From: Lepidodermella squamata
Taxonomy: Eukaryota > Animalia > Gastrotricha
Direction: 5' to 3'
Assembly: GCA_047495785.1 (NCBI GenBank)
Contig: JBLDXI010000042.1
Span: 1,984,001 to 2,048,000, forward strand
DNA: 64,000 bases
Made by a program: the position numbers and the translations under genes. Shown in pieces: positions 1 through 64,000 of this stretch (within the stretch, counting starts at the first letter, position 1; every line of letters begins with the position of its first letter). The notes beneath the pieces are model-generated. The model searched no databases. It was not told the DNA's origin and saw only the letters and a list, made by a program, of their open reading frames with translations.

Positions 1-1205
1 ACGTCATCCAAGCAAAAGCAAAGAATTCTGTACAAGTTGCAAAATTCCATGTACGAAATCTGACATCCTGTATTCAGACTTTCCCTATCGCTGTTCTGAT
101 GCATATTCTGTTTTATGTAATTGTATAACCGGTGAGCTTTCAGCTTGGCAAAAGAAACATTGGATTCATTAAAAGCTTCTTTGTTATTAATCAAAAGGGA
201 ATATGAAGTAACGTTCCACGTGTTATATATCTGCGTGAGTTTCTTCGGATATTCCTCGTCTGAGTAATCGGGGCAAAGAACAATATACACCCAATTGGGT
301 TTCCTTATTTCAGTGCTGATTGTGTACTGAATATTCGTGGTATTTGCAGCAAACTGGCTGGACTGATATGGATCAATCGATATCCATTTATGAATTTTGG
401 TGAATCCCTCGTTGAACTTTTTCATTATTGAAAGTTTCTGTTGGTTCATTAGTGTTACCTCCGGGATGTACATATTAGCCCGATTGAAATGATAGGTTAA
501 TCCTTCAGGTGTACCTGTATCAGCCGCGGTAATCACATACACCAAAGGCCGATTATAGTTTGGCGTGAGAATGATTCTAAATCGAGACTTCGTGAAAATT
601 CCATGATACGAATTAAAGAAGGGCAAATCTTTCAGATATAAAGTGACGGTGGCCTCAGTAGATTTCACATAGCTGCTTCGCGTTATCAAACCCTTGTTAG
701 CTGCAGCTTTCGAAGCATCGAAAGTGTCAGCTGTCACATCAGCAATTAGCGTTGTGCTTCCCAAAGCCAACGGGCAGTCTTTCGAAAACAACACTTCTTC
801 CCCTAAACTATTGGCGTAATCAGGGCTCCATTTCAAAAGGAAATTTATGTTCGCCCAGTGTTCGAGGAACCGCAGCTCTTCGATTTTGTGATCCGAATCC
901 GATATTTGAACTTCAATATTGTCAAACAGGCTCAACACGTGATTCCGAATGGCATACTTGTCAGTATTCACGAACGCGGATCCATTCTTCCTTTTAATTT
1001 GCAATTGAAACTCCAAGTACCCTTCCCTGACCAATAAATAATTGTCCTTTAGGTTGTAGCTGGAAAATATTAATTTTGAGGGTTGTGAATTTTGATCTTG
1101 AGTGAAATTCTGTGCTGGCGTTTCCGTCCATGTCTTTTTCTCAAAGACTCGATCTTGAATTTCAGTAGTCTCGAAGAGGTTATTGACAATCTCTTGTTGA
1201 AGCAT
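1..1205 (-). CDS. Major capsid protein (double jelly-roll type), runs off the window edge
   Basis: DNA is co-linear and nearly identical to C ORF 47159-48535; ATG at 1205. Confidence 0.8.
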   Translation of the reverse strand, partial: MLQQEIVNNLFETTEIQDRVFEKKTWTETPAQNFTQDQNSQPSKLIFSSYNLKDNYLLVREGYLEFQLQIKRKNGSAFVNTDKYAIRNHVLSLFDNIEVQISDSDHKIEELRFLEHWANINFLLKWSPDYANSLGEEVLFSKDCPLALGSTTLIADVTADTFDASKAAANKGLITRSSYVKSTEATVTLYLKDLPFFNSYHGIFTKSRFRIILTPNYNRPLVYVITAADTGTPEGLTYHFNRANMYIPEVTLMNQQKLSIMKKFNEGFTKIHKWISIDPYQSSQFAANTTNIQYTISTEIRKPNWVYIVLCPDYSDEEYPKKLTQIYNTWNVTSYSLLINNKEAFNESNVSFAKLKAHRLYNYIKQNMHQNSDRESLNTGCQISYMEFCNLYRILCFCLDD

Positions 1206-1219
1206 AATTTACCAAAGGA

Positions 1220-1522
1220 TTAGATTTTTTTGAATCCAGAGCCCGAGTATGAATTTATATTATTTTTAATTTTGCGCTCGAGCTCCTCTATGGCTTTAAG
1301 ATTAGTTAATTGAGGGCTAGGCAGAACTTTTTCGGTCAATTTTGTAGCTACAAAGCTTCCCACTTTATCTCCCGCAGCTTCTGAACCAGATTTCATCGCT
1401 GCTTTGACAAAATTTTGGGCTGGTTCAGCTGATACTGCTATTATTTTGGATAAAATGTTTTTACCAACATCGACGAATCCCCGGCCAGAAATGTAAACGC
1501 GCTTTCTTTTTCGATTATTCAT
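1220..1522 (-). CDS. Small basic core/virion protein with GxG motifs
   Basis: NRKRKR..ISGRGF, YSGSGF; homologue at 48510-48866. Confidence 0.7.
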   Translation of the reverse strand: MNNRKRKRVYISGRGFVDVGKNILSKIIAVSAEPAQNFVKAAMKSGSEAAGDKVGSFVATKLTEKVLPSPQLTNLKAIEELERKIKNNINSYSGSGFKKI

Positions 1523-1546
1523 AATTCAGCAATAACTAGATGAGCA

Positions 1547-2293
1547 CTAGATTATATCTATACCTATCCCCCACCTATTTTCGACGAAGTAAATCTCGTT
1601 ACCTTCTTGATTCGTGAGCCAGACTCGAATATTCTGCGTGTTCGCGTTTGTGCACATTAGGAACCTTTTCTCGTTCGGAATGTAGTTGACGTGCTCCCCA
1701 AATTTTTTGTTGATAGGGCAAGTAAAAATCACCGTGTTATATTCAGGGATGACGCTATTATTAACCACGGAACAATGAACAAACATTGTGTCCAGGCCCA
1801 TAGTTATATCAGGGACGTTTTGGGAATTGAAATCGCGCTCATATGAGCCTATGTTGACCCCGAGAAACCGGGCCATAGCTTCAGTTTCTACTATCAAAGA
1901 ATAATTTTCTAAAATCCTCACGCTTACGCAACTGAAAACAGTGTTGACACGTAAATTTATGCCAAAGATTTCTATTCCTTTCACGCTGTCAACAGTGAAA
2001 TGGCCGTTCAACTTCATCTGAAAATGCAGGTAATTGTTAAAATCTTGAAAGGTGTAAGTCCCATCGGAGAAAACTACTTCATAAATGTCGTCATTTAGCG
2101 AGTATTCCAATATATTATTATCATAACGAGCAGATACGTTGTGAAACGTATCGCTGAAATGAATATAACTAACAGCAATTCGTCTTCCAGTGAAGTCGAT
2201 TTTATCATTGAGGTATCGGTCGATGGTGTTATTTCGAGAACTTCTATTATTTGAGAGATACTCTAGCGGTAAGAAAATTGGGCTCAGACTCAT
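1547..2293 (-). CDS. Minor capsid protein (penton)
   Basis: DGTY..FNNYL, MFVHCSVV, IRVWLTNQEG pattern; position next to MCP; homologue at 48891-49637. Confidence 0.75.
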   Translation of the reverse strand: MSLSPIFLPLEYLSNNRSSRNNTIDRYLNDKIDFTGRRIAVSYIHFSDTFHNVSARYDNNILEYSLNDDIYEVVFSDGTYTFQDFNNYLHFQMKLNGHFTVDSVKGIEIFGINLRVNTVFSCVSVRILENYSLIVETEAMARFLGVNIGSYERDFNSQNVPDITMGLDTMFVHCSVVNNSVIPEYNTVIFTCPINKKFGEHVNYIPNEKRFLMCTNANTQNIRVWLTNQEGNEIYFVENRWGIGIDII

Positions 2294-2317
2294 TTTTATT
2301 TGAAACTAGATAAATCC

Positions 2318-3481
2318 CTACATGCTACACACAGTTTTATATTCTTCCTTCGTTATTTTTCCATGCTTCAGCAACAAGTCCGCAATAGAAACCAATTCGT
2401 TCCTAATTGCTTCATTGTTATTACCTGCTCTAATTTCTCCCAAACAGTGCAGCATACGCTTTTGCGCATCCTGCAATGTCACAAAAAGCGCAGAACCAGA
2501 CTGGTTAGGAATTACGAGTGCAGATTTTACGCCGGAGTGAGGTTTCAGTTTGTATCCGGTCCTGCGACAAATGTCTTGAAAATGAGACAAATCTTCCTGG
2601 GTGTATTTGTACTTTTTGGGTTCATATCGCTTCAAAATGAGATTTCTCACGCCATCAGAAATTTGCTCATCAAACACTCTGCCTTGATTCTTTTTTCTGA
2701 CCCGGAGCCACCCATCATGTAAATCTTCCTTGCGTACGTAAAATCGCCCAAACTTCCGGAGATTTTTTGGGGTTGGTTTGGTGAAACCCTCACCTAGCTG
2801 CTTGCTTTTTAATTTTTCGCGATAGTCCCTCAGAACTGCAATGTCTCGCTTAATTCTATTATAGTCATCTGAATCTCTTTTCCCTGCTCGAGTCAGATTA
2901 GAGAGCTTAACCCCTAAGACCTGTCTGTTGTATGTGGCCAAACTTACCACGGCTTCTTCTAAGTCTTCTTGTTTAATTTGTTCAATTGTAGGGAAATTAT
3001 GCTGACGGATGACAGCGTTCATTTCTTCTGTGTCATATGTCCCTTCTTGAGCATCCTCATTCTCCTTCGCAGAATCAGAATCAGAATCTTGTTCACTTTC
3101 ATCAGTTTCTGAATTTCGCGAAGAGGCTAACCTACTTTTTTCAGGGCTCTCATACTCAAGCTTAGGGATTTTTAACGCTACAGGAGATGCGGAGGTAGAG
3201 ATAGATGGAGTGCTGTGCTTAACTATTGGTGGTTTCTTTTTAACAACTAATTCCTTGATCGAATTTTGCAAATTACGTATTGCATCGGTGGTTGGTCGTT
3301 GGTTGATAGCTGTTTGAATGGCTGTTAGTGGACTGGGTTCGGTTTCCACCCCAAATTTGTGCTTGAGCGAATAAGAATCGCGACTTGCAAGCGCGAGGTT
3401 TTTATCATACAACTTCTCTTCTCTATCTAATTGCTCCAAAATTTTTATTTGTTCGGTGATTGAGAGTTCTTTGATCGGCAT
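2318..3481 (-). CDS. Conserved Polinton protein of unknown function
   Basis: 387 aa ORF with C-terminal GEIRAGNNN..IRNEL motif; homologue in C. Confidence 0.7.
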   Translation of the reverse strand: MPIKELSITEQIKILEQLDREEKLYDKNLALASRDSYSLKHKFGVETEPSPLTAIQTAINQRPTTDAIRNLQNSIKELVVKKKPPIVKHSTPSISTSASPVALKIPKLEYESPEKSRLASSRNSETDESEQDSDSDSAKENEDAQEGTYDTEEMNAVIRQHNFPTIEQIKQEDLEEAVVSLATYNRQVLGVKLSNLTRAGKRDSDDYNRIKRDIAVLRDYREKLKSKQLGEGFTKPTPKNLRKFGRFYVRKEDLHDGWLRVRKKNQGRVFDEQISDGVRNLILKRYEPKKYKYTQEDLSHFQDICRRTGYKLKPHSGVKSALVIPNQSGSALFVTLQDAQKRMLHCLGEIRAGNNNEAIRNELVSIADLLLKHGKITKEEYKTVCSM

Positions 3482-3503
3482 TTGAATTAAGACTAGATTT
3501 TAC

Positions 3504-4214
3504 TTATCGAGGTTCGCCGTAAAATATTCCTGTATAATTTGCCCTCAGTTTCAGCGACTTGTGTTTTATTACGCTATCAATTATAAAAGACCCGTGATTG
3601 TTATACGACGAAACGCTTAGTTCGTACTTTTTCATGAATTCATCCTTTCCGATTTCTCCAGCGTGAATTCTGTGAATTGTCTGAAGTTCCCGCCCGTCAG
3701 TCAACTTTTTCAAAACGATGAATTGCGCATTGTCGCGGATTATTTTCGGAATTTTGAAATATGACTGGCTCAAATAAGCCACGGAGCAATTGTACTTTCG
3801 TGACCTGATAAACAAATCGCCCATGTATTTCTCTTGGGTTTTAGCATTTTCCAGGCAAATATCGTCAAAGACATAGAAGTGCTGATACTTCTTGTCAAGC
3901 TTATCAAGGGGCATGACATCCGCTATATCTGTGGAAAAGTGGATGAGTGACTCGTTTATCCCTTTCATTTTCAACTCGGCTTCTTTAGCTTTCTGCAAAT
4001 TTATCAAGAACTGGTATTTGTCCTCATCCAAAGTTTTAGAGTAAATGAACAGCTTATGAAAAACCGAATTGTGAATGATATTGAGCAAATCATTAGTTTT
4101 ACCGGTATTGCTTGGACCGATAATAATTGCTCGGAAACAATGCTGCGGGTAAAAAGGAGAGATATTTAGCGGCGAAGACTCGCTTTTTGGGATTATTGAA
4201 TCAAAATTGATCAT
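3504..4214 (-). CDS. A32/FtsK-like packaging ATPase
   Basis: Walker A GPSNTGKT, Walker B YVFDD, RSRKYNCS..LSQSY..IPK.IRDN. Confidence 0.93.
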   Translation of the reverse strand: MINFDSIIPKSESSPLNISPFYPQHCFRAIIIGPSNTGKTNDLLNIIHNSVFHKLFIYSKTLDEDKYQFLINLQKAKEAELKMKGINESLIHFSTDIADVMPLDKLDKKYQHFYVFDDICLENAKTQEKYMGDLFIRSRKYNCSVAYLSQSYFKIPKIIRDNAQFIVLKKLTDGRELQTIHRIHAGEIGKDEFMKKYELSVSSYNNHGSFIIDSVIKHKSLKLRANYTGIFYGEPR

Positions 4215-4260
4215 TTACATTCCAATTAGAAATTTCTAATGCTGTTATAAAAATTGTGAA

Positions 4261-5814
4261 ATGTTCGACGGAATTATCAATAACTTGCCGGTAGAAATGC
4301 ATCTTCCTTCTTACCCGGTCAAAGGCGAATATCGCCCCCACGGATCATTCAACAACACGCAGAAGTATAGTTACGCTGGACCAGGTACAAATTTCGTCCA
4401 GCGAATGAAGGAAGGATATGAAGGCATCAATGATCTGGACAAGGCAGCTAAAATTCATGACTATTACTATTGGAAATACAAAGATCGAGAAATGCGGACG
4501 AGAGCAGACAGACTTCTAGCCGATGAAGCGTTTAAGATAGCTAGCGACAATTCGAAAAGCGGATACGAGAGAGCCATGGCGGCGTTCGTATACAAAACCT
4601 TCCACGAAGGAGGCCTAGCCGATAAATTCCATGGAGGCCGAATGCCTACAGGATACGAGCGACGGGAAGGCGAGTGCTATGGCGATGGATACGAATTGCG
4701 GCAACGAAAGCCTGTGGATTATACTGCAACAAAATATATCGGTGAAGTTTCAAAACCGAAGAGACAGCAGAAGAAGTCAGCAGGAAACGCTGAAAAACTC
4801 AAGCTTCAATCAGATAAGGAAAGCACGATAGAGAAGATGAATAGCGGAACGAGCAAAGTGAATTTTCCCATTTTAGCTGATGAGTTACACAAACCGGCTA
4901 GAAAGAGATTTCCGCGGCGCAGAGTAATTCTTCACGATGTGGATGAAACATGGGGTATGGATCTGTGCTTCATGAATGACTTAGCCGACGATAACGAAGG
5001 CTATAAATACTTGTTAACTGTTATTGATTGCTTTTCCAAATATGCCTGGGCTGTCCCATTGAAAACTAAAGACGCTAAATCTGTATTTGATGCTTTCACA
5101 ACTATTGTCGACAGGAGTAAAAGAAAACCGAAGAATATTTGGGTTGATGAAGGTAGTGAATTCTACAACTCAACTTTCACCAAATGGCTGAAAGCAAACA
5201 AAGTCATCAGGTATTCAACGTATGAAAACTTCCATAACCCAATCATAGAGCGATTTAATAGAACACTGAAAACAATGATGTGGAAGAGGTTTACTCTTGA
5301 AAATACTCGAAAGTGGATCGGTATGATAGATTCCTTATTGGATGAATATAACAATAAGAAACATAGATCCATTAATATGACCCCATCCGAAGCAGTGAAT
5401 CCGATCAATAAAGATGGAGTATTACGAAGTCTCTACCCTAACCCCCCGCCAAAATTGAAGAAGCCGAAATTTAAGCTAAACGACATTGTTAGGATTAGTA
5501 GAATTAAAGAACTTTTCGAAAAGGGTTTTCATCCTAATTGGTCTGAAGAATTGTTAAGAATAGTGAAGATCAATGATACATACCCTAGAACGTATAAATT
5601 GAGAGCATTAGATGGTGAGGAAGTAGTCGGAAGTTTCTATGAACAAGAGTTACTGAAATCTAAAATCAGCGAGAATGATTTATATGACAGCAGCATTCAT
5701 CGCGTTGAGGAGATATTACAAAAGAAAACAGTCAAAGGTAAGGAAATGGTACTAATTAAATGGGCGGGCTATGATCATCCCACATGGGAAAAAGCTGAAA
5801 ACCTTATAGATTGA
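4261..5814 (+). CDS. PLA2 - retroviral-type integrase - chromodomain fusion
   Basis: YAGPG and DKAAKIHDYYY (parvovirus-type PLA2); DDE residues in MDL, WVDEG, IIERFNR; C-terminal VEEIL..LIKWAGY..TWE chromodomain. Confidence 0.92.
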   Translation: MFDGIINNLPVEMHLPSYPVKGEYRPHGSFNNTQKYSYAGPGTNFVQRMKEGYEGINDLDKAAKIHDYYYWKYKDREMRTRADRLLADEAFKIASDNSKSGYERAMAAFVYKTFHEGGLADKFHGGRMPTGYERREGECYGDGYELRQRKPVDYTATKYIGEVSKPKRQQKKSAGNAEKLKLQSDKESTIEKMNSGTSKVNFPILADELHKPARKRFPRRRVILHDVDETWGMDLCFMNDLADDNEGYKYLLTVIDCFSKYAWAVPLKTKDAKSVFDAFTTIVDRSKRKPKNIWVDEGSEFYNSTFTKWLKANKVIRYSTYENFHNPIIERFNRTLKTMMWKRFTLENTRKWIGMIDSLLDEYNNKKHRSINMTPSEAVNPINKDGVLRSLYPNPPPKLKKPKFKLNDIVRISRIKELFEKGFHPNWSEELLRIVKINDTYPRTYKLRALDGEEVVGSFYEQELLKSKISENDLYDSSIHRVEEILQKKTVKGKEMVLIKWAGYDHPTWEKAENLID

Positions 5815-5822
5815 TGAGTAAT

Positions 5823-6116
5823 TCATTCATCTTTTGCGTTATTTATTATGTGTACATTACGTATTTTGAAGTGAGAACAATTTTTCAATTTGTTCGTAAT
5901 AATGTTACCGACAATTTCCTCCAATTGTTTCTCGGAAATAACCAACAATTTCTCTGTCGTGTTTAGCAACATTTCACTCAATTTCGCCATGTTTGATATT
6001 TCTCGCCAATACTTTTTACAACTGTTTTTATGAACCTCCTTATATGCTGATATCCTTTCTTCCTCCGTCAAATATTTTTTAGGTCTACCTCTCGGCTTCT
6101 TATTGTTTGATTCCAT
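5823..6116 (-). CDS. Small AT-hook protein
   Basis: KKPRGRPKK followed by Y.TEEER; similar ORF at the same position in C. Confidence 0.6.
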   Translation of the reverse strand: MESNNKKPRGRPKKYLTEEERISAYKEVHKNSCKKYWREISNMAKLSEMLLNTTEKLLVISEKQLEEIVGNIITNKLKNCSHFKIRNVHIINNAKDE

Positions 6117-6219
6117 TCTGAATTTTCTTATATATACATTACGAAGAGAAAATAATTTTAAGCTTTACCAGGGAGAATATTACTTAAAGAAATATTTTCT
6201 TAATATAATATATATAACA

Positions 6220-9200
6220 ATGAGTAACGAAAATTCGAGCATACTTGGTCCGAAGGGTTTCCCCATTAAAAAAGGTGGAAAAGCCTATAAACAGTATATT
6301 AAAGACGGTTTTTCATACGAGGAGACGAGTAGTACATGGTATAAAAATGGACATCCATATGTTCAACATGTTTTAAATCCCGAAAATAGAAAGTTGATCC
6401 CTGTTAATGGTGATATATTCAATCAGTTGGTAAATGGTAATTACGTATATGAGAAGTATAGAAACCAACTAAAGAAAGTCACCATTTTAAATAATAGAAA
6501 GATAGAAGTTGGATCAAGAGAGTTTATCAAGCTAGTTCGAAATACACACGCTTACGATTCCAGAAATAACATATTAACCAAATACAAGAGTAGAATCAGC
6601 GATGGTTACGTATTCGATCCGATTACTGGAAAGCCAATCGTGATTGGAGGAGATAGATATGAAAGCTTGAGAAGGCAGGGATATGCAATAAAAGATGATT
6701 CAAATAGGATGTGCAAAAGACAGGAAAAGGATGGTTTCGTTATCAACCCCAAAACAATGAATAAAATCAAAATTGATGGGGACAAATTCAATCAACTGAT
6801 TGCTGATGGATATAAATACGTTCAAAGCACTAATAGCTTGGAAAAAGATGATTACTTTCATATAGTTAAAATAGATGACTTTGGGCATTTCAAAAATATT
6901 CTCACTCGCACGGACATAGAGCCAACAAATAATTGTGAAATAGATTTCTACGAATATGCAAGGAAAATCAAGCCCAAGGTTATTAACGAGTATCGGAAAC
7001 TAATTAACCAGCGCGGTCCAGTAAGAGCAGTGCTGTATACATCACTTTACTACCAAGAGAATAATGGCGTTCCAACATACCAATGGAGCTCGTCGAATGA
7101 GAAAGCTCCAACAATTATAAATCATGACGATATTCCTGGTATTGTAGATAATATGTTCACACAAATGGGTTCGAGCATTCAAGAGTATCATCAACGAGAG
7201 ACAGGTGGGACGCTGATAGGAATTGGAAATACAAGTGTATGCACGTTTACATACAAGCCGTTGGCAGCAGGTTCTTACATAGAGACGCCGAAATGGATTG
7301 CGAATAAAAAAGCAGTCATTAACGTTCAAAACAAATCAGATAATAAATGTATCGTATGGAGCATTCTCGCTTCGCGGCATCAATTTGACAATCATGCATA
7401 TCGGGTTTCTAAATATATGAACTTTGAAAAGACAATTAATACCGACGGAATAGCTTTCCCGATTAGCATAAAAGACATATCGAAATTGGAAGACTTGAAT
7501 GAAATACGCATCAATATCATTGAATGCGGGAAAATCGACAAGGAGGTCCTCCTCCCATTTTACGTATCAGATAAGAAATTCCTAGAAGAAGTTAATCTTC
7601 TGAGAATTGTTGAGAACAAGCAAGCACATTACTGCTGGATCAAGAATCCTAGTGCACTGTTGGCAGGAGTTAACAAGCATGAGCATAAGCGATTCTGGTG
7701 TTTCAGATGCTTTCAGGGTTTTAATAGCGATGAATCCAGGCAGCATCATGTCAATGAAAAGAAGTGTAATGAGAAAGATGGAAAAGTGAAAGTTGAAATG
7801 CCTAAGGGTGAATCGGTTACGTTCAAAAATTACGCCAAGCAGTTGAAAATCCCTTTTGCATTTTATTGTGACGCAGAGAGTTTTCTCGTGAAGACCAATC
7901 AGAAAAAGGGTGCCAGCTCCACTATTTATCAAAAACATGAAGCGAACTCTTTCGGTGTTTACCTTTCAAGTGATGTCGAAGGCATTAACTCGAGGTATAA
8001 AACATTCGAGGGCGAGAAATGCACCGAAGAATTTCTTAAATATCTGATGAAACAGGAATCATTCTTGACTTCATATCTGAGGAATACTAATAAAGCAATG
8101 ACGCTGACAGGGCAGCAAAAAACAGAATATAACAAAGCTTCACAATGCCATATTTGTAAAGGAGCTTTTGCAGATGAGTCAGAAAAATGGAAAAAAGTGA
8201 GAGATCATGATCATTTGACAGGCTATTACAGAGGCGCAGCTCATAGTTTCTGCAATTTGAAATACAGCTACAGGAATATCAATATTCCAGTAGTATTTCA
8301 TAATTTGAAAGGTTATGATGCACATTTGATTTTACAAGCAGCGGGAAAGGTAATAGAAGAAATTAATAATAAAAGAATATCAGAATGGGAGCAATTGCCG
8401 AAGGAGCAGAAATCTCATGTGAAGAAACGTTTGTTACAGATAGGGGCCATCGCAAATAGTTCTGAGAAATACATCTCTTTCAGCATTGGCCGATTGAGGT
8501 TCATAGACAGCCTCAACTTCATGCCGGTAAGTTTAGCTGATTTGGTACAGAATTTGAAAAAATCGAACGGTGGGTTCCCTCATCTGAAAAGCCAATTTCC
8601 GCGGCTAACAGATTTACAACTTGACCTGATAAAGCAGAAGGGATTCTATCCGTATGAATATATAGATGGTCCTGAAAAACTGGAGGAGCCTTCACTGCCT
8701 GATATGGAACATTTCTCTACCAGTCTCCACTCGAGTTCGATTGATGGGAAATCAGGGCGAGTACCAATATCACAGGAAGATTATGAACATGCTAAACGCG
8801 TGTATACAGAATTTCAATGTCGAAAATTCAAAGACTATCATAGCCTTTATTTGAAAACCGATGTTTTACTCTTAGCCGACTGTTTCGAGAGCTTCAGAGA
8901 TACATGTATGAAGTATTACACATTGGACCCTGCTCATTATTTAACAGCGCCAAGTTTGTCGTGGGATGCTATGTTGAAGAAAACTGGTGTTCGAATTGAA
9001 CTATTGGATAATGAAGATATGTTAACATTTGTAGAGGAGGGAATTCGTGGCGGGGTCAGCATAATCACTCATAGATACGCTGGAGCGAATAACAAATACA
9101 TGGTTGACTATGATCGCTCAAAGCCGGACTCGTATATTTTATACCTGGATGCAAATAACCTGTATGGTTATGCCATGTCGCAAGCCTTGCCATTAGGTCG

Positions 9201-10463
9201 TTACAAATGGGAAAAGAACTTGGATAAATATACCACAGATTTTATATTGAATTTAGGTGATGACGATGATACGGGATATATCTTAATGGTAGATTTAGAA
9301 TATCCTAATACCTTACATGATATTCATAATGATTATCCATTTTGTCCCGAACAAACATTTTGCGAACCCAGTCCGTACATGCAAACTGTCATGCAGAATT
9401 TGAATTTATCAAAACCGCCATCTATAACAAAACTGACTCAAAATCTCAATGATAAGACCAACTACGTCATTCATTATAGAAATCTGAAGCTGGCTCTGGA
9501 GAATGGCTTGATTTTGAAGAAGGTTCATAAGGTTCTAAGCTTCAGCCAATCGAAATGGTTGGCACCCTATATTGATTTCAATACGAAAAAGAGAAGTGAA
9601 GCGAGGAATGATTTTGAGAAAGATTTCTTCAAGCTGTTGAATAATGCAGTTTTTGGAAAGACCATGGAGAACCTTAGAAAAAGTAGTAGACATCAGACTC
9701 GTTACTCAGCCCACAAAGTTACAAAAACTGATAAACAAGCCAAATTTCAAAGATGCCAAAGTTATTGCCGAAGATTTGTGCAGTGTAAATATGGCTAAGA
9801 CATCTATTAAATTCGATCGCCCGATTATCGTAGGTTTCAGCGTTTTAGAATTATCGAAGACGTTGATGTATGATTTTCATTACAATGTGATCAAGAAGAA
9901 ATATGGTGACAGGGCGAAGCTGTTATTCACAGACACCGATTCGCTGTGTTATCATGTCCAAGCTGAGGATATATATAAGGATATAGAAAGTTATAAAGAG
10001 GTGATGGACTTTAGCGACTACCCTAAGGACCATCCATTACATTCAAGCGTTAACAAGAAAGTTATTGGTAAGTTCAAAGACGAATGTGCGGGAGGTATAG
10101 CACTTTCAACTATTACTGAATTCGTCGGCTTGAGATCGAAATCCTATAGCTTCAAATCTGAAGTAATTTCAACGACTGGAGAAAATACAGAACTCCATAA
10201 GGAGACATCGGTAAAGAAAGCTAAGGGTGTCGTTAAACATTGCGTAAAAAAAGCAAATACAATTTGAAAATTATAAAAATTGTGTTTTGAAGCATGTATT
10301 AACAAAAGCTACATTCAATCAAATCCGATCCTTCAATCACAAGCTAGTAACTATGCAAAGTACAAAACTCGCTCTGTGCCCATACGATGACAAACGATGG
10401 GTGTGCGATGACGGCGTAACAACGCTTGCCCATGGTCATTATAAGTCGAAAAATGTACATTGA
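6220..10463 (+). pseudogene. polB: Protein-primed family B DNA polymerase with endonuclease VII insert; two +1 frameshifts in A-runs (~9680, ~10250)
   Basis: YCDAE, HNLKGYD, CHIC..RDHDH.TG.YRG.AH..CN, YLDANNLYG, KLLNNAVFGK, TDTDS; C-terminus DDKRW..LAHGHY lies in a third frame. Confidence 0.93.
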
Positions 10464-10489
10464 TAGATCTGCACTGGGAGGTACTGCTG

Positions 10490-11830
10490 AATCAGCCGGT
10501 GGAGCGGTCGATAGACTGTAATGTAATGTGCCCGAGTAATGAAATCTGTAGAAATTTCAATGACCTGGAATGAACTCAAGAATATCTTGAAATCCGAGAA
10601 GTCGAATATCATACCGCTATTTCATGATTTTTATGCATTTTTTAACGACCTGCGTTGAAGATGAAAATTTTTCCAAATCTCACGAGTCATATGTCATTCG
10701 AAAGCCAGTAAAGTACAGATTAAAAAATTGGGAGTGGAATTTCAAGTTTCGCGGGCGTGAACAAAATTTTGGGCAGTCAAAACCTGCCAAAATGGGCTTT
10801 CTGACGACGTTTTGCGAATTTTCAACGACCTATGTTGAAGACGAAAGTTTTTGCAAATCCGATGAATCATATATCATTGGAAAGCCTGTAGTTTGTATAT
10901 TGGTTTGAGTCGAGTGGATTTTTGATTTTCGTATGTTTTAAAAAAAATTGTACGTGATGAAAAAACCACTATTTTTATGATTTTTCGATTTTTTAACGAC
11001 TTGAAAGAAAGACGAAAATGTTTACGAATCCGTTGAGTCATATATCATTAGAAAGCAAGTAATTAGAGCTGTCATACCTTATCAGCCGGTGGAGCGGTCG
11101 ATAGGCTGTTGCGTAATATTTGTGTATGAGGATCGGCCGGTGGAGCGGTCGATAGAGTACTGGGCTGGTAAGCGCTGACACTTATGTTCAATATATCAAT
11201 AGCCACTAATACATAATTAATGATTATTAATGCGTAGCGAATGCGAGGCTAATGCATAGTTCACAGTCAGTAATGTTCTACTCTTATAATCGGCCGGTGG
11301 AACGGTCGATAGACTGTAATGTTATGTGCCCAACTAAGCAAACATGTGTAAATTTCAATGACCTGGGGTGAGTTCAAGAATATGTCGAAATCCCATGAAT
11401 CTTATATCATTCGATAGCCTGAGACATGCAGATTGTATTCAGTCGAGGGGATTTCTGGATTTCTGAAGTAATATTGATAGAATTACGTATTGAAAAACGC
11501 TATTTTTCATGTTTTTTATGGGATTTTCAGCGGCCTACGTTGTGGTTACAAATTTATCCAAATCTCACGAGTCATATATCATCCGAAAGCCAGTAAAGTA
11601 TTGATTAAAAAATTGGGAGTGGAATTTCAAGTTTTGCGGGGTGGACAAAATTTTGTGCACTCAAAACCTGACCAAAATGTGCCTTTTCACGAAGTTTTTT
11701 CAAATATTCAACGACCTATGTTGAAGACGAAAGTTTTCGCAAATCCCATAAATCACTTATCATTGGAAAGCCTGTAGTTTGTAGATTGATTTGAGTCGAG
11801 TGGATTTTTGATTTCCTGACTCAGACTGAT
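10490..11830. repeat. Degenerate ~175-180 bp subterminal repeats in two blocks, plus four copies of a 24-bp hairpin motif
   Basis: AACGACC..GAAG...ATATCATT.GAAAGC recurs at ~10641, 10821, 10994, 11527, 11707; ATCRGCCGGTGGARCGGTCGATAG at 10491, 11081, 11132, 11289. Confidence 0.75.
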
Positions 11831-12273
11831 TATCTACGTAATTAGAAAAAAGAGATATTCTGATGATTTTATGCCTGGTTTTAATGTAAAATAAATTGGT
11901 GGGTTATTGCTGGTTATTTGTTATTGCAACGCAGTTGGGTGAGAAATGGGATCGTGCATGAAACAGTGAAACTGCATTACGAGAGCTGCAAAACTATTTG
12001 TTAAGAGAACTGCTCGAAATGTGTGGAAATATATACCGGCTATAATTTACAAGGTTAATAGCCATTACCTCTTCCATATAAATTACACTGCATGAATTAA
12101 CTATTGCAGCTATAAATCACAGACTATTTTCATTGAGTGCATGTCGTGTGCGCGAGTGGTTAGTGGTAAAACCTGTCAAGAATAATTTCTATATAAACAA
12201 CCAAGTATCTAAAAGGCTATTGAACAATAAAGTGAAAAAGAGAGATTCTCTCATTCTTGTTTTATTGCATGAT

Positions 12274-12348
12274 AGTAGTAAGGGGGGGGGTCTCCAGCAA
12301 CGGTCAAAAATTCAAATATTTTCCCACGGTCGGAGAAATGAATCATAA
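12274..12348 (+). repeat. Left terminal inverted repeat of element B
   Basis: AGTAGTAAG9TCTCCAGCAACGG...GAATCATAA equals the reverse complement of 31016-31089 apart from one G. Confidence 0.97.
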
Positions 12349-12949
12349 GAATAAATATGGAAAATGATGGGGAAATAAATGTCAAGGTCATGTGTAAAGT
12401 TTTGGCGCCAAAAATTTGAAATAAATGTCAAGGTCGTTTTCCCACGGTCACGTGACAGCGGCAGGACCGATCATTATTGATTGATTATCGATTATCGATT
12501 TTCGGAACTTATATTGGAAATAACAGGATGACAAAGATGTTTTCCTACGATCAGGTGTGACTGCGACAGTACTTATCGATTATTGGAAATCACGCTGATT
12601 GGAAATAATGAAATTCAATAGGTCGTTTGATGCGATTTTCCCACGGTCAGGATCGATGCTCGCAAAATGGAAACTTCCGAAAAGTCAAAATAAAGTAAAC
12701 AAATACCACGATTCAGTAGGAAAAAAAAATAAAATAAAATCCCAAAAATAAATGTCAATTTTGCTGACTGCGTTGTCTATCGTAATAAACATCAAATCGA
12801 TTTTTGATTAATAAATAAATTACATACACACCTTGCATTGAAATTTTATTGCGCAATTAAAACACTCACTCACTCACTCACTCACTCACCCCTTGCGCCT
12901 CACAAAATGTTCAAAATCACTCCTTGCGAATTGTGTGAAAATCATCGCA

Positions 12950-13246
12950 TCAATCTAACATGGGGGCATTTAAAATGCTTCGAATCAGCCGAACACGCTC
13001 AATCACTTGCACCAGCATTAGTAAGCCTTCCGCAGTTTCGCGTTGTAAAATCATCAACGAGTCGACTTTACGCTCGAGCTGATCAATTCGGAATCCAATA
13101 TTGTCAATGGCAAGTGATAAATCGCGCAGTTGATTCCGCTGCTGCTGCTGTTGAGGATGGACAGTTACAACCGCAGGAGATGGCTGTTGTTGTTGTTGCT
13201 GCTGTTGTCCTTGAGGGCTTCGAAAACCACTGGCTCGAGAATCCAT
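12950..13246 (-). CDS. Q-rich coiled-coil protein (hypothetical)
   Basis: Poly-Q then heptad pattern LRDLSLAIDNIGFRIDQLERKVDSL; 5' structure uncertain. Confidence 0.45.
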   Translation of the reverse strand: MDSRASGFRSPQGQQQQQQQQPSPAVVTVHPQQQQQRNQLRDLSLAIDNIGFRIDQLERKVDSLMILQRETAEGLLMLVQVIERVRLIRSILNAPMLD

Positions 13247-13661
13247 CGATACTAATAATGATGATGATGATGATGATCGTGCTGAATGCTCGCAAAGTAG
13301 TAGTACTAGTACAGTATCAGAGGTTGGTAATAAATTGCGAAAATTTGCAGGAGTAATATAGGTATTGCAACTGCAAAGTGTTGTTAGTGCATGAAGTTAC
13401 TTAGATGGCGCGAAAGCACACCAATAATTTGTAATGCTCCTGCTGCTGTCAAAGTTCCATTATACACTGGCGTTAATGCACTATAAGCGCGGGTAGAGAG
13501 GAGCGGCACGTCAACACACGTCACCGCTCATCAAAACGATCACCGCTCACCAAACCCTGGGAATAAAAAAAAAACCGCCAGGTTTCGCGCGCTTTACTTT
13601 CGTGACATGTAATATATGCGATTCTTGTTATAATATTGCGAATTGCTAATAATTCGAAGAA

Positions 13662-14453
13662 ATGGAGGAAATTTTCAAACACCCTTGGAATTTTCACCAT
13701 ATTATTGACAACATTTTATCGTGTATTCATAATGATCATGAGCTCGGCCATTTGTGCACAGCTTATTTCGAAACCGGGAGGTATGTAGTTAAATATCACC
13801 TGGAGAAGCGAATAGAGTGGTACCTAAGGCCTAACGATAACCGCTTTACGGCTATAACGAGTCGGATTGTTTTCGCGAATAGACCCACAGGTGATAGCCT
13901 CACACCATATTGGGTCGAATATGCAGCTTTTAAATTCGGCGCGACGAAAAGTCTCTTCGAAATTCTTCAAAATTATCACGTGACAGATTACATCGTCTCC
14001 TTATTCATGCGTCAGTTATTATTAAATAAATGAAAAATTAATAAAATTATTATTATTATTATCATTATTTCAGACCACGAACCGGATATGAAGTGTGCCC
14101 TTGAACCATTCTGGTCTATCTACATGCGAGAAAACGATCGAGCGTCGCTCTTGCTAGTGGCAGCGGCTAATCCAAACCTGACAAGCCGCTCGCTATCTCG
14201 AATGGTAGAAGCCGGGGCTGAAATCAATTTCGTGTCGCCGAGATGGCTACTTTCACCGCTATTAGAAGCCGCAGCCACTGGCTCAACCAGTTCGGTTTTG
14301 TACCTGGTCAACATGCGTGCAAACGTATATCACGCCGATTTGCATGGTCAACGCCCCATCGACCGTGTTCATACGTGCGAGTGGGAGAAATATCGCATTT
14401 TGCGTCAGGCTGAATCGACCAAGACAACATCAAAAATAAAAAGATGGCGCTGA
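13662..14453 (+). CDS. Ankyrin-repeat protein, possible N-terminal F-box-like motif; intron 14011-14073
   Basis: Splicing joins two ORFs in frame (242 aa); VEAGAEIN, SPLLEAA..G, RANVYHADLHGQRPID. Confidence 0.75.
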
Positions 14454-14606
14454 TGGGGCGGCGGCGGCCGGTATAATTCCAGATGATGATGATGATGAAG
14501 CAGAATAATAACGGTGGTCAAGACTTGAAATTTTTTTCAGAATAAAAGGCGCGCGCGCCACCCAGTTTTAATTTTTTTCCTATTCATTTTGCAATTTTCT
14601 CAAATA

Positions 14607-15170
14607 ATGTTTGATATCGACGTTTTTATCAGAAATACTGTTGCTACTTTTAACCTGGGCGGTGTTGAACTCGAGCTGCGTAAAATAATCACGTATTTCA
14701 GAATGGCAGAAATATCACCGAGATTCAGGAATGCCGTTATCATCAAGGAAAAATACTATTCCGCCTTGATTTTCAAAACAGGCAACATTGTTGTTATAGC
14801 CAAGAAACCAGAATTGGCTCTGAAATGCGGGCGGCGGTTAGCGAGAAAACTTCAGCTGCAGAGCAACAATAACTCGATCAAATTTCAAAACTTTCGAATT
14901 CGTAATTGTACCGTTACTGGTCAACTACCAACGACTATTAGCTTCAATACAACTCTCCTGAATGAATTATCTTCAATTAGCACTCGAGTAAAGCTCGACT
15001 TGACGCGGTTTCCTGCTTTGCGAATCGAAAATATTATGGACCAGAAAGTTAGTATTAATTTGTTTTCATCAGGTCGATTTTGTATTACAGGGATAACCGA
15101 TCCTAAATCTGAAAGGCAAAATATGGCTGTGGAAAAATTTCTTGTTATCGCTTTGGCGAATTCAAAATAA
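14607..15170 (+). CDS. Divergent TATA-binding protein homologue
   Basis: IRNTVATFNLG, ALIFKTG, KFQNFRIRN, RFPAL, NLFSSGRFCITG match both TBP core repeats. Confidence 0.9.
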   Translation: MFDIDVFIRNTVATFNLGGVELELRKIITYFRMAEISPRFRNAVIIKEKYYSALIFKTGNIVVIAKKPELALKCGRRLARKLQLQSNNNSIKFQNFRIRNCTVTGQLPTTISFNTTLLNELSSISTRVKLDLTRFPALRIENIMDQKVSINLFSSGRFCITGITDPKSERQNMAVEKFLVIALANSK

Positions 15171-15788
15171 AATTTCAATTTTTTTGTGTTAAAACAAATC
15201 CACCTTAATTTTTTTATTTTTACTTCGTACTCACTCTATATATTATAATCGCGCACAGCCAATAGCATGCGAGGTGGGCGGAGCTTGTGGACACCACGCA
15301 CTCACAATTATTTTGGCAATCATAACTAGTAGTAGGAGTAGTAGTAGTAGTAGGTAGTAGCCAGAACAACCATAAAACATGAATTGAATAGACCTTAATG
15401 TATGAATGACAATCTCAATAAATATAATATAAATAGCATAATAATAATAATAATAATAATAACAACAACACGAGTAATGAAGACTTATACCTCCCTAAAT
15501 TATGGTTCCAAAATCACTGTCCTGCCATCCTGCCTGTTGCGGAAAGTGGATTTCGACATTTATATGCAGCAACCTGAAATAATGCTAGCCAAAAGTCACC
15601 ATTTTACCTAACTACCTGTCAGCCAAAGTGGAGTTTGACATATATAATTATTGATGCGGACCCGTCATCAATCGTATAATAATAAACTTGGGTGCACTTT
15701 TGGGGGCTAAACGCAGGAAATATTATCGGACTGAGGTTACACATTATAGTTTTCACATTTATAGAATAATTCTATAGAATAACTTGTT

Positions 15789-16316
15789 ATGGATCAGCAA
15801 TATAACCCTATTGCTACCTACAACGAACTGTGTGCTGCTGCTCGCGATGCACAGCGTTTAATAAATATGCTGCAAGCCTTTAAGCAAGTAATGTCCAGAG
15901 AGGTGGACATAGTAAAACGGGACCTCAAGTATCTTGAGGAACATAGGTAAGCTTTTGACGAATTTTCTGTCGGCTAATCTAATTTATTACGCGTTAGAAT
16001 GATGATACCCCACACAATGAGTCCCGCCATCGAGGTACTACTCGGCCAACAGGTCATACTGGTTGAGATGAATGAACGAAGCTGCGCCCTGAAATGGTTG
16101 CTCAACGATATGATTAGCCAGGTGGAGCCAGCTGCCCGGACACAGCACGCAGCAGCCCAGCAGGCAGCAGCAGCAGTAGCTCAGCAACAAGCAGCAGCCC
16201 AACAGGTAGCAGCGCAGCAACAGGTAGCAGCGCAGCAAGCAGCCCAACAGGCAGCAACAGCGCGAGCCGTTCTGGACGAGGTCTTGGCCGAAGCCTTGGA
16301 CGAAAATCAAGAATAG
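15789..16316 (+). CDS. Hypothetical coiled-coil, A/Q-rich protein; intron 15947-15997
   Basis: GTAAG...CTAAT...TTAG intron gives a continuous 158 aa frame. Confidence 0.65.
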
Positions 16317-17161
16317 TCGCAGCAGAAGCAGTCAGAAGCAGTCAATGTGGAAATAGAGGAGATACGTCGCCCCACGCCTTGGTGAATATTCATATCACGG
16401 TAACAAAACATATGCTTAATTTACTTACACTAATAGCTCCACCTGAAAGCTGTCACTTCACTCGGTTCGAAGTTTTTGTAAATATAGCATACAAAATATG
16501 CAATATATTTATTACATTATCTCTATCTCACTCGAGGACACACACACACCCACACTGTAATAATGAATTCGACTCGAATTTTTTGTATATAGCGATTGTT
16601 ATTATTATTATTATTATTATTATATGCATGCTGGCATGTAAATAGATATCTCTCTCTCTCTCTTTCTTTGAAAAATTTTTAAACATAGCGCTTGCTTATT
16701 ATTATTATTATTATTATTATTATTTCGAAAAATTGTAATAATAAGAATCATGTAGAATTTCGCGCTTTAACCTGGTCGAACACTTGAAGTTCCATTTTTT
16801 TTTAAATAAAATAAATCATGACTTTTGTACTCCCATCTTTGAGTTCATTTTGAGAATGGAATGCAGATTTTTTTTCAGGGCGCGTGTTCATCGAATAATA
16901 AAATTGGACTCACGGCTCGTGGATATGATTGGTGTGCGAGGGGTGCTAACCAACCAATGAGCGCAGAGATGTATAGCATTACTAGTATAGTTTCTTTTGC
17001 AGTAGTAGTCGTACACTACTTCTTAACCGGTAGTTTTCCTACACACTTAAATAGTAACAATTTCCGCGCCAAAACAGCAGCAGCAGCACCGAGTGAGTAT
17101 TTAAAAATGCAGGCCTCTCATAAAGAATAATTTACCCAATTTCATCGATATAATTCTAGTT

Positions 17162-20100
17162 ATGTTGACTGACCTCGGCTATCACTGTTATTCTTACCTA
17201 TTCGGAATTGAGGTCCATAAGTATTCCATCACGGACTTGGATGCCTTACAATCTGGATTGGGATGGGAAACCGAAGACGATGACGATGAAGGTGGTCATC
17301 AAATCGTCGCACTTCTGACCAAGATTCAGCTCAGTTTTGAGTCTGTAGCTAAGCAAATTAAGGCAACTTTTCCAGATCGGTAATTTCCATTTATTTCCAT
17401 GAAAATTTATTGCAATCTGTTAATAATAATATATTATTTATTTGAAGAGATCACGTTCGAGTTGAATGCCACCACGAAGCCCTGCACACCCCATTCTTAA
17501 CCTCTTATATTGAAGTAAAGGAATTATCCGGAGCTCTGATTCTAAACCAGGCCAACGCGGTTTTACAATCTAGGCTGTGCGCAACAATGGAAGGGGGTAA
17601 TTAATTAATTTAAAAAAATCAGAAACTTCAAATAAAATAATTATTACTATTTTTAATATAAAAAAGGTTGGACGTTTTCTGTCTTCAGAATCAAGACTAC
17701 TGCATTGGAAGAAGACGAACTAGCCCTAGGGGCTGGTCAGCCGAAGAAAAAGCGACGTTTAGAGCAGACATTGGTCGATTTTATACTGTCTCACAGATCG
17801 GTTCTGTTCATAGACAATGACGATCGCTTGTGCCTATTCAGAGCCATTGTTCACGCTCTAGCTTACCGTGATTTTAATGAGCCGAGGGCTGGTCATGAAC
17901 GTCACGGAAATTTCGAACTATTGCGTCCCTATTATTCGAAAGATCGCGATGCATTGACACCATTGGCAATCCAAGAGCGAGCAGTAGCATTCGAATACGA
18001 AGGGCAATTGGCTAAGCAGCTGATGGAGACTGCTGGTATTGATGGAAATAAAGATCGCTATGGCATCGCGGATTTTAAAAAAGCTGTTGAAACAATAGGG
18101 CTACCGTATCGTGGTAAATTCTGGTACCTGAATACTATTTCGACCCTAATTCAAGAATTTAATTTTCTCAGGGATTATTTACAACTTCAAAACGAAACAG
18201 GTTGTCGCAATTCATCCTCCGGCAACTGTTGAAATAGCTGACGAGCGAAAAATTTACATTGGTTTTATCAGTAGTCAAACTATTGCTTCACATGTCGAAG
18301 GAGGCGTAGGGTCGTTCGAAAGTGTCGGACACTACGTCGGCCTAACTGGTATTTCTAACATATCAGGCGGAAAAATCATGTGCCCATACTGCTTCATGCT
18401 CCATAAGAAAAATTCCGTAGCGCATAAATGCAGTCGAAAGTGCAATAGGTGTCAAACCGTTGGGGCAGATTGTAAAAGCAGTCGAGAGCGGGACATAATA
18501 TGTCGTGGCTCTTGCGGACTCTATTACCATGGAAAGCAGTGCTATGAAGCTCATGTCAAGGTGAACCCAACTACTGGAAAATCAATCTGCGATTCTTTCT
18601 TCATGTGCAGCAAATGTGGAAGAACGTTGCCGGCAAAAGCTCGAAAAAAGCACAAATGTATGTGGCTGCGCAATTCGAAGCTTGCTCAGTGAAATTTAAT
18701 CTTTTAGGTGAAATTCGAAACTGCCGTGTCTGTAAAGGTGATTTGCCTCCACGCGACGAGTCTGCACCGCACGAGTGCGTTATTCAACCTGGTAGGATTG
18801 GGAAAGTAAAGCCGAGGTTGCTTGCGTTGTTTGATTTCGAGACAATTCGAGGCAACGATGGCACCCTGATACCTGTAGTTGTTTGTCTCAATTTCTTTTG
18901 CGAATCTTGCAAATTCCTACCGAGCTCTGACAAATGTCCCGCAAATTGTACTAATGATGATCCACGCACTCACTCATTTGTCTCTGACGGAAGTGACAAT
19001 TCTTGCGTTAACAAGCTAATGCGGTACATTCTTCAGGAGCAGTTCAGAGGTCTCTTCCTGTTGTCTCACAATGGAGCTCGGTAATTTTAATTTCGAAAAA
19101 CACTTTAGTTTTGAGATTTATTTCCCTACTATTACTATAACAAGCTTCGATCACATGTTCATCATGGCTTGGCTGCAGAGACATGAATACCAATTTGAAA
19201 CTATCCACCACAACAATAGTGTCATGGAGATCAAAGTTGAAGGCAGCATTGTATTTCGCGACTTTTACTTGCTAACAATGACGAGTTTGGCAGCGCTTTT
19301 CAAAGCATTTGACCTACAAAATGAAGACATTACTGGGAAGCAATTTTTTCCCTACAACCTGTTGACGCCCGAAAACTGGTTGAAAGACGTAATCAACGCC
19401 CCAACACTGAATGACTATGACACGTCAAAAATGTCATCTGCGAAAATCGATGAATTGAAACTACATATCGCACGGAATTCTTCATCTAATTTCAGCCTGA
19501 AATCGGAAACTGTTGCGTACTGTCATAGCGATGTCGTATTGCTACAGCAATGTGTAGTCAAATTCCGTGAGCTGATCCGTGAAATAACAACCATACCGGG
19601 GTCTTGTGACGACGGTATCGACCCTATCGCAGGTAAACCTAATAAAAAGTCCCTTTTGAATGAACCTCCACCTTAAAAATTTCTGCTTTTGAAGAGTCGC
19701 GAACTCTTGCTTCACTATCAAATTTGATTTGGAGAACTCTTTATCTGGATAAAAATCTGCCTATACACCTGGTACCAAATACAGGTTATTCCGCGGGGTA
19801 CATTTTTATTATTTTTACTTTTGATGAACATGATGGGAATTCTGTAAACCTCTCAGACCGAATTATTCCCGCGAATCGGTGATTTGGTTCGAATTTTTAT
19901 CACGAAAAAGTAACAAGCGGATTCTGCATGCTGGAAATTCGAATGGCGAGGTCACCATCAAGTTGCCAGAAACTTCAAAATTCTATCGATTCAAACCAGA
20001 CGGGGTTGTTCTGGATGAAAATGGTCACATTCGCGAAGTATTTCAATATCATGGTGATCATTGGCACGGTTGTTTGCGATGCTATCCTGACTGCACGAAT

Positions 20101-22254
20101 AAGCTACACCCGGTCCGGAATGTCACCTTTGGTGAGTTGTATCGTGAGACACTGGCGAAAGATCAGGCGGTAATTGACGCCGGCTATCAGCTAACTGTCA
20201 CATGGGGATGCGAAGCCAAGCGAATCATGGCTGAAGACGCTGTTTTAGCAGGCGAAATCGAGCGAACACTCACTATTGTTGACAGAGCTATGCCACGGCA
20301 ATTTTACACAGGTGGACGCACCGAGGTATAATAATAATAATAACTTTTATGCAAGACCACCAAGTAACAGTCATAATGACTGTTCACAGGTTTTCAGGCT
20401 ACATTACGAGACATTACCAGGGGAGAAGATAAGGTATTTGGATGTGAATAGTCTGTACCCGGCTGTGCTGAGCTCGAAGCTTGGATCGGTGCAAGACGGA
20501 TACGAGGAAGTATTTTTTCCTTACGGCAAGCCATGCCCGAAGGTTTTGGCAATGCGAAACAATGACATTGATCTGCGAGCACACTTCTTTTCGAAAGAAG
20601 ATCCAAGCTTTGGACTTACTAGTTGCCTCGTACGAATCAAGCGTGATGTCTACCTGCCAATTCTAGGGTATAGAACGTCCAGAGGCTGCCTGAAATTCGG
20701 ATCTTGCCGTTCATGTATGGAACTGGGAGCTCAACTCGCATGTGTACACAATGACGAAGAACGATGCTTTCATGCTTACGTGACAACTTCAGAATTGAGG
20801 CTCGCGCTCGATTATGGTCTATGCGAAATCGTCCGCTTCTATGGTACTAAATTTTCCTAATTTAATTGTATCTTCCCTATGATATATCGTGGGCATCTCT
20901 TCATAGAGACATACCACTACCCGAAGAAATCCAACATGATATTTCGTTCGTTCATTTACGCTGGGCTCAAAGTGAGTAATCAGTAGCTTATTTAGCCTTT
21001 TGTTTGAACTACCTGTTCACTCTAAAGATCAAGCTCGAATCCAGCGGCTATGATGGGCCTGACATTGATGACTACATTGAGACTTGCTCAAAACTGTACG
21101 GGTTTAAGATGGATAAAGACAAGCTGAAGAACCCCAATTCAGCACTGAGATCCCTTGGGAAATTGCTGTTAAACACTGGTTGGAATTGTTTAGTTGGCTA
21201 ATAATTCTGATAACCTTCCATCTCTCTCTCTTTTTATTTTAGCTTATGGAAAACTGGGTCTTAGACCTGATGGAATTCAAGTTTCATATGTCGACACACC
21301 ATCAGAGTTGTTGAGACTACTTCGAAGACCTGGCATGAAAATTCATGACATTGCCGTATTGCCTCCGAGTGAAGACTTCGAAGATGATGGTGATGGGATG
21401 CTAACCAAAGAACGGTTACGCATCACTCATTCAACTGAATTGGAAGAGTTCCAACCCTCGTTACCTGTGTCTAACATTGTTCTAGCTGCCATGGTTACTT
21501 CTGCTGCTAGAATTTACCTCTTCAAACAGCTCCATCGGCTCCAGGCAACCTTGTTGTATACTGATACTGGTGAGAATTCCGAAACAAAGTGCCCTAAATT
21601 CAACCATGAGTCGATCTTTCATTCATGTTTTAGACTCTTGCATTTACGTGGAAAAGCCGGGATCAGCCGTGCCACTGCACACAGGCGACTGTCTGGGTAA
21701 ATATATTGAACCGTTCAGAATAAAAATGAAAAAAAATCGGAATGAATATTCTTAAACTATTATAGGTAACTGGAAAGATGAGATCGGATCGGGAGATTAC
21801 ATCACAAAGTAAGGAATGAATATAACGAATTCAAAATCCAAGGTTAAATGTACCTTTATCAGATTTATTGGTTTGGCACCGAAGACGTATCTGATACAAC
21901 AATCTAACGGAGTAAGCTCTCCTGAACTTCTGACTAAACGAACAATTCTTAATCTAATTATTGTACTAGCAAACTACAATTCGAATGAAAGGCTTCCAGC
22001 TGAAACCTGCCCTCGAGAGGCAAGTCAACTACGACAGTTTCATGCGACTTCTTCACTCTATCAATGCTGACAAGAACGCAGACGAGGCTTGTTTGAAGTT
22101 GGAACAGCAGGTTTGGCGCCGATTTCAGTGCCATCCCTATGCAAAGGTTGCAATTCAAGATGTGATAAAAACACTCCGATTCAAGTTTATGAAACGCTTC
22201 ATTTCAGATTATGAAACATTCGAAACTGTACCCTTTGGTTATATTAAGGGCTAA
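17162..22254 (+). CDS. polB: Protein-primed family B DNA polymerase, 16 exons, 1389 aa
   Basis: Introns 17380-17447, 17597-17666, 18114-18171, 18658-18707, 19081-19144, 19633-19694, 19798-19856, 20326-20389, 20844-20906, 20972-21027, 21179-21242, 21570-21633, 21697-21765, 21809-21862, 21912-21969. Spliced protein has FDFET, HNGARFD, GGRTEV, YLDVNSLYP, KLLLNTAYGK, YTDTDS, APKTY, TVPFGY. A possible extra in-frame upstream intron at 17093-17159. Confidence 0.93.
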
Positions 22255-22271
22255 CGGACTGAATTGTGAGC

Positions 22272-23433
22272 ATGGCGATGTACAATAATAATAATAATAT
22301 CGCCATGCTTTCTGACGAGGACTATGTAACTCTTGATGAGCTTTTACATCCATTATATTATACTGCTAACTTGCCCAGTTCATTTCGATCTATTAAAATT
22401 CTGTACGAAGCTGCAAAGGCCAGGTATCCAAATAATCGGGTCATTACCTATAAAACAGTTCGAGAATGGCTATCGGCTCAACCGGCTTATAGCCTTTTCC
22501 GGCAAGCTTCTACGCGCAATCGTAAGCTTTATAGGCGAGTTGCGGTACATGCTAAGGGTTCCACCTTTGCTGGGGACCTAATGGAAATTACGAAGGAATA
22601 TCAATTTTTCAACGCGAGAAAGAAGTATGTCCTATGCATAAAGGACCTTTTTACCCGCAAAACTTGGTTGAGGGTGTTGAAAAATAAAACAGCTGCTATA
22701 GTGCTTGGTGCGATTAAAGGTATCATGTCCGAAATCGACTTGATCCCTAATCAGGTAATTACTGACAAAGGTAAGAGAAAACATCTGTCTGCCGCAGTGT
22801 CTTAATCTCCATTTAAAATCTCTGATCTAATTAGGATCCGAGTTTCGCGATAAGAAAGTTCAAAAGTACTTTTCTGATCTCGGCGCCAGGTTTTACCTCA
22901 CTAATTCTCCCAAGAAGGTGGGTGCAATCGAGACATTTATCAAGAACCTTCGAATGCGATTGGTTCGATATATGATGGCTAATAACACTAAAAATTTCAT
23001 CGATAAACTTGACGACATTTTGGATGCAATTAATAGCTGCCCAAATTCAACAACCGGCTTTAGCCCTGATGAGTTATGGAACCTTAACCCTGAATTGAAT
23101 GTGGCGCTTTCGCAACCCGGTTTCATGACTGTTTATGAGGATCACCCAGACAATTTAGTCGCTCATCGAAACGCTTTCAAGACGATTCGCCAAATACGAG
23201 TGAAATTCAATTTGGGAGATCGCGTTCGGATCTTGCAACAGCGGAAAATTTTCAAAAACCGAATTAAACACCCGACTTTTAGCGACAGAATCTACCATGT
23301 GACTGAAATTCTTCCTCAAAATGATCACTCGACGGTGGCTTACCGCGTATCATCTGACCCCAACGATAAATCCGGGCAACTGAAGCGTGTTTTCTACACG
23401 CATGAGCTCCAGAAGTTATATAAAGAGAAGTGA
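22272..23433 (+). CDS. Retroviral-type integrase (no chromodomain seen); intron 22771-22834
   Basis: GDL, spliced TDKGSEF, AIETF as the DDE triad; 365 aa. Confidence 0.92.
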
Positions 23434-23448
23434 TTTCGCACGCACCTT

Positions 23449-23721
23449 ATGGTAATGTCATCCATTTCAAATCCCGAACTTGCGTCAACTGATCGTCGAT
23501 CTCAGCAACTTCGACCTTTTCTCCTTGCAACGAGAACCGCAACTGCTTTTCAACCACCGAGTTTATCAAGCGTACCTAGATCCTCTTCATCATTAGCATC
23601 GCGATCAAAGCAAGTACTCGCCCTGGCTCTTACTCTGGTTTTACTGCTTTTGACCTTGGTTGTCCACCATCTACTATATCCAACCGTACCTACTCTACCT
23701 AATAATGCTGTCAGTCAATAG
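23449..23721 (+). CDS. Small putative membrane protein
   Basis: Hydrophobic stretch VLALALTLVLLLLTLVV; fills the integrase-penton gap. Confidence 0.35.
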   Translation: MVMSSISNPELASTDRRSQQLRPFLLATRTATAFQPPSLSSVPRSSSSLASRSKQVLALALTLVLLLLTLVVHHLLYPTVPTLPNNAVSQ

Positions 23722-24890
23722 CTACTACGGCAAGGACTTGATTCTAGTTCTACCATCTCATGCGTCATCAGATTTGTATCCTCAAAATACTGCTGCAGAG
23801 TTCAAAGTCAAGCTTCCACATATTATTGGTAAGTTGAATAAACTCGTATCGTGTTGCATCTTGTTACGCCTTCCGATAATAGATTTAGGGAGCGTTGGCT
23901 CTCATGAAGCTGCCCTCCTCGAGGTTTGCACTCCATCGCAGGTTGTTTCGCTGAAAAAGTCCACTTTTTTCGTTTTCAAAACCTCTTGGTTGGACCGTGG
24001 CACTCTTGAGGAATCACCTTACAACAACCCTTTGGAGTTTGCCGAGTGCCATGTGGGTGGTCGCATCTACGAGACAATGACAGATTACATCAATGACTTG
24101 CTCTCTGCTATGCCTGAATGGGCTGAAATCAACATGGCCTATGAGGAAGGCAAAGATCGCATTCGCTTTGACCTAAAACCCGGCTTCGGGTTGTACCTTC
24201 CCGAATTTACGGGGCAGATTCTTGGTTTTGGAAAGGCTGTCGTTTTAATTAACGTCCCTCCAGATGAAGAGTCTAGTGGGGATGAAGATTGGCAGCAGAG
24301 ACATGAACGGGAATATTTGAGCCTCTTCAGTCATTTATTGCGATTTATACTGGCCGGAAAAGATGGCAAAAAGTTGGTAATGGCAAATGGGAAAAAACCT
24401 ACATATCAGACCGACGAAGATGGTAAATTAACCCTGAATCTTTATCAGAGGAGTTTGGCAGATGAGGTCTCATTGGCCGCTGAGGTTGCTTATCGATCCA
24501 CGCGCAAAGATCAGCCGCTCTACTCTGAATTCATTCCGCAAATTCATTTCCACACTCCGCTGATTTATTGCTACACGGACCTCATTGAGCCGGTTATTTG
24601 CGGTGATAAAAGTGTCCCTTTGCTGCGAGTTTTTCCCGCGTCTTCTGGCGCATCCAACAAGCAAAAGTACAACCTGATCAGTTTTGCTGGCTCAACACCG
24701 TACTATCACCCAATCAAGTCGCAATTTTTGGACACCCTGAGCTTCATGATGTGCCTCGATTCAGGTATCTGTGATTTTCTTCTTCATCGTCAGCTGTGAT
24801 TTTTACGAATTGATGATTTTAGGAGAGAAATTAGTATTTAAACAAGGGAAAAGTATGCTGACAATCCACATACGTCCCATTCGCCATTAA
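23705..24890 (+). CDS. Minor capsid protein (penton); introns 23829-23882 and 24765-24822
   Basis: LVLPSHASSDLYPQN..F.V.LP, YCYTDLIEP..GD..VPLLR, spliced C-terminus GEKLVFKQG..LTIHIRP. Confidence 0.88.
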
Positions 24891-24892
24891 AA

Positions 24893-25416
24893 ATGCGACA
24901 ACCTATTAGCTCCGATTCATACCTGCACTGGTTTCAGCAACAACAGACTGGTCGTGGGATTTCTTCTTCAATCCAACCATTCACTGGACCCTCTATTGTT
25001 TTGATGCCACAAGTCGGTAATGGCTTGGGTAAGAACGGCGATTAGTTTTCATCAACATTCTTAGGAATTTCTCGTGTGTTGTTTTTTTTTCTTTTCAAAA
25101 AAAAATATTAGGTACTTGGCTCCGAGGTTGGGTACGAAATAGCCTGATTCCATTTCTACCCAGGCTCTTGAACACTGCTGCTACAGCGGCATCCAACATA
25201 GCTTCAGATATCTCCACGCGTCAACAGAGTGGCGCAGATCTCAATGTAGCTGAGGTTTTAAAAAACCGAGGATTGGAAGGTCTCAAGTCTGTTGGCAAAG
25301 AAGCTGTTAATCATTTAGCTTCTCAGTATGGATCTGGAAAGCGCAAACGCAAAGGGAAACCAAAAAAGCGTGCAGTTTTGTTCAAGCAGCCAAAATCGGA
25401 TCGCATTTTGTTCTAA
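24893..25416 (+). CDS. Basic core protein with Q-x-G-x-G motifs; intron 25029-25111
   Basis: QTGRG, QVGNGLG, QYGSG then a basic tail; 146 aa after splicing. Confidence 0.8.
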
Positions 25417-25492
25417 TTAAGTGTGTGTGTATAAAGGATCTTCAGAAATTGAATAAATTGTAATCGCCCAAGTGCTTTACGTTTTTACAATC

Positions 25493-26841
25493 ATGTCTGA
25501 CCATGCTATTAGAGCCGAATTAGCTGTTTTTGCCTCACCTGCATTCACAAATGAAATCACAGGAACGCACGTAACTGAATGCTTTCCAACAACATCGATA
25601 AGTGGAGCCCAGCAGATAACATTTGTTATCCCTGCTTCTGAAGCCTTCACGGACCTCAGTCACACCTATTTATCAATCAAGGCTACGCTAACACCGACGA
25701 ATGATGACATCACAACAGAGACATTTTGCTGCGCGGGCGTAAATAACCTGTTGAACTCCTTATTCGAGGACTGTCACATTTATCTCAACGAATGCTTAAT
25801 CACGCAGAATTCTTCGCTCCATAGCTACCAGGCATATATGGAAAACTTCTTATCGGCAACACAAGATATCCAGTCAACAAAGCTCACCAACGTTGGTTGG
25901 TACCCTGATACCCCCGGGTTGTTCAACAATCTGAAGGAAAATGCAGGGTTCAAATCTCGTCGTGCGCTGGTGAAGAATTTCGAACAAAAACCCGTCATCT
26001 CTTTGCTGGGGAAAATTTCGACCGATTTCTTCAATCAGGAACGATATTTGATCCCACAAACAAGCGTGCGAATTAAGCTGACTCTACACAAGCCAGAGTT
26101 TTTCCTTATGTCTGATAATCTGGCAAATTACGAGTTCAAACTTCTGGAGGCGGTCTTGCTAGTAAAACGAGTTGAGGTTGTTCCCGAGGTCACCATTGCA
26201 CTTGAAAAGGCGCTATTGGAAGCACCGGCTCGTTACAGTTTCACTCATACGGTGACTAAGCCATTCAATTTGCCTACCAATATGACGGCCATTTTCCTCA
26301 ACAACGTTGTATTAGGAGTGATTCCCGAAAAGATTGTATTAGGTAAAAAGAAAAAACCCATTTTTTTCAGACCATTCTAATATAACTTGTTTTACCATTG
26401 CAAGCCATGGTCGAGGATGAAGGTATTCAGGGTTCAGCTGCCACCAACCCTTTCAGGTTTCAACATTTCGGTCTTCAGAATATAACAATTACCATCGATG
26501 GAAAGGCTGTTGGTGGCACACCTCTTGCAATGGATTTCGAAGCTAACGATTGTGCCCGAGTTTACCAACTCATGCAAGATACCATATTTCCGACTTCGAA
26601 TTCAAAGTGTGTCAACATAAGTCGGGATGATTTCGTCAAAGGTGGTGGCTTTGTCATGGCATTCGACTTGAGTCAGGATTCGGATCCTAATGGACGTTTG
26701 ACGCAGACAGGACAGATGGCGATCAACCTTCTCTTCAGCAAGAAACTGACTTCTCCAACGACTTTGATTGCCGTAATGTATTATAAAAACAAGACGCTAG
26801 AAATTCAGGCCAACAGAACAGTCCTACATAATTTCTTCTAA
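25493..26841 (+). CDS. Major capsid protein; intron 26343-26404
   Basis: FTDLSHTYL, NNLLNSLF, YQAYME, DFFNQERYL, NPFRFQHF, AFDLSQD; 428 aa. Confidence 0.92.
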
Positions 26842-26847
26842 GAAAAC

Positions 26848-27339
26848 ATGAACACCCTGGAACTGAATGCTTTGCTCCATTCCGACCCTATTATCAATCA
26901 AGGTGTTTACGCTACAATTCCGTGCGATATGCTTCATTATTACGAAAACTATGATATGCATACTAAGCCTCTTTACCTAATCGTGAATGCCTCTCCAAGC
27001 TCGACAGCAGGCACTCATTGGATAGCCATACATGTAACGGAAACATCAATTACCTTCATGGACTCTTATGGTCAGGATTCGGGATCTTGGTCGGTTCGTC
27101 TGGACCATTTCATCGGTAACATGGCGAATTGTGGCAGGAAGCTCGTATCATTCAATCACCGCGGCCTTCAACCGTTTGACAGTGCCTACTGTGGTTTGTA
27201 TTGCCTGGTATTCCTACATCAGTCAGCTCGCGGTGTTTCCCTACCTAATATTCTTTCGTTAATCACTAATCATGGCTGGAATACGAGAGCCGAAAATGAC
27301 GCTTTTGTTGCACGCTTTGTTAAGGACAACTTTGCATAG
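26848..27339 (+). CDS. Adenain-like cysteine protease
   Basis: GTHW, FMDSYG, LQ...S.YCGLYC. Confidence 0.92.
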   Translation: MNTLELNALLHSDPIINQGVYATIPCDMLHYYENYDMHTKPLYLIVNASPSSTAGTHWIAIHVTETSITFMDSYGQDSGSWSVRLDHFIGNMANCGRKLVSFNHRGLQPFDSAYCGLYCLVFLHQSARGVSLPNILSLITNHGWNTRAENDAFVARFVKDNFA

Positions 27340-27362
27340 TATATAAAAAGAGCTGCTTGTAA

Positions 27363-28212
27363 ATGTTACCTACCATACATAATATTAATAAATCCATAAC
27401 GGAAGATTATATGACGATGACTTCGTTTACCACAGCTTTCCAGGCACCTTGTACTATAATCATTTCTGGCCCTAGTCAGGGTGGAAAATCAACACTAATC
27501 AAAGATATTTTGCTGTGCCCTGACTCATTCGATAGACCTATCGATAGGGTAGTTTGGTTTCGAGGTATTGCTCAACCAGGTCATGTCGAACTCAGTCAAC
27601 AAGTTCGGGCAGTGCGTGGAATTCCGATCGAATATCGGGATGACATAACAACCTTTCACGAGGCTGATTACCTGGGACCTGGGCATAAGCTGCTGGTATT
27701 CGATGATAATTACTGCGATGCCAAGGATATGAAGCAAGTTGCAGAACTGTTTTACCGCGGTTCGCATCACAGCCAAATTTCAGTAATAATGGCGCAAAAT
27801 AATTTATTTCCTCGGTTTGTTTACTGCTGTATGAATAATATATTATAACCATGATTTTTAGAGGAAAGTTTTCCCGAGATGTCACCTTGAATGCGAGATA
27901 CATTATTGTTTTTCGCTCACCTTGTGACATGACTCAGTTCGGACACCTGGCTCGTCGAATTTTACCCAAAGACTGGAGATTCTTGCAAGGTTAACAATTT
28001 GAATTTCATTTGAATATTACCGCTTCACATCATTAAAATATATAGAGAGCTTTGACATTGCTACGAGCGCACCTTTTGGTTATCTTTTAATAGATAACAC
28101 ATCATCTTGCCCGCCGTTACTCCGTTTTCGAAACTTTATCGGATCTCGAACTGGCAACGTTTTTGTAAAGGTGGAAGACGTTCCCAGCTTGAACCTACCA
28201 CTGACTATATAA
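27363..28212 (+). CDS. Packaging ATPase; introns 27815-27861 and 27990-28045
   Basis: GPSQGGKS, LLVFDD, GSHH, spliced QNNLFPRGK..LNARY and PFGYLLID. Confidence 0.92.
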
Positions 28213-28409
28213 AAAGGACTCTGTGTTACAGTAGGAATAAACACATCAAACTCTTGATTATGTTCGGTTTATTGTGTTACTACTACTACGAATACTACTA
28301 CTACTACTACTACAGTATATGTTAAGCATACGTAGATTATTAAGTAGGCGATTATATATATTGTCCAGTGTCAGTTTAGTCCATTGAGCCGAGAACGAAT
28401 TCTCTCTCT

Positions 28410-29066
28410 CTACTCGTTCAGGTTCGAGAGCATGTAGTAGATCATGTGCTGCAGTTCCATGAAGACTGCATCTGAGGCACAAAAACCATCTTGCGAGAAT
28501 TCCTGCGAATTTTCTTGTCCAATGATGTTATTACCCGCAGCAGGCAGGAAAAGGCGGACATCGACATATGTGCGGGGTGACCCGTTCGGACGAAATACCT
28601 TGGCGTGAAACATTCCTCCGATGTGATGTTTCGGTCCATTGCACATCATCTTCCCTCTCGGTAGTTTCAGCTCCTGCTTGATCTTGTCAACCCATGAGCC
28701 TTCGATCTGCATGCTTTCATAAATCATTCGCAGCTCTCGAGCTGAGAGATACAAACCCTTGCGTGTATAGTAGAGTTTGTTCACTTCGATTGCATGACCA
28801 ATGAAAAACTCAAGATCTGGAACGTGATCATCATGATTTCGACGCAAGATCATGAAGGTGGGCTCTTTACAGCTTGTTATCGACTGCCTGGCCAAGATGT
28901 AGTGTACTCGTTGAAATCGACTGAGGTCATTCCAACCAGGAATCAAACCGCTTCGATTTGAGCCGGCAGCAGCAGCAGCAGCATGACCACGTGGAGGTAG
29001 CAATGGACCATCGATTGTTGGCGATGAGGGGGTATCCATGGTGGTGGTGGTGGTAGTTTCCATCAA
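28410..29066 (-). CDS. Protein with two PC4-like (ssDNA-binding/coactivator) modules
   Basis: TRKGLYLSARELR and AKVF....YVDVRLF...GF...VFMEL resemble PC4 signatures. Confidence 0.55.
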   Translation of the reverse strand: MMETTTTTTMDTPSSPTIDGPLLPPRGHAAAAAAGSNRSGLIPGWNDLSRFQRVHYILARQSITSCKEPTFMILRRNHDDHVPDLEFFIGHAIEVNKLYYTRKGLYLSARELRMIYESMQIEGSWVDKIKQELKLPRGKMMCNGPKHHIGGMFHAKVFRPNGSPRTYVDVRLFLPAAGNNIIGQENSQEFSQDGFCASDAVFMELQHMIYYMLSNLNE

Positions 29067-29246
29067 ATAAAAGAAGTTATCTCAGGATATATACTACCTA
29101 AATGTAAAGCAAGCGTTAGTTATGACTATTTCCACCCTTCTCCGCAGGCAACCTTTTATACAGGTCGGACCGTTAGTTGTCAAATAGGTATTGTTTGATT
29201 AAGTATATTAACCGTTTCTAGTGACAGTTTGTTAATTAATAATATT

Positions 29247-29630
29247 ATGGCGCCAAAGGCGCTAACGTCAAAGCGGCAACGAACTCTTGACTTCCTACGG
29301 TTGCTTACCCAGGCACCACCTAGCCAGCGGCGACGGTTGCTCGGGTTGGCGCCAACTCGTATAGTTGTTCTGCTAACCGAAATCTGTCTAAATTTGCTAC
29401 GTCATAACCTGTCAGCGGACTCGAAGACAGTTAAGAAGCTACGTACATATAAAGCAACTATCGAGCGCATTTCCAAGTTTAAATCACCAGACATCAACCG
29501 CCAATTGCTAGTTCAAAACGGCAGTGGTGCTTTCATTCCCCTACTTATTTCAGCTGCTAGTAGCGTTCTACCTTCAGTTATTGACGGTATTTTGGCACTT
29601 CGTAAAAGCAGCACTAATCGTGATGTCTGA
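29247..29630 (+). CDS. Conserved basic Polinton virion protein
   Basis: RRRLL..A...V..LTEICLNLL..N...K.LR.YK...QNGSGAFIPLL. Confidence 0.75.
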   Translation: MAPKALTSKRQRTLDFLRLLTQAPPSQRRRLLGLAPTRIVVLLTEICLNLLRHNLSADSKTVKKLRTYKATIERISKFKSPDINRQLLVQNGSGAFIPLLISAASSVLPSVIDGILALRKSSTNRDV

Positions 29631-30579
29631 GAAGCATAGTCGTAAGTTGGTCCTCATGCAAGACTTGGCGGCAGATGGTAATGGAAATGTGACGACGACG
29701 ACGACGCCAGTTACTACGCGCGCAGAAGGTGTTTGTGATAAAGATGCACTACAACGAAGAGCAATGACGAGGCAGCGTTTGTTTGATGGGCCCGCCTATT
29801 CCAAGGTGGAAGATTTGGAAAATCAAATGACTGATATACTACAGCAACCAAATGTTAACTCGCAGAGTGCACGAGAGTACAACTACCTGTTCGGGGAACT
29901 TGAACGGCTCAAGCAAAACTTTCGACTGTTCCAAAATACCAGAGTTAACAACCAGACTGATCAAGCACCTACGAAAGAGTCACCTCGACCTCCTGCTCCC
30001 ACACCTGTTACTGGCACTACGCCTACCGCGGCGGCTGCTGCTGCTGCTTCTGATCCGGTAGCCGGTGGTAGTGATACTGCTGTAGCAGGCACGGTTACTA
30101 ATGGGGACGCTACAACCAATTACCTCAATGCTCGCTTTGGCAGTTTAAAGTCTGATCAACTTGAAAAAGCATCCTCTATTTTGAATCATCTGCGTTCGAA
30201 TTTGTCACCTGATGCTACCTTCACATTGGATGGATCATCGTCCTCCTCAACAATCACTTTTATTCGGGATGACAGTTCCTTGGCTGAGATCCCGGTCGAT
30301 ACTCTGGTTGAAGTCTTAACAAAAGCTCCAAGCAAATTATCAGTCTCCGCAAAGCAGCTGTTTCAACCAGTTGCGGAACTCTTGTCAAAGACCTCTGCAC
30401 CCATGCATCTATTCGCAAAGTCGAGCATTGGTAAATCGGTCACGGCGATGACTAATGCTCGCTATCAAAATCCGACGCGTCCGCCGCGCCAACGGTCTAT
30501 GTCGTCGTCATCGTTCCTTCGAGACATTGTTACACCTGATATTGCAACCATGTTTCCGTGGGAACACGTGGGAACATGA
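29623..30579 (+). CDS. Conserved Polinton protein of unknown function
   Basis: RKLVLM, LENQMTDIL..EYNYL, KASSILNHL, near-terminal W; overlaps the upstream stop. Confidence 0.65.
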   Translation: MSEKHSRKLVLMQDLAADGNGNVTTTTTPVTTRAEGVCDKDALQRRAMTRQRLFDGPAYSKVEDLENQMTDILQQPNVNSQSAREYNYLFGELERLKQNFRLFQNTRVNNQTDQAPTKESPRPPAPTPVTGTTPTAAAAAAASDPVAGGSDTAVAGTVTNGDATTNYLNARFGSLKSDQLEKASSILNHLRSNLSPDATFTLDGSSSSSTITFIRDDSSLAEIPVDTLVEVLTKAPSKLSVSAKQLFQPVAELLSKTSAPMHLFAKSSIGKSVTAMTNARYQNPTRPPRQRSMSSSSFLRDIVTPDIATMFPWEHVGT

Positions 30580-30799
30580 TAAAAGATTGTGGTTGCTGCT
30601 ACTACTACTACTACTACTAATACTACTACAACTATTACTACTACTATCGTAATAAAATTTGCAATAAAACACGACCTGCAGGGGTGTCTCAATCGTTCAT
30701 TCTCTCATTCATTCATTCATTCATTCATTCATTCATTCATACAACTGCATTTACCAAACCTGCCGCAGTCACATGACCGTGGGAACATTTTTCAACAAA

Positions 30800-31010
30800 C
30801 AACCTTGATATTTATTATTCAATTTTCATTTTCGCGCCAAAAATTACCAACGACCTTGACATTTATTTTCAAATTTTCATTTTCGCGCCAAAAATTACAA
30901 ACGACCTTGACATTTATTTTCAAATTTTCATTTTCGCGCCAAAAATTACAAACGACCTTGACATTTATTTTCACATTTTCGCGCCAAACTTTCTCAAACG
31001 ACCTTGACAT
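30800..31010. repeat. 51-bp subterminal tandem repeat, ~4 copies, each with TTTCGCGCCAAA
   Basis: Unit ACGACCTTGACATTTATTTTCAAATTTTCATTTTCGCGCCAAAAATTACAA. Confidence 0.92.
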
Positions 31011-31015
31011 AATCA

Positions 31016-31089
31016 TTATGATTCATTTCTCCGACCGTGGGAAAATATTTGAATTTTTGACCGTTGCTGGAGACCCCCCCCTTACTACT
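31016..31089 (-). repeat. Right terminal inverted repeat of element B
   Basis: Ends CCCCCCCCTTACTACT and is followed by CATGAT. Confidence 0.97.
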
Positions 31090-31103
31090 CATGATATCCT
31101 ACT

Positions 31104-31178
31104 CATGATCCTATTAGGGATCAACGCTTCATGATCCTATTAGGGATCAACGCTTCATGATCCTATTAGGGATCAACG
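31104..31178. repeat. 26-bp tandem repeat x3 with internal hairpin
   Basis: CATGATCCTATTAGGGATCAACGCTT at 31104, 31130, 31156. Confidence 0.9.
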
Positions 31179-31463
31179 AAGATCTACACCTCCATCCTCA
31201 CTGTCATCTTCATCATCATAGAATTCTCTAGGTGTGTTATCGATTTCCCGTTTAACTTGATCGATGCGCGACTGTTTGTCGCTCAGCTGCCTTGCGAGCT
31301 TTTGCATCCGCAACTTGATGGCTCGCTTTTGATCGAATAGCCGGCCGAGTTCTGCCTTTAATTGGGCGTGCCGTCTTCGAACCGCGTTGCCAGTTTGCTT
31401 GGTACCGTTCAGAAAGGCGAAGCGGTCTTTTCGCGCTGGTGGTTCGCTTTCCATTGTAGCCAT
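31173..31463 (-). CDS. Hypothetical coiled-coil protein with acidic tail
   Basis: 96 aa, heptad-rich and basic, ends YDDEDDSEDG. Confidence 0.45.
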   Translation of the reverse strand: MATMESEPPARKDRFAFLNGTKQTGNAVRRRHAQLKAELGRLFDQKRAIKLRMQKLARQLSDKQSRIDQVKREIDNTPREFYDDEDDSEDGGVDLR

Positions 31464-31609
31464 TGTTTTCCCCGAAGGGTATTATCACGTACTCAATAAC
31501 CATTTATAAAGCGAATCATGCATCCGTAATTTCTTCCAGCCAGCTCATTTGCATATTCACAGATTTAAATTAAAATCAAATTAAAGAAAATAGAAAACTA
31601 AATTTATTT

Positions 31610-31683
31610 TGCAGAGGTTGGGGATCGAACCCTCATCCTTCAGGTATCTAACGCAGTGCTAATACCACTGTACCACTGTGTAC
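31610..31683 (-). ncRNA. tRNA-like Pol III unit 1
   Basis: A box TGGTACAGTGG, B box GGTTCGATCCC; acceptor stem does not pair. Confidence 0.5.
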
Positions 31684-31822
31684 AGCCCATTATAGCACCA
31701 TTCTAAACCATTTAAGAAGGGAATCATGCCTCTTCTCTTTCTTCCATTTGGCTCATTTGCTTATGCACAGATTTAAATGTAATATTGATTAAAAAATAAA
31801 AAATAAAAAAATAAAGTTTATA

Positions 31823-31897
31823 TTGCAGCAGGTGGGGATCGACCTCACATCCTTGAGCTACCCAGTGTAGTGCTAATACTACTGTGCCACTGTGTAC
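31823..31897 (-). ncRNA. tRNA-like Pol III unit 2 (degenerate duplicate of unit 1)
   Basis: TGGCACAGTAG and AGGTCGATCCC; part of a ~210 bp tandem duplication. Confidence 0.4.
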
Positions 31898-31994
31898 AGC
31901 GTATAATACCAAGGCGTTAATATCGTGTCATTTCACTCGGCGGTATTTCCTCTATGAATCATGTGCCGTAGACATTTAAATAAAAAATTTAACC

Positions 31995-32022
31995 TAAAGA
32001 AAGAAAAGAAGAGAAAGAAGAA

Positions 32023-32064
<42 letters not shown>

Positions 32065-32095
32065 AAAGAAGAAAGAGAAGAAAAGAAAGAAAAAA
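31995..32095. repeat. GA-rich simple repeat
   Basis: (GA)n and AAAG/AAG runs. Confidence 0.9.
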
Positions 32096-32107
32096 CCGAA
32101 TTTCTTC

Positions 32108-32182
32108 TGCGGGCGGTGGGGATTGAACCCGCACCCCAAAACAACACTGCACAGTGTGTTAACCACTATGCCAGTGGGCGCG
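32108..32182 (-). ncRNA. tRNA-like Pol III unit 3
   Basis: A box TGGCATAGTGG, B box GGTTCAATCCC. Confidence 0.5.
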
Positions 32183-32627
32183 GCCCTTTTATATGTGCGT
32201 TCGTCCCATTATATAGTGTTATTTTAGGGAAGTGTTGTGTGTGATGAGTCAGGCATGAGCGGCCTTCCTAATAAAATATCGGCTCACGTCTTCCCATTTA
32301 TTTGCATCTAATACTCCCCCCTTACACCGAAATTGTGTCCTCATTCACGGACGCGCAATTGTCATAACTTATCTTCCCAGCAATTTAAAACTCACTAATT
32401 ATTTATTCAAAACGTCCTTGAAATATTTTACCAATTTACATGGTCAGGCTCGAATTGCCAAAAAGGGTGTAAGCCGTCGAGTGGCCCAGCTACGGCAATT
32501 CCTATCTGCTAAGGAATTTTTTGACGGGCTTTATGTCAAAAGATGCGCCTTGAAAAACTGCATATTCTAGTATCAACTCCGGAAAAAAAATAATTTTTCC
32601 CGTACAGGTATTAAAAGAAAACTGGTC

Positions 32628-33259
32628 CGGCTAACTTCGGACACAACTGGGGTAATTTCGGACAGCTCAATGTGAATATTTAGATTGGGGTCAAAGTTCA
32701 CATTAAAGCGAGATAAAATTTGTGAGCAGATTTAAGGAAAAAAAACCAAAATGCATGATGAGGGATTCGAACCCTCAATATTGAATTGTGCTCCCAACGC
32801 AGCTTAGTGCTGCTCTCAATAAAATATGGAGTTTAAAAATGTCAAGGTCAATTGACATCTTTTTGAATTTCCCGTAGTTTGAAGCTGTCCGAACTTACCC
32901 GGGACGAAATTTGTTTTCTAAAGTATTTCCTGATCAAAATTTTCGTTAAAAATTGGTTTGAACATGACAGCATTACTAAATCGATGGTGCTCTATCTTTT
33001 CCGCTTCTCTCCAGCAAAAAATACCTACCTGGTGAAAAGTTAGCAATTTTGGGTCGCGGGACATGACTGCCAAGAAGTTGGACTATTCTTCGCATACTTA
33101 TCTGTTTTCAATGTTTCTGGTGTCATTTGAAAGCCAAGACTCAGGGCTATCTTCTGCATTTTGAACGGTCTCTATATTCACCGGGGTTGAGGAGAAATTC
33201 CAGTTCAAAGTCAAAAGTGTCCGAAGTTACCCTGTCCGAAGTTAGACCGCCTTACGGTA
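32628..33259. mobile_element. Degenerate MITE (pogo/Tc1-like)
   Basis: CTAACTTCGGACA..GGGTAATTTCGGACA on the left, inverted copies on the right ending CTTACGG-TA. Confidence 0.55.
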
Positions 33260-35340
33260 TCAAAGTACAAATTGAGGGGGTGTGACGTTGCACGCTATTG
33301 AGTATGCAATTTGCTCTTTGATATTATGAGTTCAACCGGCGCGACATACGCGCATTAATCTTATTCAACCATGAAACCGACGCTTAACTTGTTGACCGTG
33401 TAACCGACACCATTAACATTATCTATTCATACTGAAGTATAAATACCTACAAAAGGATAAAATAAATTGAGTCAGATACATTTCGGTCGTCTCTTAAACA
33501 TCAGAAAATTACTGCAAGTAAAAGCGAAACGAACAACCAACATTCGTAAAAAAAATTAGAAAATTTAAGAAGTAATTCCAAATTAAAGAAAGTGTCAATA
33601 ATTTCGAAGGTCTGGGCGAATGGGTGCTGCTTATAGTAAAACCTAGAAAATATATTTTCAAAATCGGCCTCAAAACTTGCCAAAATTACCTCTAAATGTT
33701 CAAAATTACCTGAATAAGATTGTCGAAATCGACGAAAATTCATGAAATAATTAGGCCAACAATTCCGTCAATTCCCGAATGAATTTAATTTCAACCAACT
33801 GTAAATTCCGCCGAAAAATCATGAAAACCTCGCCAACTCGGGAATTTGGCTGCTCTCTAGTTTAAACGAGAATTAAATTAGTGAAAATGACACGTTTATT
33901 GGGTTTTTTGCTTCGTGCGCGGCTTTCGTGCTTTAAGTTGAAGTTGTAAGTCGTTGAAGTTGGATGGGTTGCGAATTTTCGTCAGTTAGTGCACTAATCG
34001 TCCTTTATCCACCTTAATCCACTTGAGCAAACACTTCTCGCGTGTAGTCGCAGGTGGAAGGCAGTAGCTATAGTGGTTATTCGGCGGTTTTGCCTGCACT
34101 CTTCAGGTGACTGTATAGGTTCGAAAAATTATAGGGCAGAACCGAAATAAAGGGCAGACCATACATACAGGGCAGGACTTGGACTTCGTTTGAAAAAAAT
34201 ACAGGGCAAGGTCTCATAATTCGTATAATACGATACATCGCGAAAAACAGCTTCCTTCAGAAGACATCCGCCATTTTCGAGTCTTACAACAAAATACATC
34301 GCCAAAACAGGCCTTACATTTACTTACACCAACGAAATTTTGACCATTTACGTCCCTTTAGTTCCGAAAACCCGCAATTATTTGCCTTTACACGGCTTGA
34401 CAAACATTTTACCCACAAATTTCAGTTCATTTTAATTTTCCAGTTATTCTTCCAAACCAAAATACGGAATATAGGATGGTGTTCGCAACAACTTACAAAC
34501 CAATGTCAGGTACAGCCAATTTCAGGTGACTAGGCTTTTCGGCTAATTTAAGCTTTTTCGTGCCGATATGGGCTGCCGCGGTCACGCGCTTCGCTGCCTA
34601 ATTCATTTTAGTTGAATTTTGGCAACATTTAAGAATTTGTATACCGTGGTAATTGCGAAATCGATCAAAAACACTGAGGCTAACACTGCTGTCTGCCAGC
34701 GTGTTTTGGTTGCCAGAAGCATAGTCAAGGTTCAAGGTTGTCTCATCGTTAACAACGCAACGCGAAAAGTTTAGGCTCAGATGAGCTGTATCACATTGCT
34801 AATGATACTTTTAATGCTGTGCTGTGTTTTTCGAAAATATGCTACTCATTCATGGCTAGCTACGGAGCACGCAGCCTTTCTTGCATTTAGCTTTGTTCTG
34901 ACTGAGAACAGCAGCCATGAATTGGACGTACGCGACGAGTCCTGCGTTTTTCTTTTCATCGCACCATTTCAAAAGACGAGCAACTCGGTGCTGTCAGGCT
35001 GGATATGATCACACAAAGGAATGAATACATGAAACGCAAGAATTTGTTTCGCACCGGATATCAGCCATCAAGCCAGTTTTCATTGGCTAGGCTGCGCGTC
35101 TCTCTCTCTCTCTCTCTCTCTTCCTTGTGACGAGTGACACGTTTAAAAAAATTCGTTTTTTCATTTGAAGCCTTCCGTGAGATATTTACAATTTAAAGGC
35201 AAAGGCAAAGCTTCGATTGGCATTCGGAAGAATTGAAATATTAGTATAACTTTTGCTTTATAATATTGGAAACTCTTTCAAATAGGATGCTACAAACTAC
35301 TGCGTGAAAAACCTTCTATTAAGCATTCAATTTTCCAGAC

Positions 35341-38284
35341 ATGGAAGATTTTAAATTATACTGTGGTGTCTGTCGGCGTTTGATACCTGGTGTTTTTCGA
35401 CGCCTGTCGTCGCATAGTAGCCAGGAATCAACAAATCCTATTATGTCCATCTGCGATGCTTGCCGAAAATTTCAGTGGCGCTGCGAGACAGAAGGCGTGC
35501 CCGAGGACTGGGAATGTATTTGCTCAACGCCAAAAACTACCCAGAAAACCGCATTCGAAATAGTGAAGTGTCGTCCTTGCAGATATCAGTCGGGCTTGAA
35601 TGTTATCGAACATATTCGGAAGGTCAAGCGATCGAAAGGGGCGGAAATACATGAAGAATCTTTATCGTTAAAAACTCGCCAATTACCTCAATCGAAGCGA
35701 AAAGCTATGTTGGATGGTAGAAGATGGACCGATGAATTCGCTAAAATTCCCTGCGCAGTTTGCAATGCGCCCAGTAAGAAATATTTTTTTTCTGTCAGCT
35801 GTCAGCTGTTTCAGTTAAATCGGTGACCGTCAGGACGGGCGGAAAACATACATACCGTATTCATTCCTTAAAGCAGTTCCGACATACAAACTGATTAAAA
35901 ACAGCCCTAATTTTGCAGATTATCAAATTCCTCCTTCAAATTTGTTCATTCAACTGTTGATTTTCCCAGGTGATGGCTTTTACTTTGGAATCGTCACGTG
36001 TCATAACTGCGCGAGTCGAAAGCAGCGAAAAGCTATGGTTTGCTTACAGAGACCTCCAAATCTTGACCCACGGGTCGAATTCGCACCGAAATCTCCCTGC
36101 AATCCTAAAGCTGATTGTCAGAGCTGCCGTCTGCGCCGCTGCAATGATGCTGACATGTTCGCTGAGCGCTGCTCTCGGAAATGCCATTCGAAAGAAACTC
36201 CAGAACAGGAAACAAATGAATCATCTAGCAAGAGGACGGAACGGTACTGCAATTACAACAGAGACTACGATAACTTCCTTGATTATGATATTGATGATGA
36301 TTTCGATAACGTTGCTGAAGACTCATTGGAAGCGGAGCAACAATATCAACTGCCACGCCGTAAAGCTCTGTACGTCAAACTCGAAATTATTTGCATATAT
36401 ATATATATATGAAAAGAAATGTTTGTGTTGCTCCAGAGAACCGCTGCCCATGACTCGTCAGAAGGCCACGGAACCCGCGAGCGAGCCAGGTTCACCAGAA
36501 AGCGCAGTCGTTGCCTCTCATTCACGCAAATCAGCCTTGCCTGCACAGTCGAGCGTAGCAACCACGAGCGCACTCAATGCGGAGTCGACCTCGCAATTTA
36601 TATTTTCCTTCCAAACTGATGAAACACGCAGCCTGGAGCATAACGACTTGCCTCGAGGCCTGAAAAAGCATTTGACTCAGAAATCGCACGCGGAAATCAA
36701 TCGATCAAATAGGGGAAATTCTTCTGCGGGGTCGACCACAAATGTCGAAACTACCCACCTGTGTAGCACACAGCAGCCATTTCACAATGGCCAGCCTTTG
36801 GCAGTCTACTCGCATTTTCTACCAAGTACGAACACCAATGATGAAATGTCCTTTGATCAAGGAAGAATCTTACGAACCGTCACCGCAATTATTCCGAAGA
36901 CTTCAAAGGTCGTTCAAGCCGCTTCACCTGCGCTCGATTACAACGTGGCAGCCATCTTCTCAAGCGATGTGTCATCTACCTCAATCCATATAGTGTCCGG
37001 GAGAGATTCGATGGTCGATGAGAGGAAAAAGATTAATGGTAAGTGATAACTCAGATTCCATGTTTTATACTCCTAACCAAATCCTAACGGGTCCTTTAGA
37101 AGAAAACAAACAAGCAACGGCCGAATCGCAAAGACCTTCACTGGTTTCACAACCTGAAAATTCATTCTTGGAATGGCTAATTCAAAAATGCGTTTCAGCC
37201 ACAAGCAAATTGGCCCCAATATCCCAGGTATTTTTTTATTCAGTTTTATATATCGTTGGCGTCGTTTAATAAGTCGGATTTAGGCTTGTTAACATCATGC
37301 TAACATGTTTCAAATTGAAGGGTGACAAGTAAAAACCCCTTGGTTTTGGCTCTTCATTCACGTTAAAAAGCCGCAATACGTGGTTATACGTGGTATGCAT
37401 GGAACGTGTGACATGGGTCGGACAAATTTAGCTACGGGCACTGATGCTTAGGCAACGGAAACGCTATAAATTCCCATTCAAATTTTGGAAACTTGAGATA
37501 CGTTTTGGGTATCAAAATTTGATCATCTGTACTAATTGTGATATATTTGCTCATTCTTTACACAGATCAAAGTCGTAATCACTCCAGAAATGACTGCTGA
37601 CGAATCGATTACTGTCAAGGCAGAAGCTTTCTCCATTTACTTGAAAGCTGTTGGCGAATTTTTCTGTGCTCTACCCGGCATTAAGTCTATTGGAATGCAG
37701 GAACGATTTATTTTATACCTTCACTTGTTGTTCCCCGTTCTCGCTGCTCAAATGTCGTTGAATTTCGACAATCCAGCCAAATTGGTGATTGATCGTGATT
37801 CAGGGTTATGTGCCGGCTTTTCAATGCTCATTTCGCAAACTGAGAACGAGAAAATGTTCATGCTCAAGACCTACCTGAGTTATCTTGGCAACTTAGTGGC
37901 GGAGACTATATCTAACCTCCGAGAATTCGCAGTCTTTTGCGCCCTTCTTAGCTTCAGCCCAGGTATAGTCTTGTTACACTCAATTACAGAGCGTGCTCAT
38001 CATAATAAATCTCTCGACTTGTTTTTTCAGATGACGAGACACACGCCAGAGTCAGTCAAATTTCTTTGCTTCGCTATTCTTACGAGGTGGCGATGAAGCA
38101 CACGCTTGGCAATGCAGAGACCTGCCAAACTCGTTATTCCAAAGTGCAGCATTTGGTTGCTGTCTTTCGAAGCGGCGCCGACATTTTCAGATCGCTCATG
38201 CAGGAATTGCCTATGAGTTGGCCCAACTTTCATGTGTTAGCCAACCCGCTCGTTCAAGAGTTCCAACATCAATTTGTTAGCTGA
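35341..38284 (+). CDS. Host nuclear-receptor-like gene with two C4 zinc-finger modules and an LBD-like C-terminus
   Basis: Introns ~35774-35969, 36370-36436, 37039-37099, 37228-37565, 37963-38030; spliced CAVC..DGFYFGIVTCHNC...CQSCRLRRC; LBD-like FFCALPG...ERFIL and EFAVFCALLSFSP. Confidence 0.75.
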
Positions 38285-38548
38285 GATCATTGTAATCTGC
38301 TGACTGTGCGATCGTACTCAGTAACCTGTTGTGAATGGCAGTGTTAACCGTTCTGCAAAAATCTAAAGCGGTCTACCACAGGCTCAGTTTTTGGCCCACT
38401 TTTATTTTTATTTTTGACATTGTGAATAATGAATACTCTATCGCCTGGTGTGCATAGTACTCTAGAGGAAGCTACATAGTAAATATCGGAAACATGGGAA
38501 TTTTGATTTTTTAAAAGACACAAGCGAGCCTCACGGGGCAAGGTTTTC

Positions 38549-39430
38549 GATCGAGCCAAGCGAGAAGAATCGAGTGTAGCGAGAAGGCAGTATGACATCA
38601 AATCTGTATTTTGGATAATTTTTTTCCAGGTCAATGCAAGAAATTCATCTTGATGACGAAAGAACTCAGGTCTTGAGCCTCTCGGAGCCAAATAGCGAAC
38701 ATTCTGTTTGTTCACCATACCGCTGAGGCTAAAAATACATTCATCCGATGATAACATTCGGGGCAAACAATTTCGTCGCTCAGCGATAGCTTGAAGGATC
38801 GATGTGCAAAAAGTGCGTCGGTGTTGGAAACCTAAGGTTTTTGCACTTTTTGCACATCGATGAACATTTTCCGAACATGGTTAAAATCACAAGTAATATC
38901 GATAAAATTGCAGCAATAAAGTTCGATGATGATTTTGAAAAAATATGATTTCGAATCGGTCGAGCCTTGCTCACGATAGAAGTTTCGTTTCGGCCAACTT
39001 GAGGAATGAACTCGGGATCAGCTTGGTCGCCCCAGCTGAGACATGAAAGACATTTTTATCTGACATGAAAAGAACGAAAACATTTTTTTAGTGAGAGAAA
39101 ATTCAATAATTATTACCGATCTTCTGAAGTACTTGCGCATTTTGGGCCATATCTAATTTAGTTTTCATCCCGGAGTCATAGGAACGATCAATTGACCAAT
39201 CAGCGTGCTCGCCTTAGTCCTTACCAGTGGTTCCACAATGGTAAGATTTCAATCGAGCCAAGCGAGAAGAATCGAGGGTAGCGAGAAGGCAGTATGAGAT
39301 CAAATCTGTTTTACTCGAGCGAAGCTTGAAAACCGTTTGATCTGTTATGCGACCGGTGCGAGCCCCATTGTTCGATTATTTCAATAGAGCAAAGCTATAT
39401 TGATAATTTTTATTTCCAGGTCAATACGAG
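38549..39430. repeat. ~60 bp direct repeat pair bracketing the mariner remnant
   Basis: ATCGAGCCAAGCGAGAAGAATCGAG.GTAGCGAGAAGGCAGTATGA.ATCAAATCTGT at ~38549 and ~39252. Confidence 0.7.
38640..38990 (-). pseudogene. Tc1/mariner transposase remnant
   Basis: SDECIFSLSGMVNKQNVRY first-Asp motif; frame is disrupted. Confidence 0.6.
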
Positions 39431-41499
39431 AAATTCATCTTGCCATGCCAAATTTTATTCCAGAATCGCTGAGAAGATGCATTGTTGGAAATCATCAAAA
39501 ACATCTGAATTAAGGAATTATGGATGGCACGGAATGCAGAAACTCTTTTCCTGCACGAATGACCGCTTTCATCTTCGGTTCCTTCGTAACTTCGATTCAA
39601 GAGGTTGAGTAGCAAGAAATCGGTCATTGATTTCAAGAGAAGAGCATTAATTTTCATAAGTTGCGAAAAAATGATCCCAGACATTTCAGACATCTTAATT
39701 TAAAAACTTGCTGGAATTGTTGCTGTCTGTGCTTCGCAAACTCAGTTTTTTCGGCCCCCGATCCCCGACCCCGATCTTTAACGCAATGAGCGTCTTCAGC
39801 TCCCACTAAAGGGCGAAGAACGAGTTTTCCATCAGTCATGGCTCATGGCTGCCACTGGGGAAGCGTTTGGAGGACCGCCACGCGCTACCCGACAACCAGG
39901 ACGCCTTCCGTGCGCACCATTCTGTATCCGATGTTCCCCTCGCGTCGCCCACACAGCCGGCCGCTATCGACAGCGGACAGTGATAATTACCACTGTCGGC
40001 CTGCGGCCTTTGACAGTTGACGGGGAACTCCCGTTTATGAACAAACATTGATTCGATTAAAAAGATCGAAGTCGTCTATGTTACTTAGATTGAACGCAAT
40101 TGGATTGAATATATTTACCCTCAGTTACTGCCTGGCATGAACTGACTCACTAATGACGCAACTGAAGACTTCATTCGTCTTTCCACAGTTCCACACATTC
40201 TTAGCACGCCTATGTTACGACGCGCTCGTGTGAGGTCACCCACCATAATTACTCAGTGCGCGTAATGGCGCGCATGCGTTGCGTTATGGTTTGTGCGAAA
40301 AGCTCAGGTCACAATTCGGACAAGTCGCAGGTCATCGCGCGCAGAAGCTAAATTCGTTCGTTCGAATCAAACGTGCGTTGGGCTGCTGTTCATAGGTTGT
40401 TTGTGAACAGAAAAGAAGACGACCGACGCCATGTCACGAGAGCCGGCATGTGCGCTTGTCATCCGATGTTATCCGATGTCATGTACACGACGAGTGCGCA
40501 TGGCTGCGCGCACGCTGGTACGTTGCCAAAGGGATTGCCAGTCTTTTACGGGTGGTTTTTTACAGGCACACCTCTATCCTCCTCGTGTATGTGGTTTTTG
40601 TATTTTTACAGGTGCACACATACATACATATCCTCCTTGACGACGCACGGAACCACGGAACCACGGAACGGAACACGACCTACGACAACGGGAGTTCCCT
40701 GTCATTGTAAGTCTCGACGTCCAAGCGGCCTACTATTCGGTCACTACAGGGTGTTTCAGAACTCGCGCACTATGAATAACCTGCGGCAAATGCGCGCGCT
40801 TTCCTTACCCGCGCACTGTTTACATTTATATTCGCATAGATGCGCATGTACAAGACTATACTAGCCTATATAATATGCCTACACATGAATGTACAGTACA
40901 CATAATAGCACTGCCGTAGCTATTTTCTCGCGAAACCTTCGAGCCTCGATAAATTTGAGCTAAGTTTCATTAAGTATCTTTTTTATTTCGAGGATGATGC
41001 CATGTTTTTCTGAAAAATTCTGATTGATTGGGCTCCGGAGCTGAAGGCTAGATATTTCAGAAACTGAGGATTTCTGAGAAATTTCTGATTTGACTTGATG
41101 CTGAATTTGTCGATAAATCGTTGATTGATTAGTCTCCTGCCTTTGGATCAAAATTTCTTTCACGTTGCATGAATACAAGACCCCGACTGCACAAGTTGAG
41201 AAAAAATGACGTAGCTTAAACCACTGGCAAATGTTCTACATCGAGTAAGGACAGAAAATTGAGGTTTGCAGTTCATTACGCGGACTCAACGTAGCAGTCT
41301 GATTTCGTGGATAACTATGCGAAATTTCCACGAAATTAATGCCAAGAAATCCAGGACAAAATGATGAAGGATAAAGAAAGAAAAATCCGTGGCTGGAATT
41401 TTCAGAATCTTCTGAAAACTGAAGAAAAAGTGAAAAATTGGCGTTTTCCAGCCTTCAGTATCCTGCATCTCCGAAAAACCGAGGATGATAATTGCATTT

Positions 41500-42510
41500 T
41501 CTCATATCATTAAATAGCCCAAGGGCTGCTCTACACGGCTGGTCGGAAGCGCCGAAAGTCTAACCACGGGAATCGCAAGAGGACGCAAGTCAAATTTCAC
41601 AAAAAGGGTCGTAATGAGGCCGTTTTGGTGAAAACGGGTCAACTTTGCAACACTTCCTCTAGGAATCCCGTGGATGGATTTTTGATTTCTTGATATCGTT
41701 AGAAAGCGCGAGATACACTCTACAAGGCTGGTTGGTCGCGCTGAAAGTCTATCCACGGGATTCGCCACGAAATGCATGTTATATGACGCAAACAACGTCG
41801 TTGAGAGGCAGTCTTCGGCTTCTAACGGGTCATCTTTGCGACCCTCCATCTGGGAATCCCGTGGATAGATTTTTGATTTTTTGATATCTTTAGATAGCCC
41901 AATCTGTGCTCTACTATTCTGGTTGGTCGCGCCGAAAGTCTATCCACGGGATTCGTAAGGAGACGAAAGTCAAATGTTACAAAAAACGTCGTAGAGTGGC
42001 CGTTTTTTGGCTGGAATCGGGTCAACTTGGCGACCCTCTCTCTTGAAAACCCGAGGATGAAATTTCGATTTATGGGCATCGTTAGATAGCCTGATAGCTA
42101 CTCTACAAGGCTGGTTGTAAGCGCCGAAAGTCTATCCACGGGAATTGCGAGGGGACGCAAGTCAAATGTCGCTAAACGGGCGATAGAGAGGCCGCATTGC
42201 GGGGCCAACTTGGCGACGTTTCTTCTCAGAAACTCGTTGATAAATTTTTGATTTCTTGATATCGTTAGATAGTCCAAGATGTGCTCTACAAAGCTGGTCC
42301 GAAGCGCCGAAAGTCTAACCACGGAAATCACAAAGGGGCGAAAGTCAAATGTCGCAATATGGCTGTTTTTGGCTGAAATTAGGTCAACTTTTCGGTTCTC
42401 TTTCTTAAAAACCGTGGATGGAGTTTTTATTGCTTGGCCTCGATAGATAGCCTAAAACCCAATCTACTAGGATGGTTGAAAGAGCAGAAAGTCTATCCTT
42501 GGGATTGCTT
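41500..42510. repeat. Degenerate ~180-190 bp tandem repeat, ~6 copies
   Basis: CTAC...GG...GCCGAAAGTCTA.CCACGG at ~41531, 41720, 41911, 42103, 42286, 42464. Confidence 0.85.
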
Positions 42511-42953
42511 TCTTTAGAGTGCATACAAATGAATTCAAATTTTTAATGTCGAACCAGCTGGATACAACCCACTAGTTGAAAAAATCTTCATAATATTTGT
42601 TATTTGTTTTGCAAATTCGAAATTTATTAACATCCGCATTGACAAACTATCCGCTTTGAGATTTCTTAGTAGTGCCTATGTGCCGGTACGAAAACAGTGA
42701 GGCCGATATACACACTTTTTAAAAAATTGAAATGACAAATGTGGAAAATTGAGAAATTGAAAAATTAAAAATTGATTTTAAAATTTTAAAAATTTGAGAA
42801 TGAAAAAAATGGTCAATTAATTTGAAGGAAATTAGGAGAGATACTTAGTTAATTGGTAATTTTGAGAAGAAATGGTAAGTAGAGGCGCGTTTCTAAAACG
42901 GAAAAATATATTGGGTATAGGGTGTGCATTAAAAGGGTAAGAGGCGAGCGATT

Positions 42954-43351
42954 GGGAATCTGGGACCTGGAATCTGGAACCTGGAAAAAGTGGGGCTATT
43001 GCATAATCTGACAAATTCCGGGGGCCCAGAATCTGGAATCAGGAACGTGGAACCTGGAATAAGTGGGGCTATTGCATAATCTGACAAATTCCCGGGGTCC
43101 AGAATCTGGAATTGGGAACCTGGAACCTGGAATAAGTGGGGCTATTGCATAATCTGACAATTTCCCGGGGTCCAGAATCTGGAATCAGGAACGTGGAACA
43201 ATATATAAGTGGGGCCATTGCATAATCTGACAAATTCCCGGGGTCCAGAATCTGGAATCAGGAACGAGGAACAATATATAAGTGGGGCCATTGCATAATC
43301 TGACAAATTCCCGGGGCCCAGAATCTGGAATCAGGAACCTGGAACCTGGAA
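42954..43351. repeat. 73-bp tandem repeat, ~5.5 copies
   Basis: TGGGGC.ATTGCATAATCTGACAA at 42991, 43064, 43137, 43210, 43283. Confidence 0.95.
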
Positions 43352-43387
43352 TATTTTCTTAATCAAATATATGTAAAATAATTTATA

Positions 43388-43831
43388 ATGGTAGTACGAA
43401 ATTTGCGAAGAGATTCAGAATATCGTAAACGCGTGAGGTCGGCCATCAAGGAGTATGAGGGCACAAAAAAGAGTGTTAAGGAGATAGTAGAGGAATTTAA
43501 TATTTCGTCAAGCAGCATATTTTACTACATGAATAAATCCAAGGAGCGGAGTACCCAAATTGGAGGTCACATCGCTGGAAGCGAAACTCGTTCTTCGAAT
43601 ACTCGTTCTGCGTATCCTCGTTTTTCAAACTCGAACATCGAGCTTCGCTCTCAGGGTTCTTCGAACTCTTGTGATCGACTAATAAAAGACAAACGTCCGA
43701 TAGTGGAAAAAGTTCACCTGCAGTTAACATCACAGCCAAAAGATGAAGTGTTAATGACCCAGGCCGATGCGCCCGTGATAAAAAAGATTGTTTCCTTGCG
43801 AAAAGAAATAGAAAAATATAAAAAAAAATAA
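43388..43831 (+). CDS. Helix-turn-helix protein
   Basis: SVKEIVEEFNISSSSIFYY. Confidence 0.6.
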   Translation: MVVRNLRRDSEYRKRVRSAIKEYEGTKKSVKEIVEEFNISSSSIFYYMNKSKERSTQIGGHIAGSETRSSNTRSAYPRFSNSNIELRSQGSSNSCDRLIKDKRPIVEKVHLQLTSQPKDEVLMTQADAPVIKKIVSLRKEIEKYKKK

Positions 43832-43853
43832 TGAAATCCAATTATATATACTT

Positions 43854-44211
43854 ATGGAAGATTCTGAATACGCGTCTATGCGAGAAGTGAGGGAGTTGAT
43901 TGGTGTCCATGATCTGACTCTATCCCATGCAAAGAATGTAGCTAAAAAGACAATGAAAGAGCTGGGGTTAGCTAGAGCCGAAAATGAGTGCTTGAGGAAA
44001 GCTGTTGAGGAAACTAAAAAGTCACAGACCGCAAAAACAATGAAGGACGAATTCATTGCAGAAGTTACTTTCACATAACGTCAAATCAGAGCTCGAAAAA
44101 TGGGAAAACGAGCTGGAAAAGGAATATCAGCAAGCCTTACAGATGGGAATAAAAGAGTATGAAGCCAAAAACAAAATTTCTCTAAATAGTAATATTGAAA
44201 ATATAAAATAA
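43854..44211 (+). CDS. Hypothetical coiled-coil protein, probably frameshifted near 44065
   Basis: 74 aa ORF; an alternative frame continues as a helical sequence to TAA at ~44211. Confidence 0.4.
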
Positions 44212-44233
44212 ATATATATGCTCAATAATAATA

Positions 44234-44656
44234 ATGGAAGAAAACATAGGAAGAATAGAGAATATGTTGAAAATATTACAAGGCAAGAGCTCTTTACTTG
44301 GGAAGTTTTATGCTGATAAACTAAAATGTCTATCTACACAATTAAAAATTCAGGAAAATGAATACGCTTATAGTAAATTTTTGATAACATTCGGTGTCCT
44401 TTTCATTTGCGCTGTTGTCGTATATATTTATATTCAGAAAACTTTTTCTGAAGACGACCGTTCTGATGTAAGTAACAGTCACAACGATGAAGTCCGCAAA
44501 TTCGTCAAAAAAAATCAGATAATCCAATCAAATGAGCCCAAAAGTCAAAGAGTAACTTATAATCGTGAACCGAAACTAGATGGCAAGAAAACGCACACAA
44601 ATATTGCGAACTCAATGACCCCGAAAGCCATTAATGACACAGTCACCTTTTTCTGA
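44234..44656 (+). CDS. Single-pass membrane protein
   Basis: FLITFGVLFICAVVVYIYI. Confidence 0.55.
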   Translation: MEENIGRIENMLKILQGKSSLLGKFYADKLKCLSTQLKIQENEYAYSKFLITFGVLFICAVVVYIYIQKTFSEDDRSDVSNSHNDEVRKFVKKNQIIQSNEPKSQRVTYNREPKLDGKKTHTNIANSMTPKAINDTVTFF

Positions 44657-44697
44657 ATTTTAAATGTGAACCTGTGTATCACTGCAATTCGCGTTTA

Positions 44698-45411
44698 TCA
44701 AACATTAGATATTTTTAAACAAAATTCAACAGTCATAGGTTTGCTGGACGACATCATGATGCTGAAAGTGTCACCATTTTCAAACTGTTCTACGAAAGTA
44801 CAGTATTCGGCTATATTTCGGATCGCGGCGTAGTCGAATGAAAAATATTTAGAAATTAAGACACTGCCGTTTTTCATGAAATCACAAGTGCAGCCTGGCG
44901 AGACATTTCCCCAAATTCTAAACCAAAATTGCACATTAGCCAAAATGCTTTCGAGAAAAGACAACTCATCATTAATTTGAACCAGCAAAGTGTGGGTTAT
45001 AACCCTTGTTACCGGCATTTTCGTTTGGTCATTCACATGACTCTCACCAAAGCCTAAAAATGTTTGGCCATCAACGTATTGCTTGTTGACTACGTCAAAA
45101 AGACCTACGGGATACGCCACGTTTGTTATCCGACCACCATTCATGTCGATGGTTCTGTCATCAGCGTACTGCAGCGGCTTATACGATTCGATAAGTTGCC
45201 TGGATTCTTTTTCATTCAACGTGTTTTCTTCCACCCAAGATTTCGATGCTGCGTCATTTTCGAAAACGGGGCGGCCAAGATTTTCAATTTTGAAATTATT
45301 TGCGTTCATATTACCCATGAGTCCTTTCTTCCCATCGGCGCGTAGAAATAAATCTGACCCATGCAAGCTTTCCGACCATTCGCTAGGAATAAAAATTGAA
45401 CTAGATTTCAT
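44698..45411 (-). CDS. Fibre/adhesin-like protein
   Basis: Two repeats: MNANNFKIENLG.P....DAASKSWV and DMNGGRITNVAYP....DVVNKQYVD. Confidence 0.65.
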   Translation of the reverse strand: MKSSSIFIPSEWSESLHGSDLFLRADGKKGLMGNMNANNFKIENLGRPVFENDAASKSWVEENTLNEKESRQLIESYKPLQYADDRTIDMNGGRITNVAYPVGLFDVVNKQYVDGQTFLGFGESHVNDQTKMPVTRVITHTLLVQINDELSFLESILANVQFWFRIWGNVSPGCTCDFMKNGSVLISKYFSFDYAAIRNIAEYCTFVEQFENGDTFSIMMSSSKPMTVEFCLKISNV

Positions 45412-45416
45412 TTCAA

Positions 45417-45890
45417 CTAAGTAATGATTAGATTTAATTTTTCATGCCAGCGTAAAATCGTATCCTTAGAACGGCCCAGAGGGATTTTATTAGCGATGTC
45501 TTCATAGCCCAATTTCATTGACAAGTACTTCAGCACAAATTCTACATTGATCATATTTTTACCGGGAAATTCGGTGGAATAGAGCTTATCTATTTTCTGG
45601 AAGTTTGACATAATGTCATCGAGCTCATACCATTTGAGAATTAGTCCTAGTTTTCTGATTTTTGTCATGAGATGCCACTTCCGCTTGTAAGGTGGGGAGC
45701 GGCTAACCCTTTGATAGTAATCTATGAAAGGGTATGCGATGGCACATTTTGGACAAAAGTTGATGTGGAGACTATGATCAATTTGCAACTGTGATGAGCA
45801 CGTTTCACATTCTGTTTTAGAATGGCATTTCACACTCTTGTTTTTTATTTCGGCTAAAAGAGAGAGGCAATATTCGAATTCTTCGTCCAT
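45417..45890 (-). CDS. VLTF3-like zinc-ribbon protein (poxvirus A2/NCLDV late transcription factor family)
   Basis: CETC..16..CPKC, YKRKWHL, KNMINVEFVLKYL..LG, final W. Confidence 0.65.
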   Translation of the reverse strand: MDEEFEYCLSLLAEIKNKSVKCHSKTECETCSSQLQIDHSLHINFCPKCAIAYPFIDYYQRVSRSPPYKRKWHLMTKIRKLGLILKWYELDDIMSNFQKIDKLYSTEFPGKNMINVEFVLKYLSMKLGYEDIANKIPLGRSKDTILRWHEKLNLIIT

Positions 45891-46072
45891 AACCAGGAAA
45901 GCACTTACTACCTTTTACAAACAAAATATTTTGTCCTGATTCGACAATTCACAAATTTGCTCTTTTTGGAGCCGAAAATTTGAGAATTGCTCACTTACTT
46001 GTTTTCCGAAACCTTTCATTGTTCGTTAAAGGTTTCAGTATGCTCCTTACACTTCAAATAATGCATTCTTTG

Positions 46073-46522
46073 CTAAGACATCAGATCTTTAAGCTTGATA
46101 TCATTCATAATGGACCCGTCATTTGTGAAATCGAGGAGAATTTCAAGCTTATTGCGATTTTTTGCCAGCTCTGACAGGAAGTAAACAACGTAAAAACCGC
46201 ACGCCACACTTTTAGTGTGCTGAATTTCATGAGTGGAATACCAAATGTCGCGATTACTTCGCCTATCAATGACTTCATTGGGACAAATGAACCCAAAGCT
46301 GTCGAAATAAATTATTTCCCCATCAGTTACCTGCATTCCTACCCAGTGCGTTCCTCCTCCAAAATCATCCAAGTTGATTACATAGTATCCATTTTTCAAA
46401 TGTATAGGCAAGAGATGCCTGGGGTAACATCCATTGTACTTCTTCCCAACTCTCGAGTACATCATTTTGTCAATATCCGAATTCGAAAGTGGGAAGAAGC
46501 GCCCTAGTTTTTTGACTCCCAT
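46073..46522 (-). CDS. Adenain-like cysteine protease
   Basis: INLDD..GGTHWV, YFDSFG, IQ...SVACGFY. Confidence 0.92.
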   Translation of the reverse strand: MGVKKLGRFFPLSNSDIDKMMYSRVGKKYNGCYPRHLLPIHLKNGYYVINLDDFGGGTHWVGMQVTDGEIIYFDSFGFICPNEVIDRRSNRDIWYSTHEIQHTKSVACGFYVVYFLSELAKNRNKLEILLDFTNDGSIMNDIKLKDLMS

Positions 46523-47133
46523 GGTAAATACACTCCATTTCCCTTATTCGCCTTGAACAATGTAGGTAAAAATGTCCCTAGCAGGCTAGCAACTAGTGGA
46601 ACAACGAATGAGCCACCCTTTTGCTCAATATCGCGATCAATCGAAAGTTTACTGCCCAGTGGTAATAAATTCTTATTTTCTAACATATCGACCATTTTGA
46701 CTAGTTCAGTCAAATCCTCTTTTGGAACTGATAGTTGTACGGTGGTCTCGGTTACGCCCTTCCCCGCTAATTTATTACCGATCGCGTTGGTTGCGCCGTT
46801 TATCAGCCCTGATACAGCACTCAGGGCTAAAGGTGCAGCAATCGTTGCGGCTTTCGCAAGTATGGGCAGGATGGGAAGTAGGCCGCCTGATTGACTTTTC
46901 TTCAGTTGCGATAAACTAAGCTTCAATTGAACACCGGTGTCGTTGGCTTTGTGTTTCTCTACTTTGTTTATTTGAGTTTGGGTAAGCATCAACTTGCGTA
47001 AATTTTCGTTTTGGTGAATAACCTGTTTGCTAAATTTAAGTGTTATTGACTTTTTGTTCTTCACCGCACCCTGGAGTTTCTCAAGCTGACTATCCGTCAG
47101 GGGCAATTCGTATTCGAAATACTTATGGCTCAT
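46504..47133 (-). CDS. Core/virion protein with GG/GxG motifs
   Basis: LTQTQINK..LSLSQL..QSGGLLP, LAGKG, QKGGSF, KGNG. Confidence 0.75.
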   Translation of the reverse strand: MSHKYFEYELPLTDSQLEKLQGAVKNKKSITLKFSKQVIHQNENLRKLMLTQTQINKVEKHKANDTGVQLKLSLSQLKKSQSGGLLPILPILAKAATIAAPLALSAVSGLINGATNAIGNKLAGKGVTETTVQLSVPKEDLTELVKMVDMLENKNLLPLGSKLSIDRDIEQKGGSFVVPLVASLLGTFLPTLFKANKGNGVYLPWESKN

Positions 47134-47158
47134 TTACCGCTAGATTAGAAATTTTGCA

Positions 47159-48535
47159 TTAGACGCTGGTAAGACTAATGTCAACAGAGTCATGCTTGTA
47201 GTTGAAGCATATCTCCTTTTCCCTTTCAATGAACGAATAAATTACAAAGGGCTTATTCACCGCACCGACCGTCGCTTTGAATACTACAGAAACAGTGTTA
47301 TCTGCTCGAGAGTTGTAAATGGAAGTAGCATCTACGTCGTCCAAGCAAAAGCAAAGAATTCTGTACAAGTTGCAGAATTCCATGTACGAAATCTGACATC
47401 CCGTATTCAGACTTTCCCTATCGCTGTTCTGGTGCATATTCTGTTTTATGTAATTGTATAACCGGTGAGCTTTCAGCTTAGCAAAAGAAACATTGGATTC
47501 ATTAAAGGCTTCTTTGTTATTAATCAAAAGGGAATATGAAGTAACGTTCCACGTGTTATATATCTGCGTGAGTTTCTTCGGATATTCCTCGTCTGAGTAA
47601 TCGGGGCAAAGAACAATATAAACCCAATTCGGTTTCCTTATTTCAGTGCTGACTGTGTACTGAATATTCGTGGTATTAGCAGCAAATTGACAGGACTGAT
47701 ATGGATCAATCGATATCCATTTATGAATTTTAGTGAATCCCTCGTTGAACTTTTTCATTATTGAAAGTTTCTGTTGGTTCATGAGCGTTACTTCCGGGAT
47801 GTACATATTAGCCCGATTGAAATAATAAGTTAATCCTTCAGCTGTATCTTTATCAGCCGCGGCAATCACATACACCAAAGGTCGATTATAGCTTGGGGTG
47901 AGAATAATCCTAAATCGAGACTTCGTGAAGATTCCGTGATATGAATTGAAAAAGGGCAAATCTTTCAGATATAAAGTGACGGTGGCCTCAGCAGATTTAA
48001 CATAACTGCTTCGCGTTATCAAACCCTTGTTAGCTGCAGCTTTCGAAGCATCGAAAGTGTCAGCCGTCACATCAGCAATTAGCGTTGTGCTTCCCAAAGC
48101 CAACGGGCAGTCTTTCGAAAATAACACTTCCCCTAAACTATTGGCGTACTCAGGACTCCATTTCAAAAGGAAATTGATGTTGGCCCAATGTTCGAGGAAC
48201 CGCAGCTCTTCGATTTTGTGATCCGAATCCGATATTTGAACTTCAATATTGTCAAACAGGCTCAACACGTGATTCCGAATGGCATACTTGTCAGTATTCA
48301 CGAACGCGGCTCCATTCTTCCTTTTAATTTGCAATTGAAACTCCAAGTACCCCTCTCTGACTAGTAAATAATTGTCTTTTAGGTTGTAGCTGGAAAATAT
48401 TAATTTCGAGGGTTGTGAATTTTGATCTTGAGTGAAATTCTGTGCTGGCGTTTCCGTCCATGTCTTTTTCTCAAAGACCCGATCTTGAATTTCAGTAGTC
48501 TCGAAAATGTTATTGACAATCTCTTGTTGAAGCAT
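47159..48535 (-). CDS. Major capsid protein
   Basis: 458 aa, beta-rich; GYLEF, LSLFDN, KPNWVYI, FCNLYRILCFCL; context between penton and protease. Confidence 0.8.
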   Translation of the reverse strand: MLQQEIVNNIFETTEIQDRVFEKKTWTETPAQNFTQDQNSQPSKLIFSSYNLKDNYLLVREGYLEFQLQIKRKNGAAFVNTDKYAIRNHVLSLFDNIEVQISDSDHKIEELRFLEHWANINFLLKWSPEYANSLGEVLFSKDCPLALGSTTLIADVTADTFDASKAAANKGLITRSSYVKSAEATVTLYLKDLPFFNSYHGIFTKSRFRIILTPSYNRPLVYVIAAADKDTAEGLTYYFNRANMYIPEVTLMNQQKLSIMKKFNEGFTKIHKWISIDPYQSCQFAANTTNIQYTVSTEIRKPNWVYIVLCPDYSDEEYPKKLTQIYNTWNVTSYSLLINNKEAFNESNVSFAKLKAHRLYNYIKQNMHQNSDRESLNTGCQISYMEFCNLYRILCFCLDDVDATSIYNSRADNTVSVVFKATVGAVNKPFVIYSFIEREKEICFNYKHDSVDISLTSV

Positions 48536-48866
48536 AATTTACCAAAGGATTAGATTTTTTAAATTCAACTTTTTTGAAACCAGAGCCCGAGTATGAAGTT
48601 ATATTATTTTTAATTTTGCGCTCAAGCTCCTCTATGGCTTTAAGATTAGTTGTCTCATGACTAGGCAGAACTTTATCAGCCAACTTCGTTGCTACGAAAC
48701 TTCCTACTTTATCTCCCGCAGCTTCTGAACCAGATTTCAGCGCTGCTTTGACAAAATTTTGGGCTGGTTCAGTTGATACTGCTATTATTTTTGATAAAAT
48801 GTGTCTACCAACGTCGACGAATCCTCGGCCAGAAATGTAAACGCGCTTTCTTTTTCGATTATTCAT
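48510..48866 (-). CDS. Small basic core protein
   Basis: Homologue of 1220-1522. Confidence 0.7.
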   Translation of the reverse strand: MNNRKRKRVYISGRGFVDVGRHILSKIIAVSTEPAQNFVKAALKSGSEAAGDKVGSFVATKLADKVLPSHETTNLKAIEELERKIKNNITSYSGSGFKKVEFKKSNPLVNYASTRDCQ

Positions 48867-48890
48867 AATTCAGCAATAACTAGATAAGCA

Positions 48891-49637
48891 CTAGATTATA
48901 TCTATACCTATCCCCCACCTACTTTCGACGAAGTAAATCTCGTTACCTTCTTGATTGGTGAGCCAGACTCGAATATTCTGCGTGTTCGCGTTTGTGCACA
49001 TTAGGAACCTTTTCTCGTTCGGGATGTAGTTGACGTGTTCCCCAAATTTTTTGTTGATAGGGCAAGTAAAAATAACTGTGTTATATTCGGGGATGACGCT
49101 ATTATTAACCACGGAACAATGGACGAACATTGTATCCAGCCCCATAGTCACATCAGGGACATTTTGAGAATTGAAATCGCGGTCGTAGGAGCCTACGTTG
49201 ACCCCGAGAAACCGGGCCATAGCGTCAGTTTCTACCATCAAACGATAATTCTCCGCAATCCTAACGCTAATGCAACTGAATACGGGGTTGACAGTGATAT
49301 TGATGCCGAAAATTTCTGCTCCTTTCGCGCTGTCAACGGCAAAATGTCCGTTTAACTTCATCTGGAAATGCAAATAATTGTTAAAATCTTGGAAGGTGTA
49401 CGTTCCATCAGGAAAAACTGTTTCAAATATTTCTTCGTTCAGCGAGTATTTCAATGTATTGTTTCCGTCACGAGCAGAAACGTTGTGAAACGTATCGCTG
49501 AAATGAATATAACTAACTGCAATTCGCCTTCCAGTGAAGTCTATTTTATCATTGAGGTATCGGTCGATGGTGTTATTTCGAGAACTTCGATTATTTGAAA
49601 GATACTCTAGTGGTAAGAAAATTGGATTCAGACTCAT
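48891..49637 (-). CDS. Minor capsid protein (penton)
   Basis: Homologue of 1547-2293. Confidence 0.75.
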   Translation of the reverse strand: MSLNPIFLPLEYLSNNRSSRNNTIDRYLNDKIDFTGRRIAVSYIHFSDTFHNVSARDGNNTLKYSLNEEIFETVFPDGTYTFQDFNNYLHFQMKLNGHFAVDSAKGAEIFGINITVNPVFSCISVRIAENYRLMVETDAMARFLGVNVGSYDRDFNSQNVPDVTMGLDTMFVHCSVVNNSVIPEYNTVIFTCPINKKFGEHVNYIPNEKRFLMCTNANTQNIRVWLTNQEGNEIYFVESRWGIGIDII

Positions 49638-49661
49638 TTTATTTGGAATCTAGATAATTCT

Positions 49662-50814
49662 CTATATACTACAAACTGTTGTGTATTCTTCCTTCGTTAT
49701 TTTTCCATGCTTCAGCAACAAGTCCGCTATAGACACCAATTCGTTCCTAATTGCTTCATTGTTATTACCTGCTTTAATTTCTCCTAAACAATGCAGCATA
49801 CGCTTTTGTGCATCCTGTAAGGTCACAAAAAGCGCAGAACCGGACTGCTTAGAAATTGCGAGTTCAGATCTTACGTTGGAGTGAGGTTTCGGTTGGTATC
49901 CGGTCCTACGACAAATTTCTTGGAAGTGTGAAGTCTTCTTGGGTGTATTTGTACTTTTTCGGTTCATATCGCCTTAAAATGAGATTTCTCACGCCATCGG
50001 AAATTTGCTCATCAAACACTCTGCTTTGGTTCTTTTTTCTGACGCGGAGCCACCCGTCGAGTAAGTCTTCCTTGCGTACATAAAATCGCCCAAACCTTTG
50101 GAGATTTTTTGGGATTGGTTTAGTGAAACCGTCGCCTAGCTGTTTGCTTTTTAATGTTTCGCGATAGTTTCTCAGAACTGCGATGTCGCGCTTAATTCTA
50201 TTATAGTCTTCTGAATCTCTTTTCCCCGCTCGTGTGAGACTAGAGAGCCTGGCCCCCAATACCTGTCTGTTGTATGTGGCCAAACTTACTACGGCTTCTT
50301 CTATGTCCTCTTGTTTAATTTGCTCAATTGTTGGGAAATTATGCTGACGGATGATAGTGTTCATTTCGTCTGTGGTAAATGTCCCATCTTGAGCATCAGG
50401 TTCCTTCGACGAGTCAGAGCCTTGATCACTCTCATCATTTTGCGAATTTCGCGAAGAGGCTAACCTACTTTTCTCAGGACTCTCATACTCAAGTTTAGGG
50501 ATTTTTAGAGCCACAGGGGATGCAGAGGCAGAAATTGTTGAAATGCCGTGTTTAGCTATTAGTGGTTTCTTTTTTACAACTAATTCCTTAATCGAATTTT
50601 GCAAACTACGTATGGCTTCAGTGGTCGGTCGTTGGTTGATTGCTGTTTGTATGGCCGTCAGCGGGCTGGGTTCCGTTTCCATCCCAAATTTGTGCTTGAG
50701 CGCATAAGAATCATGACTTGCAAGCGCGAGGTTTTTATCATACAGTTTTTCTTCTCTATCTAATTGCTCCAAAATTTTTATCTGCTCGGGGATCGTGAGT
50801 TCTTTGATCGGCAT
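49662..50814 (-). pseudogene. Homologue of 2318-3481 with a 2-nt deletion near 49932
   Basis: TQED/SHFQEIC is continuous in A but split across two frames here. Confidence 0.75.
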
Positions 50815-51438
50815 TTGGTTTACCACTAGATTTTCTCAATCAGATTTTACCGAATTGACCGAATGCTTTCAGTGTTGAAGAGTTCAAGATAGACTATCAG
50901 GCCATGGGAAAAATTCCGTTTCGACTCATTTCAACGGAAAACATTCTAGTTTAACCCAGCTTAAACCAGCAAATATTGCGATTTCCGGCCATCGGAATAT
51001 TACCGAATGAGTTTAGGGTTGGAGGATTCAAGACACGAGGCTGAAGGATTTTTTGAAAACGGAGGGCCGGTATTACGCCTCTTGGCTCGCTGCTAACTGG
51101 CCGGAGGGCTGGTATTACGCGAGCCCTTAGCTCGCTACTAGCGGTCCTACGGACCGGTACTCGGGCGGTGTTCGACCGCCGGTACGCTCCTTCGGAGCTA
51201 ACGGGTCGTTTGACCCGGTATTACTCGAGCCCTTGGCTCGATGCTAGCGGTCCTACGGCCCAGTACGCAGAACACTGAGTATCAGGCCATGGAAAATAAT
51301 GCGTTTAGACCCATTTTAACGGTAAACTTTCTAGTTTAACCCAGCTTAAAACAGCGAATATTGCGATTTCCGGCGAAAGCGGACGCAAATCCGGCCTCAG
51401 AAATATTGAGCGAGTTTGGGAATTTACCAGGGGCGCGC

Positions 51439-52161
51439 TCAGGCCCCAGCTGAATCAGATTCGCTGACAAAAATTCCCGTATAATTTGCTCTAAGCTTCA
51501 GCGATTTATGTTTTATCACGCTGTCTATTATAAAAGAACCGTGATTATTATTGGACGAAACGCTCAATTCATACTTTTTCAGGAACCCAGGCTTTTCTAT
51601 TTCTGCAGCATAAATTCTGTGAATTGTTTGCAGTTCGCGTCCATCATTCAGCTTTTTCAAAACAATGAACTGCGCATTGTCGCGAATTATTTTCGGAATT
51701 TTGAAATATGACTGACTCAAATAAACCACGGAGCAATTGTACTTTCGCGACCTGATGTAGAGATCGCCGATGTATTTCTCTTGGTTTTTAGCATTTTCCA
51801 AACAAATGTCATCAAAGACATACAAGTGCTGATACTTCTTGTCAAGCTTATCAAGGGGCACGACATCCGCTATATCAGTGGAAAAGTGGATAAGTGACTC
51901 GTTTACCCCTTTCATTTTCAACTCCGCTTCTTTAGCTTTCTGCAAATTTATCAAAAACTGGTATTTGTCTTCATCCAAGGTTTTAGAGTAAATGTGCAGC
52001 TTATGAAAAACAGAATGATGGATGATATTGAGCAAATCATTAGTTTTCCCGCTATTACTTGGACCGATAATAATTGTTCGGAAACAATGCTGCGGGTAAA
52101 AAGGGGAAATATTGAGTGGCGTAGACTCGCTTTTTGGAATTATTTCATCAAAATTGATCAT
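51439..52161 (-). CDS. Packaging ATPase
   Basis: GPSNSGKT, YVFDD; homologue of 3504-4214. Confidence 0.93.
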   Translation of the reverse strand: MINFDEIIPKSESTPLNISPFYPQHCFRTIIIGPSNSGKTNDLLNIIHHSVFHKLHIYSKTLDEDKYQFLINLQKAKEAELKMKGVNESLIHFSTDIADVVPLDKLDKKYQHLYVFDDICLENAKNQEKYIGDLYIRSRKYNCSVVYLSQSYFKIPKIIRDNAQFIVLKKLNDGRELQTIHRIYAAEIEKPGFLKKYELSVSSNNNHGSFIIDSVIKHKSLKLRANYTGIFVSESDSAGA

Positions 52162-52207
52162 TTTAATTCAGGTTAGAAATTTCTAATGCTGTTATAAGCA
52201 TTGTGAA

Positions 52208-53800
52208 ATGTTCGACGGAGTTATCAATAACTTGCCGGTAGAATTGCATCTTCCTTCTTACCCGTTCAAAGGGGAGCATCGTTCCAACGGATCATTCAAC
52301 AACACGCAGAAATACAGTTACGCTGGGCCAGGTACAAATTTCGTCCAGCGCATGAAGGAAGGATATGAAGGAATCAATGATTTGGACAAAGCAGCTAAAA
52401 CTCACGACTATTACTATTGGAAATCTAAAGATCGAGAAATGCGGACAAGAGCAGACAGACTTCTAGCCGAAGAAGCTTTCAAGATAGCCAACGACGATTC
52501 TAAAAACGGATACGAGAGAGCCATGGCTGCCTTCGTTTTCAAAACCTTTCACGAAGGAGGCTTAGCCGATAGATTCCATGGAGGCCGAGTGCTTACAGGA
52601 TACGAGCTATCCAGTCGGGAGTTCCATGGCGGTCAAGGGCTGACGGGCCATGAGCTTCCGCCTAATGAACGCGAGTGCCGCGGAGAAGGATACGAATTGC
52701 GGCAAAGGAAACCTGTGGATTATACTGCAACAAAATTTATCGGCGAGGTTCCGCAACCAAAACGATCAAGGAAAAAAGCAGAAAGCGGCGTCAAAACAAC
52801 GCAAGCAGTCCCAGCGTCGAAAAAAGAGACGGATGCAGATCAAAGCTTGAGCAAAGTCAAATTCCACGTTCTGTCCGAGGAACTTCATAAACCGGCCCGG
52901 AAGCATTTTCCTCGCAGGCGAGTGTATATTCACGACATCGACGAAACCTGGGGCATGGATATCGTGTTTCTGAGCGATTTATCCGAAGAAAATAATCAGC
53001 ATAAGTATTTACTCACGATTATAGATTGCTTTTCCAAATATGCGTGGGCTGTCGCACTTAAGAGCAAGGATGCAAAAAATGTTTTTGATGCATTTTTGTC
53101 TGTGGTCCGAGAAAGCAACAGGAAGCCCAAAAATATTTGGGTAGATCAAGGCAGTGAATTTTACAATGCTGTGTTCACGAAATGGCTGAAAGCTAATAAT
53201 GTTAACAGGTATTCGACTTATGAGAATTTTCACAATCCCATAATAGAAAGTTTCAACCGAACTTTGAAAACCAAGATGTGGAAAAGGTTCACACTGGACA
53301 ACACCCGTAACTGGGTTGACATGCTCGATAGCTTGGTCAGTGATTATAATAATTCTCTGCATCGGTCGATAGGAATGACTCCCATCGAGGCCAGCGATCC
53401 CAAAAACCACAACAAAGTCCATTCTAGGCTGAATCCCCTGGAACGAGAAGAAAAATTAGAAAAGCCGAAATTTGCGCTGGGTGACGTGATTAGGATAAGC
53501 CGCGTAAAAGGCGCATTCGAAAAAGGGTATCACCCTTCATGGAGCGAAGAACTATTGCGAGTTGTAAAAATAAATGACACATATCCGAGAACATACCAGA
53601 TAGAGGCAATGGACGGCGAGCCTGTTTTCGGTAGTTTTTACGAGCAAGAAATGCAAAAATCGAAACAGCAGGTAGATGACGTGTATAGAGTTGAGAAAAT
53701 TTTGGATAGGAAGAAAGTTAAAGGAAAAGAGTTGGTTTTAATCAAATGGTCGGGTTATGACAAACCCACATGGGAAAATGCAGAAAATGTTATTGATTAA
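52208..53800 (+). CDS. PLA2 - integrase - chromodomain fusion
   Basis: YAGPG, DKAAKTHDYYY, MDI, WVDQG, IIESFNR, YRVEKIL..IKWSGY..TWE. Confidence 0.92.
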   Translation: MFDGVINNLPVELHLPSYPFKGEHRSNGSFNNTQKYSYAGPGTNFVQRMKEGYEGINDLDKAAKTHDYYYWKSKDREMRTRADRLLAEEAFKIANDDSKNGYERAMAAFVFKTFHEGGLADRFHGGRVLTGYELSSREFHGGQGLTGHELPPNERECRGEGYELRQRKPVDYTATKFIGEVPQPKRSRKKAESGVKTTQAVPASKKETDADQSLSKVKFHVLSEELHKPARKHFPRRRVYIHDIDETWGMDIVFLSDLSEENNQHKYLLTIIDCFSKYAWAVALKSKDAKNVFDAFLSVVRESNRKPKNIWVDQGSEFYNAVFTKWLKANNVNRYSTYENFHNPIIESFNRTLKTKMWKRFTLDNTRNWVDMLDSLVSDYNNSLHRSIGMTPIEASDPKNHNKVHSRLNPLEREEKLEKPKFALGDVIRISRVKGAFEKGYHPSWSEELLRVVKINDTYPRTYQIEAMDGEPVFGSFYEQEMQKSKQQVDDVYRVEKILDRKKVKGKELVLIKWSGYDKPTWENAENVID

Positions 53801-53960
53801 TGATTCAAATTATCATGCAAGGCATATGGAACCGTCACATTTCATATGCCCTGATGGTAAGGCTAAAATCCCTCGTAAATTCCTACTTTATATGTAGAAA
53901 ATTTTTCACCAGACTTTGCGGAGAGCATTTCACGAAAAATATTCTGAAGAATCAAAGCTG

Positions 53961-54206
53961 CTAAACCTTGTTGTTAGAAATAATTGCTTTGATTTGTTTA
54001 TACTCCTCTACCATTGCTTTTCGCTTCTCATAATACTTCTTTTGCGCAGTTTTCAAAGCTGACTTATAGCCTTCTTTTCTTTCTTCATCTGTTCTATATT
54101 TTATCCATCTTGGATAACTGGCACATCCACTTGTGATGAGTTGGGTCTTCTGACTCTGTTCTGCTGGCTGAGGCATGTCATTAACTTTATGAATTCCGAC
54201 AGACAT
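53961..54206 (-). CDS. Small basic protein, positional homologue of 5823-6116
   Basis: KYRTDEERKEGYK...KKYY; start codon uncertain. Confidence 0.5.
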   Translation of the reverse strand: MSVGIHKVNDMPQPAEQSQKTQLITSGCASYPRWIKYRTDEERKEGYKSALKTAQKKYYEKRKAMVEEYKQIKAIISNNKV

Positions 54207-54497
54207 AGGATTTATATTATTATTTATATAAATATATAAGAAAATATTTTTTAAGTATTGTTTCATCATTCTCGACTGACTGTGGGGTCTGTTGAAAATT
54301 GCAACCTGCCGAGCTTAAATTCCCCTGAGAAAAATGAAAATTTAACCCTCTGATCCATAACAGCTATCCATAATCTTAACTGGCGCGTTGAAAAGGCTTA
54401 AAAAATAATCTCCTCACAATATATATAGATATATAAATCCTCGATTTTCCCTCGTAAATTCCCAATTCCTAGAAAAGAACAGAAAATCCCTCATCCC

Positions 54498-57400
54498 GTG
54501 GCTCCCCACAGGCAAATCATAGTTAATGGAACAGCGTTCACCAAGTTTTTGAGTCAAAACTATTACTATGACAAAAGACGAAAAGTCTTGAAGGAAGGAG
54601 TAAAGCTTCCCGATGGATCCGTAATTCCTGTCGATTCACCCAAGTTACGCCGTATGCTGAAAACTGGTAGTTATTTTCATGATAGACAAAATAGGAAACT
54701 GATGGAGTACGCCAATAATAATACGATAGGTACCGTTTTCGACCCAGAAAATGGTGCAGAAATCCTAACCGGTAGTCAAAGATACGAAGAAATAAAGAAA
54801 AATAACTATGTTTTAAAAGGGCGAGGATTCGTCCAAATCCCCGTTCGGAGGGCCGAATCAGTCATTAACCCCACAACAAGTCGCCCAATAAAGATTGGAG
54901 GCGCGGCATTTAACCGGCTGATCCGCGCGGGTTACATTTACATTGCTTCAATGAATAGTTTCGAAAAATCAGATTACGTCCGCCAACTGCGACCAGATGA
55001 CTTCGGCACTTTCGTAGAAGTCACGTCAATGCTCAAGCTGTTACCAATAGTGCAAGGCTTCGATTATTTGAAATACACCTCTGTGATACGCCCGAAAGTG
55101 ATTGATGAATATCGACGACAATTGAATTCTCTCGGCCCAGTTAAAGTCGTGCTTCATGCTGAGGTGGAATTCATTCACAAAATAACGAGGAAGTGCATCA
55201 CAATTTTTAAATGGAGCTCTTCAAGCAACGCGGCACCTTTAGTCACAAATGCGGCGGACATTCCCGACGTTGTCGACGGCCTCTTTTCCATGCTTGCAGA
55301 CGGCATTCGAGACTTTGAAGAGAGAGGTAGTCAGTTCGTATTTAATAAAATGGTTGACACAGATGTCAACACCTTCCGGTATCATCCGACTGCCGGAGGG
55401 AGCTACATTCCCACGCCGGATTACATCAAACGGAAACATGCTGTAGTCAACGTTAAAAACTCTGACGATAAATGCATTATTTGGAGTATTTTAGCTTGTA
55501 GGTACCCGCCAAAAGATCACGTGGACCGAGTCAGCAATTACAGGTGGTGTTTGAATAGTGTGCAATACGATGGTATAGATTTTCCCATAAAATATGAAGA
55601 TATCGAGAAATTAGAGGATTCAAATGTTTTAAATTTGAATATAATTGAATATGATGATGAAAAACGAACATTCTCCCCCTTTTACATATCCAAACGGAGT
55701 TATCATGAGGAAATTAATTTGTTGCGTACAACTGATAACGAAAAGGCCCACTACAGCTGGATCAAAAACCCCAGTGCGTTGTTTGCATCCACTAACAAGA
55801 ACGAACACGCGCGTTTTTGGTGTTTCAAGTGTTTTACCAGCTTCACTTCAGAAGAAGTGAGACAAAACCACATTCTGGATAACAAATGCGTAGGTTTCGA
55901 AAAAAATATACGAGTGCATTTTCCAAAAAGCAATACAATTAAATTTAATAACGTATACAAACAGCTTCGCTTGCCTTTTGCTTTTTATTGCGACATCGAG
56001 TGCTTTCTTGTTGACATTAACAAAAACCACGGGACTAACTCGATTGCGTATCAACACCACCGGGCAAATTCGTTCGGGTGCTATTTCAAAAGTGACATCG
56101 CGTCACTTCCCTCGAAATGCCAATCATTTGAAAACTGCGCCAGCTTCCTTGAGTATCTTTTGTCTAAGACAACGCACCTAATCAAGTTTCTAACTTCAAC
56201 AAATGTTCCAATGAATCTGAGCGAAACCGAGGAAAGGTCCTTCAGGTCGGCGTCAATTTGCCATATTTGCAGCTGCCCGGTTTCCGAAGACGAAAAAGTT
56301 CGAGACCATGATCATCTAACAGGCAGATTCCGTGGTGCAGCTCATAATTCGTGTAATTTAGAGTACAGCTACAAAAAAACGGCAATTCCCGTGATTTTCC
56401 ATAATTTGAAAGGGTATGACAGTCACTTGATTCTGAAATCTTTGGGGGAAGTGCTTGTAGAGTTCAACAAGGGTAGGTTGACGAAAAATCTCAAGCCGCT
56501 GAAAATCAACATTATTGCGCAGAGTTCCGAAAAATTCATCGGTTTCTCGGTTGGCCGGTTGCGATTCATCGACAGTTTTAATTTCATGTCCACTGGCCTG
56601 GACCAAATGATTGAGAATCTGAAGAAGTCCGGGGGGAAATTTGAACATTTGAATTCGAACTTTTCGGAATTCACAGATGAACAGCGATGTCTGCTGTTGA
56701 AAAAAGGGGTTTATCCGTACGATTATATGAATTCCCCCAGGAGGTTCCAAGAAACTAAGTTGCCAGCTAAGGAACATTTCTCGAGCAAGTTAAAATCGAA
56801 CAGCTTGGTGACCGATGACATCGGCAGAATAGAAGATGCGCCTGTTCCGATCTCCGACGAGGAATACAATCACGCTAAAAACGTGTGGGATAAATTAAAA
56901 TGCAAAACCATGAAGGATTATCACGATGCATATTTGAAAACTGATGTCCTTCTCCTAGCAGATTGCTTCGAAAATTTCAGAAGTATTTCGATGAAGAGTT
57001 ACTCGCTGGATCCAGCTCATTTTTTCACCACTCCAGGGCTAACATGGGACGCCGGAAAGAAGTACACCAAAGCCTCTATAGGTATTTTGAATGACAATGA
57101 AATGTTAGAATTTGTCGAAAAAAGTGTGCGTGGGGGCATAAGTGGCGTAGTTCTTAGGCATGCGAAAGCTAACAATCCTTACATGAAAAATTATGACAAG
57201 ACAATGCCAAAATCTTATATCACGTGCTTAGACGCAAATAACCTGTATGGCTGGGCAGCTTCTCAAATGCTTCCGATCGGAGACTTCGCGTTCGTCGATG
57301 CCTCTGTTTTCACCCAAGACTACATTTTGCGCCTGAGCGATGAAGCTGAATTTGGATACATGCTCTCAATCGACGCAATGTATCCGCGTAGACTTCACGA

Positions 57401-59036
57401 CGCTCATGACGCGTTTCCATTTTTCCCAGAACATACGGAATGCGCTCCAAGCCCCTGCATGGAATCAATGATGGCCAAATTGAAGATGCCTAATCCAGAT
57501 AATGGACCTAAGCTAACTCAGAATTTATGCCACAAGACGAACTACGTGGTTCATTATAGGAATCTGAAGCAAGCTCTGGAGGCAGGCCTGATTTTGACGA
57601 AAGTCCACAAAGTTCTCCGCTTTAGACAGTCCAAATGGTTGGAGTCCTATATCGACTTGAACACATCGATGAGGAAGAACGCGAAAACGGACTTTGACAA
57701 GGACTTTTACAAGCTGATGAACAATTCGATCTTTGGAAAGACATGTGAAAATGTCAAAAAGCGGATTGACATCAAGCTGGCGACAAGCCCATGCGAGCTG
57801 CAAAAGCTGATTAACAGACCGAATTTTAAAAATGCGACTAGGGTTAGTGAGAGCTTATACTCAGTAGACATGGCTAGAACCTCCATACTTTACGATAAGC
57901 CCATAATTGTCGGAGCCTGTATTTTAGAATTGAGTAAGCTTTTGATGTATGATTTTCACTATAAAGTAATTAAAGCCCAATACGGAGACAAGGCCAAATT
58001 ATTATTCTTTGACACAGATTCGCTTTGTTACCACATCGAAACCGACGATATATACGCGGACATGGAAAATTGGAAAGAACATCTCGATTGCTCGGCGTAC
58101 CCGTTGAACCATAGGCTGCATTCCATGGAAAACAATAAGGTAATTGGGAAATTCAAGGACGTGTCGACCGGAGTGATTGAAGTAACGGGTGCAGATGGCG
58201 CGAAAAGGCCAGAAAATATTCTGGAACAAATCACTGAATTCGTCGGCCATCGTTCAAAATCGCTAGCGTTTACTACGGAGGTTGTCAGCGCTGTTTCTGT
58301 TGAAAGGAACTCACCCAACCAAGTAGTAAAAGCCAAAGGAGTTGTTAAGCATTGTATCGGAAATATAATTAATTTTCAAAACTATAAGAGTTCCTTATTA
58401 AACAGTGAAATTGAAAGGGTTCGGTTTCGGCAAATTCGATCCGTGAATCACGAGTTATACAGCATTCAAAGTACCAAAGTTGCCCTTTGTCCTTATGACG
58501 ATAAAAGGTGGGTTAAAGCTGACGGGTTCACGTCATTCGCCCACGGCCATTTCCGGATAGCCAAGGAGCATGAACAATTTAGGGTGGATCAGCTTGGTAA
58601 GAAATTGGACACGTTGAAGTCCTTATCGAGTGAATGCCAATATTCACGCATCAAATTGAAAAATATTTTATACAATAATGTGAGTAAAGAAAAATGTACG
58701 GACATAGCTTCATTTTGCCGAACTTTCGATGAAACTTTTAGAAAGGTTGGGCACGAACTCGAAGAATTAGACAATTTATGGTTTCAAGTAGGACAACGCC
58801 CCTCTAAATATTTACCGCAAGCGCATATCAAAGCCGACATTAAAGACACGCAGGTACTTGAAACTTGGCTGAAGAATAAATCAATCCATGACCCTTCTTT
58901 GGCGTGCTTGTTTCACGAGGGCATATTTCCGAGAAGGGTTCCTCAAAGGTCTATACATGGATCATCTTTGAAAGAGCCACACTCGATAATTGCGAATCGG
59001 GCACATACCCGGATAAGAGCTCGTGTCTCGAAGTAA
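54498..59036 (+). CDS. polB: Protein-primed family B DNA polymerase with EndoVII insert, uninterrupted frame
   Basis: YCDIE, RDHDHLTG.FRG.AH..CN, LDANNLYG, KLMNNSIFGK, FDTDS, DDKRW; no ATG at the homologous N-terminus. Confidence 0.95.
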   Translation: MAPHRQIIVNGTAFTKFLSQNYYYDKRRKVLKEGVKLPDGSVIPVDSPKLRRMLKTGSYFHDRQNRKLMEYANNNTIGTVFDPENGAEILTGSQRYEEIKKNNYVLKGRGFVQIPVRRAESVINPTTSRPIKIGGAAFNRLIRAGYIYIASMNSFEKSDYVRQLRPDDFGTFVEVTSMLKLLPIVQGFDYLKYTSVIRPKVIDEYRRQLNSLGPVKVVLHAEVEFIHKITRKCITIFKWSSSSNAAPLVTNAADIPDVVDGLFSMLADGIRDFEERGSQFVFNKMVDTDVNTFRYHPTAGGSYIPTPDYIKRKHAVVNVKNSDDKCIIWSILACRYPPKDHVDRVSNYRWCLNSVQYDGIDFPIKYEDIEKLEDSNVLNLNIIEYDDEKRTFSPFYISKRSYHEEINLLRTTDNEKAHYSWIKNPSALFASTNKNEHARFWCFKCFTSFTSEEVRQNHILDNKCVGFEKNIRVHFPKSNTIKFNNVYKQLRLPFAFYCDIECFLVDINKNHGTNSIAYQHHRANSFGCYFKSDIASLPSKCQSFENCASFLEYLLSKTTHLIKFLTSTNVPMNLSETEERSFRSASICHICSCPVSEDEKVRDHDHLTGRFRGAAHNSCNLEYSYKKTAIPVIFHNLKGYDSHLILKSLGEVLVEFNKGRLTKNLKPLKINIIAQSSEKFIGFSVGRLRFIDSFNFMSTGLDQMIENLKKSGGKFEHLNSNFSEFTDEQRCLLLKKGVYPYDYMNSPRRFQETKLPAKEHFSSKLKSNSLVTDDIGRIEDAPVPISDEEYNHAKNVWDKLKCKTMKDYHDAYLKTDVLLLADCFENFRSISMKSYSLDPAHFFTTPGLTWDAGKKYTKASIGILNDNEMLEFVEKSVRGGISGVVLRHAKANNPYMKNYDKTMPKSYITCLDANNLYGWAASQMLPIGDFAFVDASVFTQDYILRLSDEAEFGYMLSIDAMYPRRLHDAHDAFPFFPEHTECAPSPCMESMMAKLKMPNPDNGPKLTQNLCHKTNYVVHYRNLKQALEAGLILTKVHKVLRFRQSKWLESYIDLNTSMRKNAKTDFDKDFYKLMNNSIFGKTCENVKKRIDIKLATSPCELQKLINRPNFKNATRVSESLYSVDMARTSILYDKPIIVGACILELSKLLMYDFHYKVIKAQYGDKAKLLFFDTDSLCYHIETDDIYADMENWKEHLDCSAYPLNHRLHSMENNKVIGKFKDVSTGVIEVTGADGAKRPENILEQITEFVGHRSKSLAFTTEVVSAVSVERNSPNQVVKAKGVVKHCIGNIINFQNYKSSLLNSEIERVRFRQIRSVNHELYSIQSTKVALCPYDDKRWVKADGFTSFAHGHFRIAKEHEQFRVDQLGKKLDTLKSLSSECQYSRIKLKNILYNNVSKEKCTDIASFCRTFDETFRKVGHELEELDNLWFQVGQRPSKYLPQAHIKADIKDTQVLETWLKNKSIHDPSLACLFHEGIFPRRVPQRSIHGSSLKEPHSIIANRAHTRIRARVSK

Positions 59037-59871
59037 AATATCGCGGGGTAGAAGTACACAGTACCTTCCATCATCCGACTGTTTCGCCGGCATGAAAACA
59101 ATGTATATAGATCAATGTGTTCTAAGCCAAAAGTTTCAAGAGTCTGATTTTGGAGGCTATGACCGATGTGCTATGCTATGACCGGCGATGTCTCCGCAGT
59201 GTATTCAACAGCCTTCGTTGACTGATAGTCATTAATCTAGGTATCTAGGTGTGGGGCTTGTTTGTAGCCACCAAAAACGCATGAAACCTCTGAAAAAGCT
59301 TAAAAAGCTCCGGAGTCTGCATTCGGACTTCACAAATCATTTCATCCACCATATCGCGTCGATACTAAATGTAAAACCGGCTATGAAAATGCATGATGTG
59401 TTTAACCCAGCTGCTTTCAAATTATAAAATTGAATTTCCCGCCTGAATATATCATGCGGCAAAATTCGAAAATTTGAATTTCCCGCCAAAACATAGCATG
59501 CGGCAAAATTCACAAAATTCACAAATTTAAATGAAAAAAGATTCGGCGATTTCTAATACAAGCTAAACATTTAATTTAATTCATTGCTAATTAGTTTAGG
59601 TGATCAGTTCACTATTTTTAAGTTTTTTGATGACCTTGACCGAACCACGCTACAGACGCAGCACGTGCAGGAAAAGCTTCATTTTTCTCCTTTCTTTGAA
59701 TCTGTTTTCTCCTGTTTTCGCTTCTCTTCTCTTTTGTCAGTTATTTTCATCATATCATATTTTGTAATGTTTTATAAATGAATTTTATTTGGCATCCTTG
59801 CCTATTGCAATAATTTCCCTCCCCCTCCCCCGTTTCGTCGTCTTTTATTTTTATTTGGATTATTTTCATTG

Positions 59872-60850
59872 ATGTCGGAAAAACTTAAGGTGAAAGCACA
59901 CGAGTACCATTATTTGAAAGGATGGGTGGAAGAAAGAAATAATAAGGCGAAGAAATGGTCTGCCTTCCGAGACAAAATGATAGATCAATTAAACGAAAAG
60001 TATGTTTCGAATCAATTTTTTTAGTCCTGTTTTTTTCATAATTTCTCTCCTAGTATCGATTATTGCCAACTCGAACTAGATAAAAACCCCGATCGACATG
60101 CCGTCGATAAACTTGAAATAGTTCAGCATAAATGCAAACAATTAATTCGTGAAGCTGAGAGTCTTCCTACACTTCAGGAGGAATTACCCGACAAGCCACG
60201 GATCACGCTCACAGAACACAACCGCAAGAAAAGAACCGATAATCCTGTCGATCAGATACATGAAGACACACTGATGCAGGTCTGTTACTTTTCTAATAAT
60301 TCATGTCATGATAAAAACAATTGTTTTTCCCCAGGGACCTGATGGATCGTACTATCCGATTTCCACTGATAAGCAACTCTTAAATTTTCTTAAAAAATGC
60401 AAATATGACCTAAATCATCTAGCTACTGCAAACACTCCTGAAAATATCAATCTACCTGCTTTATCTGAAGATAAACTGATCGATAAAGCAGGTGAATACG
60501 TAAAACGCTTAAAGAATTGAAAATCTGACAAGTTAGCTCAATTTGGGTGAATGCCTTGAATTAATTAAAAATAAGTACGTGAAGAAAAATTATAATGATA
60601 GAGGTTTTATTCCATATGTTAGCAAGTGTATCTCCTATAGTGAACAATGGACTCGTAGGGTTATACAATTCTATAGAGACTTTCAAAATTATCCTAACGT
60701 TGTTTACCTTCAGCTGTCTATTTCTAAAATTATAAAATTGAGCATTCGTCTTTGTGAGCTCTTTGCGAAAAACGAGGACTTCATTAAATTTTATGAAGAA
60801 CTAAGTGAAATCGAAGATCGAATTTCGCGAACAAGAATTGTAATACTTAT
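59872..60850 (+). pseudogene. Intron-containing hypothetical gene, disrupted near 60520
   Basis: GT-AG introns ~60000-60053 and ~60280-60334 join open exons; TGA and a frame change follow. Confidence 0.4.
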
Positions 60851-61247
60851 CTTTATTCGTTTCTCCTATCGCCTAAAATGTATTAATTATCTTAATTATC
60901 TTAATTACTCTAGTTTATCGTTAATTTTGTTTTTCATTCACCTAGCGATGTTCGCTGATTTCATTTTGATGAAAAAAACATTGTTAATTGATGAGCAGTG
61001 TTGAAGTTCTGATTCCTAATTTTTCTCTCTTCGAATCCTCCCCAATGTTATCGTGTGCTTTCACCTTATGGTTTTTCCGACATCTTGTTTGAATGAAGAG
61101 AAGAGCGAAGTAATAAAATTCAGAGTCAATGGGGCAATTGATCGTACGTTCTTTATTATAACGTTTGTTATCCTAATTATATTTTATTTACTATAATTGT
61201 CACTAAGGTAGCGAAAATTATTATAACGTTGGGCTAATTTTCAGATA

Positions 61248-61858
61248 CCGTATTTCTCGAAAATTTACCGCGGGCTATATTTATGAACAAATGATTTTTG
61301 ATTCGGGTTGTATTAGGGAGTGGGGATATATACGGGTGTGCTGTTTAATTGCGAATCATCACAAAAAGCCGCGAGCAATTCGTATTAAGACGACGTTTTT
61401 AGATTGTTTTATTTGTCGATTCAGTGAAAATGCGAGGGAATACTTGCGGTGCCGCTTTCGCTTGTCTTCTTCGGACACCTGGACGGAATCTTGAAGACGA
61501 TCAGGAGAGCCAGCCATCATCGATTCCAGAAGGTTAAAACGATTAAGAAGGATATGAAAATGTTAAAATAAAACTCTGTGTCTCAGCTAGTGAATGCTGA
61601 ATGGGCATTTTCTGCTGGCTTATGAATGGTGCCAAGATCAGACGTTGCGAAGCTGCTTACGCGATAGCTAATCACTGATTACGATAATGCGTCATTAATA
61701 AGGCTTTTCTTTTGTTCCAACGCATGCTTCGCCCAAATTAAAATAGCTGTGGTACAATTTCGAGGCCTGGGTTAAATATGAACAAACGATTTTTTCGTCG
61801 GGTTGTATTAGGGAGCGGGGATATATACAGGTGTGTCGTATATTTTCGAGAAATACGG
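61248..61858. mobile_element. pogo/Tigger-like MITE
   Basis: TIR CCGTATTTCTCGAAAAT / ATTTTCGAGAAATACGG, TA on both sides, internal ~58 bp direct repeat (61282, 61777). Confidence 0.85.
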
Positions 61859-62026
61859 TAATTTAAGTTTAATTTTAATTTTTTATCGATGTCTGCAATT
61901 TATCAGTAGGCGATTACGCAAATCGCTATGTAAATTACGTCACAATCGCAAGCCGGGACGTCATTGTTCGAATTTTTCAAATTTGAAGTTCGAAATTGCT
62001 GATTTTCTCATTATCAGACAGTCGAA

Positions 62027-63162
62027 ATGCCTGTTTTCAATCAGGAACGCGTCATCCGTGACCGTTCCAATCCTTTCACGGCTTTCAGCGAAAATCAGTT
62101 TTTTCTACGCTATCGTTTTACAAAGAAGTCAGTTAAGAAGATTCACAGGCTCATTAAACGGGATTTGGTACGCCGCCGGACTAACCGGAATAAATCAATT
62201 TCGACAATGCTTCAGGTACTGATCACACTGCGATATTTCGCTACTGGTGGTTTCCAACGTGTGATAGGTATGACGTCCCTATTCGGCAAAATTTTTTATT
62301 TCCTCTGATGAATATAGGAGATATTCACGGTGTTGATCATACTAGTGTCTGCAAAATTGTTCATCTCGTGGCTGAGGCACTCGCCAGGAAGCTGGACAAA
62401 TTCGTAGTTATGCCTCGAAACAATCAAGAAGTGCGTGAAATAGCTGCGAGTTTCTACGAATATGGTGGCTTTCCGAATTGTCTGGGCGCAGTTGATTGCT
62501 CCTTGATCAAAATTCAAAAACAGTCGCATCTCCCTGACCCCGATGTTTTTTGGTGTAGAAAAAGTATTTCTTTGATTAGTGAAATCGAGAAGTTTCTAAG
62601 GAGTTTTGTTTCAGAATATTACGCTCTCAATGTCCAAGTAGTCTGCGATTTCGAGGGCCGGATTAGGGACATAGTTGTCCGTTGGCCGGGCAGTGTTCAT
62701 GACTCGACGATTTACAAGTCTTCGCAGGTGAAAAAGAAACTGCAATGTGCGCCACGCTTCAATGGATACCACCTTATAGCCGACAAGGGTTACCAAGTCG
62801 CTCCCGAGCTGCTGACCCCTCTCAGAAATCCTACAACCGACGCAGAGTTGGACTACAACCGGTCGCTAAGTCGTTGTCGTGCTGTTATTGAACGTCTTTT
62901 CGGCATTTTGAAGAGCCGTTTTCGCTGTCTACAAAGCGTAGACAATCGCCTCAGATTTCGAGCCGATCGCTGTGCTAATGTCATCCTCGCATGCGCTGTC
63001 TTACACAACATTGCAATCAATCTGCGCAAACCGCCGATCCTGGGCGATAATGAAATTGAAGATGAAGTCGAGGCGCCGGAAGCTCATGATCAAGACGAAT
63101 ACCTGGCTATGACACTGGGAGAACGAATTCGCCGCAGTATTGTTGATCGATACTTCACGTGA
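62027..63162 (+). CDS. PIF/Harbinger transposase; introns 62268-62317 and 62564-62614
   Basis: LRYFATG, GAVDCS, spliced CRKKYYALNVQVVCD, WPGSVHDS, ADKGY, IERLFGILKSRFRCL, CAVLHN. Confidence 0.92.
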
Positions 63163-63359
63163 CTATAACCTATTAATGCTTTTTTGAATCGAAAATAAGC
63201 TTGCAAGAATTGATAATGGTTTATTTCAAATTCGGCTTGCCTAGCTACTAAACTAATAATGGTCGACCTTCTAGTTCTATCACAACTAAATGTATCATGA
63301 AAAGTGAAAAATAAGAAAGTCATTGTTCGTTGAATGTCAATCAATGGATTCAGCCATGT

Positions 63360-64000
63360 TCAATCGTACTTTTCGAACGGGTTCTGTTCGGAAGAGTTGA
63401 GTGAAGAAGTAAGCAGGGTGGAGGTTGATCCAGTCGCCTTCTTGTGCTTGAGCTCCTCCAGTTGTTCTCGGAGAATCGCATTTTCGAGTTCAGCTTTTTC
63501 GACGGCGAGCGACTGGAGCTTAGCTTTCTTCTCAGCAACAGTTTCGCGGCGATTCTTAGTCGATGAGGCATGGCCGCTGGTGCCGGCAACATCGGACCCA
63601 TTGTCGTCGTCATCGCCATCGGGATCTGAACCATCGAATTCGTCAGCATCTTCCTCCGAGAGGTCGAACTCGCCGCCATCATCTTCTTCATCGCTCAGGG
63701 CATCGGAATCGCGAATACCTGAGAAACAAGAATAGTTAGTTAAAAAAATGCTTATATTATCAGCACTTAACCTCGCAGGCCTCGGAGTCCAGTCGGTGAA
63801 ATTCGCTTCACATCGTTCAAAATCAGATACTCGTATGTTTCGAAAGCGTGCGGCAACGCATCATCCAGCGATTCCTCGCGGATCTTCTCGCGAATCTTCA
63901 GCACGATTCGGTTCCATAAATTTTTCAGTTCCTCGAGAGTGTGCGGCGGCTGGCGGTTGCCGCGCTTCTTCGCATATTCGCGAGCAATTGTCTTCCAAAC
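63360..64000 (-). CDS. Myb/SANT-like Harbinger partner protein, 3' part
   Basis: VWKTIA...TLEELKNLWNRI, intron ~63719-63772, acidic then coiled-coil exon; convergent with the transposase. Confidence 0.7.

Follow-up and report, generated by a model that had tools for sequence, protein, structure and literature searches.

Whether an animal Maverick/Polinton whose genes look broken is a decayed copy or an intact element read through splicing is the question raised by positions 12274-31089 of the window, that is, the whole 64,000-nt stretch of DNA analysed. By its DNA sequence, this region is a full-length Maverick/Polinton with terminal inverted repeats (TIRs) and a perfect CATGAT target-site duplication. 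It is very probable, on sequence grounds, that six core genes of the element, cut by GT-AG inserts likely removed by splicing, would yield complete replication, integration and virion proteins.

Element boundaries and insertion site

The features of Mavericks/Polintons are present throughout (Table 1): TIRs starting AG(T) with a 6-bp target duplication; a protein-primed family B polymerase (pPolB) with Exo I-III and motifs A-C identified by profile and motif alignment; a retroviral-type DDE integrase (INT); and a double jelly-roll major capsid protein (MCP), penton, packaging ATPase and adenovirus-like protease. The original prediction of an intact Polinton or adintovirus accords with this set of core genes, TIRs and duplication, as does its description of the ends: the TIR cores differ by a single G inside a G run, and a looser likeness of the left end to the right extends to ~12440. 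A public run contains an empty site with the joint 12267>31090, indicating a filled/empty polymorphism, on a contig whose short side is 43 letters only and which carries 19 flank differences, such that a paralogous site is possible. Insertion into the animal genome is likely to have been recent, a proposal of the original prediction with which the polymorphic CATGAT site agrees. A nuclear-receptor gene marks the host as an animal.

Table 1. Features of the element (window positions)
Feature	Position	Strand	Details
Left target-site duplication	12268..12273	.	CATGAT; single copy at empty site
Left TIR core	12274..12348	+	75 nt, begins AGTAGT
Accessory gene	13662..14453	+	Exon 2 weakly ankyrin-like; 63-nt intron 14011-14073, giving a stop when retained
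TBP-like gene	14607..15170	+	Intronless, two TBP repeats
Accessory gene	15789..16316	+	Q/A-rich tract; 51-nt intron 15947-15997, giving stops when retained
pPolB	16957..22254	+	VSR-like insert; 17 exons, ~1435 codons
pPolB introns 1-8	17093-17159, 17380-17447, 17597-17666, 18114-18171, 18658-18707, 19081-19144, 19633-19694, 19798-19856		
pPolB introns 9-16	20326-20389, 20844-20906, 20972-21027, 21179-21242, 21570-21633, 21697-21765, 21809-21862, 21912-21969		
Retroviral-type integrase	22272..23433	+	No chromodomain; intron 22771-22834, within second-Asp motif
Small ORF	23449..23721	+	Hydrophobic stretch; no family match
Penton (minor capsid)	23705..24890	+	Introns 23829-23888 (alternative end 23882), 24765-24822
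Basic core-like protein	24893..25416	+	Intron 25029-25111 (83 nt)
Double jelly-roll MCP	25493..26841	+	Intron 26343-26404
Adenovirus-like cysteine protease	26848..27339	+	Intronless; Pfam PF00770 E 1.2e-4, above cut-off
Packaging ATPase	27411..28212	+	Introns 27815-27861, 27990-28045
ORF	28410..29063	-	Intronless; faint PC4-like likeness only
Small conserved Polinton gene	29247..29630	+	Intronless; blastp to relatives E 3e-9
ORF	29623..30579	+	Intronless; in place of conserved Polinton accessory gene
Subterminal repeats	30795-30980		51 nt; ahead of right TIR core
Right TIR core	31016..31089	+	74 nt, end ACTACT
Right target-site duplication	31090..31095	.	CATGAT

Gene content

The polymerase matches Pfam PF03175 in one piece (E 4.4e-17), and its real start may lie further upstream than the ATG at 16957. 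Segment 19860-20250 aligns with the same segment of two collected relatives, L088 (E 1e-18) and L056; the VSR label of the insert is putative, from a motif read by eye, and the insert gave no Pfam match. A PDB sequence search with one pPolB exon found no match. The integrase aligns with columns 3-307 of 350 in a profile of 42 relatives (E 1.1e-54), with an rve match in exon 1 that falls below the cut-off (E 0.0013); the chromodomain of most relatives' integrases is missing.

Among the virion genes, profile matches were obtained for the penton (54 relatives, E 5.6e-38), the core-like protein (65 relatives, E 1.3e-11) and the packaging ATPase (29 relatives, E 2.2e-47), the penton being provisionally so named from its gene position and motifs. 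The two MCP exons cover profile columns 6-286 and 286-429, and a structure model of exon 1 (pLDDT 88.6) matches the capsids of iridovirus, poxvirus D13 and mavirus at E 2e-7 to 2e-6. Movement as a DNA transposon only, with capsid genes retained and no particles formed, is possible if somewhat doubtful: Maverick virions were unobserved as of PMC8097293 (available in part), but the MCP, penton, core, protease and ATPase genes are all stop-free with splice signals intact, implying selection on the virion module.

The TBP-like gene is recognised by Pfam PF00352 (E 3.6e-16) and by TBPs in the PDB (E 1.5e-9). The ankyrin match of the first accessory gene is below the cut-off (Ank E 0.013-0.03), no relatives were found for the Q/A-rich accessory gene, and a PC4 identity for the minus-strand ORF was unsupported (E 0.15). 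Viral contig scans with window pieces or with alignments A4 and A5 returned no relatives, one apparent relative from these scans (L001) being spurious and dropped; word-index protein searches gave no matches, and neither did a PDB sequence search with a host zinc finger.

Intron inventory and splice signals

The inserts number 25, all GT-AG and 47-83 nt long, with 23 in the six core genes (pPolB 16, INT 1, penton 2, core 1, MCP 1, ATPase 2) and one in each of two accessory genes. The original prediction gave the same ends, lengths and counts outside the polymerase, with a total of 24; its 15 pPolB introns become 16 when ATG 16957 is used, the earlier figure probably leaving out 17093-17159, which is unsupported by relatives. 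The GC content is 0.28 in introns vs 0.45 in exons, donors follow a GTAAGT-like consensus (+3 A in 18/25, +4 A in 18/25, +5 G in 13/25). Together with a pyrimidine-rich 3' end and a frame maintained over each junction, these are the features of U2-type introns, and similar signals were seen by eye in eight candidate introns of neighbouring genes (50-68 nt, one of 196 nt). Weighing against splicing, six of the 25 acceptors read AAG, and a branch-point motif is clear in 12 of 25 introns only. As predicted, removal of the inserts leaves stop-free frames, with no stop codon in the exons of nine genes, and 24 of the 25 would disrupt the protein when retained; the exception, penton intron 1, is the sole in-frame, stop-free insert, for which homology is the only support, the 60-nt form (23829-23888) agreeing with relatives better than the 54-nt version. 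Excision by the host spliceosome is, judged by these signals, likely.

Evidence that the inserts are introns

Spliced proteins align with profiles of relatives at E 1.8e-103 for pPolB (three relatives) and 5e-125 for MCP, with exons that abut in the profiles. In a blind test, cut lengths were ranked without reference to GT-AG against profiles of relatives (about 20 lengths per junction); the intron length ranked first at 12 of the 23 testable junctions, where about one was expected, and at all eight junctions with more than 20 bits. At 11 of the 23 it was not picked, mostly where the pPolB profile consists of 2-3 relatives, and at three (penton intron 1, pPolB introns 6 and 10) a different GT-AG pair outscored it; the two accessory introns and pPolB intron 1 are without homology support. 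Decayed relatives served as a control: of 50 breaks in their genes other than the polymerase, 37 come with a surplus of -5 to +7 nt and one is a clear intron. In the L090-L121 family of relatives, by contrast with decay, an intron is constant in place and phase and divergent in its interior, at 59-86 nt (6/6 loci read). The blind cut test and this control thus argue that the inserts are not chance.

A dead copy, in which later introners or random DNA invaded an intronless provirus, is highly improbable. Introners do enter dinoflagellate Maverick-like proviruses after integration (PMC11957031, in the portion available), but the inserts here have no sequence in common, the best intron-intron score within the element being 26 vs a shuffled mean of 18 and maximum of 27, and an introner origin was rejected on the ground that they form no sequence family. 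Moreover, run X1 contains a slightly different version of the element with every insert present, and the near-identical TIRs, exons free of stops and frameshifts, and polymorphic site leave no time for 25 insertions at this locus.

The same run allows a small variant test, based on the 21 listed places inside the element, with 25 of the 65 differing places outside the list. Among the places listed, indels number 0/10 in exons and two in introns (2 nt and 1 nt), 6/10 exonic substitutions are silent, and in pPolB up to 18707, 5/12 substitutions fall in introns, which occupy 18% of this segment (P 0.048). Intron-skipping contigs were found in neither X1, which behaves as DNA, nor X2, which covers next to nothing. 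Conservation percentiles at the junctions are mixed (0.19-0.97), and a preference of introns for conserved motifs was not established in the element.

Introns in other Polintons and their age

At least five other collected Polinton lineages carry 1-5 pPolB introns each, and one INT intron was seen. The bearers (L010, L053, L085, L089, L124 and the family L090-L121) resemble the present element in short GT-AG pPolB introns, often in catalytic motifs and mostly in phase 1, and differ in having fewer of them. The uniqueness attached to the element by the original prediction was therefore overstated, and its premise that core genes are usually intronless or intron-poor is in keeping with papers that call them intronless. 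Intron candidates were found in none of 124 MCP genes and none of 60 ATPase genes of relatives, loci collected by MCP patterns and hence biased towards unbroken MCPs; pPolB is the usual spliced gene among them.

An origin of the introns in an intron-bearing ancestor of animal Polintons, with the intronless state derived, is improbable. Three of the 25 sites do have the same codon and phase as introns of other elements (pPolB intron 6 with L090-L121 in ExoII, pPolB intron 13 with L010 in motif C, and the INT intron with L089), but 22 were not seen elsewhere, and one common site joins two very distant polymerase classes. In motif B, introns of three elements occupy three adjacent codons, which looks like a hot spot for introns. 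On a quick MCP tree the bearers are scattered, with three changes vs 4.4 when shuffled (60/500 shuffles as low); this tree did not fix the position of the element, which has a long branch and a best identity of 35%.

Selection of introns as camouflage against host silencing of intronless foreign DNA, chiefly in pPolB and in the germline, is unlikely, if a little less so than ancient inheritance. In human cells, HUSH silencing of intronless transgenes is countered by intron insertion (PMC8770142, available in part), and intron density peaks in pPolB, the longest gene (3.7 per kb) and the one usually spliced in relatives. The TBP-like, protease and other genes of the element are nevertheless intronless, and the same window contains two intronless Polintons, one with an unbroken 1535-aa pPolB, from which it follows that the host does not require introns. 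The inserts do look like real spliceosomal introns, in line with the original prediction; adaptation to host splicing, as it was termed there, is an interpretation.

Proposed life cycle and implications

The preferred reading of an intact, spliced element would have its genes transcribed in the nucleus by host Pol II and its introns spliced as are the host's own 50-70-nt introns, with the excised element copied by pPolB from its TIRs and reinserted by the integrase, making the 6-bp duplication. Introns may have been gained singly, mostly after G and in phase 1, over long nuclear residence of the lineage, and would persist through DNA replication, where no reverse-transcription step would erase them and only exact loss would be tolerated. 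Since such genes would not be expressible in a cytoplasmic giant-virus factory, the element would be a nuclear replicon, whether transposon or autonomous virus, and not a virophage-style parasite. More tentatively, it could stand for a class of polintoviruses that has been overlooked: nuclear, dependent on the spliceosome, with a spliced virion module and late genes expressed via their own TBP, active and particle-making and yet filed as fossils.

Spliceosome-dependent capsid genes would imply nuclear expression, which bears on the view of Polintons as autonomous nuclear viruses vs parasites of helpers. The 25 junctions allow a direct expression test for each gene, because a spliced read cannot derive from DNA, and the three intron sites common to distant elements offer a clean case of parallel intron gain vs ancient inheritance. 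The element likely relies on host splicing, and searches that presume intronless elements would discard it as broken. That ORF-based pipelines miss such elements, as originally predicted, fits the practice of surveys in which 'intact' denotes intronless ORFs or rests on prokaryotic gene prediction (PMC8097293; PMC10120064, which presumes no introns; both available in part), such that spliced active families would be counted as fossils.

Comparison with known systems

The Mavericks of vertebrates (Barreat and Katzourakis 2021, PMC8097293, available in part) share with the element TIRs, a 6-bp duplication, both capsid proteins (major and minor), pPolB, INT, the ATPase and the protease; the present element differs in six split core genes, additional TBP-like and ankyrin-like genes, and an INT lacking a chromodomain. 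That source describes 134 intact elements with intronless ORFs and states that 'No introns were observed'. Nematode Mavericks/Polintons (Widen et al., 10.1101/2022.07.12.499685; Jeong et al., 10.1101/2023.08.22.554363) have an identical core set, described in the parts available as intronless, with introns only in host-derived cargo genes; the insert, putatively VSR-type by a motif read by eye, may correspond to that of the marine nematode/mollusc pPolB2 class and matches L088 and L056. Intronless core ORFs thus describe, rather than define, intact vertebrate and nematode elements, and the 23 core-gene introns found here depart from that description.

Adintoviruses with Beta-type PolB (Starrett et al. 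2021, PMC8502044) are likewise animal-associated, with an integrase and an adenovirus-like virion module, the Alpha/Beta assignment of the element resting on likeness and not on that paper's reference set; the text available mentions no spliceosomal introns, using 'intron' once, for a maturase, and 'splic' and 'exon' 0 times. In the literature covered, no animal Polinton is described with spliceosomal introns in its core genes; multi-exon genes may be annotated in Pritham 2007, Haapa-Paananen 2014, supplements and Repbase entries. Dinoflagellate Maverick-like proviruses (PMC11957031, available in part) also combine spliceosomal introns with full-length Polinton-like elements bearing capsid genes; theirs are repeated introner copies, mostly acquired post-integration, whereas the present element has 25 unrelated introns and an animal host. 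What stands out against all of these systems is the scale of splicing and its extension to the MCP, penton, core protein and ATPase.

Element architecture and intron set

The element belongs to the Maverick/Polinton family by each defining feature tested, and the perfect target duplication and terminal inverted repeats (TIRs) one G apart that had been claimed for it are borne out, the TIR cores (75/74 nt) having that G as their sole difference; recent mobility is likely. Stop-to-stop ORFs are short, with Pfam matches from pieces to protein-primed DNA polymerase B (pPolB), rve, adenovirus protease and TBP. In pPolB, we take LFDFET, HNGA-x-FD and YCHSDV to be Exo I, II and III, and YLDVNSLYP, KLLLNT-x-YGK and YTDT-x-S to be motifs A, B and C; DLMEI, TDK-x-SEF and IETF are presumably the catalytic motifs of integrase (INT) and GPSQGGKS the Walker A of the ATPase, while catalytic H, D, Q and C all appear present in the protease. 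The predicted fold of major capsid protein (MCP) exon 1 (pLDDT 88.6) has jelly-roll capsids as structural matches.

Three-frame reading gives 25 GT-AG introns of 47-83 nt across 9 genes (pPolB 16; penton and ATPase 2 each; INT, core, MCP and two accessory genes 1 each), with a GC of 0.28 versus 0.45 for exons. The spliced genes of the original prediction stand, its total of 24 having missed one N-terminal pPolB intron, and exons of all 9 genes are free of stop codons, as it had stated. If retained, 24 of the 25 cause a frameshift or stop, the first penton intron being the exception with neither. Phase 1 predominates (16/25), G precedes 19/25, and the phase skew has P ~0.03 once the preceding-G bias is allowed for. 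The strong acceptors upstream of pPolB and the TBP-like gene (Table) may mark additional leader exons or sites of trans-splicing.

Homology tests of the junctions

GT-AG pairs are common by chance, and junctions were therefore compared with those of relatives. MCP exon 1, used in a profile search, had 3849 matches at E up to 0.001 (top identity 35%), and scans with a tighter MCP alignment retrieved 125 Polinton loci. Spliced translations carried X at every junction; for INT (E 1e-54), ATPase (2e-47), penton (6e-38), core (1e-11) and MCP (5e-125) the profile alignment crosses the junctions with no gap at X, and spliced pPolB reaches 2e-103. MCP exons 1 and 2 occupy columns 6-286 and 286-429 of a profile of 40 full-length MCPs.

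In a blind cut test ignoring GT-AG, with 13-21 candidate lengths scored per junction, the intron length ranked top for 12 of 23 junctions and for each of the 8 scoring >20 bits; misses fell mostly in pPolB stretches whose profile comprises only 2-3 relatives, and the first penton intron was reset to 60 nt. The control was a set of 50 breaks in the relatives' non-polymerase genes: in 37 the surplus was -5 to +7 nt, a mark of decay, and only one proved to be a clear intron. The introns are very probably real.

Population variants and insertion polymorphism

Public sequencing run X1, containing 93% of sampled window words and possibly itself the source of the window, has contigs spanning the element with every insert present; it also joins 12267 to 31090 (short side 43 letters), which is the empty CATGAT site that had been sought. 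Run and window differ at 65 places, of which the 40 listed enter the following counts. Ten indels lie within the element, none in exons and two in introns (2 nt and 1 nt), and exonic changes are silent in 6/10 among 21 listed places there. In pPolB up to 18707, introns hold 5 of 12 listed substitutions in 18% of the length (P 0.048), the remainder comprising 4 silent and 3 missense changes. A low-depth contig of the run (window 22046-27188) joins 22046>22948, 23003>25492 and 25540>27188 at ends that are not splice sites, being either a deleted derivative or a chimera.

Genomic context

Three Polintons cluster inside 60 kb, the two intronless ones being 69-91% alike over aligned parts, with DNA unrelated to the element, an Endonuclease VII insert in pPolB, and PLA2-like and chromodomain matches at integrase. 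The nuclear-receptor gene indicates an animal host. By eye, neighbouring genes hold eight candidate introns with similar signals, 50-68 nt bar one of 196 nt.

Features of the window (window coordinates)
Feature	Position	Strand	Remarks
Intronless Polinton, other polymerase class	~1-10300		pPolB in pieces
Satellite arrays, 180-190 nt	10490-11835; 41473-42504		adjoin Polintons; look related
Element	12274-31089		CATGAT on either side; termini AGTAGT and ACTACT
Coiled-coil ORF	12953-13396	-	within left end of element
T-run CAG acceptor, strong	14530-14539		5' of TBP-like gene
TBP-like gene	14607-15170		encoded by element
T-run CAG acceptor, strong	16870-16878		5' of pPolB ATG, within its open frame
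TATA-like boxes	23417; 27340; 28206; 29160	(-) for 29160	candidate sites
CATGATC motif, repeated	31105-31180		adjoins insertion site
Coiled-coil ORF	31173-31481	-	just beyond right end of element
Host nuclear-receptor gene	~35300-38290		ligand-binding domain supported; seemingly two C4 zinc-finger DNA-binding domains (by eye)
73-nt array	42883-43353		
Intronless Polinton, other polymerase class	~43300-59500		unbroken 1535-aa pPolB
Harbinger/PIF-type transposase	62194-63860		PF13359 E 6.6e-32; two candidate introns ~50 nt; convergent partner gene

Proposed expression and intron origin

Element genes would be transcribed by Pol II in the nucleus and their introns removed by the host's short-intron splicing machinery, with the element copied by protein priming from the TIRs and integration creating the 6-bp duplication. 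Dependence on splicing would preclude expression in a cytoplasmic giant-virus factory. A recent introner burst is ruled out, since pairwise comparison finds no likeness among the introns; the favoured origin is stepwise gain at G-rich proto-splice sites over long nuclear residence, the introns presumably being retained because the element replicates as DNA and never passes through a cDNA stage at which they could be purged.

Comparison with other Polintons

Spliced pPolB is not unique to the element. The fetched loci include 41 pPolB genes, 26 of them split into pieces. An intron candidate was flagged in 25 (one, L066, decayed), of which 20 form a single family of one sample (L090-L120); L010, L053, L085 and L089 are separate intron-bearing lineages, and L124, under the coverage cut, a sixth. 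These relatives have 1-5 pPolB introns each, as far as seen, and match three element sites in codon and phase: one at Exo II (L090-L120 family, 6/6 loci read), one at motif C (L010) and one at the INT motif (L089). Motif B of pPolB is an apparent intron hot spot. At L085 687-748, a GC-AG intron interrupts it, one codon downstream of the L010 site and two downstream of that of the element.

A quick MCP tree scatters the intron-bearing elements and leaves the present one as a long unplaced branch. No intron candidate was found in 124 fetched MCPs, from loci themselves fetched by MCP patterns; at the protein level, database MCPs P0008, P0024, P0136 and P0076 either stop within intron-like sequence or continue through it, in positions other than that of the element's intron. 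The L099 family, intron-bearing and unrelated to the element, encodes TBP and a TFIIB-type zinc ribbon protein (L099 8616-10045). Animal-type Polintons, some with spliceosomal introns, occur at 44 loci from bacterial MAGs (L083-L126), and probably stem from host sequence assigned to the wrong, bacterial, bins.

Look-ups across PMC8502044, PMC11131425, PMC11296320, PMC11244446, 10.1101/2023.08.22.554363, 10.1101/2024.03.25.586562 and 10.64898/2026.10.13.758929 turn up no mention of spliceosomal introns in Polinton core genes, with subscription papers, Repbase and supplements outside this scope. Six split core genes set the element apart from published Maverick/Polinton members, and it is the richest in introns of all cases compared here.
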